Source: an uncultured Pseudomonadota bacterium (GTDB taxonomy: Bacteria > Pseudomonadota > Alphaproteobacteria > RF32 > CAG-239). Taken from it: 64,000 nt of DNA. The stretch covers positions 66,655-130,654 of the forward strand of contig CASEQD010000005.1 of the NCBI GenBank assembly GCA_949289935.1, written 5' to 3'. Position 1 is the first letter of the stretch, and every line of letters starts with the position of its first letter. Shown here in pieces: positions 1 to 64,000 of the stretch. The notes below the pieces were generated by a model. It made no database searches, was not told where the DNA came from, and saw nothing but the letters and a program-made list of their open reading frames with translations. The position numbers and the translations under genes are program-made.

Positions 1-922
1 AAGCATAATTGTTCTCGGCATAGGGGATTCCGCGCACATTAACGCCGAGCAGGCCGGTAAGAACGGTCAGCGGCGTAAAAATAACCGTAACGATGGAAAT
101 GATGTACATGATTTTTGTCATGCTGATGCTCATTTTGCTTTGAAGTTCTTCATGAAAAATGGCCAGATGATCACGATTGTAATCTAAATCTTCAATAGCT
201 TTGGTGAGATCATTGAAAATTTCCCGTATGTCATTTTTATCATCGGCGGTTAATATCTCAAGCTTGTCATTTTGCAGACTGAGAAAAATTTCTTTCTGCG
301 GAGCCGTATAACGATGAATTGAAACAATCTGCCGTCTGAGATCGCTGATGGCGTCGCGCAGACTGAAATCGCTCAGACTGTCGGTGCTGATGACTTTTTC
401 CTCCAAATCCGAAGTTGTTTCCGTAATGTCAATGACCGTATCATTGATTTCATCAACCATCTTCTGAGCCAAAGTCAGAAAAAACTGCACGCTTGTTGGC
501 GGAACCTGTTTTTTTTCAATTTCTTTCCGCATAATGTTAATAAGCTTCAGACGTCGGTGCGACAGGGTAATGATTTTTTCTTTATCCAACCAGATTCGAA
601 CGGAAACCATATCTTCGGGATCGCAACCGGAATTTTGGTTTATGCCCCGCATAATCAACACCATGCCGTCGCCGAAATGAAAATACCGCGGCCGGGTGCT
701 GTCATCGCAAAGAGCCTCGGCCACTTCTGCGGCCAGATGATATTTTTTTGTTAAAATATTGTAAGTATTCGGTTCTTTATAATCCAAATTCAACCAGACA
801 TAACCGTTTGTTCCGGCAGACAGTTTTCTTTTTTCGGCGCTTTTAAAATCGGCACGGCCGTCATTGCGGATAACAACACCGTACGGAATGGCCAAAAGTT
901 CGCAGCTGTCATTGCTTGTCAT
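1..922 (-). CDS. zntB: CorA/ZntB-family divalent metal (Zn2+/Mg2+) transporter; C-terminus cut by window edge
   Basis: Absent from the ORF track because it runs off the edge. Hand translation of the minus strand from ATG 922-920 gives MTSNDSCELLAIPYG... It ends in a TM helix followed by LTGLLGVNVRGIPYAE, the ZntB-type form of the CorA GxN signature. Confidence 0.7.
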   Translation of the reverse strand, partial: MTSNDSCELLAIPYGVVIRNDGRADFKSAEKRKLSAGTNGYVWLNLDYKEPNTYNILTKKYHLAAEVAEALCDDSTRPRYFHFGDGMVLIMRGINQNSGCDPEDMVSVRIWLDKEKIITLSHRRLKLINIMRKEIEKKQVPPTSVQFFLTLAQKMVDEINDTVIDITETTSDLEEKVISTDSLSDFSLRDAISDLRRQIVSIHRYTAPQKEIFLSLQNDKLEILTADDKNDIREIFNDLTKAIEDLDYNRDHLAIFHEELQSKMSISMTKIMYIISIVTVIFTPLTVLTGLLGVNVRGIPYAENNYA

Positions 923-1023
923 AATAACTCTCCGTAACAATTTTTTTCATTGTTCCTTAAAACATTTGCCATAATAATAAAAACAACTCTTTAAAGTTCA
1001 ATTAATCTGAAAGCGGAAACAAA

Positions 1024-1470
1024 ATGAAAGCATTGGTTCAGCGGGTAAAAGAAGCGTCGGTATCCGTAGGTGGAAAAAAACATTCGCACATCGGCGCCGG
1101 ACTGTTGGTTTTTTTGGGCGTGGAAAAAGGAGATTCCGAAAAAGAAGCTGACTGGCTGGCCGGAAAAGTTTCTTCTTTGCGCATCTTTGCAGATTCTCAG
1201 GGAAAGATGAATTTATCTGTAAAAGAAATTTCAGGCGGCCTGTTGGTTGTATCTCAGTTCACTCTTGCGGCGGATACCAACCGGGGCAATCGTCCCGGTT
1301 TTGAAAAAGCGGCGCTTCCGGCTGAAGCGGAAAAACTGTATGAATATTTTGTAAAAAAGCTGAAAAGCGGAAACATTCCAGTAACTACGGGCATTTTTCA
1401 GGCCGATATGCAGGTTGCCCTGATAAATGACGGACCGGCGACATTCATGTTGGAGAAAAAAAATGCCTGA
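1024..1470 (+). CDS. dtd: D-aminoacyl-tRNA deacylase
   Basis: 148 aa. Start MKALVQRV, SQFTL motif and C-terminal NDGPATF are typical of Dtd. Confidence 0.9.
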   Translation: MKALVQRVKEASVSVGGKKHSHIGAGLLVFLGVEKGDSEKEADWLAGKVSSLRIFADSQGKMNLSVKEISGGLLVVSQFTLAADTNRGNRPGFEKAALPAEAEKLYEYFVKKLKSGNIPVTTGIFQADMQVALINDGPATFMLEKKNA

Positions 1471-2236
1471 AAAAACAAAATTGCCGGAGGAAAAACGCAT
1501 CATCCGCCGCCTGCGTAAAATTTCTTATCTGGATAACAAGGCCGTCAGTGAAGTTGAATCGGACATTTGGCAGTCTCTGAAAAAAAATCCGGAAAATACG
1601 GCTTGTCGGATTTTGTGGTTGTCAAATCTGCTTATGCAGGGAAAACGGGATGAAGCCGTTTCCGTTGCCGGAAGAATATGGGCTGACGGCGGTTCTATCA
1701 GCGAAAATATAAAGTTTATATATATAAACTGTCTGATCGGGATGGGACTGAATGTTATGGCGCAAATGCTTTTGGATGACGTTTTGGAAACAAAAGAAAA
1801 ACTGTCGGCGGAAGAGCTGGCCGTTTGCGTAAATTATGTTTTGTTTACGGGAGACAACGGCATTTTGCCGAAAATAATTTCTTTGTGCCGCAACAAAAAA
1901 CAGGGAGATTTGCTGCAGGCATGGGAAGAAGATTTTTCTCAAAACGGATATTGGCCGCATTACCGGATGTTTCAAAACATCATTGAACGAAACCTGAAAA
2001 ACAGTCGTTGCTTCTGCAGCGGTTTCGTCGGAGAAAACGCCGGAACAAAACTCTTGTCCTGCTGCATATATGCCAACCTTCGGGCGTCCGGCTGCCTGAA
2101 ACAGGAAGAGATAATACAACGGGAACTCAAAGCTTATTGCACCGCCAAAAAAATGACGGAGAGTCCCGCTTTTTTATGCAGCGTCAGGCCTCTGGAACTT
2201 CTGGCTCAACCGAAGTCTCCTGACCGGCCGGTGTAA
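1463..2236 (+). CDS. hypothetical helical (TPR-like?) protein
   Basis: Long ORF in a coding-like frame. I chose ATG 1463 (GGAG 8 nt upstream, overlaps the dtd stop) over the track start at 1427. No recognisable motifs. Confidence 0.5.
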   Translation: MPEKTKLPEEKRIIRRLRKISYLDNKAVSEVESDIWQSLKKNPENTACRILWLSNLLMQGKRDEAVSVAGRIWADGGSISENIKFIYINCLIGMGLNVMAQMLLDDVLETKEKLSAEELAVCVNYVLFTGDNGILPKIISLCRNKKQGDLLQAWEEDFSQNGYWPHYRMFQNIIERNLKNSRCFCSGFVGENAGTKLLSCCIYANLRASGCLKQEEIIQRELKAYCTAKKMTESPAFLCSVRPLELLAQPKSPDRPV

Positions 2237-3227
2237 TCATCCGGGGCAGCGCCGGGATATTGCCTTTTTCCCTCTCTGCCTGTTGAATATGTGTATTGAG
2301 CTGTTCGCAGGCATTATAAAACAGTTTTTTCAAAAGCTTTAAGGCGGCCTGCTGCTCGTCTTCATTGTTTTCAAACAAAACAAAACGGTTTTGATGAACG
2401 GTTTGCGCTTTTCGTCCGTCGGCAAACGACAGTTCCATGGAAATAACCATATGCAGCCGGCTGGATGTTGTATTTAAAGCTTCGACCTTGGCGCGTAGAA
2501 CTTTTGTTTTAACAATATAGTCGGCATCTTTTTCATCGGCTGCTGTTTCAAGATGTTCGTTTTTAACAAACCAGTCTGAAACAATTTTGGCATGAGCGGC
2601 AGATTGAGTATGATTAAAAAACTCAACCGGCGCCGCATATATCCGGCTTTTAATTAGGGATGATATTTCTGCTTCGGGTAATGAAGCACTTCCTTCCTGA
2701 AGCGGAGAATTTTCCTGCAAAAGAGCGCTCTCGTTTCCGGCTCCGTAATTTTCTTCCAGATGGTGTGTAATTTCTTCCGACAGCTCGGCCGTATTTTCTG
2801 TTGTCTGATCATCGGAGAGCGGCTCTGCATCTGCCTGTTTATTGAAAAAGTCATCTGTTGCGCGGGAAACATTTTCATCAGAAACATACCCGGAAATCTC
2901 AACACATATTTTATCGGCGGACTGTTCGGTTGTTTTAACGGAAAGATCTTCGACATATTCATCGACGATTTCATAAACCAAAACATTAAAATCATGACTG
3001 TCCAGCTGCTCTTTATATGTTTTTAAAAAGGGCAGGGCGCTGACGGCATTGAAAACGGCTTTATCGGTAACCCGCACCCGCGCGGTAGACATTGTTTCAT
3101 CTCCGCTGATGGTTTCGCAGGCATTCCCGTGCAGCGAAACAACGCCATCTTCCGCCCGCGCCGGAAAAAAGCTATACACAAGCGGCAGCGTCAAAAAAAC
3201 AGAAAAAATAAAAACTCTGAAAACCAT
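2184..3227 (-). CDS. hypothetical secreted acidic protein
   Basis: N-terminal signal-peptide-like MVFRVFIFSVFLTLPLVYSFFPARAEDG. I chose ATG at 3227. No known domain recognised. Confidence 0.55.
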   Translation of the reverse strand: MVFRVFIFSVFLTLPLVYSFFPARAEDGVVSLHGNACETISGDETMSTARVRVTDKAVFNAVSALPFLKTYKEQLDSHDFNVLVYEIVDEYVEDLSVKTTEQSADKICVEISGYVSDENVSRATDDFFNKQADAEPLSDDQTTENTAELSEEITHHLEENYGAGNESALLQENSPLQEGSASLPEAEISSLIKSRIYAAPVEFFNHTQSAAHAKIVSDWFVKNEHLETAADEKDADYIVKTKVLRAKVEALNTTSSRLHMVISMELSFADGRKAQTVHQNRFVLFENNEDEQQAALKLLKKLFYNACEQLNTHIQQAEREKGNIPALPRMITPAGQETSVEPEVPEA

Positions 3228-3375
3228 AGTCCCGTCGCCAAAAATCATTATATAAAAAACAGTATAAAGCGATAAAAATAAATCTCACTTACATTTTTGC
3301 ACTTATTCACTAATTGCATTTATTTATTTATATGTTAAATTAACCCCGAAAAACAAACGGAGAAAAAGAAACGTT

Positions 3376-3816
3376 ATGGTTATGACCTTTGCCGCCGTAT
3401 TAATCGGCCTGATGCTTCTGATACGCCCGCTGCAGCGCAATAGTTTTTATGTCTTGCACTGTGCGTTGGTTGTTTTGTCGGCTTGGTATGTCGAGGGGCA
3501 TTGGTTTCGGGTTTCGGCTTTTCATTACAAAACATTTTTGTTGTTTTTGGTTTTTCATTTTATTTCAATTAACATCATAACCATTCTGGCTTATTGGAAG
3601 GACAAGCGTGCGGCGGTCTCCGGCGGCTGGAGGGTTCCCGAGGCGCAGCTTCACACGCTGGAGTTTCTGGGGGGATGGAGCGGCGCTTTGCTGGCACAAA
3701 AAATGTTTCGCCACAAAACCAGAAAGAAAAGTTTTCGCGCCGTATTTTGGCTGATGCTTGTGCTGCAGGTTTTTGCAGTTTGGATTATATTAAAATATCT
3801 GCGCATAATTGCCTGA
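3376..3816 (+). CDS. DUF1294-family membrane protein
   Basis: The stretch YWKDKRAAVSGGWRVPEAQLHTLEFLGGWSGALLAQKMFRHKTRK matches the conserved DUF1294 core. Confidence 0.8.
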   Translation: MVMTFAAVLIGLMLLIRPLQRNSFYVLHCALVVLSAWYVEGHWFRVSAFHYKTFLLFLVFHFISINIITILAYWKDKRAAVSGGWRVPEAQLHTLEFLGGWSGALLAQKMFRHKTRKKSFRAVFWLMLVLQVFAVWIILKYLRIIA

Positions 3817-3831
3817 TTTCAAGGAAAGAAC

Positions 3832-5604
3832 ATGATAGAAGAAGAATTGCAGACTATTCCGAAAATGAAATTTTCCGAACATTACAAAAAAATGTGGCCT
3901 TATGTTAAGCCCTATTGGTTCCGGGCGCTTTTGGCTGTTTTGATAAGCATTCCCATCGGAGCGCTGGATTCTGTCGTTGCTTTGGCGCTCAAACCCTACA
4001 TGGATATTGTGCTGGTTGACAAGTCCCATGAATCTCCGGTTTATATTCCGTTGCTCATTGTTGCGTTTACAACGCTTCAGGGCTTTCTGAATTATTTTGC
4101 CGCCTATCTGAACACCTGGGTTGGAACAAAAATTGATCAGGATTTGAAACGCGATCTTTTTCAAAAGCTTTTGTATCTGGAGCCGGCATATTTTGACAAA
4201 CACAGTTCGGGATTCGTGTTGCAGCGTTTTGGTAATGATGCCGCGGTCGCCTGTACCGGATTACTGGAAAATCTCAAATTGTTTGTAACGCGCTTTTTTT
4301 CTTCTGTCGGGCTCATTTGTGTTTTGATATATAATTCTTGGCAGTTGTCGATTATTGCCATTGTGGTTTTGCTGCTGGCTTTGCTGCCGCTGGCTTCGGT
4401 TCGTCGCCGCATAAAAGATTTGGTTTATAAAAGCGTGGCTGAAAATTCAAAAATTTTCACCAACTACAACGAGGCCTATTCCGGAAATAAAACAATTGCG
4501 GCCTATAATATGCAGGAAAAAGAATTTACCCAGTTTAACGAATTTTTGCGCAAAATTTTCAAAATCACCATCAAAATGGTTCAAAAAATCGGTTGGATGA
4601 CGCCGATGATGCACATCATGGTTTCCATCGGCATCGGCGGGGTTATCGGCTATGGCAGCTATCTGATTGTCAACGGCGACATTACCAGCGGCAATTTTGT
4701 GTCATTCATCACGGCGCTGGTCATGCTTTACAACCCCATAAAAAGCCTGGGTAAAAACTTTCAGGCGGTTCAGATATCTTTTCTGGCAATTGAACGCGTG
4801 GCCGAAATTTTGGAGGTGGAACCGGCCATTAATGACAAACCAAGTGCAAAAGAGCTTGACCGCATCAAAAAGTCCATTGAATACAAAAATGTCGGATTTG
4901 AATATAATGAAGGCACGCCGGTGTTGAAAAACATCAGCTTCAGTATAAAACCGGGCATGCGCGTCGCTTTCGTCGGAAATTCCGGCGGCGGCAAAAGCAC
5001 GTTGGTCAATCTTCTGCCGCGCTTTTATGAAGTAACCGAAGGCGGCATTCTCATTGACGGAACGGATATCCGCGATTACAGGCTTCATTCTCTGCGCGAA
5101 AATATTGCGGTTGTTTTTCAGGATAATTTTTTGTTCACGGGCACGATTCGCGACAACATTCTCATCGGCAAGCCCGATGCTTCACCTGAAGAAATTGAAA
5201 AAGCCGTCAAAATGGCTTACCTCGATGATTTTATTGATGAACTTGAAAACGGCCTGGATACGGATATCGGCGAACGCGGAGCGTTGCTTTCCGGCGGCCA
5301 GCGTCAACGGCTGGCGATTGCCCGCGCCTTTTTGAAAAATTCGCAAATAGTTGTTTTGGACGAAGCAACCTCGGCGTTGGATAACAAATCCGAAGCTGTT
5401 GTGCAGAAAGCCATTGACAACCTCATGCAGGACAGAACGGTTTTTGTCATTGCCCATCGTTTGTCGACGGTGCAGAATGCTGATGTTATCATGGTGGTTA
5501 ATGATGGTGAAATTGTTGAAACCGGCCGCCACGAAGAATTGCTGAAAATCGAAAACGGAGCATATAAAGCGCTTTACGCCGCCCAGTTTAAAAGCAAAAA
5601 CTGA
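3832..5604 (+). CDS. ABC exporter, fused permease/ATPase (MsbA-like lipid/multidrug exporter)
   Basis: 590 aa with six N-terminal TM segments. Walker A GNSGGGKST, signature LSGGQRQRLAIARA, Walker B IVVLDEATSALD. Confidence 0.9.
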   Translation: MIEEELQTIPKMKFSEHYKKMWPYVKPYWFRALLAVLISIPIGALDSVVALALKPYMDIVLVDKSHESPVYIPLLIVAFTTLQGFLNYFAAYLNTWVGTKIDQDLKRDLFQKLLYLEPAYFDKHSSGFVLQRFGNDAAVACTGLLENLKLFVTRFFSSVGLICVLIYNSWQLSIIAIVVLLLALLPLASVRRRIKDLVYKSVAENSKIFTNYNEAYSGNKTIAAYNMQEKEFTQFNEFLRKIFKITIKMVQKIGWMTPMMHIMVSIGIGGVIGYGSYLIVNGDITSGNFVSFITALVMLYNPIKSLGKNFQAVQISFLAIERVAEILEVEPAINDKPSAKELDRIKKSIEYKNVGFEYNEGTPVLKNISFSIKPGMRVAFVGNSGGGKSTLVNLLPRFYEVTEGGILIDGTDIRDYRLHSLRENIAVVFQDNFLFTGTIRDNILIGKPDASPEEIEKAVKMAYLDDFIDELENGLDTDIGERGALLSGGQRQRLAIARAFLKNSQIVVLDEATSALDNKSEAVVQKAIDNLMQDRTVFVIAHRLSTVQNADVIMVVNDGEIVETGRHEELLKIENGAYKALYAAQFKSKN

Positions 5605-5619
5605 GCTCTGCTTTTTTCT

Positions 5620-6212
5620 CTTTCCGTCCTGAGATGCGTCCCGTCAGCTTCTCTTCTTGAGATAGAAAATTTCTCTGATTCATTTTCACTGAACAGAACG
5701 CTTCTCCTTTCTCGTTTCTCGTTTCTCTTTTCTCTGTTCTCTTGTCTCTTTTCTCTTTTCCTCTCCGCTGAGTAGTTCTCCCCCTTTTCTCCTCCCCTGA
5801 GTAGGGGAGGCGGGAGGGGTATGAATCTAAAACGAATTATCTAATTTCCTCCCCCTGAGTAGGGCTGGAGGCAGAAAAACAATCCGGTGAATTGTTTTTC
5901 AACGACAGAGTCTGAATTGTTAGATTGTGAACAGGCGATAGCCTGAGGAAACAATCGTTACAATTCAGTTGACCAAAGCAGCTTTGCTGCAAGAAGGCGG
6001 GAGGGGGTATGAATCTAAAACGAATTATCTAATTTCCTCCCCTGAATATCCTCTCCATTTCTCCTCCCCTGAGTAGGGGAGGCGGCCGAAGCTAAAAGCA
6101 ACTAACGTTGCTTTTAGCAAGGAGACGCAATGAGACTTTTCTTTTGGAGGGAGTAGTACTACTCCCTCCAAAAGAATTAGTCGGAATTGAAGAGGGGTAT
6201 GATTCAAACAAA
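5620..6212. repeat. mosaic intergenic repeat cluster R1 (CT-rich tract, CCTGAGTA units, hairpin modules H1 and H2)
   Basis: Contains a CT-rich tract at 5700-5790 and CCTGAGTA cores at about 5769, 5797, 5855 and 6069. GGGTATGAWTC occurs three times. The H1 hairpin spans 5912-5968 and a 34-bp perfect palindrome spans 6141-6174. The same modules recur in R3-R7. Confidence 0.9.
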
Positions 6213-6253
6213 AAATCCTCTTCATTTTTTTCACTTCTGTATGAAAATAATGA

Positions 6254-6282
6254 TTGAACAGTCAGAAAACTTATGCTACACT
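6254..6282 (+). promoter_or_regulatory. sigma70-like promoter of paralog P1 (TTGAAC-17 nt-TACACT with TG extension)
   Basis: The hexamers, spacing and TGc extension are conserved upstream of P1, P2 and P3. A GGAGG RBS follows about 25 nt downstream. Confidence 0.55.
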
Positions 6283-6309
6283 AAAATCAGTGATGATAAA
6301 GTGTGGAGG

Positions 6310-7098
6310 ATGAAATGCGTGCGATTCTTTCCGCCGGCAAAAAGGTATATTTTACCTTGCTGGCTTCTTCTTTTATGTTCCCGATTAGATTGCAATACGT
6401 TAGGCTACGATTCGACAACAGCATGCGACAACGGCATCAAATGTCCCTTCGGCGAATATTGGGCATGCCCTGAACCTAAAAAACCCGAAGGTGCCGTTCT
6501 CGGTCAGTGCACAGGTTATGCCAAAAATTGCAACATCGGAGATATCCTTTATACAGACGGCACCTGCTCCGCCGATGTCGTCTCCGGTAAAACCCCGCTT
6601 GCCGTCGTCGTTTATATTAGTCCTGATGGTTGCGGCCAGGCTCTGGCTCTGGAAGGACTGGGAAGTTTTGCATGGTCAACGGAATATGTTGATATCCCGG
6701 ATTTAGCAAATTACGATAATCCTGCAAATGATTTTTCCAGTTGTGAAAATACGAAAACTGTTATTGATTACAATTCCAAACAATACGGAAACGGTGCTCA
6801 TTATTATCCGGCGTTTTGGGAAGTATACAACTACGCGCCGTCCACCATGCCGGAAACCAAAGGCAAATGGTGTCTGCCGGCCGTCGGCATATTAAACAGC
6901 ATTTATGATAACGTAAAGGTTATTAACCAAAGCCTGATTAGAATAAATAAAACATACATTAACGATAGTTTGTTCTGGTCGTCGTCCGAGGGCGATGCTG
7001 GCTACGCGTGGAGCTGGCGCATAGATAGATCCAACGCCATCAGTTACTACGACAGTAAGGACACCCTCCACTATGTTCGCCCGGTGCTCGCGTTTTAA
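6310..7098 (+). CDS. Cys-rich DUF1566/C-type-lectin-like protein, paralog P1 (N-terminus altered by a 26-nt deletion; possibly decaying)
   Basis: The body is highly similar to P2/P3 (DCNTLGYDSTTACDNGIKCPFGEYWACPEP ... KGKWCLP ... WSSSE ... YVRPVLAF). The mature part is in frame only with ATG 6310 (MKCVRFF...), not with the ATG used by P2/P3. Confidence 0.6.
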   Translation: MKCVRFFPPAKRYILPCWLLLLCSRLDCNTLGYDSTTACDNGIKCPFGEYWACPEPKKPEGAVLGQCTGYAKNCNIGDILYTDGTCSADVVSGKTPLAVVVYISPDGCGQALALEGLGSFAWSTEYVDIPDLANYDNPANDFSSCENTKTVIDYNSKQYGNGAHYYPAFWEVYNYAPSTMPETKGKWCLPAVGILNSIYDNVKVINQSLIRINKTYINDSLFWSSSEGDAGYAWSWRIDRSNAISYYDSKDTLHYVRPVLAF

Positions 7099-7102
7099 CC
7101 CC

Positions 7103-7200
7103 GCCTTTTTTCCAGAGTAGCCTCTCCACTTTCTCTCCCCTGAGTAGGGCTCTCCTTTTCTCTCCAGCCCTACTCAGAGAGGGAACTTTCCTTCTCTCTC
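7103..7200. repeat. repeat cluster R2 downstream of P1, with a 12-bp-stem hairpin
   Basis: CTGAGTAGGGCT (7140-7151) pairs with AGCCCTACTCAG (7166-7177). Two CCTGAGTA-type units sit in opposite orientation. Confidence 0.8.
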
Positions 7201-7324
7201 TGAAGTAAAGAAAACATAATAACCGTTTTTTACATTTTTGTTAAATATTTTCTGCTATACTGATTTTATATTGAAATTTTTGTCAAAAAAAGTTACAATA
7301 CCAATAAAACACGAGGATATTATC

Positions 7325-9574
7325 ATGGCGGAAGAGCAAAACATAAATCTTGAAAATCTCAGTGTGGTAGACTTGGCCAACTTGAGTCAACAGGTTAATT
7401 CGTCTGATAAATATTCGGTAGCGCAGCGGCACAAAGTAGAAGCTCTTGTCTGGAAAAAGATACGTTCCATTGCCGGCCGGGCCTCAAAGCTTGATCCGTC
7501 AAACAAAGAAGAACTTAAGGCTTTTCGTTCCATTTTGGATAATTTGCCCCTGGCATATCGTATGGAGACAAGCGGTTTGCTGCCGACGGTAAAACGTGCG
7601 GAAACGCGTCTGTATAATGCAGAAAATGGTATTGATGACCGCTCCCTTGGTGAAAAAGCACGGGATGGATTAAACGAGTTCGGGGAAAAACTCGGAAATA
7701 TGGCGGAAAATGCCAAAGATAACATCAATCAGTTCGGCAGCAACGTCGGCAACTCTGCCCGAAAAAATGTCAAAAAATTAAAACATAACACCAAAGTCGG
7801 CTACCGTTTTATGCGCATGGCGGCCAACCGCGGAAAAAACAACGCGAAAAACTGGGTCAAAGGCAAGCAGGAAGCCTATGCGCAATGGTCAGACCGCATG
7901 GATGACAAAATTAATGCCTGGATGGATAAGGCCGATAAAAAACTGGATGCTTTTGAAAACCGCATAAAAAATGCACCGAAAAAATTAAAACATAACACCA
8001 AAGTCGGCTACCGTTTTATGCGTATGGCGGCCAACCGCGGAAAAAACAACGCCAAAAACTGGGTCAAAGGCAAGCAGGAAGCTTATGCGCAATGGTCAGA
8101 CCGCATGGATGACAAAATTAATGCCTGGATAGATAAAGCGGCTCAAAAAATAGAAAATTTCCAAAAAGGCATCAATAATGCGGCAAAAAACACGGTCAAT
8201 GCCGGAAAAAAATTGGGCAATAACATGGCTCAGGCCGGAAAGCGCGGCTTAAATTCTTTGCAGCGCGGCTATATGCGTGCCAAAAATATCATCAACGGCA
8301 TAAAGCTTCCTTCTGTCAAAGGACACGCAAACGAAAAGAGCAGTGCTCTTGATCTGGCTAACGGAAACTTGTCAAAACTCAATCCGGAACAAATTAAAGA
8401 TATTTATAACGAATTGAAACAATATCGCTTTTATCCCATCGGTGATAAAAACCGCAGTGCTTATTACCGTTTTTCAACCTATTCGACTGATTTGTTGAAT
8501 AAAGTTAAAGCAAAGGGAATGGACGGAATTACCGATGAAAATGCCGATAAAATTGCAGCTTGGCTTGAAATAAACAAAAACATTCAGGAAGAAGTCAATT
8601 TTAACCGTGCCAAAGAAAACAACGAGCGCAATGATGAAGTAGAAGGTTTGTTAAAACAGCGTCAGGCTGAACGAAACGGCAATAAAACCGAAAGAACGGC
8701 CGACGAAAAAGCAGACAATAAAACCAGAGAAGAACAACATAACAAAGCGGATGAAAAACAGGAACAGAAAGGCACGGACAATCGTCCTCAGACATTCTAC
8801 GCCGCAGAATACGGAGACTATGCCCGTTCATTGGGCAAAGAAGCCGATGATGAATTTATGAAAGAATGCCGCGAAGGAAAATACAAAGACGATTTTGAAA
8901 AATTCGTAAGCGACCAGCGCAGCAAATATGCGCCGAAACAAAAGGAAAACACCGAAAACAAATCGGCGGAAAATGAGGCCGCCCGCGGCGACGGACAGCA
9001 GGCGCGGAACCCCGGAACTGAAGAAAAACAGGAAACGGCGGCTCGTGAAGCCGGCAACCCGAAACAAGAACAAAAAGCCGAAAAAGATTTGTATGAAGGG
9101 CTGAATTTGTCAGATTCTCAAAGAAAAATCGTTGAAGGGGAATTCAATCAGCTCAAAGATATTTATAACAATCCCGAAAAATGGAATTTGGCTGATAACA
9201 AAAACAAGGAAGCCGCTTTGTCTGCCTATAAAGAAAGCCTCAAAATGCAAGGCTTGAACGACAATCAGGTCAGCGATGTTTTATCCCGCCAGCGCGACAG
9301 TGTTAAAGACAAGCCGGAATACAAAGATATGTTTAAGGAAAATATCGGCAAAAGGGAAGCGGCGCATGAAAGCTCCGGTGTGAAAGATGTTGAAAACAAT
9401 ACCGGTGTCGATCGTCTGGCCGAAAAAGCCCGCCGCATCCAAAAACTGCGCGGACTGGGAGAAAACAACTCGCCCAGACCGGCCAAAACAGACGACAACA
9501 CCCAGACAAAAGAAATCAAGGGTAATGATCAGGCTGTTATAAAAGCGTATCAGGATAAAAGGCAGCGGGCTTAA
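7325..9574 (+). CDS. large Lys/Asn/Glu-rich hypothetical protein with an internal 69-aa tandem duplication
   Basis: About 749 aa from ATG 7325, with GAGGA upstream. Low-complexity charged sequence with no signal peptide or known domain recognised. Confidence 0.6.
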   Translation: MAEEQNINLENLSVVDLANLSQQVNSSDKYSVAQRHKVEALVWKKIRSIAGRASKLDPSNKEELKAFRSILDNLPLAYRMETSGLLPTVKRAETRLYNAENGIDDRSLGEKARDGLNEFGEKLGNMAENAKDNINQFGSNVGNSARKNVKKLKHNTKVGYRFMRMAANRGKNNAKNWVKGKQEAYAQWSDRMDDKINAWMDKADKKLDAFENRIKNAPKKLKHNTKVGYRFMRMAANRGKNNAKNWVKGKQEAYAQWSDRMDDKINAWIDKAAQKIENFQKGINNAAKNTVNAGKKLGNNMAQAGKRGLNSLQRGYMRAKNIINGIKLPSVKGHANEKSSALDLANGNLSKLNPEQIKDIYNELKQYRFYPIGDKNRSAYYRFSTYSTDLLNKVKAKGMDGITDENADKIAAWLEINKNIQEEVNFNRAKENNERNDEVEGLLKQRQAERNGNKTERTADEKADNKTREEQHNKADEKQEQKGTDNRPQTFYAAEYGDYARSLGKEADDEFMKECREGKYKDDFEKFVSDQRSKYAPKQKENTENKSAENEAARGDGQQARNPGTEEKQETAAREAGNPKQEQKAEKDLYEGLNLSDSQRKIVEGEFNQLKDIYNNPEKWNLADNKNKEAALSAYKESLKMQGLNDNQVSDVLSRQRDSVKDKPEYKDMFKENIGKREAAHESSGVKDVENNTGVDRLAEKARRIQKLRGLGENNSPRPAKTDDNTQTKEIKGNDQAVIKAYQDKRQRA
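7774..8132 (+). repeat. in-frame 207-nt tandem duplication inside the 7325-9574 CDS
   Basis: KKLKHNTKVGYRFMRMAANRGKNNAKNWVKGKQEAYAQWSDRMDDKINAW occurs twice. The copies start at 7774 and 7981, and roughly 150 nt are nearly identical. Confidence 0.9.
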
Positions 9575-10668
9575 TTCACCGGCATAATTTCCCGCCGGAT
9601 ATAACGTTGCGTCATTCCGACCCGTGATAAAATTTCATAGCTGATGGTACCGGCGTCGCGAGCCATGTCGTCAAGCGTATAAAAACCTGCCGCCAGAAAC
9701 GCTTCTTCCCCGGTTTTGATGCCGGGAATACCGGTAATATCGCAAATAACATTATCCATTGAAACCCTGCCGATAATTCTGGCTTCGTGCAATTTTTCCT
9801 TCCGGGGAAAAAAAACTTTGCCGACATTTGAAAGCGAGCGGGGAATGCCGTCCCCGTAACCGATGGAAATAATGGCGATTCGCCGGTCGCTGCTGGCGCG
9901 GTAAGTTGCCGAATAACCGGCAAAATCCCCTTTGGGCATAAGAGCGGTTTGCAACACCGGAGCTTTGATTGTCACCACATTTTTCATCTGGCTTTCACGA
10001 TAAGGCGCGGTATTAATGCCATACAGTGCGGCGCCGAGCCTGACCATGTCAAATTGAAAATCCCTGCCGAGAAAAGTTCCGTCCGAAGCCGAAAGCGAAG
10101 CCGGAAGCTTTGGAAAATATTTTTGCCGCAACTGGTTAAAATTGTTCAGCTGGTGTTCGTTCATAAAATGGCCTTTTTCGTCTCCGCAGGCCAGATGAGA
10201 CATCACCAGCGAAAAATTCTGTTTTTCCTCACGGCTCAGTTGTTCCAGTTCGTTTTCCCGAAAACCGAGGCGGTTTAGTCCGGTTTCGATATTGATAGCC
10301 GGCTTGATGCCTTCAATTTTGTTTTTCTGCCAAAAACGCAGCATTTCCGGAGAGGAAATAACCGGAATCAACCCGGCTCTGTAAAAGCTGTCAGCGCTGT
10401 CTTTCCCGATTCCCTGCAAAACAAAAATATCGGCATCCGGTACCAGGGGACGGATCTGTTCGCCTTCAATCCCGTGAGCGGTAAAAAAACAACGGCAGTC
10501 GCCTTGGTCATATAAAAGTTTGGCAACACGGCAGGCACCGAGCCCGTAGGCATCGTCCTTAACCACGGCCGCCGCTTTTGCTTGTGGGGCGATTTTTTGC
10601 AAAAGCCGGTAATTTTCCAGCAGATTTTTCAAATTAATTTCCAGGATGGGTCTTGTCAAAATGCTCAT
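9571..10668 (-). CDS. alr: alanine racemase
   Basis: 365 aa. The PLP-lysine motif AAVVKDDAYGLG and overall Alr layout are present. Confidence 0.85.
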   Translation of the reverse strand: MSILTRPILEINLKNLLENYRLLQKIAPQAKAAAVVKDDAYGLGACRVAKLLYDQGDCRCFFTAHGIEGEQIRPLVPDADIFVLQGIGKDSADSFYRAGLIPVISSPEMLRFWQKNKIEGIKPAINIETGLNRLGFRENELEQLSREEKQNFSLVMSHLACGDEKGHFMNEHQLNNFNQLRQKYFPKLPASLSASDGTFLGRDFQFDMVRLGAALYGINTAPYRESQMKNVVTIKAPVLQTALMPKGDFAGYSATYRASSDRRIAIISIGYGDGIPRSLSNVGKVFFPRKEKLHEARIIGRVSMDNVICDITGIPGIKTGEEAFLAAGFYTLDDMARDAGTISYEILSRVGMTQRYIRREIMPVN

Positions 10669-10711
10669 AACTGCTTAAACTTTCTTCGGTTCAACTTGTC
10701 AGGAAAACACT

Positions 10712-11455
10712 ATGAAGTTTATCGACACCCACATTCATTTGCAAGATTATAAACAGACATATGCAACACAGATTATCCGCCGGGCGATGGAAAAAGGTGT
10801 TGAAAAGTTTGTTTGTGCGGGAACTTCCCCGGCGGATTGGGAGAGCGTTGAAAAATTGTGCCTTGATTTTCCGGACATTATCATCCCGGCTTTCGGCATT
10901 CATCCGTGGTATGCGGCGGAAGCGCCGGCCGGTTGGAAGCGGCAGCTTGAAAATCTGCTGGAAAAATATCCGGAGGCATGTGTCGGCGAGTGCGGCCTGG
11001 ATGGAGCCGGAAAGCGTGAAACCGTGCCGCAGTTGCCGGTCTTTGAATATCAAACGGAACTGGCGCGCCGCCACAATCGTCCGTTGCTGCTTCATGCCGT
11101 CAAATGTCAAAACGAGTTGAACAACTGGTGGAAAAAGCTGCCGCCCCGCACGGTATTTCACTCATATAACGGCCGCCGTGAAGTTTTGAAACAAATTGTT
11201 TCTGCCGGAGCTTATGTATCTTTTTCCTTTTCGATTCTTTCAAACCGGGATGGAGAAGAACTCCTGAAAATGGTTCCGTCGGATAAAATTCTTTTGGAAA
11301 CCGACGGCCCGTATCAATCGCCGCTGCCGGACGAAGAAACAAAACCGGAGCGTTTGCCGGAACTGGCTCTGTTTCTTGCCGGCCTGCGGAATGAAGACGA
11401 AAAAGCTTTTGCCGCCCGGACATATCGGAATTCATTGGAGTTTCTGCATGGCTGA
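10712..11455 (+). CDS. tatD: TatD-family metal-dependent hydrolase/DNase
   Basis: Start MKFIDTHIHLQDY (the HxH motif), plus the ECGLD and ETDGPY motifs. Confidence 0.85.
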   Translation: MKFIDTHIHLQDYKQTYATQIIRRAMEKGVEKFVCAGTSPADWESVEKLCLDFPDIIIPAFGIHPWYAAEAPAGWKRQLENLLEKYPEACVGECGLDGAGKRETVPQLPVFEYQTELARRHNRPLLLHAVKCQNELNNWWKKLPPRTVFHSYNGRREVLKQIVSAGAYVSFSFSILSNRDGEELLKMVPSDKILLETDGPYQSPLPDEETKPERLPELALFLAGLRNEDEKAFAARTYRNSLEFLHG

Positions 11456-12194
11456 AAACGATAGATTCATGCGCACCCGCGCACTGTTGGGCAAACAGAA
11501 AATGAACAATCTGCAAAACGCTTCGGCAATGGTCGTCGGATTGGGAGCAGTGGGAGGCTATATTGTCGAGGCCTTGGCGCGTGCCGGAGTCGGACGATTG
11601 ATTTTGGTTGATTTTGATACCTTTGACGAAACCAACATCAACCGTCAGGTTTTGGCCTTGACTTCCACCGTCGGCCGCAAAAAAACAGAAGTGGCGCGGG
11701 AACGTGTGCTCGACATTAATCCCGATTGCCGGGTTGAAACAAAAGATATGTTCGTCAATGCCGGAACACTGCCGGAACTTTTTGCCGGACAGGTTGATTT
11801 TGTGGCCGACGCCATCGATTCTCTTAATGCCAAATGCTGCCTGATGGAATATCTCTACTACCGGGGCATTCCTTTTATTTCCTCTATGGGAGCCGCTCTG
11901 AAAACCGATGTCTCAAAAATTGTTTTCTGCCGTCTGAGCCAGACACGGAATTGCTCTCTGGCAAAACTTGTGCGGCAAAGGCTGAAACGCCGCGGCGTGG
12001 ATATTTCCCGGATAAACTGCGTGTCTTCAACAGAACTTCCCCGCCCGCCGGAAGAAAGTTTTTCATCGGCGCCGGAAGATGAAAAGTCCGGACGCTCACG
12101 CCGCATAATGGGATCTCTGCCCACGGTTACCGCTGTCTTCGGCCTGACCATTGCGAACGAAGCCATCAAATTCTTAGCTGAAGGGAAACAATAA
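11448..12194 (+). CDS. tcdA: tRNA threonylcarbamoyladenosine dehydratase (ThiF/MoeB-fold, TcdA/CsdL-like)
   Basis: MAENDRFMRTRALLG..., GLGAVGG nucleotide loop, LILVDFDTFDETNINRQ. ATG 11448 overlaps the tatD stop. Confidence 0.8.
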   Translation: MAENDRFMRTRALLGKQKMNNLQNASAMVVGLGAVGGYIVEALARAGVGRLILVDFDTFDETNINRQVLALTSTVGRKKTEVARERVLDINPDCRVETKDMFVNAGTLPELFAGQVDFVADAIDSLNAKCCLMEYLYYRGIPFISSMGAALKTDVSKIVFCRLSQTRNCSLAKLVRQRLKRRGVDISRINCVSSTELPRPPEESFSSAPEDEKSGRSRRIMGSLPTVTAVFGLTIANEAIKFLAEGKQ

Positions 12195-12196
12195 AC

Positions 12197-13378
12197 ATGG
12201 AAAAACTGCAAAAAACGTTCCGTTTGCATTTGGCTCTGTTTGGACGTGTTAATGCCGGAAAGTCAAGTTTTCTTAACCTTGTTGCCGGGCAGAATGTCGC
12301 CATTACCTCCGATATTCCCGGCACAACCACCGATGTTGTTGAAAAAAGTCAGGAACTGATACCGCTGGGGCCGGTTGTCTGGATGGACACGGCGGGATTT
12401 GGCGACCGGACGCCGCTGGGACGTCAGCGTATGGAAAAAAGCCTCAAAGCAATGGATAAAGCCGATGCGGTGATTCTTGTTTGTGAGGGGAACCGGGAGG
12501 AAGCGGAAGAGCAAAAAATTATTGACGAATGCGGCCGCCGCGGATTGCCCCTGATTAAAATTTTCAACAAAGCGGATATTCTGCCGCATGAAGGCGGCGG
12601 CATCCCTGTCAATTCTTTGGATGCCGGAAGCCGCAGCCGGGTTTTGAACCGGTTGAAAGAAGAATTGTTGAAAAAACTGCCGGAACAAACGCTTCAGCTT
12701 CCGACCCTTGCCGGGGATTTAATGCCGGCGGGCTCTGTGGTCGTGCTGGTGATTCCGTTGGACGAGCAGGCGCCCAAAGCCCGTCTGCTGCCGGTTCAGG
12801 TTCATGCCGTGCGCGACTGTCTGGATAACGGCTGCTATCCTTTTTGTGTAAGGGATACGGAATATACGGCGGTGCTGGCAGCCTTAAAACGGGAACCGGG
12901 GTTGGTTATCACCGATTCGAGCGTGGTTGGAAAAATTGCCGCCCAAACCCCTGAGAAAATTCCGCTGACGACGTTTTCCGTTCTTTCTGCCCGCTTAAAA
13001 GGCGATTTGAAAAAATTTACGGCCGGGGCTGAAGCCATTCGCACGCTGCAGGAAGGCGATAGAATATTAATAGCCGAGTCTTGCACCCATCATGCGGATA
13101 AAAACGATATCGGCACGGTCAAAATTCCTCTCTTACTGCAAAAAGTAACCGGAAAAAAACTGGAATTCACACATGTTTCCGGATGTGATTTCCCGGCGGA
13201 TTTATCTTTGTACAAACTGGTCATCCAGTGCGGCGGTTGCATGGCTTCGCGCCGCGAAATACTTTCCCGCATCCAAAAATGCGATTCTGCTGGCGTCCCC
13301 ATAACCAATTACGGCATCTGTCTTTCCGAATTAAACGGTGTTTTAAAGAGAATTGTCGCACCTTTCCGCCTGCAATAA
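12197..13378 (+). CDS. hydF: [FeFe]-hydrogenase H-cluster maturation GTPase HydF
   Basis: GTPase motifs GRVNAGKSS and DTAGFGD. The C-terminal cluster-binding motifs CTHH and QCGGCM are present. Confidence 0.85.
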   Translation: MEKLQKTFRLHLALFGRVNAGKSSFLNLVAGQNVAITSDIPGTTTDVVEKSQELIPLGPVVWMDTAGFGDRTPLGRQRMEKSLKAMDKADAVILVCEGNREEAEEQKIIDECGRRGLPLIKIFNKADILPHEGGGIPVNSLDAGSRSRVLNRLKEELLKKLPEQTLQLPTLAGDLMPAGSVVVLVIPLDEQAPKARLLPVQVHAVRDCLDNGCYPFCVRDTEYTAVLAALKREPGLVITDSSVVGKIAAQTPEKIPLTTFSVLSARLKGDLKKFTAGAEAIRTLQEGDRILIAESCTHHADKNDIGTVKIPLLLQKVTGKKLEFTHVSGCDFPADLSLYKLVIQCGGCMASRREILSRIQKCDSAGVPITNYGICLSELNGVLKRIVAPFRLQ

Positions 13379-13455
13379 AAGATTGACATTCGCCGCTCTG
13401 AGAGTAAATATAGGCTCCGATAGAATATTATTTTAATCCTATAATTTTTTGTATT

Positions 13456-14880
13456 ATGAAACAGTCAGTTAAAATCAACACCAACGGTTTGAAATCATTC
13501 ATTCCCGAGGAAAAAATTTATGAACTTTTGTCTCGCAAAAGCAACGACAAAGGCCGAATTCGCGAAATTATTGCCAAATCTTTGTCTTTGCAGCGTCTTG
13601 AGCCGGAAGAGATGGCCGTTTTGCTGAATGCGGACGATGCCGGATGCATTGCCGAAATAAAAGAAGGAGCGCATCGGCTGAAACAGGAAATTTACGGCAA
13701 ACGGATTGTTTTGTTTGCGCCGCTTTATGTCGGCAATAAATGCATTAACAATTGCGCTTACTGCGGGCTGCGCTGTTCTAACCGGGACATTGTGCGCACC
13801 ACGTTGAACCGGCGGGAACTGGAGCAGGAAGTCGGGCGTCTGGAAGACAAAGGCCATAAGCGGCTTATTTTGGTTTATGGCGAACATCCTGATTATGATG
13901 CGAATTTTATTGCCGGCACGGTTAAAACCGTTTATGGCGTTAAGGAAGGAAAAGGCGCCATTCGCCGGGTGAATATCAATGCAGCGCCGTTGGATGTGGA
14001 AGGTTATAAAATCGTAAAGGCTGCCGGTATCGGTACCTATCAGATTTTTCAGGAAACCTATCACCGGCAGACTTACGGCAGAGTGCATCCCTCCGGTCCC
14101 AAATCGGACTATCTCTGGCGCCTGTACGGATTGGATCGGGCGATGGAAGCCGGGATAGACGATGTCGGCATCGGGGCATTGTTCGGGTTGTATGACTATA
14201 AGTTTGAGGCTCTGGCGCTGCTGTATCATGCCATCCATCTGGAAGAGCGCTTTAATGTCGGACCGCACACCATTTCTTTTCCGCGGATAAAAGAAGCCCT
14301 GAATACCGATTTGCGGCAGGTTGCGTCTTTTGCGCCGTCGGATGAAGAGTTTATGCGTTTGATTGCGGTTTTGCGTCTGGCAGTTCCGTATACCGGCATG
14401 ATTTTGACCGCGCGCGAGGGGGCTGCTTTTCGCCATGAAGCCGTCAATTACGGTGTGAGCCAGATTGACGCGGGTTCGGATGTCGGCGTCGGCGCTTATG
14501 CGCATGAAGATGATGACAACGGCAACCGCAAAAAACGCCAGTTTGAACTCAGCGACAATCGTAGTCTCGATGAAATTATCGGTGAACTTTGTGACGGCGG
14601 ATTTATTCCTTCGGCTTGTACGGCTTGCTATCGTTCGGGACGCACTGGTGAGCATTTTATGTCCATGGCCAAACCGGGGGACATAAAAAAATTCTGCACG
14701 GCCAATGCATTGCTGACGCTTAGCGAATATGCCGAAAACTACGCCGGAATAAAAACCCGCGAAAAATGCCGCCGTCTGATAAAAAAAGAACTGCAAAACT
14801 ATCCGGAAGGCCGTATGAAACAAGCCTTGGCCGGAAAGTTGTTGCAAGTTGAAAACGGCGGGCAGGATCTGTTCTTTTAA
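13456..14880 (+). CDS. hydG: [FeFe]-hydrogenase H-cluster radical-SAM maturase HydG
   Basis: Radical-SAM CINNCAYCG, a ThiH-like body, and the HydG-specific C-terminal Cys motif CTACYRSGRTGEHFM. Confidence 0.9.
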   Translation: MKQSVKINTNGLKSFIPEEKIYELLSRKSNDKGRIREIIAKSLSLQRLEPEEMAVLLNADDAGCIAEIKEGAHRLKQEIYGKRIVLFAPLYVGNKCINNCAYCGLRCSNRDIVRTTLNRRELEQEVGRLEDKGHKRLILVYGEHPDYDANFIAGTVKTVYGVKEGKGAIRRVNINAAPLDVEGYKIVKAAGIGTYQIFQETYHRQTYGRVHPSGPKSDYLWRLYGLDRAMEAGIDDVGIGALFGLYDYKFEALALLYHAIHLEERFNVGPHTISFPRIKEALNTDLRQVASFAPSDEEFMRLIAVLRLAVPYTGMILTAREGAAFRHEAVNYGVSQIDAGSDVGVGAYAHEDDDNGNRKKRQFELSDNRSLDEIIGELCDGGFIPSACTACYRSGRTGEHFMSMAKPGDIKKFCTANALLTLSEYAENYAGIKTREKCRRLIKKELQNYPEGRMKQALAGKLLQVENGGQDLFF

Positions 14881-14894
14881 CTGCAAAACAAAAA

Positions 14895-14919
14895 ACCGGG
14901 ATTTTTCCCGGTTTTTTTA
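14895..14919 (+). terminator. rho-independent terminator after hydG
   Basis: ACCGGGA-TTTT-TCCCGGT stem-loop followed by a T-run. Confidence 0.8.
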
Positions 14920-14939
14920 CATTCAGTATAAAACGCTCT

Positions 14940-15263
14940 CTGAATGCTGTTTCTCCTCCCATCCTGATAAATACGCCCATTTTCCCGGATAGCTCTCCTT
15001 TTTCTTCCTTCCTAATCCTTTCTTATATTCCTCCTCCGGGTAGTTCTCCGCTCTCCCTTCCTCCCCTGAGTATCCTCTCCATTTTTCCTCCCCTGAGTAC
15101 ATCCCTCTCATTCCCTCCCTGAGTAGGGCTGGAGGCAGAAAAACAATCCAGTGAATTGTTTTTCGCCGACAGAGTCTGAATTGTTAGATTGTGAACAGGC
15201 GGCAACAATTCAGTTGACCGAAGCAGCTTCGCTGCAAGAGGTTAGGGAGGGTATGAGTCAAAC
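14940..15263. repeat. mosaic repeat cluster R3 (CCTGAGTA array + shortened H1 module)
   Basis: CCTGAGTA cores at about 15067, 15093 and 15118. The H1 module has an internal deletion but keeps the outer stem CTGAATTGTT/AACAATTCAG. It ends in GGGAGGGTATGAGTC. Confidence 0.9.
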
Positions 15264-15308
15264 AAAAAAATCCTCTTCATTTTTTTCACCTCTGCATGAA
15301 ATTAGTGA

Positions 15309-15337
15309 TTGAACAACAAGAAAACTTATGCTACACT
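15309..15337 (+). promoter_or_regulatory. sigma70-like promoter of paralog P2 (TTGAAC-17-TACACT)
   Basis: Same conserved element as upstream of P1 and P3. Confidence 0.55.
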
Positions 15338-15369
15338 AAAACCAGTGATGATAAAGTGTGGAGGATGAA

Positions 15370-16194
15370 ATGCGTGTGCTTCTTTCCGCCGGCAAAAAGG
15401 TATATTTTACCCTGCTGGCTTCTTCTTTTATGTTCCCAATACAAGCTTTCGCCCAGTGTGCGGAAACAGATTGCAATACGTTAGGCTACGATTCGACAAC
15501 ATCATGCGACAACGGCATCAAATGCCCTTTCGGCGAATACTGGGCTTGTCCCGAACCGGCCAAACCGGAAGGAGCAGTTCTCGGCCAGTGCACCGGCTAC
15601 GCAAAAAACTGCAAAATCGCTGATATTCTTTATTCTGACGGCACCTGTTCCGCTGATGTTGTCTCAAATAAAACTCCAGTCGGTGTTGTTGTTTATATCG
15701 GCGGGGACGGTTGCGGTCAGGCGCTGGCATTGGAAGGACTGGGAGAATATCCATGGTCAACAGAACATGTTGATATTCCGGATTTATTCAATTACAGCAG
15801 TGAACCAATCAATGACTTTTCCAATTGTGAGAATACCAAAACTGTTATTGATTACAGCTATAAACAATACGGAGACAGCGCTTATAAATATTACCCGGCG
15901 TTTTGGGAGGCATACAACTACGCCCCGTCAACCATGCTGGAAACGAAGGGTAAATGGTGTTTGCCGGCCGGCGGCGTATTAAACAGCATTTATCAGAACA
16001 AGACGGCTATTGATCAAAGCCTGACCAGAATAAACAAGCCCAATGTTGAGAGTGGCAGCAGTTGGTGGTGGTCGTCGTCCGAGGGCAATTATGGCTACGC
16101 GTGGCGCTGGTACGCGTCTTCGGGTAGGTTCAGCTACAGCTACAATTACAATAAGGGCATCAACAGCTATGTTCGCCCGGTGCTCGCTTTTTAA
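15370..16194 (+). CDS. secreted Cys-rich DUF1566/C-type-lectin-like protein, paralog P2
   Basis: I chose ATG 15370 after a GGAGG RBS. Signal peptide MRVLLSAGKKVYFTLLASSFMFPIQAFA|QC. The KGKWCLP..G.L, WWSSSE, YAW and VRPVLAF pattern resembles the DUF1566/Fib_succ signature (WRLP, YWSS, VRCV). Confidence 0.75.
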   Translation: MRVLLSAGKKVYFTLLASSFMFPIQAFAQCAETDCNTLGYDSTTSCDNGIKCPFGEYWACPEPAKPEGAVLGQCTGYAKNCKIADILYSDGTCSADVVSNKTPVGVVVYIGGDGCGQALALEGLGEYPWSTEHVDIPDLFNYSSEPINDFSNCENTKTVIDYSYKQYGDSAYKYYPAFWEAYNYAPSTMLETKGKWCLPAGGVLNSIYQNKTAIDQSLTRINKPNVESGSSWWWSSSEGNYGYAWRWYASSGRFSYSYNYNKGINSYVRPVLAF

Positions 16195-16199
16195 CCCGC

Positions 16200-16605
16200 C
16201 GTTTTTTTCCTTTCCGCCCGGAGTTGGAAAACTCCTCTGATTATTTTCCCTGAGGAGTTTTCCTCTTCCTCCCCCTGAGTATTCTCACCCTTTTCTCCTC
16301 CCCTGAGTAGGGGGAGACGGCCGAAGCCAAAAGCAACCAACGTTGCTTTTGGCAAGGAGACGCAATGAGACTTTTCTTTTGGAGGGAGTAACACGAACCG
16401 AACAAAAGAATTAGTCGGAATTGAAGAGGGGTATGATTCAAAACAAACTATCTGAATTGTTTTTCAACGACAGAGTCTGAATTGTTAGATTGTGAACAGG
16501 CGGCAGCCTGAGGAAACAATCGTTACAATTCAGTTGACCGAAGCAGCTTTGCAAGAAGGCGGGAGGGGTGTGAATCAATAAGACTTTTCCTGCTCGGGGG
16601 AGGGA
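16200..16605. repeat. mosaic repeat cluster R4 (CCTGAGTA units, H2 then H1 modules)
   Basis: The H2 copy spans 16313-16440, with the palindrome right arm replaced. The full H1 copy spans 16450-16560. GGGTATGATTC and GGGTGTGAATC motifs are present. Confidence 0.9.
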
Positions 16606-16696
16606 GACCTCATCCGCACAAGCTATTAATAATTTTTAAGTAAATCGGGGCTATGATAAAACAAATAGCAAAAGATAGTTGTGTCGGAATAAAATA

Positions 16697-17566
16697 ATGA
16701 AAATGATAAGGCCCATAGTAAACATCAGCAAAATTATCGCCGATTATGATGCGGTCATCACCGGATTTAACGGCGTTCTGACCGATGGTGGCGGCATAAA
16801 GAGCGAGGCTGTCGGCGCTTTGCTGGAAATAAAAAAGCAGGGCAAACACATCGTGCTGTGCTCCAACAGCGGCAGCCGTGTTTCGGAAATATGCGATTTT
16901 CTGATAGCAAACAAAGTGCCGTTGAAGTTGTTTGATGCTATTATTACGGCGGGAGAAATTTTGCATTACCGCTTGAAAAGCCGCAGCGGCGTATGTGCTT
17001 CGCTGGGGCGGAATTATGTCCGGCTGGGCGGCGGCGATGACAGCGTTTTTTCCATGTTGATGGATTATCAGCGGGTGCCGGACATTGCCCGTGCAGATTT
17101 TGTTTATATGAAAAATGTATCTGCGGCCGATGACATTATGGATAAATACCTGCCGGATTTGGAGCATGCCGCCAGTCTGGGGCTGCCTTTTGTCTGCGCC
17201 GGCAATGACACCTCCAGTTACAAAGACGGAAAAATCTGCCTTGCCCCCGGAGCTTTGGCGGAACAATACGGTGTTCTCGGCGGAACGGTCGTTACAGTCG
17301 GCAAACCCGATCCCGTTATCATGGCCTATTGTCTGGAAGCTTTGCCGCGCGAACTTTCCAAAGAAAAAATTCTGATAATTGGCGACAACATTGCCACAGA
17401 TATAAAAGGCGCCAATCTGGTTGGTTTGGACAGCGTGTTGGTTTCCAAGGGCGTCCATGTTAATTTTCTGGGAGAAGGCTATATTTCTGACGTGGCCAAA
17501 ACCCGCGAACTGGCAATGGGGCAGGATGCCTATCCTGATTTTGTTATTTCAAATCTGCGTTGGTAA
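16697..17566 (+). CDS. HAD-superfamily class IIA-like hydrolase (TIGR01459-like), nucleophile position apparently substituted
   Basis: C-terminal IGDNIATDIKGA motif and IIA-type layout. Where relatives have CDVWGVL this protein has TGFNGVL. I chose ATG 16697. Confidence 0.6.
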   Translation: MKMIRPIVNISKIIADYDAVITGFNGVLTDGGGIKSEAVGALLEIKKQGKHIVLCSNSGSRVSEICDFLIANKVPLKLFDAIITAGEILHYRLKSRSGVCASLGRNYVRLGGGDDSVFSMLMDYQRVPDIARADFVYMKNVSAADDIMDKYLPDLEHAASLGLPFVCAGNDTSSYKDGKICLAPGALAEQYGVLGGTVVTVGKPDPVIMAYCLEALPRELSKEKILIIGDNIATDIKGANLVGLDSVLVSKGVHVNFLGEGYISDVAKTRELAMGQDAYPDFVISNLRW

Positions 17567-17594
17567 ACCAGGACGCAGCAGTCAAATAACAAAA

Positions 17595-19418
17595 CTAAGA
17601 GCGGCGTTCCAGCTCGTCTTTAAGCATCTGAAGTTCAAGCCATTGGGTTTCTGCGGCATCAAGTTCTTCTTTCTTGGCGCTGAGGTTTTGCGTGAGCCGC
17701 TCAAATTTTTCCCGGTCGTCGATATATAAGTTTCCGTTGCCGAGTTCTTCTTCAATCTGGGAAATATCTTTTCCCAGTTCGGAAATTTTGCCGGGAAGAA
17801 TGTCCAGCAGTCGTTGCTGGTTGTAGCTGAGTCTGGCGGTTTTGGGCAAAACGGCGGATTCTCTCGTCGGTTTGGCTTTGTTGGGAGATTTTTCTTTTTT
17901 TGCGGCAGGTTTTGTTTCCGTGTTTCCGGAGAGCTTTCGTTCAAGGTCGGAATAGCTTCCCGGATATTCCGTAACGCTGCCGTTTCCGGGCATATAAAGC
18001 ACCGAAGTAACCGTTCTGTCCAAAAAATCGCGGTCATGGCTGACAATCAGCGCCGTCCCTTCATATTCGGCCAAAATTTCCTGTAACAGATCAATGGTGT
18101 CCATGTCCAGATCGTTGGTCGGTTCGTCCAATACCAGAAAATTTGACGGCTTGGCCAGGGCGACGGCCAGCGTCAGCCTGTTTTTTTCACCGCCGGAAAG
18201 AGCCGAAACCGGACACTGCGCCTGTTCGGGCTTAAACAGAAAATCTTTCAGATAAGCCACCACATGGCGGTACTGTCCCCGCACATAAATATGGTCGCCT
18301 TCGTTGCACAGGGTTTTCCATAAAGTTTTTTTGGGGTCAAGGGAAATCCGGTTCTGGTCAAAATAAGCTTCTTCCAGATTTTTTCCGATTCGCACAAAAC
18401 CGGAATCCGGTTCCAGACGTTTAGTCAGCAGCTTGACCAACGTGGTCTTTCCGGCGCCGTTCGGGCCGGCGATGCCGATTTTGTTGCCACGCATGACTTT
18501 TATGGAAAAATCTTTGACAATCGGCCGGCTGCCGAAATTTTTACAAACATGTTTTGCTTCAATAACCAGTCTGGAGCGTCCGGCGCTTTCCTCAATTTCC
18601 ATAGAAACGGAACCCGCCTGCTTAATCTGATTGCGGCGTTCTTCGCGCAGCTGCTGCAACCGGCGCAGACGTCCCATATTTCGTTTGCGGCGTGCGGTAA
18701 CGCCTTTGTGCAGCCATTCTGTTTCGGCTTCGATTTTTTTGTTCAGATATTTTTGCTCGGCAATTTCCTGATTAATAAGCTGTTCCTGCCATTCTTCAAA
18801 ATACCGGAAGCCTTTGTTGCAGCTGTGGAGCACGCCCCTGTCCAGCCAGAAAGTGGCGTCTGAAACATTTTTCAAAAACATCCTGTCGTGGCTGATGACA
18901 ATCACGGCGCCGGAAAAAGCTCCGATAATTTTCTCCAGTTTTTTGATTGTGGGCATATCCAAATGGTTTGTCGGTTCGTCGAGCAGCAGAATATCCGGAT
19001 TCACAATCAGCGCCCGCGCCAAAAAAGCCTTGCGCAGCTCGCCGCCGGAAGCTTTTCCCGGAATTTGTTCAGGGTTTATTTCAAGCTGTGCCGCCAGCAT
19101 ATCCGCGCGGTATTCCTGATCTTTTTCATCATCGGGAAGTCCTGAAAGGATGATGTCTTTCAGCGTTTGGCTGTTTCCGGCATCGGGTTCTTGCGGCATG
19201 TAGGAAACAACCGTGCCCGGCTGCACAAATTTTTCTCCCGCATCCGGTTCGACAAGGCCGGCAATCACTTTAAGCAGAGTCGATTTTCCCGAACCATTCC
19301 GCCCCACCAGCGAAATTTTGCTGCCGCGGTTGATATAAAATTCCACGTTGGAAAAAAGCTCTTTGGCCCCGAAGCGCAGCCTGGCGCCTTTGACGGTCAT
19401 AATCGGAGGTTCGGACAT
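17595..19418 (-). CDS. uup: ABC-F family ATPase Uup
   Basis: Two ABC cassettes (GRNGSGKST, GPNGAGKTT, LSGGE x2) with no TM domain. The C-terminal coiled-coil KLSYNQQRLLDILPGKI... matches Uup. Confidence 0.85.
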   Translation of the reverse strand: MSEPPIMTVKGARLRFGAKELFSNVEFYINRGSKISLVGRNGSGKSTLLKVIAGLVEPDAGEKFVQPGTVVSYMPQEPDAGNSQTLKDIILSGLPDDEKDQEYRADMLAAQLEINPEQIPGKASGGELRKAFLARALIVNPDILLLDEPTNHLDMPTIKKLEKIIGAFSGAVIVISHDRMFLKNVSDATFWLDRGVLHSCNKGFRYFEEWQEQLINQEIAEQKYLNKKIEAETEWLHKGVTARRKRNMGRLRRLQQLREERRNQIKQAGSVSMEIEESAGRSRLVIEAKHVCKNFGSRPIVKDFSIKVMRGNKIGIAGPNGAGKTTLVKLLTKRLEPDSGFVRIGKNLEEAYFDQNRISLDPKKTLWKTLCNEGDHIYVRGQYRHVVAYLKDFLFKPEQAQCPVSALSGGEKNRLTLAVALAKPSNFLVLDEPTNDLDMDTIDLLQEILAEYEGTALIVSHDRDFLDRTVTSVLYMPGNGSVTEYPGSYSDLERKLSGNTETKPAAKKEKSPNKAKPTRESAVLPKTARLSYNQQRLLDILPGKISELGKDISQIEEELGNGNLYIDDREKFERLTQNLSAKKEELDAAETQWLELQMLKDELERRS

Positions 19419-19436
19419 TTTAAAGTTCCGTTTTTC

Positions 19437-19856
19437 CTACAAATCGCCTTCAATGAGCTGAATGCCTTCAATTTCCCATTCCAGCCCTTTGGCCGCCCAG
19501 AGGAAAAAATCGTTGATTTTTTCGTTTTTGATGCCGGCATGCAGACCGATGTTGTAAATGGAGGCGACTTCTTCGTCGCTGAGCTCGTGGTTTGAAATGG
19601 CCACCAGAATCATTTCCCTGAGAATATAGCGCCTGACTCGCACGTTGCTGACTTTTGCAATCAGTTTATACATGTCTTCGGGAGTTCGGGCGGGTTTTAT
19701 TTTCTGCAATACGGATTCGTCCAGCCCCAAATCTTTAATCCGGCTGAGAACATAGCCGGTATTTTTGTCTTTGGAATCTTTCAGGTTAAGAATATACAGC
19801 AGACTGGCGATATAGACATTCCGCTCGGTAGCGTTTAGTTTCAAAAAGTTTGGCAC
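19437..19856 (-). CDS. hypothetical helical protein (TerB-like fold possible)
   Basis: 139 aa with a GTG start. Only a vague paired-helix pattern is visible and no firm motif. Confidence 0.4.
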   Translation of the reverse strand: MPNFLKLNATERNVYIASLLYILNLKDSKDKNTGYVLSRIKDLGLDESVLQKIKPARTPEDMYKLIAKVSNVRVRRYILREMILVAISNHELSDEEVASIYNIGLHAGIKNEKINDFFLWAAKGLEWEIEGIQLIEGDL

Positions 19857-19983
19857 GTTAAATTCTCTACAAATTGTTGCGACAAATCACTTATACATTA
19901 AAAATAAAGATTTGCAAAACAAAATATTGAAGATATAATGCGCCGTAATAAAAAAACAGTTTTAGAGAAAGAGGAAATTTTTC

Positions 19984-20391
19984 ATGCCTTTAAAAATTGA
20001 GCTTAAGCCCCACGAAAGCATTATTATCGGCGAAGCGTTGATTACCAACGACAACGAGCGGACCAGATTTTATATTGAGGGCAACATCCCCATTTTGCGC
20101 GAAAAGTTCATTTTGCGCGAAAAAGACGCCAACACGCCGAGCCGCCGGGTTTATTTTGTGGTGCAGCAGCTTTATCTCAGCCGCGGCAGCACTGATTTGC
20201 AAAACATGTACATTGAATTTGTCCGCGATTTGCAAAAAGCCGCGCCGAGCCTCATTCCTTACACGGCGGCGGTAACCGACGACATTTTGAAAGGCGATTA
20301 TTATGCCGCCATCAAAAATGCCAGCCGCCTGGTTGCCAAGGAAGACGAGCTTTTCGGAGAGGCGCTCAAAGGAGCCGTTCAGGCGGAATAA
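19984..20391 (+). CDS. flbT: flagellin synthesis regulator FlbT
   Basis: The N-terminus MPLKIELKPHESIIIGEALITN...RTRF.IEG is characteristic of alphaproteobacterial FlbT. It lies directly upstream of the flagellin genes. Confidence 0.85.
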   Translation: MPLKIELKPHESIIIGEALITNDNERTRFYIEGNIPILREKFILREKDANTPSRRVYFVVQQLYLSRGSTDLQNMYIEFVRDLQKAAPSLIPYTAAVTDDILKGDYYAAIKNASRLVAKEDELFGEALKGAVQAE

Positions 20392-20534
20392 CCCGGTTGT
20401 GGCAATAATGCAATATATTGATTTCAGGATAAAATATTTTTTTTAGGGTTGCGTCCGTAAAAAAAGTATGATATGATGACAATATGCTTCAGAAAGGAGC
20501 ATTTAGTTTAACCACAGTAATTGGGAGAAAAGCG

Positions 20535-21552
20535 ATGTCAGATATATCATTAACCGCAAGTATGCGGACAAACTTGTTGTCTTTGCAAAACACTCAGAGT
20601 TTAATGGATACAACTCAGGAGCGTTTGTCAACGGGTAAAAAAGTAAACTCAGCTATTGATAATCCGTCTTCATATTATACGGCGCAAAACCTGACCAACC
20701 GTGCCGGCGACCTGGAAGGCCTGTTCGTCGAACAGGCCAAGGCTGTTGCCAACACGGCTCGTGATTCGTCTATTAAAACCGAAGTATCCTCCACCGGTAC
20801 GTTTACGGCGCCGGGTACAGCCGCGGACATTACGGTAAAAGTCGGTGATAAGGAATATACCTACAATGTCCAAACGACTGATGATATTGATGCGGTAGTT
20901 GATGGTTTGAAAGACGAATTGGCCGGTGATGAAGGCTTTACCTTTGCCAACGTCGACGGACAGTTGGCCGTTCAGGTTGAAGCAGGAAAGGCTGTTGACA
21001 AATCAACGGTTTCCATCACTTCTGAAAACAAATTCGGTTTGGAAATGAGCGGATCAATTGATACGGCGTCTCGTATGAACTCCCTGAAACAGTTCAACGA
21101 TATTTTGGCTCAGATAGACCAGTTGGCGTCCGATGCGTCATATAAAGGCGTCAACCTGCTGAAAGGCGATGAGTTGAAAGTCATTTTCAACGAACGAAAT
21201 CAAAAGCGAAAAGACGGCGGATTCGGCAGGATTGGGCTTGACCGCTGTCGAGGGTGCTGACTGGATGGATGTTGGCGGTATTGATACCACCATCACCCAG
21301 GTCGAAAGCGCCATCAACACGTTGCGCGACATGGCCTCCGAGTTTGGTAACAACTACTCCATCGTCCAGACGCGTCAGGACTTTACTGAAAACCTGATTA
21401 ACGTTTTGGAAGAAGGTGCGGATGACCTGACCTTGGCGGATATGAACGAAGAGTCGGCAAACATGCTGGCGCTTCAGACCAGACAGCAGCTGGGTATTAA
21501 CGCCCTGAGCCTGGCTTCACAGGCGGCACAGTCGGTTCTGCAGTTGTTCTAA
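20535..21552 (+). pseudogene. flagellin paralog F1, disrupted (69-nt in-frame deletion in the N-terminal helix region plus 17-nt frameshifting deletion)
   Basis: The N-terminus MSDISLTASMRTNLLSLQNTQS... and C-terminus ...LSLASQAAQSVLQLF fall in two different frames (track ORFs 20484-21260 and 21232-21552). F1 lacks GACCGCAGCTCGTTTAT relative to F3, at about 21194. Confidence 0.75.
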
Positions 21553-21575
21553 GACAGCAAATGCTGATATGCGGG

Positions 21576-21613
21576 AAAGAGGCGGATTTTCTGCCTCTTT
21601 CTTTTTTTTTTTT
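21576..21613 (+). terminator. rho-independent terminator after F1
   Basis: AAAGAGGC...GCCTCTTT stem followed by a long T-run. Confidence 0.8.
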
Positions 21614-21789
21614 GCAAATTTTTTCTCATAAACAAAGCAAAGTTATGCACAGAACAGATTTTTCCGTTGCCAGATATTAATAAAATGTTAAAAATTAAGA
21701 AAAAAAGAATTTTTTGTTGTGAAAAAGCATATAGTTCAGAAAGGGCGAGTTGCTTTACATCCGTATGACGGACGAAGGAGAATATAAAC

Positions 21790-22911
21790 ATGTCAGACAT
21801 ATCATTAACTGCAAGTATGCGGACAAATCTGTTATCTTTGCAAAGCACGCAAAGCCTTATGGACAGGACTCAGGAACGGTTGTCAACCGGCAAAAAAGTA
21901 AACTCGGCCATTGATAACCCTTCGTCATATTATACGGCACAAAACCTGACCAACCGTGCCGGCGATTTGGAAGCTTTGCTTGACAGCATGGGGCAGGGCA
22001 TTCAGACCATTAAAGCCGCCAATGAAGGCATTGAATCCATTACGGCTTTCGTACAGCAGGCCAAGGCTGTTGCCAACACCGCCCGCGACACGGCGCTCAG
22101 CACTGAGGCTGAAAGCGCCGGCGTATATGTTCCGGAAGACGGCGAAATGGTAATTACCGTCGGTGATGAAACTTTAACCGCTACCATTGATGCCGGTACG
22201 GAAACGGGTATTGCCGAACTCGTTACCAAACTGGAGGGAGGCACGGCCGCGGGAACATCGGGCGGCGGTACGGCTTATGCGGATTTGAGCTTCACTATTG
22301 AACCAAATGCTGATGAAACGGGAATTATCATTAAAGCCAAAGATGGTGCGAAACTCAGCGGCTCTGCAACTATCAGCAATGGTATGGGGTTGACTCTGAG
22401 CGGTAAAATTGACACGACCGCCCGGGACAATTCCCTTGAACAGTATAATGACATCTTAAACCAGATTAACCAGCTGGCGAGCGATTCGTCTTACAAAGGT
22501 GTCAATCTCTTGAAAGAAGACGATTTGAAAGTCATTTTCAATGAAGACCGCAGTTCTTTTCTTGAAATTGAAGGCCGCGATGCAACGACTGAAGGCTTGG
22601 GGCTTGCTGCCGTAACCGACTGGTCGACGAATGAGCTGGTTGATACGACGATTGAAGAAGCGGAAGGCGCCATCAACACACTGCGCGAAATGGCTTCCGA
22701 GTTTGGTAACTACTATTCCATTGTCCAAACCCGCGAAGAGTTCACTGAAAATCTGGTTAATGTTTTGGAAGAAGGTTCAGATAAGCTGGTTTTGGCGGAT
22801 ATGAACGAAGAGTCGGCAAACATGTTGGCGCTCCAGACCAGACAGCAGCTGGGTATCAATGCCCTGAGTCTGGCTTCACAGGCGGCGCAGTCGGTTCTGC
22901 AACTGTTCTGA
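21790..22911 (+). CDS. flagellin, intact paralog F2
   Basis: 373 aa with complete conserved N-terminal (MSDISLTASMRTNLLSLQ...SFVQQAKAVANTARD) and C-terminal (...NMLALQTRQQLGINALSLASQAAQSVLQLF) helices and a unique central domain. Confidence 0.9.
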   Translation: MSDISLTASMRTNLLSLQSTQSLMDRTQERLSTGKKVNSAIDNPSSYYTAQNLTNRAGDLEALLDSMGQGIQTIKAANEGIESITAFVQQAKAVANTARDTALSTEAESAGVYVPEDGEMVITVGDETLTATIDAGTETGIAELVTKLEGGTAAGTSGGGTAYADLSFTIEPNADETGIIIKAKDGAKLSGSATISNGMGLTLSGKIDTTARDNSLEQYNDILNQINQLASDSSYKGVNLLKEDDLKVIFNEDRSSFLEIEGRDATTEGLGLAAVTDWSTNELVDTTIEEAEGAINTLREMASEFGNYYSIVQTREEFTENLVNVLEEGSDKLVLADMNEESANMLALQTRQQLGINALSLASQAAQSVLQLF

Positions 22912-22936
22912 TAAAATTTGTCTTAAAACAAAAAAA

Positions 22937-22966
22937 AGCAGGGCTCTTCCCCTGCTTTTTTGTTTT
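22937..22966 (+). terminator. rho-independent terminator after F2
   Basis: AGCAGGG-CTCTTC-CCCTGCT followed by TTTTTTG. Confidence 0.8.
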
Positions 22967-22989
22967 AGAAAATATTTTTTATTCTATTT

Positions 22990-23235
22990 TTTCTCTGAAT
23001 AGTTCTCCACTTTCTCTCCCTTGAGTAGCCTCTCTTTTTCTCCTCCCCTGAGTACATCCCTCTCATTCCCTCCCTGAGTAGCCTCTCTTTTTCTCCTCCC
23101 TGAGTAGGGCTTTCCCTTTCCTCTCCCCCTGAGTAGGGGGAGTTGGAGGGGGTATGATTCAAACCCAATCATCAGAATCTTTTTCGCCGACAGAAGTAAA
23201 ATTGCCGGATTGTAAAAATGACAATCAAACTCAAA
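22990..23235. repeat. mosaic repeat cluster R5 (five to six CCTGAGTA units + degenerate H1-like tail)
   Basis: The spacing between successive TGAGTA cores is 26-29 nt by my count. The cluster ends in CTCCCCC-TGAGTA-GGGGGAG hairpin + GGGGGTATGATTC. Confidence 0.9.
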
Positions 23236-23321
23236 CAAAATCAGCGCCGTAAAAAAATCTTCTTTATTTTTTTCGGACAATTGCTAATATATAAAAAACA
23301 AAAAACAGGGATAAAAAAATC

Positions 23322-24632
23322 ATGCGAAAAACCTTTGCCGCTTTTTTATTGTGCAGTGTATTTACGGCTTTCCCGGCCTTAGGACAGAATACTGCCGGGA
23401 TAGCGTTAAACGAAACGTCCGCGGCTCCGGAAGCAATAGAACGGCGGCCGTCGGATTCGTCGGAAAATAAAACGCCGGAAAACATAAATATAACGGATTC
23501 TGCGTCCCAAAAAACGGAAGAGGCTTCGTCAGCCCGGACAACGTCGGCTGAAGGCGAAAGTCTGGCGGAAAAAGAAAAGAAAGGGCTCTTTTCTTTCCTG
23601 AATTTTTCGTTTATCAGTCCCAAAAATTCCGAAATTGCCAAAGAGGCCGAAGAGCATAAGGAAACCTTTCTTCAGGCGGTTACCCGCAAAGCCGAAGAAG
23701 GCAATGTCGATGCGCAGCTCAGCCTTGGCTATATGTATCTTTACGGGGATGCCGATGCCGGTGTGACGGCTGACTATGAGCAGGCGTTCAAATACTATTC
23801 CATGGCGGCGGAACAGGGCGATAATATTGCCATCAACAACTTGGGCAGCCTTTATTACAGTGGTGTCGGCACCAAACGCAATCCTTACAAAGCGGCGATT
23901 CTTTTTGCCAAAGCGGCGGATATGGGCAACATTGAAGCCTCCGTCAATCTGGCTTTTTTGTACCTGAGCGGCAGCGGCGTCCGTCAGGACAGCAAACAGG
24001 CGATGAACTACTTTGCCAAAGCGGCGGAACAGGGAAATCTCACGGCGGAATTCATGATGGGTTATGCTTATTACAAAGGTTTCATTGTCGGGCAGGATTT
24101 CCGCAAGGCTTTTGAACTGATGCGCGATCCGGCGCAGGCCGGCTTTGACGAGGCGCAATACAATCTGGCGCTGATGTATTTAAACGGCGAGGGCATAACC
24201 AAAAACTACGGCAATGCGGTAAAATATTTTGGAGCTTCGTTTATGCAGGGCAATGTGCAGGCCATGGTTGAGCTGGCCGGAATTTTGGCGGCGGGGCAGG
24301 TTTATCCCCAAAACATTTATCAGGCGCATACTTTGTATAATATTGCTTCTGTCCGCGGTGCGCCTGATGCGGCCGCCCGGCGCGACGAACTGGAAAAATA
24401 CCTGAAAATCGATGAAATTTTGCAGGCGCAGACCGAAGCCGAAAATTTCAAAGACCAGCCCAAAGAGCTGACCAGCTACATCCGAAAAACTTTTGGAACA
24501 AACATTGCCGGGTACATTGACGAACAGATGCCTAAAAAACCGGCGCTGGCAAAGCCTTTATACGCTTCTCCCGCAGATGCGTCTTCTCAACCGCAGTCCC
24601 AGCCGGCATCCGGCAGTCGTCCTCTGTTGTAA
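23322..24632 (+). CDS. secreted Sel1-like (SLR/TPR) repeat protein
   Basis: Has a signal peptide and at least six Sel1-type repeats (e.g. AQLSLGYMYLYG, AINNLGSLYYSGVG, ASVNLAFLYLSGSG, AQYNLALMYLNGEG). Confidence 0.85.
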   Translation: MRKTFAAFLLCSVFTAFPALGQNTAGIALNETSAAPEAIERRPSDSSENKTPENINITDSASQKTEEASSARTTSAEGESLAEKEKKGLFSFLNFSFISPKNSEIAKEAEEHKETFLQAVTRKAEEGNVDAQLSLGYMYLYGDADAGVTADYEQAFKYYSMAAEQGDNIAINNLGSLYYSGVGTKRNPYKAAILFAKAADMGNIEASVNLAFLYLSGSGVRQDSKQAMNYFAKAAEQGNLTAEFMMGYAYYKGFIVGQDFRKAFELMRDPAQAGFDEAQYNLALMYLNGEGITKNYGNAVKYFGASFMQGNVQAMVELAGILAAGQVYPQNIYQAHTLYNIASVRGAPDAAARRDELEKYLKIDEILQAQTEAENFKDQPKELTSYIRKTFGTNIAGYIDEQMPKKPALAKPLYASPADASSQPQSQPASGSRPLL

Positions 24633-24755
24633 AATTTATGGAGCATTAACGAAATTTTTAGCATCTGAATATTATCTTTTTCTCAGCATATTTGAAAAAA
24701 ATATCGAAAAAAAGCCATAAGGCAAAACCAATCCAGAATTAAGGAGAAAAAAATA

Positions 24756-25853
24756 ATGTCAGACATTTCATTAACCGCCAGTATGAGAACAAACCTGTTG
24801 TCTTTGCAAAATACGCAGAGCCTGATGGATACAACTCAGGAGCGTTTGTCAACCGGCAAAAAAGTAAACTCGGCTATTGATAATCCGTCTTCATACTATA
24901 CCGCACAAAACCTGACCAACCGCGCCGGCGACCTGGAAGGCCTGCTGGACAGCATGGGACAGGGCATTCAGACCATCAAAGCCGCCAACGAAGGCATTGA
25001 ATCCATCACCTCTTTCGTTGAACAGGCCAAGGCTGTTGCCAACACCGCCCGCGACACCGCTTACAAAACCGAAGTCGAAAGCTCGGGAACTTTTACCAAT
25101 TCTGTTCAGGAGTCGGCAGACGCAACAGCCAATACCGAAACCTTGACGCTTAAAGTCGGCGATGTAACTTTGAGCTATGACGTGAAAGGAAAAAGTACCG
25201 GAAACGCTGCCGATGGTTTGACGGCTGTTATTAACGGGTTGACAACAGGCAGTAATCAAACGACTTACGATGCGGCTAATTTCACGATTGAAGCCAACGA
25301 CGCCGGTAATGGTATTATCATCAAGGCCAAAGACGGTGCGAGCATCAGTGGCTCCGTCAGCATTGAAAACGGCATGGGCTTAACCATAAACGGCAAACTC
25401 GACACCACCTCCCGGCAGAACTCCATCGACCAGTACAACGATATTTTGGCTCAGATAGACCAGTTGGCGGCCGATGCTTCTTATAAAGGCATTAACCTGT
25501 TGAAAGGCGACGAATTGAAAGTCATCTTCAACGAAGACCGCAGCTCGTTTATCGAAATCAAAAGCGAAAAGACGGCAGATTCGACAGGGCTGGGCTTGAC
25601 CGCTGTTACGGATTGGTCAGACAACGACTTGGTTGATGACACCATTACCCAGGTTGAAAGCGCCATCAACACACTGCGCGACATGGCTTCCGAGTTTGGT
25701 AACAACTACTCCATCGTCCAGACGCGTCAGGACTTTACTGAAAACCTGATTAACGTTTTGGAAGAAGGTGCGGATGACCTGACCCTGGCGGATATGAACG
25801 AAGAGTCGGCAAACATGCTGGCGCTTCAGACCAGAGCTGTTCTGATTTTTTAA
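24756..25853 (+). CDS. flagellin paralog F3, C-terminally truncated (last ~21 conserved residues replaced by AVLIF)
   Basis: The N-terminus and body are intact. The sequence after ...NMLALQTR is about 59 nt shorter than F2 by my alignment, so the terminal D0 helix is missing. It may be non-functional. Confidence 0.7.
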   Translation: MSDISLTASMRTNLLSLQNTQSLMDTTQERLSTGKKVNSAIDNPSSYYTAQNLTNRAGDLEGLLDSMGQGIQTIKAANEGIESITSFVEQAKAVANTARDTAYKTEVESSGTFTNSVQESADATANTETLTLKVGDVTLSYDVKGKSTGNAADGLTAVINGLTTGSNQTTYDAANFTIEANDAGNGIIIKAKDGASISGSVSIENGMGLTINGKLDTTSRQNSIDQYNDILAQIDQLAADASYKGINLLKGDELKVIFNEDRSSFIEIKSEKTADSTGLGLTAVTDWSDNDLVDDTITQVESAINTLRDMASEFGNNYSIVQTRQDFTENLINVLEEGADDLTLADMNEESANMLALQTRAVLIF

Positions 25854-25865
25854 TATGGGGAAGAA

Positions 25866-25892
25866 AAAGGGCGGTTTTTTCCGCCCTTTTTT
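25866..25892 (+). terminator. rho-independent terminator after F3
   Basis: AAAGGGCGG-TTTTTT-CCGCCCTTT followed by a T-run. Confidence 0.8.
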
Positions 25893-26006
25893 AATAGAAC
25901 TTTTGTATAGCATTTTTTTATTGCACTGGATTTAAAAACATGTTACCATAAATATATGCTTCAGTAAGGAGCAGTTAGTTTAACCACAGTAATTGGGAGA
26001 AAAGCG

Positions 26007-27021
26007 ATGTCAGATATTTCATTAACCGCAAGCATGCGGACAAACCTGTTGTCTTTGCAAAACACTCAGAGCCTGATGGATACCACGCAGGAACGCTTGT
26101 CAACGGGTAAAAAAGTAAACTCAGCTATTGATAATCCGTCTTCATATTATACGGCGCAAAACCTGACCAACCGTGCCGGCGACCTGGAAGGCCTGTTCGT
26201 CGAACAGGCCAAGGCTGTTGCCAACACCGCCCGCGATACATCCTATAAAGGCAAAGTTGAAAGTTCGGGCACATTTACGGCTGTAGATGGTCAGAAGGTA
26301 ACAATTAAGGTTGGCAATGAAACGATAGAAAGTAATGAATTGTCAACGGATGATGGAATTGAGGCATTGGTTACGGCTTTTACAAGTGCAGCTAATTATG
26401 GTAATTTGAGCTTCACTGTTGCAGCTAATGCGGATAAGACGGGAATTATCGTCAAAGCTAAGGATGGAACGGAAATCACGGCGGATGTCAGCATCGAAAA
26501 CGGCATGGGTTTGAGCCTGAGCGGTGAAATTGACACCACAACCCGCAAAAACTCCATTGACCAATATAACGATATTTTGGCTCAGATAGACCAGTTGGCG
26601 TCCGATGCGTCATATAAAGGCGTCAACCTGCTGAAAGGCGATGAGTTGAAAGTCATTTTCAACGAATCATTTTCAACGAAGACCGTAGCTCGTTTATTGA
26701 AATCAAAAGCGAGAAACATGCGGATTCGGCAGGATTGGGTTTGTCTGCTGTTACGGCGGCGGATTGGTCGACAAATGACGGTGTCGATGCCACCATCACT
26801 CAGGTTGAAGGCGCCATCAACACGTTGCGCGACATGGCCTCCGAATTTGGTAACAACTACTCCATCGTCCAGACGCGTCAGGACTTCACTGAAAACCTGA
26901 TTAACGTTTTGGAAGAAGGTGCGGATGACCTGACCCTGGCGGATATGAACGAAGAGTCGGCAAACATGCTGGCGCTTCAGACCAGACGCAGGCGGCTCAG
27001 TCGGTTCTGCAGTTGTTCTAA
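26007..27021 (+). pseudogene. flagellin paralog F4, disrupted (69-nt in-frame deletion, 14-nt tandem duplication, ~34-nt C-terminal deletion)
   Basis: TCATTTTCAACGAA is duplicated at 26653-26666 and 26667-26680, which shifts the frame. The C-terminal region lies in another frame (track ORF 26735-27118). The ancestral stop TAA is at 27019-27021. Confidence 0.75.
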
Positions 27022-27040
27022 AACGGCAAATGAACAAAAA

Positions 27041-27068
27041 AAGAACGGGAAAATCCCGTTCTTTTTTA
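27041..27068. terminator. bidirectional rho-independent terminator (F4 / ymdB-like gene)
   Basis: GAACGGGA-AAA-TCCCGTTC is flanked by an A-run and a T-run. Confidence 0.75.
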
Positions 27069-27086
27069 TTTTACGGCAGATAAAAA

Positions 27087-27872
27087 TTATCTTAAAACCA
27101 GCTGTTCAATATGCGTAGCCAGCCCTGCCGCATCATCAATATCGACAACAATGCCGTAAAGCGTACCTTTCCCGTTGGATACGCTGAGCCGCCCGCCGGT
27201 ATATTTTCTGGCCAGACGGTTTATCGGTTCTTCAATATCAAAACCCAGTACGGAATCATAATCGCCGCACATGCCCACATCCGTAATATAAGCCGTACCA
27301 TGCCTGAGCAGACGACAATCGGCGGTCGGAACATGCGTATGCGTTCCGGCAACCACGGAAACCCGGCCGTCCAGATAATATCCCAGAGCCAGTTTTTCTG
27401 AAGTTGCTTCGGCATGGATGTCCACCAGAACGGCATCAATATTGCCCCCGAGCCGGTAGCTTTTCAAAAGCTTGTCCAGCGCCTGAACAGGACAATCGAC
27501 CGCTTCCATGAACAACCGTCCCAAAACCTGAACGACCAGAAGCTTTTGTCCGTTGGGCAGATTAATTTCGACCGCGCCTTTTCCCGGCAGGCTTTCCGGA
27601 TAATTCAGCGGCCGGACAATGCGCTTGCATTCATTCAGAAAAGGAATAATATCCCGCTGCTGCCACACATGGTTTCCGGTTGTCAGCGCGTCAACGCCCC
27701 GTTCCAAAAATTCCCGGCAAATGGCCGGTGTAACGCCAAACCCGTGGGCGGCGTTTTCCACATTAACCACCACGGCATCCGGTTTGTATGTTTCTTTTAA
27801 ATACGAAATGTTCGAAAGGACGGCTTCTCTTCCCGATCTTCCGACCACATCGCCGCAATAAACAAGCCTCAA
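27087..27872 (-). CDS. ymdB: YmdB-family metallophosphoesterase (2',3'-cyclic-nucleotide phosphodiesterase-like)
   Basis: MRLVYCGDVVGRSGR..., NVENAAHGFG, TTGNHVW and AGTHTHVPTAD motifs. Confidence 0.85.
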   Translation of the reverse strand: MRLVYCGDVVGRSGREAVLSNISYLKETYKPDAVVVNVENAAHGFGVTPAICREFLERGVDALTTGNHVWQQRDIIPFLNECKRIVRPLNYPESLPGKGAVEINLPNGQKLLVVQVLGRLFMEAVDCPVQALDKLLKSYRLGGNIDAVLVDIHAEATSEKLALGYYLDGRVSVVAGTHTHVPTADCRLLRHGTAYITDVGMCGDYDSVLGFDIEEPINRLARKYTGGRLSVSNGKGTLYGIVVDIDDAAGLATHIEQLVLR

Positions 27873-27885
27873 TCAATATTCCCGT

Positions 27886-28090
27886 AAAAATAAAATCCCC
27901 GAAGGGATTTGTTGTTAAAACCGGTGAGGCAAGCCGTCATAGCCGTACACGACATTCAAAACTCGAACCGCTGTCACTAAGTGGGCACCATATAAACAAA
28001 CCACGATTTGTTCAGAGACAGTTCCCTGAAAAATAATGTTGGCTCGGTAGACCTGCGGAAACTACGCACCGGACAGCTTGCCTCCATGCC
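27886..28090 (-). ncRNA. ssrS: candidate 6S RNA (SsrS)
   Basis: A roughly 200-nt non-coding gap immediately downstream of zapA, which is the classic ssrS position. The 5' arm GAGGCAAGCUGUC pairs with the 3' arm GACGGCUUGCCUC. There are internal hairpins, and it ends in the terminator AAAUCCC-UUCG-GGGAUUU plus a U-run. Not verified with a covariance model. Confidence 0.5.
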
Positions 28091-28096
28091 GCTATA

Positions 28097-28438
28097 TTAC
28101 AATGATTCGATTTTATTTGCAACAGATTTTATTTGCTCGGCCAGTTCATTTATGCGGGAAGAAAGAATTTCATCGGCCTGGATGATTTCAGACTTATCCA
28201 CAGCGTCCGGATTTTCAACTGCCGGCGGGTTTCCTTTCCTGAGTTCAAACAATTCGTCAGCCAGCAAAAGCCCTGTCATGGCCAGCAGCATGTTTTCGTT
28301 AATCTGCCCCGAAGCCTGTGTCAGCAGTTTTGCTTTTTTATCCAGAATCTGAGCCAGTTCCAAAAGGTGCGCTTCCTGTCCGTCTTCGCAAGCCACCGCA
28401 TATTCACGGGCATTAATTGTGAGAGTTACCTGAGCCAT
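28097..28438 (-). CDS. zapA: cell division protein ZapA
   Basis: MAQVTLTINAREYAVACEDGQEAHLLELAQILDKK... matches the ZapA N-terminal pattern and size. Confidence 0.8.
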   Translation of the reverse strand: MAQVTLTINAREYAVACEDGQEAHLLELAQILDKKAKLLTQASGQINENMLLAMTGLLLADELFELRKGNPPAVENPDAVDKSEIIQADEILSSRINELAEQIKSVANKIESL

Positions 28439-28682
28439 TTTGTTCCAATACGTTGTTTATTTTAGAAATAATTTCTTCCATATGTCGAAGCGCCTGAGCG
28501 GAAGAGATTTTCAATTGATCAAGTTCTTCTTCCTTTTGTCTGAAAGCGCGGGCGTCGTCTTCCGTTCGTTTTCTGATTTGGCCGGCTTTTGCCTCCAAAA
28601 CCGATTCGAGGGCTGCCAGAGCATTCCCTGCCGCCGTAAGAGCTTCGTAACTTTTTGATAAATCTGCTTTTTTATTTTCCAT
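28413..28682 (-). CDS. small coiled-coil protein (DUF4164/ZapB-like), upstream partner of zapA
   Basis: 89 aa, coiled-coil throughout, overlapping the zapA start. This matches the usual alphaproteobacterial arrangement. Confidence 0.55.
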   Translation of the reverse strand: MENKKADLSKSYEALTAAGNALAALESVLEAKAGQIRKRTEDDARAFRQKEEELDQLKISSAQALRHMEEIISKINNVLEQNGSGNSHN

Positions 28683-28772
28683 ACGAATTTTCTTCCTTTT
28701 GCGGGATTAATAACGTATACTGACACTCATCATACGCGGTTGCGTTCAATTTTCAAGGTGCAAACATCGGTT

Positions 28773-29315
28773 ATGCCAAAATTTATTTTATACATATCGG
28801 AAGCGGATTTTTCTTCTCTGGAAACGGATGCGGAGTGCTTTTTGCTGGAAACGTCGCTGCCGCCGGAATTTTTGAAAAAATTCACGATGTCCGCCGCACA
28901 AAAAAACAAAATTGTCCTTTTTACCGGAGAAAACGCCGGTGAAATTTCAGCGCGCCTGAAAGCTGACGGTGTCGTCTTTGACCTTAGTGCGGCCGAAAAT
29001 CCGGTTAAGGCTTTTAAACAATGCCGGCGCAGCTGTGCCAAAGATGCCGTTGTCGGCGTCATCACCCGCAGCCGCCGTCACGAAGCTATGCTGCTGAGCG
29101 AATGTGAACCGGATTTTCTTATTTTTAAAATCTGGAAAGACGGTGAAGAAAAAACAAAGCTGCTTGTCGATTGGTATACGCGGTTGTTTCTCATTCAGTC
29201 AGCCGTGTTTTGCCGGGATGAAAATGCCTGCTGGCAGGATTGCGAAACAGATATTGTTATTTTACCGCCGGCTTCATATAAAATTTTTGTTGCCAAAAAC
29301 GAAAAATTAGATTAA
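28773..29315 (+). CDS. hypothetical protein, weak ThiE/TenI-like (thiamine-phosphate synthase family) resemblance
   Basis: The ORF is coding-like. DGVVFDL and GVITRSRRHEAMLLSECEPDFLIF loosely resemble TenI/ThiE strands. I chose ATG 28773. Confidence 0.35.
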   Translation: MPKFILYISEADFSSLETDAECFLLETSLPPEFLKKFTMSAAQKNKIVLFTGENAGEISARLKADGVVFDLSAAENPVKAFKQCRRSCAKDAVVGVITRSRRHEAMLLSECEPDFLIFKIWKDGEEKTKLLVDWYTRLFLIQSAVFCRDENACWQDCETDIVILPPASYKIFVAKNEKLD

Positions 29316-29365
29316 TTTTCCAAAAAAATCACATTTTAACATCGTAAATATGGAGACTTTAAATA

Positions 29366-29929
29366 ATGAAACAGCTTGCAGGATCAATCAGAATTGGCTG
29401 GGTTATCGAATATAAGGGAAAACCTTGGACAATTGTCAAAGCCCAGCATATCAAACCGGGAAAAGGCGGCGCCTTTATGCAGGTGGAAATGAAAGCCGTT
29501 GAAGAGGGCACCAAAACCAACGAACGCTTCAGAACCGAAGACACTGTTGAAAAATTGATGGTTGAAGAAAAAGACTGCCAGTTTCTTTTTGAAGACGGAA
29601 CCGGACTGACCTTCATGGACAGCGAAACTTTTGACCAATTCACTCTTCCGGCGGACATTTTGGGCGATTCCCGTCCTTTTATGACCGATGGGATGGAAGT
29701 CATCATCAGTTTTATTGACGGCAAACCGATTTCTGTCGAACTGCCGCTGCAGGTTGTCTGCACCGTATCCGAAACCGAGCCGGTGGTTAAAGGCCAGACG
29801 GCGGCATCGTCATACAAACCGGCTGTTTTGGACAACGGAGTGCGCGTTATGGTTCCGCCGTTTATCTCTGCCGGTGACAAAATCGTTGTCGGTACAGCCG
29901 AAGCCAACTATGTCGAAAGAGCAAAATAA
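29366..29929 (+). CDS. efp: translation elongation factor P
   Basis: 187 aa. The KPGKGGAF loop and overall EF-P pattern are present. Confidence 0.9.
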   Translation: MKQLAGSIRIGWVIEYKGKPWTIVKAQHIKPGKGGAFMQVEMKAVEEGTKTNERFRTEDTVEKLMVEEKDCQFLFEDGTGLTFMDSETFDQFTLPADILGDSRPFMTDGMEVIISFIDGKPISVELPLQVVCTVSETEPVVKGQTAASSYKPAVLDNGVRVMVPPFISAGDKIVVGTAEANYVERAK

Positions 29930-30735
29930 TGTCTTATCTTTCTCCGAATTTAACCAATCTGATTGCGGCGGTAAAAAAAGCTTCGTCTTCTCTTGACCGT
30001 GATTTTGGTGAAATCGAAAAACTTCAGTCGTCCGTAAAAGATTATAAACAGTTTGTGTTTAACGGTTACAACAAAGCCGACCGCATGCTGCGGACGGAGC
30101 TTTCCAGAATGCGTCCGTCTTTTGCTTTTGCCGCTGACGGGCGTCCCCGGCCTCAGGGCGGACATTTTATCATTTCTCCGGTCAGCGGGCTGCAGAATTT
30201 TATTCACGGCATATCCGGTTTTTCCATGACAGTCGCCATGTGTGAAAACGATACGGTTCTGGCTGCCGTTGTTTACAATCCGGCCCGGGATGAAATGTTT
30301 TTTGCCGAAAAAGGCATGGGGGCTTATAAAGAAGGTTTCCGCAGCCATGAAAGACTGCGCGTTTCCGCCCGCAAAGAACCGGAAGAAGCTCTTGCGGCAA
30401 TAGAATTGTCCGGCCGGGAAGATAATTTTTCGGAATATGCTGTTTTGCAAAACAAACTGGCGGCGGCGATGGGCGGCGTTCGCACGCTGGGCGATCCGGC
30501 GCTTGATTTGGCGTATGTTGCGGCCGGAAAGCTGGATGCTTTTGTTGCCTGTGCCCAAAAACCGTCCGATATTGCGGCCGGCATGCTTCTGGTTAAGGAA
30601 GCCGGCGGTTATGTCTTTGACATCAATCAGAAAGACATCCGTACGGAAAATCTCTCAGCCGTAATTTCTTCGGGAGATATTCTGGCCGTTAATGCAAATT
30701 TAAGCAACCGGATGTATGATTTGTTAAATAAATAA
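29929..30735 (+). CDS. inositol monophosphatase/SuhB-family protein with degenerate metal-binding motifs
   Basis: Family layout with ALDLAYVAAGKLDAF and SDIAAGMLLVKEAGG. The canonical WxIDPLDGTxNF motif is FIISPVSGLQNF here. Confidence 0.75.
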   Translation: MSYLSPNLTNLIAAVKKASSSLDRDFGEIEKLQSSVKDYKQFVFNGYNKADRMLRTELSRMRPSFAFAADGRPRPQGGHFIISPVSGLQNFIHGISGFSMTVAMCENDTVLAAVVYNPARDEMFFAEKGMGAYKEGFRSHERLRVSARKEPEEALAAIELSGREDNFSEYAVLQNKLAAAMGGVRTLGDPALDLAYVAAGKLDAFVACAQKPSDIAAGMLLVKEAGGYVFDINQKDIRTENLSAVISSGDILAVNANLSNRMYDLLNK

Positions 30736-30762
30736 AATTTAACATACTTGAGGAAATAAAAA

Positions 30763-31659
30763 ATGCGGTCTGAATTGTTGTTATCTTTGTCTGTTGCGGG
30801 GGCGGTCTGCCTCGGAATGGTTTATGCGGCGCGGGCGCAGGATGATGTTTACATTGATCTGTCGGTGCTGAACTCATTGCAGCAGGGAACGGAGATGACG
30901 GTTCAGCCGTTGTTTCCCGAAGTGAAAGAAAAACCGGCGGTTAAAAAGAAACTGCAAAAAAAACCGGTAAAACGTCGGACGGTTAAAAAGAAACAAACTG
31001 CCGTTGCCGGGAAAGCCGAAATATCGGCGCAGCAGGAAAATATGGAAAAAGCCGGAAGCAAAACAGAAGCGCGGCCTTCAGCCGGCGGCGAAAAGGCAAG
31101 TACCGTCAATGAGCTCAAACAGGCCATAGAAAATAACCCGGTAAAGAAAGAGCAAAGCAGTATTCCCGAAAATGAAAAAGCTGAAAGCGCAACCTCGGAA
31201 ACAGAGGAAAATATTTTGCCGGAAGACGCAAATAAAGGCGTTTTGACGCCGGCAGCCCCGGTTGTCGTAACAAAAACTGAAACGACCGCTCTGCAACCGG
31301 CAGAAAAAACTGCGGCAGAATCCGTGGTGCCGCCGGTTCAGACGCCTGCGGAAAACAACATCAGCCGGAGCATTGTCTTCGGAGCGGAATCTTCTGATCT
31401 GACAGAAGCCGATAAACAGCAGATTGACGCGATTATTGCTGCTTTTGAAGATATTGAAAACAGCAAAATTGCCATTACGTCATATAACCTAGATGACGGG
31501 AAGGATGTTTTCTATCGCAAAAAACAAAGCCTTGACCGTGCCATTGCCGTCAGGTCTTATCTGTTGCGCAAAGGATATAAAAATTACAGCATAAAAGTCA
31601 TCAACATTCCGGCCGGAGATCCGAGGGTCAACACGGTTGATGTTGTCGAATTGCGCTGA
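30763..31659 (+). CDS. secreted protein with OmpA-like C-terminal domain
   Basis: Signal peptide, a Lys/Pro/Ala-rich linker, and a C-terminal OmpA_C-like segment (ITSYNLDDGKDVFYRKKQSLDRAIAVRSYLLRKGY). Confidence 0.6.
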   Translation: MRSELLLSLSVAGAVCLGMVYAARAQDDVYIDLSVLNSLQQGTEMTVQPLFPEVKEKPAVKKKLQKKPVKRRTVKKKQTAVAGKAEISAQQENMEKAGSKTEARPSAGGEKASTVNELKQAIENNPVKKEQSSIPENEKAESATSETEENILPEDANKGVLTPAAPVVVTKTETTALQPAEKTAAESVVPPVQTPAENNISRSIVFGAESSDLTEADKQQIDAIIAAFEDIENSKIAITSYNLDDGKDVFYRKKQSLDRAIAVRSYLLRKGYKNYSIKVINIPAGDPRVNTVDVVELR

Positions 31660-31766
31660 TTTTTGTAAAAAAATTAAAAATATGCAAATTAATGCTTGCG
31701 TTATTCAAATGTCTAATGTATAAAAGCACTAAATTTGTATAAAAGTTTTTTTGGAGAAATAAAAAG

Positions 31767-32000
31767 ATGAAAAAAGGAATTCATCCGGATTATCATGAAA
31801 TTACCTATGTCATGACCGACGGAACGGAAGTTAAAACAAGATCAACCTGGGGAAAAGAAGGCAGCAAGATGAATCTTGAAATTGACCCGAAGTCTCATCC
31901 CGCATGGACAGGCATTCACCGCATGGTTGATTCTGGCGGACAGGTTTCAAAATTCAACAGCAAATTTGGTGCTTTTGTTAAAAGTCCGTCTGCAAACTAA
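31767..32000 (+). CDS. rpmE: 50S ribosomal protein L31 (no CxxC zinc motif)
   Basis: [19 protein letters not shown]...HPAWTG is diagnostic of L31. Confidence 0.9.
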
Positions 32001-32024
32001 ATTTAGCGCAATTTAAGCTTTTTT

Positions 32025-32058
32025 AACCCGGAACAGATATACTGCCTCCGGGTTTTCT
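32025..32058 (+). terminator. rho-independent terminator after rpmE
   Basis: AACCCGGA...TCCGGGTT stem followed by a T-rich tail. Confidence 0.7.
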
Positions 32059-32078
32059 TATTTTATACGGAAGCAGAA

Positions 32079-33716
32079 ATGGTAAACATTACGCACTATG
32101 AGGTTTATACGGATCGCGGCGACGGATGGAAGCTGGAAGAACGCTTTCCCGTTGAACAGCGCCAAAATGCGGTAAAATATGCGCGGGAAAAAGAAAGAGA
32201 AAATATTTCGGTCAAATTAATTTGCGAAAAATTTGACGTGCTGGATAACAGTTATCAGGAAAGCACGGAATTTGTCAGTCTGGCGCAAAAGAAAAAAAGC
32301 AAAAAAAATGTTTCCGGCAGCGATGATTTTTTCAACGGCGATTCCTCAAACATGAAAAACGATGGAAAAAATACGGTTTTTGAATCTGTTGAAAATAGTG
32401 AAAATTCTTTTTCTGCGGTTATGGGCGCTTTGCTGAAACTGCTTGCCGTTATTGTGTTCAGCTTGTTTCTGACGCATGTGGTTGTCAATCTGAGCCTGCC
32501 GCTTCTGGAAAATATTATTCCGGAAGAGTCTTCAAAAACCACGCTTTTTTTATTTTTCTTTGGTTTGTTCTTAATAACGGCCACGCCTTTGATTTTGAAA
32601 AAAGTGCCGCTTGATGCTTTTGGTTTCAGACGTTCTAAAAATACCGGAAAAATACCGGAACGCCGTCTTTTTAAAAAAGCCAGAGGGATTTTCTATTTAT
32701 ATAATCTTGACGAACGTTTGGATCCGGGCGTTGTGCCGGTTTATCCGGAGGCGGAACCTGAAGACAAACGTTATATCATAGATTTTTTGAGCAATGTGAT
32801 TGCTAATTTGGACGGAAGCATCTCGCTCCGGGATGATTTCAACCGCTTTGGCATCAAACTGGTTATTTATGGCGGCTGTATGGAACTGGCGCGGCGCCGC
32901 CGGCTGAATATTGCTCAGGCAAATTCTCTGCTTAATGAAGCTTTTGGAATTCTGGACGGAAAAAATTATGAAGTGGCGGATTTTTATGATGCCAAAAGAA
33001 CTTACAAAGACAATCGTGTAGCCGTTTTTTTAGTCGGCGTCGGAGCTTATTTGATGTCACAGCTTGTCCGGCAGGAACGGATAGATAAAAACGTATTACG
33101 TCTGACCTTTTATAAATGGCAGAAACAAAATATCATCAAACGTCCCGATAACTTTCCTCAGAAAGAGCCGAAAGAAGAAACACCGGAAAATTATAAGCCG
33201 GAATCAAGCGGAAAAACGGAACATGTCGGCTGTCGGGTAAATATTTTAACCAAAATCCTCTTTAACGAAGCCGCGCCGGCCGAAAATTCAGTCAACAAAG
33301 ACGAAATCAAAAATGCCGTCGGCAACATCATTTTGAATCTGTCCGGAAAATATAACGGAACGCAGCAAAAAACAGAAGATTACGGCAGCATAAGCTTCTT
33401 TAATTTAAAAAATGCTCTGCGGTTTTCCGTTGAGTTTTTAAGAGATTCCGAAACCTATGCCGATGAATTGAATGATGATAACTTGATAATAGCCCACCGG
33501 ATAAACATTCTCGGCGAAACGGATGATAATCCCGAAACGCAGGAAAACATGGTGCAGGATATGTTTGAAAATACTTATGATGGAGAAATCTTAACCGATG
33601 AAACTGTTTATCGTTCCGTCGGCAGCAGCGGCGGCTGGAAATTCGATTTTCTCGGAGAAAAAACATTGCAAAGAAGCGGAAAAAGCGTTCCTCTCTATAA
33701 AGTAATAACAATGTAA
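32079..33716 (+). CDS. hypothetical membrane protein
   Basis: 545 aa with two or three central TM helices. No domain recognised. Confidence 0.55.
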   Translation: MVNITHYEVYTDRGDGWKLEERFPVEQRQNAVKYAREKERENISVKLICEKFDVLDNSYQESTEFVSLAQKKKSKKNVSGSDDFFNGDSSNMKNDGKNTVFESVENSENSFSAVMGALLKLLAVIVFSLFLTHVVVNLSLPLLENIIPEESSKTTLFLFFFGLFLITATPLILKKVPLDAFGFRRSKNTGKIPERRLFKKARGIFYLYNLDERLDPGVVPVYPEAEPEDKRYIIDFLSNVIANLDGSISLRDDFNRFGIKLVIYGGCMELARRRRLNIAQANSLLNEAFGILDGKNYEVADFYDAKRTYKDNRVAVFLVGVGAYLMSQLVRQERIDKNVLRLTFYKWQKQNIIKRPDNFPQKEPKEETPENYKPESSGKTEHVGCRVNILTKILFNEAAPAENSVNKDEIKNAVGNIILNLSGKYNGTQQKTEDYGSISFFNLKNALRFSVEFLRDSETYADELNDDNLIIAHRINILGETDDNPETQENMVQDMFENTYDGEILTDETVYRSVGSSGGWKFDFLGEKTLQRSGKSVPLYKVITM

Positions 33717-33786
33717 GAAGACAAAACCTTGCCAAAGGCAACATTTTATGATATTATAAAATATAAGATTAAAAGAGGAAAGAAAA

Positions 33787-34614
33787 ATGGTAAACAGCAT
33801 TTCCGGAGCCACCAATGTCGATGATAACGGGGTTAACCACTGGGAAAAAACCGTTACCGACGTCAATGATATTGATGAAAAGTTTTCCAACGCACGCGAT
33901 TTGGGATACATGCGCCTGAACTACGCACGGGTAAGCGCGGTAGGAAATCTTGCGCTTTATGATACGCAGGATATTTACAAAATTCAGGTGCAATCCAACG
34001 GAAAGCTGACAATTGGTCTGCGCAGTGGAACGGAAGATGAAGAAGAAAATGTGCTGAACTTGTCGGAATATCAGCAGAAGCTGGATGAATTGAAAAAACT
34101 GAATGACCCCGAGGGATATGCCAAAGAGCAGGAGGAACTGCGTAAAAAGGAAGAAGCCTACGGACTGCTTGGTTCGGCCGGAGAAGGGCTGCAAATTCAG
34201 GTCTATACCGTAAAAAACGGTAAGGAAGTTTTGATCGGAGACAGCACGGCAGATCCGGACAGCAAGGAATATGCCAATATGGAACAAATTCTGAATGGCG
34301 AATACCGGGCTAAAAAAGGTGACTATTACATAAAAGTCAGCCGTTCCGAAGATTTTGACAGCCGCACGGAAGTTCCCTATCTGCTGCAAATAAAACAGGG
34401 CAGTGATTATAAACATGATTATCTGACCACAGAGCAGGAATCTGATGATACCAAAAACAAAACAACCTCAAATGTGCCCATGACCAATTATAACGGTACG
34501 CTTTCCGCCGTAAACGCCTTGCAGATACAAGCGCAGAGATACCAAGCAACGGCGCAGATGTTGGAGGTTGGTTATCAAAACATGGCCAGCATTTACAGCA
34601 AAAACAAATTTTAA
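33787..34614 (+). CDS. hypothetical protein, possible pre-peptidase C-terminal (PPC)-like beta domain
   Basis: DIYKIQVQSNGKLTIGL ... GDYYIKVSRS ... YLLQI resembles the PPC-domain pattern. The match is weak. Confidence 0.4.
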   Translation: MVNSISGATNVDDNGVNHWEKTVTDVNDIDEKFSNARDLGYMRLNYARVSAVGNLALYDTQDIYKIQVQSNGKLTIGLRSGTEDEEENVLNLSEYQQKLDELKKLNDPEGYAKEQEELRKKEEAYGLLGSAGEGLQIQVYTVKNGKEVLIGDSTADPDSKEYANMEQILNGEYRAKKGDYYIKVSRSEDFDSRTEVPYLLQIKQGSDYKHDYLTTEQESDDTKNKTTSNVPMTNYNGTLSAVNALQIQAQRYQATAQMLEVGYQNMASIYSKNKF

Positions 34615-34637
34615 TAAAAAATTGCTTGTATAATAAC

Positions 34638-34679
34638 AAAACATTCTCTATTCTTAGCCCAATAGAGAATGTTTTTTTG
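34638..34679 (+). terminator. rho-independent terminator
   Basis: 13-bp stem AACATTCTCTATT/AATAGAGAATGTT followed by a T-run. Confidence 0.8.
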
Positions 34680-34705
34680 TATAAGGAAAGGAAGGAATAA
34701 GAAAG

Positions 34706-35251
34706 ATGACTGCTCCTTTAATGCCGAAAGCAACGGCGGTATGGTTGGTTGAAAATACAACATTGACATTTAAACAAATTGCTGATTTTTGCGAATTGCA
34801 CGAATTGGAAATACAGGCCATTGCCGATGGCGATGTCGCATTCAACATCATGGGAATCAGCCCGGTTGATACCGGTCAGCTGACGTGGGAAGAAATTCAC
34901 CGCTGTGAAGCGGATGAAAATGCCGTGGTAAAAGCTTGCGAAATGGAATTGAATGTGCGTGAAAGAAATGCCAAAGCCAAAAAAGTTCTTTCTCCGTCTC
35001 AACGCGGAGATAAACCCAATGCTGTTGCCTGGATTTTGAAAAATTGTCCGGAAATTGCCGACAGTCAGATTTGCAAACTGATAGGTACAACCAAGCCGAC
35101 AATTCAGGCGATTCGCGAAGGAACGCACCGCGATATGGCCAATATCCGGGCAAAAAATCCGGTGGCAGTCGGTTTATGCACGGAAAAAGACCTGGAAAAA
35201 GCCATCGCCTTATCCAAAGCGCCGTCCAAACGTAAAAACAAAAAAGCTTAA
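34706..35251 (+). CDS. DUF1013-family protein (alphaproteobacterial cell-cycle regulator TrcR-like)
   Basis: The N-terminus MTAPLMPKATAVWLVENTTLTFKQIADFCELHELEIQAIADG matches the conserved DUF1013 start. Confidence 0.8.
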   Translation: MTAPLMPKATAVWLVENTTLTFKQIADFCELHELEIQAIADGDVAFNIMGISPVDTGQLTWEEIHRCEADENAVVKACEMELNVRERNAKAKKVLSPSQRGDKPNAVAWILKNCPEIADSQICKLIGTTKPTIQAIREGTHRDMANIRAKNPVAVGLCTEKDLEKAIALSKAPSKRKNKKA

Positions 35252-35255
35252 AATA

Positions 35256-35290
35256 ATAAAAAAAACCGTCTTTAACCGACGGTTTTTTTA
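35256..35290. terminator. bidirectional terminator
   Basis: ACCGTC...GACGGT stem flanked by an A-run and a T-run, between convergent genes. Confidence 0.7.
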
Positions 35291-35695
35291 TTATTTGACG
35301 ATAAAACGTTCATTGGAATTCATTTTGGCCAAATCCTCTTCAAGCCGTGGATCATCCGGAGCTTGTCCCGTCTGGGCAATATTTTTGATATTGTTGATAT
35401 AAGTATCATAATTTTGCTTATATTCGGGCGTATTTGACAAACCTTTAAATTCAATGGTTGTTGTTGAAACATCCGCAGAATGTTCATCATGAGAACTGAT
35501 ATGGCTGATTGTTTCTGTGGAAGAAGAGGCATTGTCATAACGAATGGGAGGAAGCTTTTCCTGTTGTTGAATGACGCCCTGCGGTACAAAAAAATCAGGT
35601 TGCAGGTTTTTTCGCTGATATCGTCCGTCGCTTTGGGCATAAACATTAATCACCGTCAAAAAGCTGCCTAACAGAATCAAAAAAAATGCTTTCAT
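35291..35695 (-). CDS. small secreted hypothetical protein
   Basis: Signal peptide MKAFFLILLGSFLTVINVYA|Q. No known domain. Confidence 0.5.
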   Translation of the reverse strand: MKAFFLILLGSFLTVINVYAQSDGRYQRKNLQPDFFVPQGVIQQQEKLPPIRYDNASSSTETISHISSHDEHSADVSTTTIEFKGLSNTPEYKQNYDTYINNIKNIAQTGQAPDDPRLEEDLAKMNSNERFIVK

Positions 35696-35740
35696 GCTCC
35701 CGTAACCCAAAATTAACAAATCTGTTTTAAGTTAAAATAC

Positions 35741-36430
35741 ATGAAAAAACTTTTTTTTGTATTAACGTTTTTGGTCTGGAGCTTTCGGGAAATTACATTT
35801 GCCGCGGCTGCCGATGTTTGCCTCGAATATAAAATCGATCCGGAAATCGAGTTTCTGACTTCTTATGGCGAACTTGTTTATGACCGCAGTTACAATCGTC
35901 GGCAGCTGACGGAACTGGGCGAAAAATTCGGCATCGTCGAACATGGGCTTTTTGCTTCCGGATTGGCGACAATCGGCGTAACCAGTCATGTCTCTGTCAG
36001 TGCCGCAAGTCGCCGAAATGACAACGGCAGTTTTTGTGTCATTCCGACAAAAGTCAGCATATTTGTCGGCTATCAGAATCCGACGATTTATCTTTCCGGT
36101 GATTTACGCCCCGGCAGCTGTGAATATAACCTGGTTTTGAGGCATGAACAAACGCACCAGCAGATTAATGTAACAGCTCTGGAATATTTCCTGCCTAAGC
36201 TCAAACAGGCATCAGAAGCGCTGATTTCCAACATCTCTCCCCGTCAGGTAAACCGGCAGGAAGATATAGAACCGGCAATCAAAGAACTTTCTGAAATTTA
36301 TCTTGCCCGCATAGAACCGTTGGTTAATTTTTTAAAAAGCGAACTGGGAAAAGAACAAGGCAAACTGGACAGTCATGAAAATTACGACTTTGAAGGAAAC
36401 TTATGCCGTTACTACAATGCAACGCATTAA
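35741..36430 (+). CDS. secreted hypothetical protein, possible DUF922-like Zn-peptidase (HEQTH)
   Basis: Has a signal peptide. The single HExxH-like motif LRHEQTHQQ resembles DUF922. Confidence 0.4.
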   Translation: MKKLFFVLTFLVWSFREITFAAAADVCLEYKIDPEIEFLTSYGELVYDRSYNRRQLTELGEKFGIVEHGLFASGLATIGVTSHVSVSAASRRNDNGSFCVIPTKVSIFVGYQNPTIYLSGDLRPGSCEYNLVLRHEQTHQQINVTALEYFLPKLKQASEALISNISPRQVNRQEDIEPAIKELSEIYLARIEPLVNFLKSELGKEQGKLDSHENYDFEGNLCRYYNATH

Positions 36431-36433
36431 AAA

Positions 36434-37126
36434 TCACGAAGCTTTAAAATGGCATTTTTTCAGCTGTTGCGGCAAATCGTCAAGAAAACTCTGAATCCCT
36501 TTATAAGCGGCGTCAATATAGGTTTTGTCTTTAGCGGAATTTTGATTATAATAAATCCGTACGGTTGTCATTCCTGTTTCTTTGGCAAATTCCAGATTGG
36601 AATAGCTGTCGTCCACAAAAATACAGTCGTGGGGATTAACGTTAATTTTGTCGCAAAGCTTGCGATAAACCGTGGAATCTTCATTTTTCTTAAAGGTATT
36701 AAAATCTTCAACCGAATAAAAACGCCCTTTGAAAAAGTCATACAGTCCGATATGCTTCAAAATCTTTTCACACACATCACGCGAACTGGTTGAAAAAACA
36801 TATTGCCGACAGGGAAGCGCTTCCAGTTTTTCAGCCATATGTTCATAAGGAACAATCGGCTCAATGGGCTTGCGTTTATGATAGGCCAGAAACATATCTT
36901 TGGGAGAGATTCCGTATTCACGGACAAAAACTTCCCCTCCGTCCCGAAAAGTCAGGTAAGATTCCTTGACTTTATTTTTAGCCTCTTCCAGACTAAGGTT
37001 TACGCCGAGATCCTTAACGGCGGCGACGGCAGCGGCTTCGTCAAGCATATCTGCAAATTCGGGCGTAATGCGATATAGCGTGTTGTCCAAATCCCAGATA
37101 ATATTTTTCTTGCAAAAGTCAGCCAC
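36434..37126 (-). CDS. HAD-family hydrolase (pyrimidine 5'-nucleotidase-like)
   Basis: Motif I IWDLDNTLY and motif IV FVDDSYSNLEFAKETG. Confidence 0.75.
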   Translation of the reverse strand: MADFCKKNIIWDLDNTLYRITPEFADMLDEAAAVAAVKDLGVNLSLEEAKNKVKESYLTFRDGGEVFVREYGISPKDMFLAYHKRKPIEPIVPYEHMAEKLEALPCRQYVFSTSSRDVCEKILKHIGLYDFFKGRFYSVEDFNTFKKNEDSTVYRKLCDKINVNPHDCIFVDDSYSNLEFAKETGMTTVRIYYNQNSAKDKTYIDAAYKGIQSFLDDLPQQLKKCHFKAS

Positions 37127-37257
37127 GGTTCTTCTCCTTATCCTGAAACAAACGTAATCAGTGTAAACGTAAAAAAATCTTTGTCAATATTTTTCAATAA
37201 AATACCTCCTGTAACGGAGGTATTAATTTTCCAAAGAAAACTGATTTTCAAAAAAAA

Positions 37258-37740
37258 TCAATAACTTTCCATGGCATAAATATCATCAACCGCCCATGTT
37301 CCGTTTTGCTGGCGCATGACATAAATGATATTTCCCTGACACAGGCCGAACCATTTACCGTTGCAGCTGCCGCGGGTATACATTTCCACCTGTCCGTTCG
37401 GCAGTGGTTTAAGCTTCAAAATCTGATATGTGATTTCGCTTGGACGCCCGAGGCTTTCATCATTCATAAAGATAAAAGAAGGCATTTTGTCCTTATTGTC
37501 TTGACAAAACGGAGCATCGGGCTTAATGGTGCAGCGCAAAGCCAGATTAACGGCGCAAACCATTCCACTGTCTTCCCGGCAGTCTTCAACGGCATTTTGC
37601 AGATTGAAAGAAAAAATTTTATTTTCAATTCCGGCGGAAATTTCCGCCGGAGCATCGCCTGAAGTTTTTTCACTGCCGCCATCCGAGCATGCGCTCAGCA
37701 AAACGGCGGCGGCCAATACAGGAACATAATAAAATTTCAT
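37258..37740 (-). CDS. hypothetical lipoprotein
   Basis: Lipobox LLSAC at the end of the signal peptide MKFYYVPVLAAAVLLSAC. Confidence 0.6.
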   Translation of the reverse strand: MKFYYVPVLAAAVLLSACSDGGSEKTSGDAPAEISAGIENKIFSFNLQNAVEDCREDSGMVCAVNLALRCTIKPDAPFCQDNKDKMPSFIFMNDESLGRPSEITYQILKLKPLPNGQVEMYTRGSCNGKWFGLCQGNIIYVMRQQNGTWAVDDIYAMESY

Positions 37741-37753
37741 GAAAATTTCTCCG

Positions 37754-38311
37754 TCAGAATGTATATCTGATACCGGCGGAATATTCCATCATATGGTCAT
37801 AATCTTCAATCTGATCAAGGCCGACATAACGGGCGACGGCGCGAACCGACCAGTTTGTATCCAGAGCATAAGTCAGACCGAGACCGGCGCGGTAGCCGTA
37901 GCCATGGTCATGTCCGCCGCTGACGGAAGGATCGGCATATGATTTCTTAAAGTCATACATTCCGATGCCTGCCGTTCCGAGCAGGGCAAAATCACGGTCG
38001 CAGCCCAGCGGAAGATAACCGTACATATCCAGCCCCGCAGCTTGAAAAGATGTTTTGATACGGTCAAAATTATGCCCTTTGGATGAAGAGTCGGAGTATT
38101 GATAAAAAAGTTCGGTGCCGAAAAAGCGGTTGTAATCGGTGCCGATGTTGATTGAACCGGAATTATAATTCGGTCGCATGCCGTCAGCCGTTCCGTTGCT
38201 GTAAACATAGTCAATGCCGGCATAGGGCAGATAATCAAAATTTTCTTCCGCATAAGCGGCCGTAGCAAAAACGGACAAAGCGGCGGCAGCGCTGAATAAA
38301 GTTTTTTTCAT
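37754..38311 (-). CDS. outer-membrane beta-barrel protein (OmpA-like/porin family 8-strand type)
   Basis: Signal peptide, alternating aromatic/Gly beta-strand pattern, and C-terminal ...AGIRYTF. Confidence 0.7.
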   Translation of the reverse strand: MKKTLFSAAAALSVFATAAYAEENFDYLPYAGIDYVYSNGTADGMRPNYNSGSINIGTDYNRFFGTELFYQYSDSSSKGHNFDRIKTSFQAAGLDMYGYLPLGCDRDFALLGTAGIGMYDFKKSYADPSVSGGHDHGYGYRAGLGLTYALDTNWSVRAVARYVGLDQIEDYDHMMEYSAGIRYTF

Positions 38312-38451
38312 GTTTTCTCCTCCCGATAAAATAACCTTACACGAACAATATACACCCTATTAATTAAAATTAAAGCAAATTCTGCGATAATCTTGTTGAG
38401 AAATATATCGGAAAATGTTATAAATAAAGATAAAATCAGAAAAAACGGGGA

Positions 38452-39000
38452 ATGGCAATGATAAAACAAAACGAGCGCGGCTATACGATGACTGAGGTTA
38501 TAAGCGTCCTGGCCATTATCGGCGTTCTGGCAGCCAGCGCCGCCCGCCTTGTCAGCAATATGTTTGGTCGTTATAAGGCCAGCCGCGTGGCCGATCAGAT
38601 TGTAGATATGCAAAAAAGCATTAACCGCCGCTATGTCGCCGACGGAACTTATACCAAACTGACGGAAGAAACGATAGCTGAGGAAAAAATTGTCGGCGGC
38701 GATATGCTGAGCGATGGAAAGCTTGTTCATGCTTACGGAGACGTGGATGTAACCGGTGGAGCGACGACATTTAAAATCAAATTCAGCAACCTTCCTTATG
38801 ATGTGTGTGTAACTTTGGCCAATCTCAATTGGATTATTCAGGATAGTTCCGATCTTGTCAGCCTTGATATTAACGGCAAAATTTTTAATTGGCCGGAAGC
38901 GGCTGCCAATGCGCAAAGCCAGCTGCCGATGGATATCGGGCGGGCGATGGAAACCTGTACCAGAGACAAGGAGAGCGCCATTACCTGGGAATTTCAATAG
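38452..39000 (+). CDS. type IV pilin / pseudopilin-like protein
   Basis: Prepilin leader and cleavage/methylation motif KQNERG|YTMTEVISVLAIIGVLAA, with Glu at +5. Confidence 0.75.
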   Translation: MAMIKQNERGYTMTEVISVLAIIGVLAASAARLVSNMFGRYKASRVADQIVDMQKSINRRYVADGTYTKLTEETIAEEKIVGGDMLSDGKLVHAYGDVDVTGGATTFKIKFSNLPYDVCVTLANLNWIIQDSSDLVSLDINGKIFNWPEAAANAQSQLPMDIGRAMETCTRDKESAITWEFQ

Positions 39001-39014
39001 CGCCGGAGAAACAA

Positions 39015-39440
39015 ATGATAAATGTTGGCAGTGTTAACAAAAGCAATAATGACATAAATACGTCAAAAACCAAAAAAAGCACGTCGGGGGCAAGTTTTTC
39101 CTCCTATCTGCAAAAGGCGGCGAATAACGGTCAGCCGGCTTCGGTAACGGCTAATGCCGGCGTATCGGCCACGGATGCCTTGTTGTCAATACAAATGGCC
39201 GGTGAAACGGAAGAACGGGAAATCCGCAAAAAACTTGTTCAGAGAGGAAAAACACTGTTGGAAAAACTGGAAGAAATCAGGGACGGATTGCTTTCCGGCA
39301 GCCTTTCCGTAGACAGTCTGATAAACATTTCCCGCCTGGTAAAAGAGCAAAAACACGAAAGCAGCGATCCCCGTTTATCCGAACTCATTGCCGAAATTGA
39401 ACTTCGGGTAGAAGTGGAACTAGCCAAACTTATGAAATAA
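39015..39440 (+). CDS. fliX: flagellar assembly regulator FliX
   Basis: I chose ATG 39015 after GGAGAAAC. The C-terminal half TDALLSIQ...RGKTLLEKLEEIRDGLLSG...DPRLSELIAEIELRVEVELAKL matches the FliX pattern. Confidence 0.7.
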   Translation: MINVGSVNKSNNDINTSKTKKSTSGASFSSYLQKAANNGQPASVTANAGVSATDALLSIQMAGETEEREIRKKLVQRGKTLLEKLEEIRDGLLSGSLSVDSLINISRLVKEQKHESSDPRLSELIAEIELRVEVELAKLMK

Positions 39441-39546
39441 GGGTGATAATTGCATTTTTTTTATTGATAATTAACCCTGAAATAAGTATTGCATATTATT
39501 ATACCAAAAAACAAACATAAAAAACTACATTTTTGGAGTATATAAC

Positions 39547-39975
39547 ATGGAAACAGCTGTAATTCTGCCTCCGGACTATAAACCCTCGGAAGACGAAGAA
39601 TACATGAATGCCTCTCAGGTTGAGTATTTTCGTCAAAAGCTTGAAAATTGGAAAAGAGAGCTTATCGGCCAGTCAAAGGACACGCTGGATGACTTGCGCC
39701 AGGGCGGCTTAAATCAGCCGGATGATATCGACCGGGCCTCTATGGAAACGGATAAAGCCATTGATTTACGCACCAAAGACCGCATTCGCAAACTGATTGG
39801 CAAAATCGACGATGCTCTTCAGCGCATTGAAGACGGCACATATGGCTATTGTGAAGAAACCGGTGAACCTATCGGCATTCGTCGTCTGGAAGCCCGGCCG
39901 ATTGCCACTTTGTCGGTAGAGGCGCAGGAACGCCATGAGCGCATGGAAAAAACCTACGACGATGATATTATCTAG
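39547..39975 (+). CDS. dksA: RNA polymerase-binding transcription factor DksA (only one of four zinc-finger Cys retained)
   Basis: Coiled-coil with acidic tip, YGYCEETGEPIGIRRLEARPIATLSVEAQE. Confidence 0.85.
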   Translation: METAVILPPDYKPSEDEEYMNASQVEYFRQKLENWKRELIGQSKDTLDDLRQGGLNQPDDIDRASMETDKAIDLRTKDRIRKLIGKIDDALQRIEDGTYGYCEETGEPIGIRRLEARPIATLSVEAQERHERMEKTYDDDII

Positions 39976-39987
39976 GCTGTGGAGCCC

Positions 39988-40560
39988 ATGGCTGTAAAAA
40001 ATTTTATATTGGCGTCATCTTCGCCGCAGCGTCGCCGCTTGTTGGCGCAAATCGGTTTTGAACCGGAAAAAATTGAAGCGGCGGACATTGATGAAAGCGA
40101 AAAAAAAGACGAACGGCCGTCGGAATATGTCAAACGTATGGCCAGAGAAAAGGCGTTGAAAGTTGCCGCGGCCAATCCCGGACGAATTGTCTTGGCGGCG
40201 GATACGATAGTTGTTGTCGGCACTCGTCTGCTGCATAAAGCAAAAAATGACGAGGAACAGTTCCGGGTGATGAAAATGTTATCCGGCCGGGCGCACCGGG
40301 TGTTGAGTGCGGTCTGTGTCGCGGACGAAAAAGGAAAAACAGCGGTGCGGTTGTCTTCAACACGCATCATTATGAAAAAAATGTCGGATGAAGAAATAAA
40401 AGCTTATGTCGCCGGACGGGAATGGATCGGTTGTTCCGGCTATAAAATAGAAGGATGTATGGAAGCATATGTTTCCAAAATAATAGGTTCATACAGCGGG
40501 GTTGTGGGACTGCCGCTTTATGAGGTTAAAAACTTGTTGAATGGTGTGGGGGTAAAATGA
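39988..40560 (+). CDS. maf: Maf-like nucleoside triphosphate pyrophosphatase
   Basis: FILASSSPQRRRLL start and overall Maf pattern. An alternative GTG start exists at 39979. Confidence 0.85.
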   Translation: MAVKNFILASSSPQRRRLLAQIGFEPEKIEAADIDESEKKDERPSEYVKRMAREKALKVAAANPGRIVLAADTIVVVGTRLLHKAKNDEEQFRVMKMLSGRAHRVLSAVCVADEKGKTAVRLSSTRIIMKKMSDEEIKAYVAGREWIGCSGYKIEGCMEAYVSKIIGSYSGVVGLPLYEVKNLLNGVGVK

Positions 40561-41726
40561 CAATAGATACAATCATATATGAAAAGAACGGAGCTTTGAC
40601 CAGCATTGCGCTGATGAAAGGCGGAAACTTGAAGGAAGTAGATATTTTTGACGGAAACAAAGCGGCGGAAGGAAATGTCTATCTTGGAAAAATAACCCAT
40701 AAAATTGATGTGGCCAACGGCCGCGCCGGTTATATGATTGATATCAACGACGGACGCGATGCCTTTCTGAATGCGGACGAAAACGGCATGAACGAAGCCG
40801 AATATACCGACGGACAAAGCATCATTGTTCAGGTTTCTCAGGAAAAACGCGCCGAAAAGGGCGCCCGGGTGATCCGCGGTTTGCAGTTTGTCGGCACCTA
40901 CTTGGTCTATTGTCCTTATCGCATGAATGTTGAAGCCTCATCGCGCATTTCTCCATTGGAAAAGATGCAGAGCCTTCGCCGGCTGGTTATGGAGAATACG
41001 GTCGGGCAGGAAGGATGGATTATCCGGACGGCCGCGGCCGACGCCGAGCCGGACGAAATTACCGACGAAATGCTTGAACTGCGCCGTAAATATGATGCCG
41101 TCCGTACCAAAGCCCGGGTGGAAGCGGCGCCCTGCCTGCTTTATGCCAAACCCAACCCTCTGTTTGAATATATGGCGGCCAATTCCATGACTTTGGATAA
41201 AATAGTGGTTAACAGCCGCAATATGGAAGAGGAAATCCGCGCCGAATTTGACGGCGATTTTGAAATAGAGGTTATGAACGAACCGTTTAAGCATTTTGGT
41301 TTGGATGAAATAATTTTTGAAGCTTTGGAAAAAGAAATCCGTTTAAAAAGCGGCGGCCGTATTTTTATTGAAGAGACCAAAGCTTTTGTGGCAATAGATG
41401 TTGATACCGGAGATGACCGCGGTTATGGCTCCATTTCCCGGCTGAATGAAGACGCTGCGTTTGAAATTGCCCGTCAGCTGCGCTTGCGTAATCTGTCCGG
41501 AAAAATCATCATTGATTTTGCCGGTTCATCCGAATATCGCTACATGAAACCGGTGCTTGAAATTTTGGAACGGGAAGTAGCCAAAGATCCTGTTCGCACG
41601 CATGTTGTCGGGTTGAGCCGCGCCGGCAATGTCGAAATCATCCGGGTGCGCCGTCGTCCGTCCCTGAGCGACATACTGAGTGTCGAATGTCCGACTTGCA
41701 AGGGAACCGGCCGGGTGGAAAAATAA
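40557..41726 (+). CDS. ribonuclease E/G-family protein (short, RNase G/CafA-like)
   Basis: The catalytic-core pattern FVAIDVDTG is followed by IIIDF, with C-terminal CPTCKGTG. Confidence 0.75.
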   Translation: MTIDTIIYEKNGALTSIALMKGGNLKEVDIFDGNKAAEGNVYLGKITHKIDVANGRAGYMIDINDGRDAFLNADENGMNEAEYTDGQSIIVQVSQEKRAEKGARVIRGLQFVGTYLVYCPYRMNVEASSRISPLEKMQSLRRLVMENTVGQEGWIIRTAAADAEPDEITDEMLELRRKYDAVRTKARVEAAPCLLYAKPNPLFEYMAANSMTLDKIVVNSRNMEEEIRAEFDGDFEIEVMNEPFKHFGLDEIIFEALEKEIRLKSGGRIFIEETKAFVAIDVDTGDDRGYGSISRLNEDAAFEIARQLRLRNLSGKIIIDFAGSSEYRYMKPVLEILEREVAKDPVRTHVVGLSRAGNVEIIRVRRRPSLSDILSVECPTCKGTGRVEK

Positions 41727-41727
41727 T

Positions 41728-41937
41728 ATGACGGAAGTGGTCAAAACTTATCGCTGCCCGATTTGCAAAAAGCTGGTAACGGCAGATAACAAATATCGCC
41801 CTTTTTGTTCCAAGCATTGTGCGGATGTCGATCTGGGCAATTGGTTCAATGAGGCTTATAGCGTCCCCGTTGTTGAGCTTGACGAGCAGGAGCTTGAAGA
41901 GCTGGAAAAATCGCTGGATGAACAGCTTGATAAATAA
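41728..41937 (+). CDS. yacG: DNA gyrase inhibitor YacG (zinc ribbon)
   Basis: CPICKK...FCSKHCADVDLGNW motif. I chose ATG 41728 over the track start. Confidence 0.85.
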   Translation: MTEVVKTYRCPICKKLVTADNKYRPFCSKHCADVDLGNWFNEAYSVPVVELDEQELEELEKSLDEQLDK

Positions 41938-41944
41938 AAAGTAA

Positions 41945-41977
41945 AACGCCGGTACTATCTCAACCGGCGTTTTCTTT
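41945..41977 (+). terminator. rho-independent terminator after yacG
   Basis: AACGCCGGT...ACCGGCGTT stem followed by TTCTTT. Confidence 0.7.
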
Positions 41978-42071
41978 AACATCCACTTTTATTTTGCTCT
42001 GAAGGATTCCTTTAGTTTTTCCATACCTCAAAATATTCGTTTATTTTTTCATCTCTGCATAAAATTAATCA

Positions 42072-42100
42072 TTGAATAGCTGAAAAACTTATGCTACACT
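42072..42100 (+). promoter_or_regulatory. sigma70-like promoter of paralog P3 (TTGAAT-17-TACACT)
   Basis: Same conserved element as P1/P2, including the TGc extension and the downstream leader. Confidence 0.55.
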
Positions 42101-42132
42101 AAAACCAGTGATGATAAAGTGTGGAGGATGAA

Positions 42133-42942
42133 ATGCGTGTGTTCCGTTCCGCCGGCAAAAAGGTATATTTTACCCTGCTGGCTTCTTCTTTTATGTTTCC
42201 GATTTCCGCTTTTGCCCAATGTGTGGAAACAGATTGCAATACGTTAGGCTACGATTCGACAACAGCATGCGACAACGGAATAAAATGTCCCTTCGGCGAA
42301 TATTGGGCTTGTCCCGAACCTAAAGAACCCGAAGGAGCCGTTCTCGGTCAGTGCACAGGTTATGCCAAGAATTGTAAAATCGCCGATATCCTTTACACAG
42401 ACGGTACCTGCTCTGCCGATGTCATTTCCGGTAAAACCCCGGTCGGCGTTGTGGTTTACATCGGCGGGGACGGTTGCGGTCAGGCGCTGGCATTGGAAGG
42501 ACTGGGAGAATATCCATGGTCAACAGAACAGGTCGATATCCCGGATTTGCCGAATTACAGCAGTGAACCAATCAATGACTTTTCCAGTTGTGAGAATACC
42601 AAAACTGTTATTGATTACAGTTACAAACAATATGGAGACAGCGCCTATAAATATTATCCGGCGTTTTGGCAGGTATACAACTACGCGCCGTCAAGCATGC
42701 CGGAAACAAAAGGCAAATGGTGTTTGCCTGCCGGCGGCGTGTTAAACAGTATCTATCAGAACAAAACTGCTATTGACCAAAGCCTAACCAGAATCAACAA
42801 GCCAAACATCGGCAATAGCTACTGGTGGTCGTCGTCCGAGAACACTAATTACTACGCGTGGTACTGGGGCGCGTCTTCGGGTGAATTCGGCAATCGCAAT
42901 AAGCTCTACGGCGACTATGTTCGCCCGGTGCTCGCTTTTTAA
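42133..42942 (+). CDS. secreted Cys-rich DUF1566/C-type-lectin-like protein, paralog P3
   Basis: Signal peptide MRVFRSAGKKVYFTLLASSFMFPISAFA|QC. The body resembles P2 and the C-terminal cassette is unique. Confidence 0.75.
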   Translation: MRVFRSAGKKVYFTLLASSFMFPISAFAQCVETDCNTLGYDSTTACDNGIKCPFGEYWACPEPKEPEGAVLGQCTGYAKNCKIADILYTDGTCSADVISGKTPVGVVVYIGGDGCGQALALEGLGEYPWSTEQVDIPDLPNYSSEPINDFSSCENTKTVIDYSYKQYGDSAYKYYPAFWQVYNYAPSSMPETKGKWCLPAGGVLNSIYQNKTAIDQSLTRINKPNIGNSYWWSSSENTNYYAWYWGASSGEFGNRNKLYGDYVRPVLAF

Positions 42943-42949
42943 CCCGTTA

Positions 42950-43340
42950 CTTTCCTCTTTCCGCCCTGAGGCAGACTACTCTCTTATTCTCTCCCTGAGA
43001 TATGGCGCTTCCTTTTCCTTCTCCTCCCCTGAGTAGGGCACCCCACTTTTTCTCCCCCTGAATAATCCCCGTTTTTCCCTCCCTGAGTAGGGAGGGTCAG
43101 GGAGGGTATGATTCAAAATCAATCATCTGAATTGTTTTTCAACGACAGAGTCTGAATTGTTAGATTGTGAACAGGCGACAGCCTAAGGAAACAATCGTTA
43201 CAATTCAGTTGACCGAAGCAGCTTCGCTGCAAGAAGGTCAGGGAGGGTATGATTCAAAACCAATCATCTGAATTGTTTTTCTGCCTCCAGCCCTACCTCA
43301 GGGAGGAAAACAGAAGAAAGAACTGCCTCAGAGAGGAAAT
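42950..43340. repeat. mosaic repeat cluster R6 (CCTGAGTA units, H1 module bracketed by direct repeats, inverted units)
   Basis: CAGGGAGGGTATGATTCAAAAnCAATCATCTGAATTGTTTTTC occurs at about 43095 and about 43248, flanking an H1 copy. Inverted CCCTACCTCAGGG lies at about 43285. Confidence 0.9.
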
Positions 43341-43500
43341 AAAACCAATCTCTCCACCGGCACAATCTGAGCATCGCGCTTCCTCTGCCCCGGAACCGGA
43401 CACCGCTAACTTTCGGCAGCGGGGGCTCCCCGCCCCATGCCAACCAGCTGCCAACTTGACGCTCAGGCAGTTGCCTGTGAAGCAGCCCCAGCTTCTGGTG
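43341..43500. repeat. 3'-flank element T, copy A (downstream of ftsI)
   Basis: Shares ACCGGCACAATCTGAG[C/T]ATCG, CCCATGCCAACCA and AACTTGACGCTCAGGC blocks with 49030-49125. Confidence 0.75.
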
Positions 43501-45243
43501 TTATCTTTCATAAACGGCTTCAATAATGCGCTTGCGGCGCATTTCATCAAGGTCATAATTTGCTTTGACATTCAGCTGCGGCGCTATTGCCCGGATGATA
43601 TTTCCGGCGGTGGGAACGGTATTCCAGCCCGAAGTGACAAAACCCCAGGTTTCTTTCAGCGGCTGAGGCTCATCCATCATCAGCATTAAAGTATATTGCG
43701 GATTGGAGGCCGGAAAAGTGCCGAGAAAACTGGTCATAACCTTTTTATTGACATAACGCCCGTTAACCAGCTTGTTGGCCGTCCCGGTTTTGCCAGCCAC
43801 TTCATAACCGAGAACATTGGCACGCTTACCGGAACCTTCCACCACCACGCCGCGCAGCAGGTTGCGCATTTCTTTTGAGGTTTTAAGCGACATCACACGC
43901 CTGCCTTCGTTGGCTTTGTCGTGCAGAATAACGCTCGGCGTATGGTAAATGCCGCCGTTCACAACTGCGGAAAAGGCCGTCGCCAGATGAAGCGGCGTAA
44001 CCGAAAGTCCGTAGCCGTAGGCGATGGTGGCCGTGCTGGATTCGCCCCAGCGCCGGGGCAGAATGGGCGAAGCTTTTTCCGCCACTTCAAAATCATCTAT
44101 CGGCGCGAACAAGCCCAGACCGTCCAAAAATTCCTGCTGTTTTTGTTTACCGACCTGTAAGGCGATTTGTGCCGAACCGATGTTGGAGGAGTAGATTAAA
44201 ATTTCCTGCAAGTCTAACCAGCGGTTTTCTCCCCGATAATCTTTAATCACGTTATAACGCAGCTTGAGCGGTTTGGTCGCGTCAAAACGGTCGGTCAGCC
44301 TGATGTGCCCTTTTTCAAGTCCGAGTGCGGCGTTAAAAACCTTAAGGACGGAACCGGGTTCGTACAAGCCTTTGGTTGCAAAGTTAAAAGTGGCGCGGTC
44401 GGATGCTTTAATCGGACGGTTGGGATCATAATCCGGCAGCGATACCATGGCAATGACTTCGGCGGTATTTGTATCCATCAGAATAGCCGCGCCGCCCAGG
44501 GCATGAAATTTTTCGATTCCGGCTTTCAGTTCCTGACGGATGGTATCCTGCACGCCGGCGTCAATGGACAGTTTCAGCGGAATATCCGATTCTCTGAGGC
44601 GGGTATCAAGTTTTTTCTCAAGTCCCGAAATGCCGACATTGTCAATATTGGTTGTTCCGATAAGATGCGCAAACAGATTTTTGTGCGGATAAATGCGTTT
44701 TTCGCTGTCTTCAAATTCCAGCCCGGGAATACCCAGCGCGTTAATCTGATATTGCTGCGAGGGGGAAAGGTTCCTTTTGATATAAACAAAAGAGCCGCGC
44801 TTGTTTAGTTTGGATAAAATATCTTCATAACGGATGTCGGGCAAAATGCGAGCCAGTTCCATAGCGGCTTTTTGCGGATTAATAATTTTCTGCGGATTGG
44901 CATATAAATGAACAGTCGGCAGCGATGTGGCGATAATGGTTCCGTTTCTGTCGACAATATCGGCGCGTTTAATCGGATTCTCCGGCAGAGCATAAAAACG
45001 GTCGGCTTCGGCAACGCTGATCTCGGGACGGTCAAAACTGATGCAGATGTCAAACAGCCGCCCGGCCAAAACCATAAAGACCAGCGCAAACATCAAAATG
45101 GCAAAAGAAACGCGGTTTTTGCATGTGGCAAGAGGATCCCGCTCACAGGTATAGTTCATAAAAGAAAAACTCTTATCTATCTTAATTTCTTCTCCGGGTA
45201 GATAAAAGTTTTCGTTTTTTCTGGAAAAATATTTTCCGAACAT
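43501..45243 (-). CDS. ftsI: peptidoglycan D,D-transpeptidase FtsI (PBP3-type class B PBP)
   Basis: SxxK (SVLK), SxN (SSN) and KTG (KTGTA) motifs. It follows ftsL in an mraZ-rsmH-ftsL-ftsI arrangement. Confidence 0.9.
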   Translation of the reverse strand: MFGKYFSRKNENFYLPGEEIKIDKSFSFMNYTCERDPLATCKNRVSFAILMFALVFMVLAGRLFDICISFDRPEISVAEADRFYALPENPIKRADIVDRNGTIIATSLPTVHLYANPQKIINPQKAAMELARILPDIRYEDILSKLNKRGSFVYIKRNLSPSQQYQINALGIPGLEFEDSEKRIYPHKNLFAHLIGTTNIDNVGISGLEKKLDTRLRESDIPLKLSIDAGVQDTIRQELKAGIEKFHALGGAAILMDTNTAEVIAMVSLPDYDPNRPIKASDRATFNFATKGLYEPGSVLKVFNAALGLEKGHIRLTDRFDATKPLKLRYNVIKDYRGENRWLDLQEILIYSSNIGSAQIALQVGKQKQQEFLDGLGLFAPIDDFEVAEKASPILPRRWGESSTATIAYGYGLSVTPLHLATAFSAVVNGGIYHTPSVILHDKANEGRRVMSLKTSKEMRNLLRGVVVEGSGKRANVLGYEVAGKTGTANKLVNGRYVNKKVMTSFLGTFPASNPQYTLMLMMDEPQPLKETWGFVTSGWNTVPTAGNIIRAIAPQLNVKANYDLDEMRRKRIIEAVYER

Positions 45244-45264
45244 ATTTTGCTTCTGCCCTGCATG

Positions 45265-45648
45265 TTAGTGCCGGGCTCTGACCATTTTCTTCAGTCTGTT
45301 CTGCTCGGCCTTTGAGTTGATGTTTCTTTGAGCGGCGAGTCTTCTGGAAGAGTCGTCCGCTTCATAATCAAATGGTAACGCAGAATAGTTAATAATTTGT
45401 TCAGCCTGAACCGGATTCAGCGAAATATGTTTTGAGGCGAGCTTTCTGAGACGGGCGGGAGAGTTGAGATGACTCCATTCGGCATTCAGAACATGAATGC
45501 TTTTCACGTCGTCCTGAATGTTGCGGTTGATTTGCGCCAGTTCCTGTTCCAGTGACTGAACCCTGTTTTTCATCACCAGCATGCCGCAGCCGACAAGGCA
45601 GGTCAGGGTAATCCATAAACTCAGTGTTGCCGTTCTTGTACTTGTCAT
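45265..45648 (-). CDS. ftsL: cell division protein FtsL (alphaproteobacterial type)
   Basis: 127 aa with a single TM and coiled coil. Its position between rsmH and ftsI fits FtsL. Confidence 0.75.
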   Translation of the reverse strand: MTSTRTATLSLWITLTCLVGCGMLVMKNRVQSLEQELAQINRNIQDDVKSIHVLNAEWSHLNSPARLRKLASKHISLNPVQAEQIINYSALPFDYEADDSSRRLAAQRNINSKAEQNRLKKMVRARH

Positions 45649-45667
45649 GGAACATCATCCTTTCTGG

Positions 45668-46585
45668 TTAACGCTTCACTGCAAACCGGAGCTTGGCCGA
45701 TCTGGAGCGGGGGTTGCGCAAAATTTCTTCTTGTGTCGGAGTCAGGGCTTTTGATATTTCTGCCAGTCTGACATCTCCGGCAATTTTTTGAACCGGCAGA
45801 TAGCGTGAAACATGTTCTTTTTTGCCGGCATTTTCTCTAAAAAAGGTTTTAACGATTCTGTCTTCCAGCGAATGAAAACTGACCACAACCAGCCGTCCGC
45901 CGTTTTTGAGCTTTTCCAACGCGCCGCTCAAACCTCTTTCCAGTTCGCCGAGTTCGTCATTAACGGCAATCCGCAGAGCCTGAAAAGTCCGGGTGGCCGG
46001 ATCTGTGCCGTTAGGTGTTTTGTGTAGAATTGTATAAATGATTTCAGCCAGTTCCCGGGTAGTTTCAATTTTTTTTGTTTTCCGGTATTCGACAATTCTG
46101 GCGGCAATCCGGCGTGATTTTTTTTCTTCGCCGTATTTATAAATAAGATCGGCCAATTCCTGTTCCGAAAGTGTATTGACCAAATCTGCCGCTGTTTTGC
46201 CGGTGCATGACATGCGCATGTCCAAAGGAGCGTCTTTGGAAAAAGAAAAGCCGCGGGAGCCTTCGTCAAGCTGCATTGATGAGACGCCGATGTCAAATAC
46301 GGCGCCGTTGACGTCTTCCGAAATCAAATCTGCAAAATCACCGAATTTCCCGGCGCGGAATTCAAACCGTCCGGCATATTTTTTCATCATTTCTTCGGCT
46401 CTTTTTCCGACATTCGGGTCGCGGTCAAGGGCAATTACCCGGCAGTTTGCCGCATTAAGAACAGCTTCGCTGTATCCGCCGTTTCCGAAAGTGGCGTCAA
46501 CATAAATTTCTCCATCGGCAGGCTTGAGAACTTTCAACACTTCTTCCAGCATAACCGGAATATGTTTTTGCCGCGGCTCAGTCAT
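45668..46585 (-). CDS. rsmH: 16S rRNA (cytosine1402-N4)-methyltransferase RsmH
   Basis: HIPVMLEEV, DATFGNGGYS, DLGVSS-like DIGVSSMQLD and SFHSLEDR motifs. Confidence 0.9.
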   Translation of the reverse strand: MTEPRQKHIPVMLEEVLKVLKPADGEIYVDATFGNGGYSEAVLNAANCRVIALDRDPNVGKRAEEMMKKYAGRFEFRAGKFGDFADLISEDVNGAVFDIGVSSMQLDEGSRGFSFSKDAPLDMRMSCTGKTAADLVNTLSEQELADLIYKYGEEKKSRRIAARIVEYRKTKKIETTRELAEIIYTILHKTPNGTDPATRTFQALRIAVNDELGELERGLSGALEKLKNGGRLVVVSFHSLEDRIVKTFFRENAGKKEHVSRYLPVQKIAGDVRLAEISKALTPTQEEILRNPRSRSAKLRFAVKR

Positions 46586-47051
46586 GGACAGCCTCCGCCG
46601 ACTTATTCAAAACCGGACGTTTTTTCAAAACTTCGGCTCTGATGCGGGCTTCTTCTTTGGCCCAGTTTTCCGGATTCCAAATTTGAAATTTGCGCCCTTT
46701 GCCGACAAAAACGGCCGTATCGGTAATGCCTGCATGTTTCATCAGCTTTTCCGATAAATTAATTCTTCCCGTCGAATCAAACGGAAAACGTTTGGCATCG
46801 CCGAAAATCAGATTGGTTAAATCATCCTGCTCTTGTGAAAAGAAATCCATGGAATTTTCCATTTCGGCGGCCAGCTTGTCGAGCAGCTCTTCCGTGCATC
46901 CCTCGATGCAAGGGGCTGTCAGGCTCCGGTAACAGACAATTTCGGTTGATAATTCTTTAAGAATTGCGCGGTAATCTGAAGGAAGGGAAACGCGTCCTTT
47001 GGCGTCTACCTTGTTTGTAATGGTGTCAATAAAAAGAAAACTTTTTCTCAA
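46578..47051 (-). CDS. mraZ: transcriptional regulator MraZ
   Basis: VDAKGRVSLP and a second SpoVT/AbrB-like repeat (DSTGRINL). TTG start. It is the first gene of the dcw-type operon. Confidence 0.85.
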   Translation of the reverse strand: MRKSFLFIDTITNKVDAKGRVSLPSDYRAILKELSTEIVCYRSLTAPCIEGCTEELLDKLAAEMENSMDFFSQEQDDLTNLIFGDAKRFPFDSTGRINLSEKLMKHAGITDTAVFVGKGRKFQIWNPENWAKEEARIRAEVLKKRPVLNKSAEAVHD

Positions 47052-47090
47052 CCCCGAAAATCCCTTCCAAAATCATTATCCTTACAGGTT

Positions 47091-47130
47091 ATGGTATAAC
47101 ATGGGATTTTATGGGAATCAATGGGAAATT
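47091..47130. promoter_or_regulatory. four direct decamer repeats ATGG(G/T)Annnn upstream of mraZ (candidate MraZ operator)
   Basis: ATGGTATAAC ATGGGATTTT ATGGGAATCA ATGGGAAATT show exact 10-nt phasing, 40-80 nt upstream of the mraZ start. Confidence 0.55.
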
Positions 47131-47369
47131 TTAGTATTTTGTTAACTGTTCATGTTTTGTTCTGAAGAGGAATGACGGCGATTCGCGCAAGTCTGCACTG
47201 AGCCTGTATTTGAAGGAAATGAAAATTCGAACATAAATTTGTATTTTTTTTAACAGTTTTTTTAAAACTTCATGTTAATAACTGTTTTTCTGATCCGACT
47301 CGGGAAAATATGGCTGTTTTTTTTGAAATATCTCCGTTTCGCCATGAACATTTTTTGCCGCTTTCCTCC

Positions 47370-47414
47370 TGAAAACAATTGAAGCTGAAGCGTCGTTCGT
47401 TGCTTCAGCTTCAA
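47370..47414 (-). terminator. terminator-like hairpin downstream of paralog P4
   Basis: 13-bp perfect stem TTGAAGCTGAAGC/GCTTCAGCTTCAA, followed on the minus strand by TTGTTTTC. Confidence 0.6.
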
Positions 47415-47478
47415 CCATCTCTCCTGCTCAAAAAGAGAAACAGGAGAATTGTGTCTGGGAGAGAAAATAAATGACGGG

Positions 47479-48420
47479 CTAAAACTCAATTACCGGAATA
47501 ACCGAATTTAGAAGCCCTTTAGGATCAGCACTACCCCAAACTCCGCCAGGTAGTGCTAAAAACCATGTATAATCTTCATTTCTTTCTGATGATGACCACC
47601 ACCACCCGTCTTTTCCAATATCCTTTTCAGCAAGTCTTATCAAACTTTGATTTATCAATTCTATGTTTTTATAAGCATTCTCCAAGACACCGGCAGCAGG
47701 CAAACACCACTTTCCTTTTGTTATTGAAGAAGGTGCATAATTATGAGCTTTCCAAGCTGCAGTATAATATTTCCATGCACTTTCTCCATATTTTTCCTTG
47801 CTGTAATTTATAATATTTTCTGTATTTTTGCAGCTGTCAAAATCTTTTAATGCGTCTTCTTTAGTCTCATAATTAGGTAAATTTGGAACATCAATAATTT
47901 CTGTCGACCATGAAACTTCTTCCAATTCTTCCAGTGCCAAAGCCTGACCGCAGCCGTCCCCGCCGATGTAAACCACAATGCCGACCGGTTCAACCCCGCT
48001 GACGCGGTAGTCCGAGCAGCTGCCGTCAATATTCAAAATTTGACCTATTTTGCAGTTTTTGGCGTAACCGGTGCACTGGCCGAGAATCGCTCCGGCTCTC
48101 TTCGTACAGGCGCCGTCTTTCCATTCATAACCGGAAGCACAGGTACAGGAGGCATATTTGTTGTTACAGGGCGTTCCGCTGCCGGAAGCATAGCCGGTGC
48201 CGGAACAATCGTATTTGAAGCCGTATTCGGCGCAGGTTTCTTCCTTGCTGGACGGGCATGCCCATTTATCGCCGAAAGGGCATTTGATGCCTTTTCCATT
48301 CGGGCAGGAAGTTTCGGTATATCCCAAAGTCGCACAGTCAGTGGTTGCCACGCACTGGGCGTTAACAAACTGAGGAATTAAGGACAGACTCGTCCCTAAG
48401 AGTAAAGTTTTGATTTTCAT
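47479..48420 (-). CDS. secreted Cys-rich DUF1566/C-type-lectin-like protein, divergent paralog P4
   Basis: I chose ATG 48420 after AAGGAG. Signal peptide MKIKTLLLGTSLSLIPQFVNA|QC. It has the same domain order as P1-P3 plus a roughly 50-aa Cys/Gly-rich insertion. The C-terminus is WWWSSSE...VIPVIEF. Confidence 0.75.
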   Translation of the reverse strand: MKIKTLLLGTSLSLIPQFVNAQCVATTDCATLGYTETSCPNGKGIKCPFGDKWACPSSKEETCAEYGFKYDCSGTGYASGSGTPCNNKYASCTCASGYEWKDGACTKRAGAILGQCTGYAKNCKIGQILNIDGSCSDYRVSGVEPVGIVVYIGGDGCGQALALEELEEVSWSTEIIDVPNLPNYETKEDALKDFDSCKNTENIINYSKEKYGESAWKYYTAAWKAHNYAPSSITKGKWCLPAAGVLENAYKNIELINQSLIRLAEKDIGKDGWWWSSSERNEDYTWFLALPGGVWGSADPKGLLNSVIPVIEF

Positions 48421-48654
48421 TGTTAGCTCCTTTGTTTTCAAGTTAAACAAACTCTCCGTTTGCTGTTCAAAACAAAGGAGAGTGGAGCTAGAAAACTGTC
48501 ACAATACAGTCGTTGTTATTCAATATATTACCAACACTCCACTCATTGAGTGGATGTTTCCATTGTGAGGTGTTTTCTAGACACCACAGACAGCTTTCCT
48601 GCCTGCAATTATAAGTATAGCGGAAATTGGTTAAAAAATAAAGAAGATTTTTTT

Positions 48655-48965
48655 GTTTGACTCATACCCTCCCTAACCCTCCCTACCTCAGGGAGGGAAC
48701 TCTCCATTTTCTTTCCCAAGTAGCCTCTCCACTTTCTCTCCCCCTGAGTAATCCTCACCTTTTTCTCCTCCCCTGAGTAGGGGAGGCGGGAGGGGTATGA
48801 ATCTAAAACGAATGATCTAATCTCCACCCCCTGAGTAGGGCTGGAGGCAGAAAAACAATCCGGTGAATTGTTTTTCAACGACAGAGTCTGAATTGTTAGA
48901 TTGTGAACAGGCGGTAGCCTGAGGAAACGATTGTTTCCTCCCTCTGATGTAGGGCTGGAGGAAAA
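48655..48965. repeat. mosaic repeat cluster R7 (inverted and direct CCTGAGTA units, H1 variant)
   Basis: Starts with the reverse complement of GGTTAGGGAGGGTATGAGTC. CCTGAGTA cores lie at about 48745, 48772 and 48830. An H1 copy with an altered right arm spans 48843-48940. Confidence 0.9.
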
Positions 48966-48994
48966 AGAGCCTTATTCATAAAAGGAAAATAATT

Positions 48995-49028
48995 ATCAAA
49001 AACCATCACCCCGGACTTATCCCGGGGA
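48995..49028 (-). terminator. weak terminator-like hairpin downstream of the T4CP gene
   Basis: CCCCGG...CCGGGG stem. On the minus strand a T-run follows after 6 nt. Confidence 0.4.
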
Positions 49029-49029
49029 G

Positions 49030-49125
49030 TTCTTCAGCAACCGGCACAATCTGAGTATCGAGCATCATCAGTCCCATGCCAACCAATAGCTGACCAAGGG
49101 TTAACTTGACGCTCAGGCCGGTACC
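49030..49125. repeat. 3'-flank element T, copy B (downstream of the T4CP gene)
   Basis: Same three conserved blocks as 43341-43500. Confidence 0.75.
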
Positions 49126-49127
49126 GG

Positions 49128-51323
49128 TTATTCTTCGTCTTCTTCAAAATCGTCTTCGTCGTTCGGATCATATTCAATGCCGAGCTTTGCCAGCATATCT
49201 TCATTAATGTCCTCGCGCTGGGCGACAATCCAGTCCGGAACACAGGGAGCGGCAGGCAGAGCGGCCAGAGCTTTCATTTTCTTGTCCAGATACCAGCGGG
49301 GCGAGTCGGCCATAATCGGCCGGTCAATAAAGCCTTGCATCAAAACAACCTGTTTCAGCATCGGCAGGCTGAGCAGCTGAGTTGTACTGATAACGGATGT
49401 CCCCTGCAGTTGATAGGATACGTTTTTTGAAAAAGGATTGGCGCCTTTGCCCATACCTTCGTTTTTGGAAAATGATGTGGTTTGTACGGTTTTGTTGCCG
49501 ATCATTTTGGAAAAACGCTGGGCGGTCACTTCGTTGTTTTGCGACAGAATGATTTTGCAGGCGGTTGTGGAAATAACGGTTTCCAAATCGTCTTTTCCAT
49601 ATTTTCCGGAGATTTGCCCGAGGTCTTGCCCGATAAGCAGATACGACACTTTTTGTCCGCGTCCGACTGCCGGCCCGTCAATAATGGCTTTCAGCTTCGG
49701 CATTTGCGGAAACTCGTCAAGCACAAACAACGCGGGAAAAGGCCCCATCACGCCGTCGGTTTTGTTTTTGAATTTCGGTGGATTGGCAATCAAATAAGAC
49801 GACATCAGCTCAATGAACGTACCGCTGATAATGCCGAGCGCGCGGGCATCCACCTGGTTGACCGACAAATAAACCGAAATTGGTTTCCATTCGCCGGTAA
49901 CCGGATCTTTCATCCCGCGCAGGTCTTTAAATTGCAAATCCGAAAAACTGGTACGCGACACCACGGCCGAGTTCTTAAAAATGCCGATACCTGCCAAACC
50001 GGTGGAAAGAACCGAGCCTCGTTCTTTGTCAGGCATGGCGGAAAGTTGGCTGAGCTCGGTAATGCAGCGGTTGGAATAACCAAATTTGCGGGCTTCCTCA
50101 ATGGCTTCTTCCAGCATGTTGCGCATCGGATCGGCCATAGCCGCCATCTGGTCTCCTTCTTCCACCCGGCGCTTGATTTCCTGCGACTGTTTGATTTGTG
50201 CTTCCGTAATCCATTCCAGAATCATGGCCAGACAAGGCTCATGCCCGATCCATTTTTCCGGCAGCAGGCTCCATGTCCCGATAGGCAGATAATTGTCGAT
50301 TGTAACATTATTGGTTCTGACGTCCTGAATGGCTTTTGCCGCCAGCGGATCGTGCATTTCCAGATAATAGCTTTCCAGCACGCGCTTGTCTTCTTCATCA
50401 AGCTTGCCCTCATAAATACGGCCGATGAAATAGTCGTTGGCTCGGGCTTTTTCACATTTGAAAGAAACAAAATGAATAAAGCCGGTCAAAGCGGAACGTC
50501 CGGTTTTGGACCAGTGCGGGTCGGCGCCGCCCTTGGGATCTTCCACCAGAATATTGCACATTGAGTCAATATACATATCGCGGTCTGGGCCGGGCAGCGG
50601 CAGAGCATTCGGAGAAAGAGGATTCCAACTCGGATAATAAATACCTTCGGCCGGATTGTCTTCCGCTCCCCAGTTAATGACAAACACGGGGCCTTCTTTG
50701 GCTCTGGCGCCGGTTGTACTGTAACACAATTCGGGCTTCGGGTCGTTAACGATAATGCTCAGTCCCTGCGAATTGAAAATCGTCGGCATAACCACGCCGA
50801 CCGTTTTACCTGTTCCCGGCGGCGCGCAGCACAGAGTTGCCAGTGTTTCTTTCAGCTTCAGCAAATGTCCTTTGTACTTTCCGACCACCATGCAGAAACC
50901 GTCCAGCAGTCCCATCTTTTTTATGTCTTTCAAATCAGCCAGCCGGGCGGAACCGTGAATGTTCGATTGAAAACGATAAGGATTGGTGATGATGCCGATT
51001 GTCAGCCCGACGGGCAGGGCGATAAACGGCAGAATTGGAAGCCACAAACTCACCGAAAAAGCGCCGTGATAACTTGTCAGTTGGCGGAACCAAATGCTGT
51101 AGCGCGACATCAGATAAGAGGGATTTTGAACAATCGTCTGAATAAAACGGGAAACCTCGTTCATGCTGTTTTGCGAAATGCCGCTGCCGATAAGATATCC
51201 CAGCGGCAGCGCCAAAATCAAAAGTGCAATGGTTATCACCAGGGAGATAATAACCGTAACAACCATCCATTGCACGGCATGGTCATATTCTTCCCATTCT
51301 TCCCCTCTTTTTTCCATCCCCAT
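49128..51323 (-). CDS. VirD4/TraG-family type IV secretion coupling protein-like ATPase
   Basis: 731 aa with two N-terminal TM helices. Walker A region CCAPPGTGKTVGVVMPTIFNSQGLSIIVNDPKPE, Walker B ALFVLDEFPQM, and GRGQKVSYLLIGQDLGQI...YG, as in VirD4/TraG. The tail is acidic (DEDDFEEDEE). Confidence 0.8.
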   Translation of the reverse strand: MGMEKRGEEWEEYDHAVQWMVVTVIISLVITIALLILALPLGYLIGSGISQNSMNEVSRFIQTIVQNPSYLMSRYSIWFRQLTSYHGAFSVSLWLPILPFIALPVGLTIGIITNPYRFQSNIHGSARLADLKDIKKMGLLDGFCMVVGKYKGHLLKLKETLATLCCAPPGTGKTVGVVMPTIFNSQGLSIIVNDPKPELCYSTTGARAKEGPVFVINWGAEDNPAEGIYYPSWNPLSPNALPLPGPDRDMYIDSMCNILVEDPKGGADPHWSKTGRSALTGFIHFVSFKCEKARANDYFIGRIYEGKLDEEDKRVLESYYLEMHDPLAAKAIQDVRTNNVTIDNYLPIGTWSLLPEKWIGHEPCLAMILEWITEAQIKQSQEIKRRVEEGDQMAAMADPMRNMLEEAIEEARKFGYSNRCITELSQLSAMPDKERGSVLSTGLAGIGIFKNSAVVSRTSFSDLQFKDLRGMKDPVTGEWKPISVYLSVNQVDARALGIISGTFIELMSSYLIANPPKFKNKTDGVMGPFPALFVLDEFPQMPKLKAIIDGPAVGRGQKVSYLLIGQDLGQISGKYGKDDLETVISTTACKIILSQNNEVTAQRFSKMIGNKTVQTTSFSKNEGMGKGANPFSKNVSYQLQGTSVISTTQLLSLPMLKQVVLMQGFIDRPIMADSPRWYLDKKMKALAALPAAPCVPDWIVAQREDINEDMLAKLGIEYDPNDEDDFEEDEE

Positions 51324-51339
51324 GTCTACCCTCTTGTGT

Positions 51340-52701
51340 TTAAGAAATGCTTCTGATAAGTTTTTTCAGTTTGTCAAATTTATCTTTGCCGATTGGCTTG
51401 TCGGCATCTTCAAGAGCTTTGGCAAAGAGCTTGATTTCTCTCGGCGTGCCTCTGTCTATCCGCGTAACGTTTATTCCCATTTCGTCCCAGATTTCAAACA
51501 TGTCTTCGGCATTGATGATATTGCCGATCTGAATGACGACATAAGCGCTGACGGCATATTTGAGCCCTTCGGATTGAAGTCTTTCTTCCAAAAACTTTTT
51601 GGCCAGATCAACTTTGCGCACCGGAGAAATCCGATGGCTGTTTTCCGAAAACCACAAAGGTTCTTCATCATTGAAGCGTTCTTCATCGGCCAGCCAGTCG
51701 CCGGGTTCTTTATCAATCAGACACAGGCAGATTTTGGATTCGGATACGCCGATAAAATCAATCAGATTATTTTTGATTGTGGCGCCGTTGATTGTTTCAT
51801 AACCGTGTTGGCGGATAACGTCAAGAGAAGAGTTTCCGCTTTTGGAGGAAGAAGGATTTTTGGCCTGTACCGCATTTTTGCCGGAAGAAGCTGCCGGAGA
51901 GTTGTTTTTGTTGTTTTTGCGCTCCCGGCGGCTGTTTGCGCCAAGATTTTCTTCCCTGGCTTTTTCGGGAGAAAAAGGCGGAATCCGCTGAGGCTCTTTT
52001 TCTTCTTTTGCCGGTTCTGAAGAAGCTTTGTCAAAATCAAAATCGTCAATATTAAAGTCAAAGTCTTCATCTTTGTCATCCATACTGAACAGAGAATGAC
52101 TGAATTGCTTGGGAGCTGCAGCCGGAGCGGAAGCGGGAACGGCTGCCGCCGCTGGTTGAATCTTTTGAACGGGTGAAAGCAGGGGCGTATTGGCCGCGTC
52201 GACGGCCGCAGTTAAGGGCTTTACGCGGGGAGAAGCACTGATGAGCTTGCCTTTTGCGGCAGGTTCGGGACGATCGTCCAGCGGCATGGTCAGACTTCGT
52301 GGGCGGATTTCTTTATAAGATTTTTTCTTTTTTGATTTTTTAGCCGAAGAACTGCTGTTGGCAATAATGCGCACCGGCCGGAAAAAAAGTTTTTGAATGA
52401 GCCGCCACGGATACATTCCCAGCTTGAACATATGATTTTCCCACTTAATCATGCTGAGAGCCGCCCAACCGCACAGCCAAAGGGGAATGAAAGTTAAAAT
52501 AATCAGAATAAAAGCCCATTCTTTCGGCGTATCAATCACCCAGCCGGACATCCACAAATTCCAGGCATGATGCCAATGAGCGGTTTGAAACATGTCAAAA
52601 TGCCAGTTTGTGAGCATGATAACCCTTATCCCCTCAATGAAGAACACGCTCCAAAAGAGGCCGACGCACATAATTCTGGTTAAAATAACAAGGGGTTTCA
52701 A
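51340..52701 (-). CDS. polytopic membrane protein with long disordered linker and C-terminal NERD-like (tentative) domain
   Basis: The N-terminal TM domain is paralogous to that of 52757-53245. The C-terminus LIDFIGVSESKICLCLIDKEPGDWLADE...WF...SPVRK loosely fits the NERD/restriction-endonuclease-like pattern. TTG start is uncertain. Confidence 0.5.
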   Translation of the reverse strand: MKPLVILTRIMCVGLFWSVFFIEGIRVIMLTNWHFDMFQTAHWHHAWNLWMSGWVIDTPKEWAFILIILTFIPLWLCGWAALSMIKWENHMFKLGMYPWRLIQKLFFRPVRIIANSSSSAKKSKKKKSYKEIRPRSLTMPLDDRPEPAAKGKLISASPRVKPLTAAVDAANTPLLSPVQKIQPAAAAVPASAPAAAPKQFSHSLFSMDDKDEDFDFNIDDFDFDKASSEPAKEEKEPQRIPPFSPEKAREENLGANSRRERKNNKNNSPAASSGKNAVQAKNPSSSKSGNSSLDVIRQHGYETINGATIKNNLIDFIGVSESKICLCLIDKEPGDWLADEERFNDEEPLWFSENSHRISPVRKVDLAKKFLEERLQSEGLKYAVSAYVVIQIGNIINAEDMFEIWDEMGINVTRIDRGTPREIKLFAKALEDADKPIGKDKFDKLKKLIRSIS

Positions 52702-52756
52702 TGCAGTCCTTTCAAAAGTTTTTCTTTAAGGCTAACACATTTTGGTTAACAAGAAC

Positions 52757-53245
52757 TTATTTTTCCGAACGAATTTTTCCGGCGATGTTTTCTCTTATTT
52801 TGCTGGTTTCTTTTTCTTCATCAAGTTTTTTTTCAAAATCTTTGAGCTTTTGAGCGATAATTTGTTTTTGATCTGGTTCTTCGCTCTTGGTGCCGATGTT
52901 GTGCAATACGATTCGCGTACCGCCGCCGTATTTTTTCAAAACGCGCTCGTCATGCCATTTGAAAGGCAGAGCCAGTATCTCGGAGATTTTTGTTCGGTAA
53001 AGTTTTTTCCAGCCCCAGCTCCAGAGAGCAAAAGCCGCAATAAAAGAAAGAACAAACAAAAAATCCGTTCCGCTTTTGATTTTTCCGCCGCTGTTCCAAA
53101 AATTGCTGATAATTTGCCAGTCGCTGCGGCTGAAAATATCAAAATGCCAGATAAAAGAACAAATAAAATGAAAGAGCATTAAAAAGACATAAGTCCATGC
53201 CGCGCCGACAAAAACAAGTTTCAGAAGCTTACCGAATTTTTTCAT
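52757..53245 (-). CDS. small polytopic membrane protein, paralog of the N-terminal domain of 51340-52701
   Basis: Shared motifs are WHFD[IM]F, W[NM]SG and LWxxGW in the same order. Confidence 0.55.
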   Translation of the reverse strand: MKKFGKLLKLVFVGAAWTYVFLMLFHFICSFIWHFDIFSRSDWQIISNFWNSGGKIKSGTDFLFVLSFIAAFALWSWGWKKLYRTKISEILALPFKWHDERVLKKYGGGTRIVLHNIGTKSEEPDQKQIIAQKLKDFEKKLDEEKETSKIRENIAGKIRSEK

Positions 53246-53248
53246 ATT

Positions 53249-54730
53249 TTACCTGCCGCCGCCCAGGCCGTATTGGTTGCGCAGCATTTGCGTCAGCTGC
53301 TGATCGGGTTTTCCGTCAATGCCGGTAGACACATAATGCGGATCGCTCAAACGCCTTCTGAGCTCATCTCGTTTCTGGTCGCGCTGGGCTTCTTTGGCAA
53401 GCCTTTGCTGCCGTTTTACCGGATCATTCATAATCCGGGCTCTGGCCTGTTCAAGCTGCCGCCGCCGGTTTTCCAGATTAATCCGGCGGGCTTCTTCGGT
53501 ATATTCCCGCGACTGCAGGTTTTCCATTTCCCGCGAAATCGCCTGGTCAAAATCCTGAGCCATCAGCATGCTCTCCAGCATATTGGCCGGTGCTGCGTTG
53601 ACATCAATTCCCTGCAACAGGTTGTTCAGCTCTTCCCAGGCTTTATTTTGTTTCGGCTGGCCGTATTTTTTACCGGTCATGGAGCGGTAAACCCGGCGGT
53701 ACCATGCATTGTTCTTTTTGGCATAACCGTCGAAGCGTCCGGCTTTCAGATGTTTGTCCTGAGCTTCAAACGCCTTTTGGGCGGCGCTGAGCAATTTGCC
53801 GCTCAATACCGTTGTATTGCCGCCGTTTTCCGCCGCCAGACTCAGGGCTTTGGCAAATTTTGCCAGCCCTTCCTTTCGCAGTTGTTCAAAGGCATTGTCA
53901 TTGCCGTTGGGATGTTGAAAGTTTTTGTCCTGCATTTTGGGGTCGGTCATGGCTGTTGCGGCATACAAATAAGAAAACTGCATGGCGGCAATCATGTTGT
54001 CTTTCATGTTGTCCTGACATTTCTGAATGCGCTTTTTGTCAAAAAATTTGTTAAAATCTTTTTCCGGCATGTTTTTAATTAATGTTTTGGTTTTTTCCGG
54101 CAGATCGGTCTCATCAACTTTACCTTCGCGGATTTTGTCGCAAAGTTCAACCAGGCCGTTGTAATTTTCAAATTTATCCGTTTTCTTTTTGGATTCTTCC
54201 AAAGCCTTGTTGCCGTATTTGTCCCGCCACTGGTATGCCTCATGTTTTTCCAGATCGCGGGTTTTGTTTTTTTCGGCATCTCTTTTGAAATTGTCTCTCA
54301 CATGCCTGTAATAGCCGGTTTTTATCTTTTTTGACGTCCATGTCCACAAAAAGTTTGCACCGCCGATAAGCCAGTCCTTGTACATATAATCAATAACGTC
54401 GCCTTCCTGGAAAGGACCTTTGTCTTCATCGCCGTCTTCTTCTTTGTCATCGGGTTTTCGCTCAATTTCGGGGCCGTCCCCGCCTTTTTCGGTCTCATCT
54501 TCTTTTTGAGGCGTTTTTTTTGTTTCTTCTTTTTGAGCCTCGTTGATTTTTGTTTCCCGGGGCAGCTCGTTAACCGTGGTTTCTTTAACGTTTTCGTTGA
54601 AAGTCGTCTCGTTGCTTTCTTCGTTAACCGTGGTTTCCTTATCGGGAACCTGGTTGAAAGTAGTCGTTTGCTGCTTGTCAGGCTCCGGAGCGGATCCTTC
54701 CGAAACGTTGAGTGTTGCATTATCAGACAT
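53249..54730 (-). CDS. hypothetical highly charged protein with N-terminal (K/R/Q)ETT(V/F)NE repeats
   Basis: 493 aa with no TM or known domain. Its stop lies 3 nt from the next start. Confidence 0.55.
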   Translation of the reverse strand: MSDNATLNVSEGSAPEPDKQQTTTFNQVPDKETTVNEESNETTFNENVKETTVNELPRETKINEAQKEETKKTPQKEDETEKGGDGPEIERKPDDKEEDGDEDKGPFQEGDVIDYMYKDWLIGGANFLWTWTSKKIKTGYYRHVRDNFKRDAEKNKTRDLEKHEAYQWRDKYGNKALEESKKKTDKFENYNGLVELCDKIREGKVDETDLPEKTKTLIKNMPEKDFNKFFDKKRIQKCQDNMKDNMIAAMQFSYLYAATAMTDPKMQDKNFQHPNGNDNAFEQLRKEGLAKFAKALSLAAENGGNTTVLSGKLLSAAQKAFEAQDKHLKAGRFDGYAKKNNAWYRRVYRSMTGKKYGQPKQNKAWEELNNLLQGIDVNAAPANMLESMLMAQDFDQAISREMENLQSREYTEEARRINLENRRRQLEQARARIMNDPVKRQQRLAKEAQRDQKRDELRRRLSDPHYVSTGIDGKPDQQLTQMLRNQYGLGGGR

Positions 54731-54808
54731 GTTTTTTTATCCTTGCAGAAATAAATCTTTCCATTGTTAATATTCTAACATTGTTTTTCTGTTTTGTCTA
54801 TATTTTTT

Positions 54809-55714
54809 CTAAGCTTTCAGTTTTTTCAAAAAATCGCCGATAAGCCGGTTTATTCTGATGCCGTCCTGAGGCTTGACTTTTATCAGCCCGAAGAAGCGGG
54901 GTTTTATTTTGCTGAAATCGATAGGGGCAAAAACAGCCGGATTTTGAGTAAGGACTTTATAAGCGCCGTCGGCGTCTTTTTGGGCGGTTTTGAAATAATT
55001 TTTAACCAGGCGTTCGGCATCTACCGGAAAATTTTTTTCTTTAATGGCTTCAATATAACGATTAATGCGGGCAATACGCTTTTGATGTTCTTCATAAATT
55101 TCACGTTCCAGTTTTTTTTTCTCATGTTTGAGCTTGCGTTCTTTATATGAAATTTCGCACCCTTCCATTTCAATCAGAATTTCCACATATGAAATCAGGG
55201 CAAACTGTAGAGCGTCGTCGTCGCAGCTTTCGGCGGTTGTCAAAATTTCTTCGTCGCTGGCGTTCGGGTTGATTTTTTCTTTAATTTCGGGATGAGATTT
55301 AATCATAACATCCCAGCCCCGGACGGTATCTTCGGCAATCATTTTGCCCGTGCTTGGTTTGTAGTTTGGGTAAAGCATGTTCGCCTCAAGCCGGAATACC
55401 GGGGTTTTCAAATGAAAATCATCAGCCAGAATGTCAATAGCGTCTTTGTAATTACGATAAGCTTTGAAAAGAGCTTTTTCATTTTTTTTCAAAAAAGATA
55501 TTTCTTTGTCGTCTTCATCCGTCAGCGTTGAGTCGGAATTCAAATCTTCCGGCTGGTCGGAACCGGTTGCGGGCGTTTCGGCGGCAATCGGGGAAACATC
55601 CTCGGCGGCAGCCTGTTTTGGGGCTGCGGGTGTGGTCTCAATATCAACATCCTCAAGCTGGGTGTTGATAAAATCGTTTAACATTTTTTCAAATTCAGCA
55701 TCATCATTGTTCAT
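54809..55714 (-). CDS. hypothetical acidic protein
   Basis: 301 aa, same strand and cluster. No recognisable domain. Confidence 0.5.
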   Translation of the reverse strand: MNNDDAEFEKMLNDFINTQLEDVDIETTPAAPKQAAAEDVSPIAAETPATGSDQPEDLNSDSTLTDEDDKEISFLKKNEKALFKAYRNYKDAIDILADDFHLKTPVFRLEANMLYPNYKPSTGKMIAEDTVRGWDVMIKSHPEIKEKINPNASDEEILTTAESCDDDALQFALISYVEILIEMEGCEISYKERKLKHEKKKLEREIYEEHQKRIARINRYIEAIKEKNFPVDAERLVKNYFKTAQKDADGAYKVLTQNPAVFAPIDFSKIKPRFFGLIKVKPQDGIRINRLIGDFLKKLKA

Positions 55715-55735
55715 GGTCTTTGGAATTCCTTAAAG

Positions 55736-56020
55736 TTAATAGAGGCTGACGGTTGAAACTTTTTTGCCCGTGTCCGGGTCGAAAATAACAATCCTGTCGG
55801 CAAGGGCGCCGCCTTTAACGACAATACAAATATATTCCTGACATTCTAACATATTGTTAATGAAACTGCCGTCCGCTTCTCCGAGATTTATATTTCTTTC
55901 AATTTCAGCCGGTTTGTTGTTCAGCCGCCGGTAAAGGGTTGTCAGCATGAACAGGCTGCCGGCAATCAGCAGAAAAGTCATCGCGACGACGGCAATTTTA
56001 ATGAGCTTCAGTTTATCCAT
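55736..56020 (-). CDS. small N-terminally membrane-anchored hypothetical protein
   Basis: I chose ATG 56020 after AAGGA. There is one TM helix, IKIAVVAMTFLLIAGSLFMLTTL. Confidence 0.5.
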   Translation of the reverse strand: MDKLKLIKIAVVAMTFLLIAGSLFMLTTLYRRLNNKPAEIERNINLGEADGSFINNMLECQEYICIVVKGGALADRIVIFDPDTGKKVSTVSLY

Positions 56021-56097
56021 AAATCTTTTCCTTGCCAAATGTTTAAAAACTTGTCATCTTTATTCAGAGTAAGGGAAATAAAGTTAATTTTTGACAA

Positions 56098-57078
56098 ATG
56101 AAAGAAACAAAAGAAGATAATATTTTAACAACCCCCGTTGTCGCGGCGGCGGAAGAAGGGCGGCGTCTTGACAAATATCTTTCGGACTGCTTTCCCGAAA
56201 TGTCTCGTTCCCGCCTGCAAAAGCTCATAACGGAAGGAAATGTATCGGCGGATGAAGTTGTTGTTGTCGATAATGCGCGGAAAATAAAAGCCGGCGATTC
56301 TTTTCAGGTTTTTGTACCCGAGGCGGAAGATGCGGTTCCTCAGGCTGAAGATATTCCGCTTGACGTTGTTTATGAAGACAACGATCTGCTGGTTGTAAAC
56401 AAACCGGCAGGTATGACGGTTCATCCCGCGCCTGGCTCTCGCAGCGGAACACTCGTCAATGCGCTGCTTTTTCATTGTCGGAACAGTCTTTCAGGCATTG
56501 GCGGCGTAAGGCGTCCGGGCATCGTCCATCGTATAGACAAAGACACCAGCGGCCTGCTTGTGGTGGCCAAAAACGATAAAGCGCACGGTTGTTTGTGCGA
56601 ACAATTTGCTGAACATTCCGTCGAGCGGACTTATTATGCCGTGGTCTATGGCATTCCCAACCCGCTTTCGGGAAGAATTGAAGGAAACATCGGGCGTAGC
56701 CCGTATGACCGTAAAAAAATGGCCGTATTGAAAAACGGCGGCCGTTTTGCTGCAACCAACTACAAAACGCAGGAAGTATTTCAAATGACGGCGGCTTTGG
56801 TGCAGTGCCGGTTGGAAACCGGACGCACGCATCAGATTCGCGTGCATATGTCTTCAATCGGATGTCCGCTTATAGGCGATAAAGTTTATGAAAAAGCGCA
56901 CAAAAGCACGCACCCGGCAACTCCGGAAGTCAGAAAGTATATAAACTCTTTTCCCCGTCAGGCGCTTCATGCGGCCACATTGGGTTTTATTCATCCGTCC
57001 ACGGGAAAATTTCTGAAATTCGAAACGGATTTTCCGGAAGATATGGTTGGATTGTTGTCGGTTCTCAGGGGTGTTTGA
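56098..57078 (+). CDS. rluD: 23S rRNA pseudouridine synthase, RluA family (RluD-like)
   Basis: N-terminal S4 domain, catalytic motif HRIDKDTSGLLVVAK, and GRTHQIRVH. Confidence 0.85.
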   Translation: MKETKEDNILTTPVVAAAEEGRRLDKYLSDCFPEMSRSRLQKLITEGNVSADEVVVVDNARKIKAGDSFQVFVPEAEDAVPQAEDIPLDVVYEDNDLLVVNKPAGMTVHPAPGSRSGTLVNALLFHCRNSLSGIGGVRRPGIVHRIDKDTSGLLVVAKNDKAHGCLCEQFAEHSVERTYYAVVYGIPNPLSGRIEGNIGRSPYDRKKMAVLKNGGRFAATNYKTQEVFQMTAALVQCRLETGRTHQIRVHMSSIGCPLIGDKVYEKAHKSTHPATPEVRKYINSFPRQALHAATLGFIHPSTGKFLKFETDFPEDMVGLLSVLRGV

Positions 57079-57092
57079 ACGGTGTGGAATAC

Positions 57093-57575
57093 TTAAGAAA
57101 TATGTTTATTGTTAAGTTCGCTGCCCCATTCGTCAGCCAATTTTTTCAGGCGCTCGTCGATTCTCTCAATTTGCCGCTTTCTCAAATTCTTAATGTAAGA
57201 AGCATAAAAGAAAGGCGCTTCATTATATAGAATTAACCCGATTCCGGCGGAAAGCAGCATAAAAATCAGGTTAAAAATATCGCTGGCGATTGAAACGGCG
57301 TGATTAACCGAAAAATTGTTGAGAATATTGAACAAATAGAAAAAAACACCCGCAATGTTAAAACAGCCGACAATCATCTGCTTATCATAGTTGTTTTTGT
57401 CCGTCACCATAACCGTAATGGTCGGAAGCAAACCGATAAACAACACCAGCACAATGGGAAAAGATGAAAAAATCAGCAAAGCCGCGGCCAAAAGCAGCAA
57501 AGCTTTTTGAAAGCGGGTCAGCCTTTTGAATGTCTTTTTTGTTTGTGTATTGTTTTTATTTGTTTTCTGTATCAT
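57093..57575 (-). CDS. small polytopic membrane protein, translationally coupled to the pseudokinase gene
   Basis: ATG 57575 overlaps the upstream stop (ATGA). Three or four TM helices. Confidence 0.55.
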   Translation of the reverse strand: MIQKTNKNNTQTKKTFKRLTRFQKALLLLAAALLIFSSFPIVLVLFIGLLPTITVMVTDKNNYDKQMIVGCFNIAGVFFYLFNILNNFSVNHAVSIASDIFNLIFMLLSAGIGLILYNEAPFFYASYIKNLRKRQIERIDERLKKLADEWGSELNNKHIS

Positions 57576-59677
57576 TGCAATACCCACATGGTTAAATTAT
57601 AAGCAAAGGAGGCCAGCATAATGAACATTGAAATAAAAGATAAGGCTTTAATGGCGGTTTCCCGGCAGGAAAGTTCCAAATGCTCGTCTTCCGTCAGATA
57701 TTTGTTTTTTTTCAAGACCAGTGAATTGGCCTCGCTCAGGGCAGCGGCATAATCCGTCCGGTCTTTATAGAGGGCGTCTTCGTTTTCAAGCAGATTGATT
57801 ATATCAAACAAACGTCCTTTTTTATAAACTTTCAACAATTCCCGTTCCAGATATTTTTGATAGCGCCGGTTATGATAAATCTGCACGATGGGAAGAGAAA
57901 TGCTGGCCGTCCATTTTGCCAGATTAATAAGGATGGCGGGGCCGTGTTTGTTTTGAATGTTTGAATATAAATGCAAAATGGCGCTGGCTTTGATTTCTTC
58001 TTTTGAAGAATTCAGGTCGGAAATAATATTTTCGACTTTTTTCCCGATTTTGCTGCGCAAATAAGCAATAATACTCCGGTCATAAGGCATGGTATCCTTG
58101 TCGGAATCTTTATAATTGTTGTTAATGGCTCTGAGCAGGGGCGCCGGCCCGTCAACAAATTCTTTGCCGAGCAGAGGGCTGGCACAGGGCAGGTCGTCGT
58201 CAAAATCATAAATAACGCGTTCCAGCCCGTAGCCGATGTCTCGCCGGTTAATGCAGCTTCTGAATTCTGAAGCATTGGCCGGAGAACGCAGGTTGCTTTG
58301 TTCCTGATACCACATTTTAATCAGATCCGTATTAAAGATTTCGGCAAAGAGCGAAAGGTTTTTTTGTTCTTTCATAGCCATAAAAACAGCTTTCGGCAAA
58401 CCGTTCGGAAAAAATGTCATTCCCTTGTAACGGATGGGAAAAGAAGGGCAGATAACAACGCAGGTTCTGGCCACCAGCAAATCTTTATTCGGCGCCGCGC
58501 CGGCAGATTGCCCGAGAATGTTTTCCACTTTTGTTTTCAATTTATCATTGTCCAGAATATTTTTTACCCATTCCGTAATTTTTCCACCGGAAATAATTTC
58601 ATAAGCTTCTTCAATATTGCTGTAAAGGGCGTAAACAACTTCTGCCGGCGAATAAACCTTTTCCCCGCCGATTAAAAGCGAACGTTTTGGTTTTTCTTCC
58701 GCCGCCAGAGAAGGATGGGAGGATGCTTTCCCTTCCAGAGCATTATAAACCTGAGAATACCCCCAGCGATTGTCTGAGGAATCGCTGAGCAGCCCTTTAA
58801 GAACAGCAACATAAGCCGGAGAAATTTTTTGCTTCTCGGTCAGTGCCAGAAAACTGCTTTTTTTCATTTTTTTATACAAAACTTCGGCAGCAGAAGCGGC
58901 GGTAACGGGTTCCTTTCCTGAAATCAGACTCAAAGCGGTAACGCCGATAGCATAAAAATCATCTTTTTCGGAGCCGTTTCCCCGGGCTTCCGGGGCTGCA
59001 TAAAGATTTTCGATGGTTTCAAAAGCCGGCGGCTGGTGATAAGCGGGAAAAGAAGCGGCGCAATCGCCGAGAACGATTTCCGTTCTCTCGGAATCTTTGA
59101 AATACAGGTTATCGCAACGGATGGCCCGATGTGTAATGCCGTGCCCTTTCAAGGTATCTGCCAGACTCAAAAAGCCGAGAATTGTCGTCTTAAACGTTTC
59201 AAAAGAAATTTCCCCGAGAATGGAAACACCGTTTACAAAAACTTTTCCGCCCAGCGGAACAGTATAAATCAAAGCCATGCACTGGCTTTTTTCCACCGGG
59301 TTGTCAACAACGCCGTATTCCACCAGTTTCATCAAGTGCGGAATTGAGGTGGATTTCAAAAAAGACAAAATGGACAGCCTGGGAGATGTAAGGTTGCTGC
59401 AAACCAGAGCAAAAAGTTTTTTTGTGGCATCAATCCTGTCAACGGCGGCATAAGCTTTTCCGCTGTTGTTGTCAAGCCAGGGCATCGGGTTTGAAAAATC
59501 AATTTCATACCGTTCTTTGAGCAGAAATTTCTCATCAAAATCCCGTTCTGCTTCCTGAACCTGTTCTTGCTCATTTTCGGCATAATCCCGGACTTCTTCG
59601 GAAATTTCATTTTCTGAAACCTGAACATTTTCTGCATTTTCAATAGGTTCGTTCTTTTCTTCTTCTGCTGCGGCCAT
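57572..59677 (-). CDS. C-terminally membrane-anchored protein with degenerate Ser/Thr protein-kinase-like domain (pseudokinase)
   Basis: Kinase-like HRAIRCDNLYF (HRD Asp replaced by Ala), LGDCAAS in place of DFG, APE motif (YAAPEARG), and DFYAIGVTALSLISGKEP. No Gly-rich loop or VAIK Lys is evident. The C-terminal TM is ALSFISMFIMLASFAYNL. Confidence 0.6.
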   Translation of the reverse strand: MAAAEEEKNEPIENAENVQVSENEISEEVRDYAENEQEQVQEAERDFDEKFLLKERYEIDFSNPMPWLDNNSGKAYAAVDRIDATKKLFALVCSNLTSPRLSILSFLKSTSIPHLMKLVEYGVVDNPVEKSQCMALIYTVPLGGKVFVNGVSILGEISFETFKTTILGFLSLADTLKGHGITHRAIRCDNLYFKDSERTEIVLGDCAASFPAYHQPPAFETIENLYAAPEARGNGSEKDDFYAIGVTALSLISGKEPVTAASAAEVLYKKMKKSSFLALTEKQKISPAYVAVLKGLLSDSSDNRWGYSQVYNALEGKASSHPSLAAEEKPKRSLLIGGEKVYSPAEVVYALYSNIEEAYEIISGGKITEWVKNILDNDKLKTKVENILGQSAGAAPNKDLLVARTCVVICPSFPIRYKGMTFFPNGLPKAVFMAMKEQKNLSLFAEIFNTDLIKMWYQEQSNLRSPANASEFRSCINRRDIGYGLERVIYDFDDDLPCASPLLGKEFVDGPAPLLRAINNNYKDSDKDTMPYDRSIIAYLRSKIGKKVENIISDLNSSKEEIKASAILHLYSNIQNKHGPAILINLAKWTASISLPIVQIYHNRRYQKYLERELLKVYKKGRLFDIINLLENEDALYKDRTDYAAALSEANSLVLKKNKYLTEDEHLELSCRETAIKALSFISMFIMLASFAYNLTMWVLQ

Positions 59678-59813
59678 GTTGAAATTACTCTGTTTAATTA
59701 TTCTTTTGCACAGTTTAATTTAATTTTATTAATAAAGCGCAAATTTTTATTTATTGTTTTTTAAAAAATAAGACATTAGTATAAACATGTTTAAGTTTAA
59801 GGAAGAAATTTCT

Positions 59814-60941
59814 ATGGACGTTAAAAATAATATGGAAGGTGTTTCTCTTTCTTTTCTTGAAGGGCTGGACAGGCCGGGAAAAGGAAAAAGCGCTTTTGAG
59901 GATGTTTCCCTTTTAAACAAAGCCCGGGACTACAACGTCAATCTTGACGATATGGAAAATATCCGCGAGGGAGAAGTGCCTTTTCCGAGGGAGCCGGAAC
60001 ATGACGTGCAAATTATCTCGGAACCTGAAGATGCATATGAAGAGCCTGCGCTGGAAAAAACCGGATTTGAAAAAACAGATGTCCACCTCCAGGATGTGAT
60101 AAACAAGTGTTTTCACGGTTCAGACCGCCCGATAACCATTATCCGTGACGATAAAATTGCATATGCGAATATGTCGTTTTTGAAACTGATTAAAGTAAAA
60201 AATTTTGTAAAAATACAAAATCATAATTTTTTGGAATATGTTGTTAAAGACTATTGGAACACCGTAGCGGAAAATATCGGCGAAGCTTTGACAACAAACA
60301 AAAGCATTCAGATTGGCATGAAAGATTCTCTGGGCGGCCTTTATAAAATTAATTTTGATGCTGTTTACATTCCCGACAATCACACTTTCAGCTTTATCTT
60401 AATCGGCGAACGCCGGGAAAGCAGACCGGGAGAAGGACAGTATTTATATGATGACGTCACCGGCCTGCCGACATATTATTTGCTGGAAGACCGGATACAA
60501 ACCATCATCAACAGCAAAAACAGCCGCTCTCCCAGTTTTGGCAAAATGTTGACCGCGCTGATAGGCGTGTCAATAGATAATATTGCCAATTTTGACCGTC
60601 TCGGCAATACCAACCTGATTTTAAAGCGTCTGACTTCGCGTATCGGATTAAGTTTGAACAAAACATATACGCTGGCCAGAGGGCTGAAACTTCAGTTTTG
60701 GATATTTATTCCGGATATTGAAAACGAAGAAGCCCTGAATACCGAAGTAAACAACATAAAATTGCTGTTTGAAGCGCCGTTGGAAGACAATTTCAGCCGT
60801 TATGAAGTAAAAGTCAGCTTGGGAATCAGTGTTTTTCCCGAACCGGCAACATCCGGAAAAAAACTCATTGAACAAGCCAGACTTGCTGTTGAAAAAGCAC
60901 AGAAAAACACATCCGGAAAAATCGTTTATTTCGGAGCCTGA
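59814..60941 (+). CDS. PAS-like + degenerate GGDEF-domain protein
   Basis: DDVTGLPTYYLLEDRI (compare DxLTGLxNR) and a GGDEF-fold layout. The GG(D/E)EF site reads ARGLKLQF. I chose ATG 59814 after AAGGAAG. Confidence 0.55.
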   Translation: MDVKNNMEGVSLSFLEGLDRPGKGKSAFEDVSLLNKARDYNVNLDDMENIREGEVPFPREPEHDVQIISEPEDAYEEPALEKTGFEKTDVHLQDVINKCFHGSDRPITIIRDDKIAYANMSFLKLIKVKNFVKIQNHNFLEYVVKDYWNTVAENIGEALTTNKSIQIGMKDSLGGLYKINFDAVYIPDNHTFSFILIGERRESRPGEGQYLYDDVTGLPTYYLLEDRIQTIINSKNSRSPSFGKMLTALIGVSIDNIANFDRLGNTNLILKRLTSRIGLSLNKTYTLARGLKLQFWIFIPDIENEEALNTEVNNIKLLFEAPLEDNFSRYEVKVSLGISVFPEPATSGKKLIEQARLAVEKAQKNTSGKIVYFGA

Positions 60942-61684
60942 ACAGCTTCATAAAAATTTTTTCCATCCCGCAAAATAGCTTCGGCCTGCTTTGTATAATT
61001 TCCTTCGGCATCATGAATAACAAGTCCCGGCATAATAACGGCAGGAGCTTTTGAGTCTTTTTGGGCGCAGATCATCACCCGCTTTGCATTTTGATTTTTT
61101 TTCGAAAACAGCGGAACAATGGTAATCCCTCCGGCCTTTCCGTTGAGAGCGGCGAGAATGCTGCTGACGGCGCCGGCGCGGTTGATTATATAAAGATGTC
61201 CTTTGGGAGCGGCCATTTTCAGGCAGAACTTAATCCATCCGGCAAGGCTGAAGTCTGTCATGTTATGGGCGGCGGCCTTGCTCTTGTTGGGCGAGGGCAT
61301 ATCACTGTCGGCATAAGGCGGATTGGTTACGACATGCCGAAAACTGCAATTGTCGGGAATTTCGCTCGTCTTTTGGCGGATATCAACATTCAGATAATGT
61401 AAAAAGTCAAAACCATTGGCTGCAGCGCTGAGGTTTGACAGTTCGGTCAAACCGGGCTGAAGTTCCAATCCGGTAATTTTCGCGCCGCAGTTCTTAAATC
61501 TTTCTGCCAGACACAACGAAACAGCCCCCGTTCCGGAACCGACGTCAAGAATTCTGTCTCCGTTTCTGACGGAAGCGACCATTGATGACAGCAGAACGGC
61601 ATCAATTGAAGCACGGTATCCGTTAACGGGTTGAAAAATTTTAACCCGTTTATTTAAAAGATAATCATTGGTATAATTCGGCAT
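60926..61684 (-). CDS. tRNA1(Val) (adenine37-N6)-methyltransferase-like (TrmN6/YfiC family)
   Basis: IFQPVNGYRASIDAVLL, SAM motif DVGSGTGAVSL, and catalytic NPPY (TNPPYA). Confidence 0.75.
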   Translation of the reverse strand: MPNYTNDYLLNKRVKIFQPVNGYRASIDAVLLSSMVASVRNGDRILDVGSGTGAVSLCLAERFKNCGAKITGLELQPGLTELSNLSAAANGFDFLHYLNVDIRQKTSEIPDNCSFRHVVTNPPYADSDMPSPNKSKAAAHNMTDFSLAGWIKFCLKMAAPKGHLYIINRAGAVSSILAALNGKAGGITIVPLFSKKNQNAKRVMICAQKDSKAPAVIMPGLVIHDAEGNYTKQAEAILRDGKNFYEAVQAPK

Positions 61685-61760
61685 AAAATAACTTTCTGAT
61701 TGTTTTTTGCGAAAATTTCAGATAAGATAACCTAAATTTTTAAGGAAAGGAAGCAAAATC

Positions 61761-62576
61761 ATGAAAACACTGATAGGAATTCCCGCCCGCTATGCGTCTA
61801 CGCGCTTTCCCGGAAAGCCTTTGGCCAAAATCGCCGGTAAGGAAATGCTGCTCCGAGTTTGGGAAAATGCCTCTAAAACCGCTGCGAAGTTTGAAAGCTG
61901 TCAACCTGTTGTTGCGACGGATGATGAACGTATAGCCGCTTTCTGTCGGGAACACGACATGGAAGTCGTAATGACGTCGCCGGATTGCCGAACCGGAACC
62001 GACCGCATTGTCGAATTGGCCGACAGCTTTGCCGACAAGCCCGAATTCGTGGTCAATCTGCAGGGAGACAACCCCATTTGCCCGCCTTGGTTTGTTGAAG
62101 AAATCATTGCCGCTTATTACAAAGACAACAGCGTTGAAACGGTAACGCCGGTTGTCCGTCTGAGCTGGGAAGAACTCGACAAACTGCGCGAAAATAAAAA
62201 ATCAACGCCTTTCAGCGGCACGACGGCGGTTTTTGATGCGGAAGGCAACGCTTTTTATTTTTCCAAAAACATCATTCCCGCCATTCGCAAAGAAGAAAAA
62301 ATCAAAGCGGAACAATCGGTGTCTCCGGTCTTCCGTCAAATCGGGCTCTATGGCTATCGTTATGATATATTGAAAAAAATTTCATCGCTGCCTGAAGGCT
62401 TTTATGAAAAACTTGAGGGGTTGGAACAGCTGCGTTGGATTGAAAATCACATCAAGGTAAAATGCGTCAAAGTAGATTATCGTGAGTTTCAAAAAATGTC
62501 TTCGTTGTCAGGCGTCGATTCACCGGACGATGTCGCCCGGGTAGAGGCTGTTTTGGCCGAATGTGGCGAATTCTGA
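61761..62576 (+). CDS. kdsB: 3-deoxy-manno-octulosonate cytidylyltransferase
   Basis: IPARYASTRFPGKPLAKI, NLQGDNP and the overall KdsB pattern. Confidence 0.85.
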   Translation: MKTLIGIPARYASTRFPGKPLAKIAGKEMLLRVWENASKTAAKFESCQPVVATDDERIAAFCREHDMEVVMTSPDCRTGTDRIVELADSFADKPEFVVNLQGDNPICPPWFVEEIIAAYYKDNSVETVTPVVRLSWEELDKLRENKKSTPFSGTTAVFDAEGNAFYFSKNIIPAIRKEEKIKAEQSVSPVFRQIGLYGYRYDILKKISSLPEGFYEKLEGLEQLRWIENHIKVKCVKVDYREFQKMSSLSGVDSPDDVARVEAVLAECGEF

Positions 62577-62589
62577 AAGGAGAACGGAT

Positions 62590-63237
62590 ATGACAACCCG
62601 CATAATCATTGCCCGTCACGGCAATACTTTTACCAAAGAACAAACCCCCACCCGCGTCGGCTGCCGTACGGATTTGCCGTTGGTTGAAACCGAGCGTGGA
62701 ACAAATGTCGGACGCTATCTTAAGACGCGGAATCTGATTCCTGTCTGTGTCTATTCGGCGCCGCTGAAACGGACGGCCGAAACGGCGCGTTTAGCCATAG
62801 CCGCCATGGAAAAGGACATCCCGTTGGAAATGGACGATTCTTTTGTAGAAATAGACTACGGACCGGACGAAAACAAAACCGAAGAGGAAGTTATTGCCCG
62901 CATCGGACAGGATGCCATTGACAAATGGAACAAAGAAGCCGTTGTCCCGGATGGCTGGAAAGTATCGGTCGACGGCATTATTAAGGCTTGGAAAGGCTTT
63001 GCCTCCCGGGTCGAAAAAAAACACAAAGGGCAAAATGTGCTGGTTGTGTCCAGCAACGGTATTATCCGCTTTGCCCCTTATCTGACTGGAGATTTTCAAA
63101 AATTCAGCCGGGAACATGACATCAAAGTCGGCACTGGTTCGGTTTGTGTTTTTGAAAAAAATGACGGTGATGCAAATTGGATTTGCACGGAATGGAACAC
63201 CAAACCCAAAGATTATTTTAAATCACTGGAAAAATAA
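62590..63237 (+). CDS. histidine phosphatase (phosphoglycerate mutase-like) family protein
   Basis: RHG motif (IIIARHGNT). I chose ATG 62590 after AAGGAG. Confidence 0.7.
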   Translation: MTTRIIIARHGNTFTKEQTPTRVGCRTDLPLVETERGTNVGRYLKTRNLIPVCVYSAPLKRTAETARLAIAAMEKDIPLEMDDSFVEIDYGPDENKTEEEVIARIGQDAIDKWNKEAVVPDGWKVSVDGIIKAWKGFASRVEKKHKGQNVLVVSSNGIIRFAPYLTGDFQKFSREHDIKVGTGSVCVFEKNDGDANWICTEWNTKPKDYFKSLEK

Positions 63238-63241
63238 GCAT

Positions 63242-63273
63242 AAGCCCCGGCATACCGGGGCTTGTATTTTTTT
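63242..63273. terminator. bidirectional rho-independent terminator
   Basis: AAGCCCCGG-CATA-CCGGGGCTT followed by a T-run, between convergent genes. Confidence 0.75.
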
Positions 63274-63290
63274 ATATCCGGCGAAAAAGG

Positions 63291-64000
63291 TTAATGCTTT
63301 TTCTCGGCAAGAATGTCTTTTGCCTTATCCAGAAGCGAATCATCCTGCGAAAGCACATGAAAAGCATGTGTCGGAGCTGTTGGAATGGGCTTGCTGGGCG
63401 TAACGGCAATATAATTGATGTCCCGTTTGGCAATACAATGCAGCGAAAATAAAACAAAACAGCCTGAAACAATCGAAAAACAAACCACAAAACTGAGACT
63501 GCCGAATAGCTGCATAATAAAAGAAATAATAATCGGACCGCCAATCATTCCCAAACTCTGCAGCATAATAAGCATGCCGCTGGCGTTCACGCGCAGGCTG
63601 TCGTCAATCTGATCGTTGACATGAGAAACGCAGACCGGATAAATGACAAAAGTGCAGGCGCCGAGCAAAAAGGAGGAAAAAACAAGCGGGAGGGTTCCCT
63701 GCGGGATAAACCAGTCGACCCATGGAGCAATCAAAAACATAATGCCGCAAACCCACATTATAACAAAGCGCCGGTCAAAACGGTCGGAGATTCTGCCGAC
63801 GGGAATTTGCGCCGCCAGTCCGCCGAAAATTCCGGCCGACATAAACAGTGATGTCTGCGCCAGATTAAGGCCGCTTTGAGAGGCATAAATCGTACCCAGA
63901 ATATAAAAAGATCCGACAAACACGCCGCTGGTCAGACAACCGGCCGCGCCCACCGGCGATATTTTAAACAGTTCCCGGAGTTTCATGCTTTTTTTGATGG
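63291..64000 (-). CDS. MFS transporter, C-terminal half (N-terminus beyond window edge)
   Basis: Six TM helices and the loop motif GRISDRFDRR. The reading frame stays open upstream of the listed Met through to the window end. Confidence 0.7.
   Translation of the reverse strand, partial: IKKSMKLRELFKISPVGAAGCLTSGVFVGSFYILGTIYASQSGLNLAQTSLFMSAGIFGGLAAQIPVGRISDRFDRRFVIMWVCGIMFLIAPWVDWFIPQGTLPLVFSSFLLGACTFVIYPVCVSHVNDQIDDSLRVNASGMLIMLQSLGMIGGPIIISFIMQLFGSLSFVVCFSIVSGCFVLFSLHCIAKRDINYIAVTPSKPIPTAPTHAFHVLSQDDSLLDKAKDILAEKKH

Follow-up and report, generated by a model that had tools for sequence, protein, structure and literature searches.

Three paralogous genes in the 64-kb stretch of DNA analyzed here (hereafter the window), which comes from an uncultured gut alphaproteobacterium, end in cassettes that differ from one gene to the next between DNA anchors that are the same in all three. 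This raises the question as to what process writes the tips of these proteins. The initial annotation of the window proposed a diversity-generating retroelement (DGR), and the C-terminal tips of P1, P2 and P3 are indeed very probably variable regions (VRs) written by a DGR whose template repeat (TR) and reverse transcriptase (RT) lie elsewhere in the genome. This reading is supported by the codon-position signature of the cassettes, by the predicted Lcl_C fold of the domain that carries them, by the TRs of relatives, which have the same anchors, and by TR-VR pairs that differ at adenines only.

The paralogs and their variable regions

The window contains three paralogs on the plus strand, P1 (6313..7098), P2 (15370..16194) and P3 (42133..42942), and a divergent one on the minus strand, P4 (47479..48450). 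P2 is a probable DGR target gene, and the product of its open reading frame (ORF) is secreted, rich in Cys and equipped with a lectin-like domain of DUF1566/Lcl_C type; the protein of P3 is 86% identical to it, and P1 is 69% identical to P2. In all four, a signal peptide with the end AFA (followed by QC) precedes an N-terminal module rich in Cys, and the C-terminal part is a lectin-like domain. In P1, a deletion of about 23 nt has removed the signal-peptide cleavage site and shifted the frame, disconnecting the signal peptide, and this gene may be a pseudogene or may encode a protein with a remodelled N-terminus. P4 ends in ...VIPVIEF and is devoid of the DGR scaffold. Repeat elements are common to the flanks of the paralogs.

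The cassettes had been placed at the end of a DUF1566/C-type-lectin-like domain, an assignment that is borne out by the predicted fold and falls short by sequence score: the match to Pfam Lcl_C (DUF1566, PF07603) reaches 20.5-22.4 bits against a gathering cutoff of 34.9, with E-values of about 1e-4 to 6e-4, and spans the C-terminal ~75-90 residues only. A sequence search of the PDB returned no match, so that the fold search alone was informative. The AlphaFold2 model of P2, computed with 116 homologs as input (pLDDT 87.6), has two significant Foldseek matches in the PDB; the best is 4eps, a fimbrial protein of Bacteroides ovatus (probability 1.00, E = 1e-6) that is probably a DGR target itself, and the other is the C-terminal domain of Legionella Lcl, 8q4e (probability 1.00, E = 3e-5, TM 0.67 on the target). 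On the strength of this model, the P2 domain is assigned an Lcl_C/DUF1566 lectin-like fold. The DUF1566/DUF823/Fib_succ_major group is a recognised class of DGR targets (category 'd', CLec2) that accounts for 14% of DGRs and has Legionella LdtA as its exemplar (PMC5758913).

The variable regions occupy the 3' ends of the three ORFs and are bounded by identical DNA anchors, TGGTCGTCGTCCGAG on the 5' side and TATGTTCGCCCGGTGCTCGC on the 3' side. In P1 (6976..7098, plus strand), the 5' anchor at 6976-6990 is followed by a cassette of 27 codons with a differing internal scaffold (6991-7071) and by the 3' anchor at 7072-7091. In P2 (16069..16194, plus strand), the anchors at 16069-16083 and 16168-16187 enclose 28 codons (16084-16167), and the 3' anchor is followed by TTTTT and the stop codon; in P3 (42826..42942, plus strand), the anchors at 42826-42840 and 42916-42935 enclose 25 codons (42841-42915). 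The codons TGG TCG TCG TCC GAG and TAT GTT CGC CCG GTG CTC GC are common to the three genes, and the scaffold of the window reads WSSSE(x5)AWxWxASSGxF...NK(x4)YVRPVLAF in protein. A DNA alignment with a codon listing reproduced exactly the shared anchors and the lengths of 28, 25 and 27 codons given in the initial annotation.

Variation within the cassettes falls on positions 1-2 of putative AAY-derived codons, and this signature was measured by comparing VR with VR. Over the 231 codons of the gene body, P2 and P3 differ at 5.0% of positions 1+2 and at 29.9% of third positions, as compared with 46% and 4%, respectively, over the 25 aligned codons of the cassette (Fisher tests: positions 1+2, p = 5e-14; position 3, p = 0.004). 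No difference is found at the 39 positions of the 13 anchor codons, and when scaffold and anchors are taken together, one of 38 third positions differs, as against 30% in the bodies. P1 displays the same excess at positions 1-2 when compared with P2 (p = 3e-7) or P3 (p = 8e-13), while its deficit at position 3 is not significant. Codon choice at the variable sites follows the same rule: 24 of 26 Gly, Ser, Arg, Leu, Ala and Thr codons end in C or T, compared with 195 of 342 (57%) in the bodies (p = 2.6e-4); glycine is encoded by GGC in 8/8 cases, and the three arginines are CGC, a codon absent among the nine Arg codons of the bodies. The claim that positions 1-2 vary on a retained third-position pyrimidine is upheld by these figures, and so is the claim that the cassettes are richer in G+C than the gene bodies (53-57% in the VRs of P1-P3 versus 44-47%). 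The count of seven synonymous differences between P2 and P3 in the 18 codons just upstream needs a small correction, as the seven lie in 17 codons, QNKTAIDQSLTRINKPN, and the 18th is a V/I replacement.

P4 serves as an internal negative control, being a non-target. Its cassette equivalent (TGG TCA TCA TCA GAA AGA AAT GAA...) has a G+C content of 40% and mixed third positions, in agreement with its earlier description as AT-rich and unpatterned, and its WSSSE codons show synonymous drift. Ordinary synonymous drift in the same codons is also seen in a further non-target, the L036 homolog from another sample.

P2 has at least 678 homologs, nearly all of them from gut metagenomes and alphaproteobacterial metagenome-assembled genomes (MAGs); in other gut alphaproteobacterial MAGs, several are found as tandem rows of three or four genes. 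Among the 45 closest homologs, Y/N/S/D/G/T predominate in the columns between the anchors, and the residues K/E/Q/M/W make up 6.8% of the variable columns versus 18% of the bodies (p = 4e-19). Some family members carry K/E/Q at 'variable' columns, and thus not every copy is freshly homed. A scan of species-representative genomes retrieved 15 loci, each of which encodes the C-terminus of a homolog and shows NNC codons on the same DNA scaffold; the pattern used required TACGCGTGG, where TRs have AACGCGTGG, and was suited to VRs rather than TRs.

Retroelement cores and template repeats in related lineages

The initial annotation had noted that the window is devoid of RT, Avd and template repeat, and sequence searches of the 64 kb agree: no RT, Avd or TR-like second copy of a cassette was found by blastn-short of the cassettes, by an adenine-mismatch-tolerant scan, by an AAC-codon density scan, by regular expressions for RT motifs or by tblastn with the RT, Avd and ligA of relatives. 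The relatives do contain such cores. In L011, one of the 15 loci mentioned above, a VR-bearing gene is followed by an Avd-like ORF and then by an RT with GNLTSQ and YVDD motifs. Used as a query, this RT has thousands of homologs, and contigs of six lineages were inspected; a DGR-type RT and Avd were found in all six, including contigs of the same sample series. The common order is target, bAvd, a non-coding array of units each made of a structured leader and a TR, RT, a small HTH gene, a 242-aa ORF, ligA and infC. The RTs of these relatives carry LPIGNLTSQ and YVDD motifs, and their bAvd scores 63.9 bits against the Pfam bAvd family. The number of TR units varies from one in L018 and two in L017 to three in each of L037, L041, L042, L044 and L048 and eight in tandem in L030, a human-gut contig, while the L011, L016 and L051 lineages have no TR between avd and RT. 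The TR leader has no match in Rfam.

The TRs of relatives start with TGGTCGTCGTCCGAG, which is the 15-nt 5' anchor of the window, and have AAC or AAT exactly at the variable codons of the family. At the other end, the TRs of L041, L042, L045, L047, L048 and L049, which belong to the P0130/P0259 RT lineage, finish with AACTATGTTCGCCCGGTGCTCGCTTTTTT, identical to the 3' anchor of the window over 25 nt; in this lineage the TR end reads ...AAC TAT GTT CGC CCG GTG CTC GCT TTT TT and does not part from the VRs before the stop codon. The target protein adjoining those TRs is only 37% identical to P2, and an identity of 25 nt between TR and anchor despite such a distance between the proteins is not ordinary homology. 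The anchors of the window are likewise identical to the TR ends of L041, L042, L048 and L037. The 3' end is GC-rich and of IMH (initiation of mutagenic homing) type: the VRs of the window have GTTCGCCCGGTGCTCGCTTTTT followed by AACCC, and the TRs of L041, L042 and L048 have GTTCGCCCGGTGCTCGCTTTTT followed by TAATA or TGGTA.

A TR that would account for the cassettes themselves was sought among 25 distinct TR-like sequences of relatives by gapped, adenine-tolerant comparison, and none matched, the best leaving at least 13 non-A mismatches as well as gaps. The closest TRs, those of L037 and L041, read WSSSEYSSNNAWNW[N/H]SSGAF(N)nNK(N)n[Y/N]VRPVLAF. A metagenome scan with a pattern that has AAC at two codons retrieved real TRs of two other types and none with the scaffold of the window. 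Scans of viral contigs gave no pattern match and RTs at 27-33% identity only, which fits a chromosomal, non-phage system. The hairpin AGCTCCGCG[A/C]AGCGGAGCT, found about 30 nt past the stop codon after the VRs of relatives, is absent from the window, where P1-P3 are followed only by weak, short, non-conserved hairpins with 4-nt loops.

Positions 35732-41940 of the window are syntenic, at 73% nucleotide identity, with contig L001 of UMGS63, a gut MAG that bears the label 'uncultured Azospirillum sp.'; in L001 the syntenic block is followed by the positional ortholog of P3, which is a DGR target gene. The Logan contig L053, from run ERR10610434, is 100% identical to positions 29547-42113 and ends at the start of P3, which shows that the strain of the window comes from this run; runs with neighboring accession numbers (ERR10610xxx) yielded contigs with the P0130/P0259 RT (L038, L040 and L049).

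Relatives also provide TR-VR pairs in which the mismatches are confined to adenines. The VR of L041 differs from its own TR3 at 16 A and no non-A positions, that of L048 from its own TR1 at 13 A and no non-A positions, and that of L004 (UMGS63) from a TR of L029 likewise at 13 A and no non-A positions. By eye, the VR of the P3 positional ortholog in L001 can also be matched to TR2 of the L030 array with changes at adenines only, an observation given less weight as the locus is truncated. An orthologous cis-target could be followed in five samples: its bodies are 96-99% identical, while its VR cassettes, 110-116 nt long, are of differing TR type. The VR is TR3-type and 110 nt long in L041 and TR1-type and 116 nt long in L043 and L048; that of L042 is chimeric, its 5' half being of the TR3 type and its 3' half of the TR1 type. 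Within one array, the TRs have the same two ends and the same conserved block (TCC TCG GGG GCG TTC) in their interior, so that full or partial replacement of a VR by different templates is to be expected. L043 also has a VR-like copy in a TR position, which may be a chimera.

How the cassettes may have been written

In the proposed mechanism, a DGR core located outside the window would comprise a bAvd gene, one or more TRs and a DGR-type RT. The TR RNA would be reverse-transcribed with random misincorporation opposite template adenines, and the resulting cDNA would replace the VR between the shared 5' homology TGGTCGTCGTCCGAG and the GC-rich, IMH-like 3' end GTTCGCCCGGTGCTCGCTTTTT. With the adenines lying within AAC/AAT codons of the TR, positions 1-2 alone would be randomised, leaving NNC/NNT codons on a fixed scaffold; these specify a Tyr/Asn/Ser/Asp/Gly-rich set of residues, and their renewal would diversify the putative ligand-binding tip of a secreted lectin-like protein. 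By analogy with its relatives, we infer that a matching TR and RT are present in this genome and that homing continues, and the core probably adjoins ligA. The matching TR is predicted to begin with TGGTCGTCGTCCGAG and to end with TATGTTCGCCCGGTGCTCGCTTTTTT, with the overall sequence TGGTCGTCGTCCGAG AAC AAT AAT AAC AAC GCG TGG AAC TGG AAC GCG TCT TCG GGT AAA TTC (AAC)n AAT AAG AAC AAC AAC AAC TAT GTT CGC CCG GTG CTC GCT TTT TT.

The most serious rival explanation, albeit an unlikely one, accepts the retroelement and places it in the past: a DGR would once have written the cassettes, its RT or TR would since have been lost or inactivated, and the VRs would now be fossils evolving as ordinary DNA. 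Such a history would accommodate the lack of an RT or TR in the window and of a matching TR among the relatives, the frameshifting deletion of P1, the missing post-VR hairpin and the many VIEF-type members, such as L036 and P4, that look decayed or never targeted. It sits poorly with the near absence of third-position differences from the P2/P3 scaffold, since a single change in 38 sites, compared with 30% in the bodies, implies that P2 and P3 had already gone through most of their divergence when the last overwrite took place, and also with the presence of DGR cores in every related lineage inspected.

Cassettes could also arise without any retroelement, through diversifying selection for loops of Tyr, Ser, Asn and Gly combined with gene conversion between paralogs via the anchors. 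Lectin-like binding loops are often rich in these residues, the anchors could serve recombination and the same repeat elements surround the paralogs; this origin is nevertheless very improbable. Selection on amino acids does not force a single codon, such as the invariable GGC for glycine or a CGC for arginine that is unused in the bodies, nor does it erase synonymous change from scaffold codons, and the codon choice at the variable sites rules out amino-acid selection acting alone. Gene conversion alone is ruled out as well, because it would homogenise the cassettes into like copies instead of diversifying them. Relatives contain non-coding TRs with AAC at exactly these sites, with identical ends and with A-only mismatches to VRs. 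Least credible of all, to the point of being negligible, is an assembly artefact in which reads of different strains or paralogs were joined across the shared anchors. Contigs of the clade do stop at genes of this family and at arrays of TRs, as L053 does at the start of P3, the contigs with RTs are mostly shorter than 10 kb, and the VR-like copy of L043 could be such a chimera; P1-P3, on the other hand, are complete, in frame, surrounded by unique flanks and located on a 131-kb contig, and the signature of NNY codons on an invariant scaffold would be unchanged even if single cassettes had been mis-joined.

Within the DGR reading, the differences in length and scaffold between the cassettes are best explained by an array of several TRs whose ends are alike, each able to overwrite a target. 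The initial annotation had pointed out that, given the unequal lengths and the odd middle of P1, one template cannot explain all three copies, and the relatives give substance to this remark, as they hold two to eight different TRs and their cassettes switch TR between strains. P1, P2 and P3 may accordingly be viewed as last written from different members of a TR array with common ends, as we infer from these relatives. More tentatively, and with a likelihood that falls a little short of even, the system as a whole could be a multi-template DGR in which tandem TR units with common ends, each preceded by a conserved structured leader, would allow any TR, or part of one, to overwrite any of many dispersed targets, so that the length and scaffold of the loop would vary by template switching on top of adenine mutagenesis.

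Comparison with known systems

DGRs are a known form of bacterial targeted hypermutation, and the window is a further example rather than a new mechanism. The DGR of Legionella pneumophila with its target LdtA (Wu et al. 2018, PMC5758913) resembles it in placing the VR at the very tip of the DUF1566/Lcl_C-type lectin-like domain with which a secreted or surface protein ends, in being chromosomal rather than phage-borne and in deriving its variable codons from AAC/AAT; the model of P2 matches the C-terminal domain of Lcl (8q4e) with E = 3e-5. In contrast to the Legionella system, the targets of the window are single-domain proteins of small size, rich in Cys, that have an AxA signal peptide and are not lipoproteins, they belong to a large dispersed family of paralogs with no DGR core adjacent to them, and the single TR of Legionella is replaced in relatives of the window by arrays of up to eight.

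Non-phage DGRs are known to have targets located over 100 kb away from the RT, seven of them in Treponema (PMC5758913). The Treponema denticola DGR, which has TvpA and up to seven non-adjacent targets (PMC5758913, PMC4891356), thereby provides a parallel of one chromosomal DGR with several distant targets and no phage; its targets have a CLec fold of the FGE-sulfatase type, and its TR variants differ between strains (PMC4891356), whereas relatives of the window hold several TRs in one tandem array. The prototype, Bordetella phage BPP-1 (Mtd/Avd/TR/Brt), has in common with the system proposed for the window an adenine-specific mutagenic retrohoming and a VR that finishes in a GC-rich, IMH-like element also found in the TR, and in common with its relatives an Avd and an RT with the [I/L]GxxxSQ motif. 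It differs in being phage-borne, with one target and one TR, and in having a defined hairpin right after the IMH (PMC3240598), of which no conserved equivalent was found after the VRs of the window. The DGRs of the Bacteroides Type V pilus tip adhesins (bioRxiv 10.1101/2024.11.15.621889) share with the window the human gut and a DUF1566-like C-terminal variable domain, and the best fold match of P2 is from B. ovatus (4eps, E = 1e-6); here the host is an alphaproteobacterium and the proteins have no pilin or fimbrial N-terminal domain.

On the present reading, P1-P3 of this uncultured gut alphaproteobacterium probably encode binding proteins, secreted or at the surface, that are hypervariable. 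This is of use for annotation, for strain-level analysis, in which such sites mimic extreme microdiversity and break assemblies, and for guessing which proteins are exposed to ligands that change in the gut. DUF1566-type targets remote from their DGR are already well described, and the window alone leaves the field unchanged. In a limited literature search, we came across no description of eight tandem leader-plus-TR units, nor of template switching at one target, and both are possibly new. The multi-TR arrays beside ligA, with up to eight units, and the mosaic cassettes found among strains of one species may merit a dedicated study; if TR switching were general, it would add a combinatorial layer to DGR diversification.

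Template arrays and their variants in relatives

At several loci on relatives' contigs, two to eight template repeat (TR) units stand in tandem between the accessory gene bAvd and the gene for the reverse transcriptase (RT), as in the array at 527-2710 of L030 (OLIW01001491.1) and in those of L029, L035, L037, L041, L042, L044, L048 and L017. Even in a single array the TRs are not of one length (about 94-160 nt), nor do they share one scaffold; the L030 unit at 1185, with few AAC codons, looks degenerate. The variable region (VR) of L042 (242-367) is a chimera when compared with TR1 (1004) and TR3 (1527) of that locus: the scaffold is that of TR3 in its 5' half and the length that of TR1 in its 3' half, which suggests partial retrohoming, or template switching from one TR to another at an internal conserved block. 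At 931-1250 of L043, directly upstream of the RT, one unit in the TR position is truncated and the other bears VR-like substitutions; measured against the TR1 type of L041, the latter has 12 changes at A sites and none at non-A sites, and is either a mutagenised TR or a TR/VR chimera arising from assembly.

Three further RT lineages have bAvd followed directly by the RT (L011, 1-2500; L016, 5600-7500; L051, 4039-5900), and no TR was found between the two genes or elsewhere on these contigs; in L011 and L051, a target gene bearing a VR lies on the same contig. As for the targets of related MAGs, L005, L009 and L015 carry three or four such genes in tandem, with one VR per gene, and the ORF at 997..2517 of L015 seems to be a fusion of two target-type domains.

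Conserved elements flanking TRs and VRs

Every TR is preceded on its 5' side by a conserved leader of about 125 nt (alignment A3; L030, L041, L017 and L044), in which two hairpins, GAATCTG...CAGAG and U6/A6, occur along with a long-range stem that closes around a hairpin. RNAalifold recovers compensatory changes in 11 of its 31 predicted pairs, and a comparison of the leader with Rfam returned no match. A leader-like sequence unaccompanied by a TR also lies 5' of the RT in L051. On the target side, a conserved hairpin, AGCTCCGCG[A/C]AGCGGAGCT, follows the VRs of several related lineages, about 25-35 nt past the VR stop codon (L004, L011, L041, L051), and may be what marks the target for recognition; the window lacks this hairpin.

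Paralogs and neighboring features of the window

Compared with P2 and P3, the paralog P1 is missing about 23 nt (…CAAGCTTTCGCCCAGTGTGCGGAAAC…; window 6300-6400), so that its signal peptide, read in the frame of 6303-6389, and its mature domain, read in that of 6313-7098, are no longer in phase. Either P1 is a possible pseudogene or its N-terminus may have been remodelled; its VR anchors are intact despite the frame break upstream.

The repeat core CCCCTGAGTAGGG occurs 12 times in the window against 0.01 expected, always on the plus strand (5794-6078, 7137, 15116, 16300, 23097-23138, 43026-43092 and 48770-48840), and is housed in pyrimidine-rich units (~29 nt each) as well as in shared blocks of greater length. 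For ten of the 12 copies the nearest of the four paralogs, among them the minus-strand P4, is no more than ~1.3 kb away; the repeat may be a REP-like element, or a piece of a unit co-duplicated with the paralog genes.

A 6S RNA (SsrS) is encoded on the minus strand at 27927-28082 (Rfam RF00013, 61.2 bits). The stretch just upstream of P2 (12197-14880) encodes a HydF-like GTPase together with a radical-SAM/BATS protein; both resemble maturases of [FeFe]-hydrogenase, a pair that fits an anaerobic gut lifestyle.

Follow-up and report, generated by a model that had tools for sequence, protein, structure and literature searches.

Why does a VirD4/TraG-type coupling ATPase lie in a tight gene cluster among housekeeping genes, with no secretion channel or relaxase gene beside it? 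A sequence-only reading of the window, as we call the whole 64-kb stretch of DNA analysed here, had drawn attention to this cluster, and its description of the locus holds in detail: six minus-strand ORFs are present in the ORF list of the window at the coordinates it gave, their coordinates leave intergenic gaps of 21, 78, 3, 55 and 16 nt, one product carries the 9-aa repeats it had described, and the flanks are core genes, mraZ-rsmH-ftsL-ftsI and rluD. The ATPase is indeed locally orphan, as that reading had claimed. The cluster, its neighbours and those larger window ORFs that were tested gave no hit to a VirB, Trb, Dot, relaxase or integrase family; furthermore, when the window was translated in six frames, queries with VirB4, B6, B8, B9, B10 and B11 matched nothing. 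The ~5 kb past the window's left end likewise hold no virB, trb or dot gene, and the window itself has no tRNA gene. A terminator-like GC-rich hairpin (49009..49027, minus strand; seven pairs, six of them G-C, in a consensus scan) stands ~100 nt past the ATPase stop codon and likely marks the 3' end of the transcription unit; in other species, synteny ends exactly past the ATPase gene.

The ATPase (49128..51323, minus strand; 731 aa) is, by its Pfam scores and motifs, a genuine VirD4/TraG coupling protein with intact Walker motifs. It matches Pfam T4SS-DNA_transf (PF02534) at 4.8e-58 (197.6 bits, cut-off 20.1) and exceeds the cut-offs of TraG-D_C (5e-23) and TrwB_AAD_bind (5e-16). Two TM-like segments (14-51 and 87-115) provide the N-terminal membrane anchor of a VirD4/TraG protein, followed by the nucleotide-binding domain with conserved Walker A (CAPPGTGKT) and Walker B (LFVLDEF) motifs, an all-alpha domain and an acidic C-terminal tail (DPNDEDDFEEDEE); GTGKT and LDEF are kept in relatives down to 43% identity. 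The protein scores under the cut-off of every NCBIfam VirD4/TraG equivalog (Ti, IncP, F, SXT and CD1115 types), the best being CD1115 (142 bits, cut-off 250), with 125 bits for VirD4 PRK13897 (cut-off 728). Its nearest plasmid counterparts, the VirD4 proteins of P-type VirB/VirD4 systems such as those of Erythrobacter aureus and Sphingosinicella, are 34% identical and share its family and its order of two TM segments, nucleotide-binding domain, all-alpha domain and TraG-D_C. Whereas those proteins are encoded last in complete virB4..B8-B9-B10-B11-D4 operons, the ATPase gene of this block is never last in a virB8-B11 operon; rather, it heads or ends an operon of its own, with four lineage-specific partners and at a fixed core-genome site.

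The best solved structure for comparison is H. pylori Cag-beta/Cag5. Searched against the PDB, the ATPase family profile scored 2e-11 for Cag5/Cag-beta, 4e-4 for TrwB and 1e-3 for DotL. DotL thus trails Cag5/VirD4 by eight orders of magnitude, which bears out the earlier view that the motifs are VirD4-like. A membrane protein encoded directly upstream of the ATPase recalls dotM-dotL, as had been remarked, and would suit a type IVB coupling complex of the DotL-DotM type. This resemblance proved positional only: the 453-aa protein in question has a nuclease-like and not a DotM-like fold, the 50 Foldseek PDB matches listed for it do not include DotM, and the family searches met neither IcmS nor IcmW nor DotN. 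A Dot/Icm coupling complex was rejected on the profile values of DotL and Cag5, with no Dot/Icm family match for any partner. The likeness that Legionella Dot/Icm (DotL-DotM-DotN-IcmS/W-LvgA) does offer is one of concept and not of homology: its T4CP also works within a dedicated multi-protein receptor, the gene just upstream likewise codes for a membrane-anchored partner, and the C-terminal tail is again acidic or extended. By this shared concept, the block may operate in a similar manner.

The upstream partner (51340..52701, minus strand; 453 aa) was characterised through an alignment of 931 homologues, an AF2 model and Foldseek searches; its TTG start is backed by orthologues beginning MKPL. 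Residues 1-107 form an N-terminal domain of four modelled helices, of which hydropathy marks two as TM-like. Beyond lie a basic motif, KKKKSYKEIRPRS, and a disordered linker of ~170 aa that bears an acidic FD-rich motif (FDHSLF..DDFDFNFDAFD), and then a C-terminal domain (290-453) with D315...D330-x-E332 and an invariant loop at 334-362. The model of this last domain has pLDDT above 90 and the alpha-beta-beta-beta-alpha-beta order of the restriction-endonuclease-like core. Foldseek placed the N.BspD6I nickase first among PDB structures (E ~0.01, probability 0.99), with R2 endonuclease, Card1/Can2, Bax1 and MGME1 among the further top matches; almost all matches are PD-(D/E)xK nucleases, at E values of only ~0.01. 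Pfam NERD matches 26 of 49 orthologues, every one under the gathering score (best E 0.0011), and the window's own protein reaches 14.3 bits against a threshold of 22.1. As modelled, then, the protein carries a NERD/PD-(D/E)xK-like domain, probably cytoplasmic, on a long disordered tether. It shares with NERD/PD-(D/E)xK proteins, nicking endonucleases included, the common core and acidic residues on the expected strands. It departs from them in its membrane tethering through the linker, in a 30-residue invariant insertion past strand 3, in its subthreshold Pfam scores, and in its motif, D..D-x-E instead of D..(D/E)-x-K: in D315...D330-(K/R/S)-E332 the acidic residues are invariant and a Glu occupies the canonical lysine position. 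The restriction-endonuclease-like relaxases of the pAD1 TraX type also belong to this group of nuclease-fold proteins.

The sequence-only reading had also considered that such an ATPase could have been recruited to a different membrane machine, and a nuclease-like partner would fit this idea. A hexameric translocase derived from a T4CP would, together with the tethered NERD/PD-(D/E)xK-like protein, act on DNA at the inner membrane by binding, nicking or threading it, independently of any T4SS; by analogy with HerA-NurA or FtsK-type pairing of translocase and nuclease, possible roles include DNA export or uptake, chromosome processing and destruction of foreign DNA. In every related lineage, at ATPase identities as low as 51%, the 453-aa gene immediately precedes the ATPase gene; the pair forms the invariant core of the block, and D315, D330 and E332 are kept across lineages. 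However, the nuclease is a predicted one, with its canonical lysine replaced and its NERD score under threshold, and we know of no T4CP that acts without a T4SS channel. We regard a T4SS-independent machine as a serious but rather improbable reading.

The 162-aa membrane protein (52757..53245, minus strand) gave a BLASTP match of 2e-11 to the 453-aa protein, with 31% identity across 86 aa, a relationship overlooked in the sequence-only reading. Each protein has two TM-like segments, and the shorter is a truncated paralogue of the longer, retaining the two-TM N-terminal domain followed by a short charged tail. It is found in all 64 syntenic loci described below; in a sister lineage the same slot is filled by a full-length paralogue of 356-387 aa.

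Two soluble-type products precede this pair. The acidic, cytoplasmic 301-aa protein (54809..55714, minus strand; pI 5.1) has 675 homologues and occurs in the window's lineage and in the sister lineage. A conserved N-terminal amphipathic helix (3-21) and a disordered acidic linker (23-65) lead into an all-alpha domain (70-300) that includes a 60-residue helix; the AF2 model (mean pLDDT 83.5) has no Foldseek match in the PDB (best E 0.85), and no PDB profile match was obtained. The 493-aa protein (53249..54730, minus strand) is highly charged (176 of 493 residues), and its N-terminal 9-aa (K/N/R)ETT(V/F)NE repeats correspond to a 27-nt tandem DNA array at 54567-54641. Searches of family databases gave it no match. 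Its slot is always filled across the 64 loci, by proteins of 430-890 aa whose conservation profile has a sole conserved patch at ~residues 111-125 (DVIDYMYKDWLIGG); it evolves very fast and varies in length. The best sigma-70-like promoter match of the locus (54772..54800, minus strand; 10 of 12 consensus matches plus an extended TG) falls in the 78-nt gap preceding the 493-aa gene and, as a pattern match only, may mark an internal promoter. None of the four partners (301, 493, 162 and 453 aa) matched a known T4SS or coupling-complex subunit in family, profile or structure searches, in agreement with the earlier failure to recognise them. That the partners are unlike described T4SS subunits counts against assigning the block to a coupling function.

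The sixth gene fares differently. It encodes a small single-TM protein of the DUF6476 family (55736..56038, minus strand; Pfam 5.7e-08), 100 aa long from a TTG start, with a 94-aa ATG version (55736-56020) also picked by gene callers. Although it may be co-transcribed with the block, only some members of the lineage have it in the interval from rluD to the 301-aa gene, and the sister lineages lack it; it is therefore probably no member of the module. The cluster of six genes described earlier thus stands as a set of ORFs, and the functional unit probably comprises five.

These five genes (301, ~493, 162, 453 and ATPase) adjoin rluD, in the same order, in 64 of the 64 related species-level genomes with the full flank readable, a recurrence that goes beyond chance. 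Across 80 species genomes the ATPase is 71-95% identical, evolving more slowly than RluD (57-69%). The block is vertically inherited core DNA under strong constraint and no mobile element. T4CPs usually reside on mobile elements, and one rival reading is that an integrated conjugative element has decayed and left the block behind; however, those genes of the block and its surroundings that were tested match no integrase or relaxase family, and the ORFs are intact and highly conserved. An integrative conjugative or mobilisable element was rejected because the block and its neighbours hold no integrase or relaxase family, the window no tRNA gene, and the position beside rluD is invariable in the 64 loci. 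Taken together, an element remnant or a type IVB complex is the least probable of the explanations weighed here, largely refuted by synteny and family scores.

An anti-phage or anti-plasmid defence system, in which a T4CP-like ATPase would act with a nuclease-like effector, is also very unlikely. Defence systems commonly pair an ATPase with a PD-(D/E)xK-like protein, the ATPase of the block weakly matches the PADLOC model mad8 (E 0.0023), and a nearby kinase-like gene has weak matches to defence kinases. Defence islands are typically patchy and mobile, whereas this block occupies a fixed core locus in every readable genome, with orthologous ATPases throughout the 80 species; moreover, the ATPase is a complete VirD4 orthologue, membrane anchor included. 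With four partners matching no PADLOC model, assignment to a known PADLOC system was rejected.

The block also occurs outside the window's lineage. A neighbour-joining tree of T4CPs makes a group that includes 'Acetobacter sp. CAG:977' the sister of this lineage; the ATPases of the group are 63-68% identical, and the genes stand in the same order (301-like, variable protein, 453-paralogue, 453-orthologue, ATPase). Eight loci of this group carry three tandem TrbL/VirB6 paralogues (Pfam 1e-9, 6.5e-8 and 2e-4) upstream of the block and on the other strand, and in six of these eight the 301-like gene is next to them, divergently transcribed. Two sister-group loci (L112 and L173) further hold VirB8 (two copies), VirB9/CagX, VirB10/TrbI and VirB11/T2SSE 4-17 kb from the block, interspersed among housekeeping genes; the VirB9 of L112 matches that of the closest plasmid systems at 4.6e-66. 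The sister-lineage orthologue thus co-occurs with VirB6, B8, B9, B10 and B11, as does VirD4 in P-type systems; no VirB4 or relaxase was seen around sister-lineage orthologues. Since sister lineages carry the block beside type IV secretion genes, it is most likely a detached docking module of a T4SS. Of the two possibilities raised by the sequence-only reading, a remote piece of a scattered T4SS is therefore better supported than a different machine; sister modules lie beside or near virB genes, but in the lineage of the window itself none was seen in the vicinity of the block.

Our preferred reading, which we hold with slightly better than even confidence, is that the block is a lineage-specific substrate-receptor (coupling) module of a dispersed chromosomal VirB/VirD4 T4SS. 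In these gut Alphaproteobacteria, T4SS genes would be dispersed among housekeeping genes, with the channel genes virB2-B11 presumably elsewhere in the genome of the window's organism. The VirD4 orthologue would form the usual inner-membrane ATPase ring, and the 453-aa and 162-aa proteins could be placed beside it through their common two-TM domain. The long flexible tether would then hold the NERD/PD-(D/E)xK-like domain in the cytoplasm, where the basic and acidic-aromatic linear motifs may bind substrate (DNA or proteins) or the ATPase. Perhaps the acidic 301-aa protein serves as a soluble adaptor, and the hypervariable, charged 493-aa protein as an adaptor or a secreted substrate.

A precedent for such dispersal is the Rickettsiales rvh T4SS, a chromosomal, vertically inherited VirB/D4 system whose genes are scattered in islets, with VirB6 and VirB8 duplicated and virD4 after virB11. 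The sister lineage likewise has duplicated VirB6 and VirB8; unlike in rvh, the coupling protein of the block is detached, and the block adds four proteins missing from rvh: the NERD-like membrane protein with its paralogue, and two soluble ones. The loci screened in the window's lineage and the next outgroup have no virB, trb or dot gene up to 10 kb from the block. This local orphanhood speaks for a T4SS-independent machine, as does an ATPase slower-evolving than RluD, but the module's place in the sister lineage, beside VirB6 paralogues and with VirB8-B11 not far away, argues against one. The conservation of the ATPase exceeds what would be expected of a dispensable secretion accessory and, like the lack of nearby virB, trb or dot genes in the window's lineage, weighs against the coupling-module reading.

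Remoter ATPase relatives (30-42% identity) are likewise locally orphan and are paired with a pentapeptide-repeat protein instead. With a different partner in these relatives, the clade may have left T4SS duty more than once; this too is at odds with a coupling module and agrees with a T4SS-independent machine. The ancestral module carried two more genes downstream of the ATPase, missing in the window, a feature that had also escaped the sequence-only reading. Many relatives have an extra gene pair past the ATPase, resembling an HNH-type toxin and a SUKH-type immunity protein. Toxin-type proteins are the sort of cargo that T4SS coupling proteins recruit, and the pair is a weak lead towards a T4SS role.

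Judged by its sequence, the 731-aa product encoded at 49128-51323 (-) is unambiguously a coupling protein of the VirD4/TraG family, matching Pfam T4SS-DNA_transf (4.8e-58), TraG-D_C (5e-23) and TrwB_AAD_bind (5e-16) and scoring below every curated NCBIfam VirD4/TraG/TraD equivalog cut-off. Two TM segments lie near its N-terminus, the Walker A (GTGKT) and Walker B (LDEF) motifs are conserved, and the C-terminal tail is acidic. As a single sequence it retrieved nothing from the PDB at 0.01; the best solved-structure match of the family profile was H. pylori Cag5/Cag-beta (2e-11), ahead of TrwB (4e-4) and DotL (1e-3), and the sequence-only reading was therefore right to call the ATPase VirD4-like and not DotL-like. 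That reading's basic observation likewise holds: the ATPase gene is the last of six minus-strand ORFs separated by gaps of 21, 78, 3, 55 and 16 nt, and the repeats noticed in the 493-aa protein are real.

Close homologues carry the names ‘Azospirillum sp. CAG:260 / 47_25’ and ‘uncultured Alphaproteobacteria’; they come from gut metagenomes of humans, ruminants and birds and probably belong to the GTDB order RF32. A scan covering a single genome for each species, queried with a narrow ATPase alignment that returned only close relatives, gave 431 ATPase relatives; the best 80 of the 431 were all such gut MAGs, 71-95% identical to the window's protein. Wherever rluD and the ATPase gene were both readable (64 of 64 loci), the layout was identical: rluD on the other strand, then genes for proteins of ~300 aa, 430-890 aa, ~162 aa, 410-510 aa and ~740 aa, so that gene-neighbourhood comparison confirms a block conserved across related genomes. 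Within group A, the window's lineage, identity to the window is 71-95% for the ATPase and 57-69% for RluD, which places the ATPase under stronger constraint than a core rRNA-modification enzyme; it is 39-62% for the 301-aa protein, 34-68% in most loci for the 453-aa protein (73% over one end-truncated fragment), 22-51% for the 162-aa protein, and often undetectable for the 493-aa protein.

A terminator-like hairpin lies ~100 nt past the ATPase stop codon. The neighbours that follow in group A loci are housekeeping genes that differ between species, indicating that the block ends at the ATPase. At the other end, the DUF6476 gene (55736-56038, minus strand), encoding a small single-TM protein between rluD and the 301-aa gene, was detected in only part of group A and is absent from sister lineages; it is therefore not counted in the module. 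The block is vertically inherited core DNA and not a mobile element, a reading ruled out by synteny. No tRNA gene was found in the 64-kb window, and the block, its neighbours and ten large ORFs elsewhere in the window gave no match to integrase, relaxase or T4SS families. Given the fixed core-genome position and the family scores, it is very unlikely that the block is a defence system, and likewise very unlikely that it is an ICE remnant or a T4BSS.

The two membrane partners are related to one another. A two-TM N-terminal domain is common to the 453-aa (51340-52701) and 162-aa (52757-53245) proteins (BLASTP 2e-11), and in group B, the sister lineage, the 162-aa slot is occupied by a full-length paralogue of 356-387 aa; sequence comparison thus identifies the 162-aa protein as a truncated paralogue of the 453-aa protein. 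The latter has 931 homologues, and an alignment of 49 of these, together with an AlphaFold2 model, defines its architecture: residues 1-107 form a helical membrane domain, a basic motif (KKKKSYKEIRPRS) is invariant, ~170 residues make up a disordered linker in which an acidic-aromatic motif (FDHSLF..DDFDFNFDAFD) is conserved, and the confidently modelled C-terminal domain (290-453; pLDDT above 90) has the order alpha-beta-beta-beta-alpha-beta. Top Foldseek matches of the model in the PDB were almost exclusively PD-(D/E)xK nucleases, including N.BspD6I nickase, R2 endonuclease, Card1/Can2/Cdn1, Bax1 and MGME1, with probabilities for the C-terminal domain of up to 0.99 but E-values of only ~0.01; a viral structure library gave similar endonuclease-like matches, and the profile found only low-complexity matches among PDB sequences. 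The commonest Pfam match in the orthologues was NERD (26/49, best E 0.0011, all below the gathering score). A candidate site, D315...D330-x-E332, has acidic residues conserved in all lineages, with K, R or S as x, and its sequence resembles the BamHI-type D..E-x-E variant. By the positive-inside rule, this predicted nuclease-fold domain should be cytoplasmic. The resemblance to DotM-DotL raised from the sequence alone survives as one of gene position; a DotM-like identity for the 453-aa protein is rejected on its modelled fold, DotM being absent from the 50 Foldseek matches listed.

These features also allow a bolder, rather doubtful reading, in which the VirD4-like translocase and the membrane-tethered PD-(D/E)xK/NERD-like protein, an invariant pair, form a self-contained DNA-handling device, with or without a VirB channel. 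The tethered domain would serve as a nickase/relaxase substitute or DNA anchor and would feed chromosomal or foreign DNA to the coupling ATPase. If true, an entire order of human-gut Alphaproteobacteria would have a relaxase-independent way of exporting or processing DNA.

The 301-aa protein (54809-55714) is confidently modelled by AlphaFold2 as all-alpha (mean pLDDT 83.5); its N-terminal helix is conserved and its acidic linker disordered, and neither profile searches nor Foldseek gave a sequence match or a meaningful structural match in the PDB. The 493-aa protein (53249-54730) consists of 36% charged residues, with conservation limited to residues ~111-125, and its 9-aa repeats correspond to a 27-nt tandem DNA array at 54567-54641. 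NERD excepted, searches of Pfam, NCBIfam, PADLOC and PHROGs with all partners gave sub-threshold noise only, in keeping with the earlier remark that the partners could not be recognised. All four belong to uncharacterised families that are widespread among Alphaproteobacteria of the gut.

Beyond the closest relatives, a search of 1.84 billion representative proteins returned 269 ATPase relatives at E below 1e-30. Using the 453-aa family as metagenome bait and an NJ tree of the ATPases, we defined nested groups. Group A (ATPase 71-95%; L002-L081 and others) has the order 301, variable protein, 162, 453, ATPase. Group B (ATPase 61-68% to the window), which includes ‘Acetobacter sp. CAG:977’, has 301-like, variable protein, 453-paralogue, 453-orthologue, ATPase, d1, d2; L154 and L156 (ATPase 61%) are counted here but branch just outside in the NJ tree. 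Group C (51-58%; L084, L094, L103-105, L128-129) has the 453-orthologue, ATPase, d1 and d2. In a deeper clade (30-42%; L082, L085-L088), a pentapeptide-repeat protein of 335-441 aa is always encoded immediately upstream of the VirD4-like ATPase, in housekeeping surroundings with no T4SS genes within 10 kb and, in one locus, with a prepilin peptidase directly downstream of the ATPase; we know of no description of such a pairing. The nearest relatives carried by plasmids (34% identity; from Erythrobacter and Sphingosinicella) are VirD4 genes of the ordinary kind, which close virB4..B8-B9-B10-B11-virD4 operons.

The extra genes d1 and d2 follow the ATPase in groups B and C as well as in 18 species of group A (e.g., L024:12234-13239, L130:14490-15998, L084:12265-13334). 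The d1 product (185-370 aa) has an N-terminal MWDWS motif in groups A and B, and its C-terminus shows the pattern H..N..H.P.H...H, reminiscent of an HNH/His-Me finger; d2 (~145 aa) has the LPxxYxxFL..NG signature of SUKH/SMI1 immunity proteins (also given as LPxDYxxFL..DGL.WNG). Profile matches were weak (pyocin AP41 DNase, E 1.1; Lin2918, E 0.05; Pfam SUKH_5, 0.044). These motifs suggest a possible toxin-immunity (effector) pair, HNH-like and SUKH-like. Neither gene occurs anywhere in the 64-kb window, and we regard the pair as ancestral, with loss in the window's species and those nearest to it. Should it be genuine, a toxin-immunity pair beside a coupling protein would point to interbacterial killing, an activity of the Xanthomonas-type T4SS.

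The strongest link to a secretion channel comes from group B. Eight loci carry three tandem TrbL/VirB6 paralogues (Pfam 1e-9, 6.5e-8, 2e-4) upstream of the block on the opposite strand, and in six of the eight the next gene is the divergently transcribed 301-like gene. Furthermore, two loci (L112 and L173) encode two copies of VirB8, a 65-71 aa ORF, VirB9/CagX, VirB10/TrbI and VirB11/T2SSE 4-17 kb from the block, with housekeeping genes in between; the L112 VirB9 matches plasmid VirB9 at 4.6e-66. The sister-lineage VirB10/TrbI (L173:16422-18452, L112:2-2113) contains an inserted beta-flower (Bflower_2, 2.7e-35)/DUF3659 repeat region, unusual for VirB10. With VirB6 in triplicate, VirB8 in duplicate and VirB9-B11 near the block, the sister lineage possesses an almost complete VirB/D4 system spread over its chromosome, with the coupling protein detached into the same module as the window's; no VirB4 or relaxase was seen within the group B stretches available. 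Duplicated VirB6 and VirB8 also characterise the rvh system of Rickettsiales. A last six-frame screen of the window and 173 loci with VirB4, B6, B8, B9, B10 and B11 queries was positive in sister-lineage and plasmid loci only; no virB gene was found in the window, ~5 kb beyond its left end, or the group A and C flanks screened, and the family searches and screen agree with the sequence-only reading that no T4SS channel gene or relaxase lies beside the ATPase.

Of the two explanations first offered, a scattered T4SS is now favoured by the group B modules beside or near virB genes, and a new machine less so. We thus lean towards the block being a coupling or receptor module, specific to this lineage, of a VirB/D4 T4SS that is dispersed over the chromosome and whose channel genes we infer to be present in the window's organism. 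In such a module, the VirD4 orthologue would form the ring, the paralogous 453-aa and 162-aa proteins would be its partners in the inner membrane, the former displaying linear motifs and a nuclease-fold domain on a flexible tether, the 301-aa acidic protein would act as a soluble adaptor, and the hypervariable charged 493-aa protein may be an adaptor or cargo. The concept is that of the Legionella DotL-DotM-adaptor complex, with no homology to it. A less probable reading is that the ATPase and the nuclease-like protein dispense with a T4SS and together translocate or process DNA at the membrane; the block is an orphan in all group A and C loci, as are the deeper ATPase relatives, and conservation of the ATPase is very strong.

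Type IV coupling proteins decide which cargo a T4SS exports, and to our knowledge little is known of dedicated multi-protein receptor complexes around them outside Legionella Dot/Icm. As a receptor module, the block would represent a second case, unrelated to Dot/Icm, of a coupling protein elaborated in this way. It comprises two paralogous membrane partners, one of which bears a nuclease-fold domain on a long tether, together with a soluble protein that has no counterpart in the PDB and a charged, hypervariable protein, and it is fixed in the core genome of gut and rumen Alphaproteobacteria that are abundant but uncultured. The VirD4-type anchor protein and the probable system are familiar; the tethered nuclease-fold protein among the partners is unusual. 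Our literature search found no paper on T4SS in RF32, CAG-239 or Rs-D84 bacteria, on an orphan VirD4 with NERD, or on pentapeptide partners. The block offers concrete candidates for T4SS cargo choice in these bacteria. Depending on its cargo, the system could be used to kill other bacteria, to interact with the host or to release DNA. The analysis also shows that a VirD4 gene without nearby T4SS genes in a MAG need not signify a degenerate system.

Several other features of the window merit mention. Across rluD from the block, a 701-aa protein (57093-59677, minus strand) has a degenerate protein-kinase domain (Pfam Pkinase 3.3e-07, below cut-off), weak PADLOC matches to MkoA and PD-T4-6 kinases and a C-terminal TM segment; its gene overlaps that of a 164-aa multi-TM protein, and many related species, though not all, have this pair in synteny with the block. 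Three secreted, cysteine-rich paralogues (15358-16194 (+), 42121-42942 (+) and 47479-48450 (-)) have in common an N-terminal QC(A/V)xTDCxTLGY motif; the third, with a weak match to phage family phrog_4245 (4.2e-06), is encoded immediately downstream of the ATPase, at a position that other genes occupy in relatives. A 778-aa ORF (7238-9574, plus strand), which matches no family with confidence, is located in a region whose AT skew is unusually high (0.26-0.30 vs ~0-0.1 elsewhere). The sole Rfam match in the window is a 6S RNA at 27927-28082 (-) (RF00013, 61.2 bits). Lastly, four flagellin-like paralogues at 20484-26900 (+), with near-identical N-termini (MSDISLTASMRTNLLSLQ), are interrupted by a Sel1-repeat protein (23322-24632; Pfam 3.2e-42).
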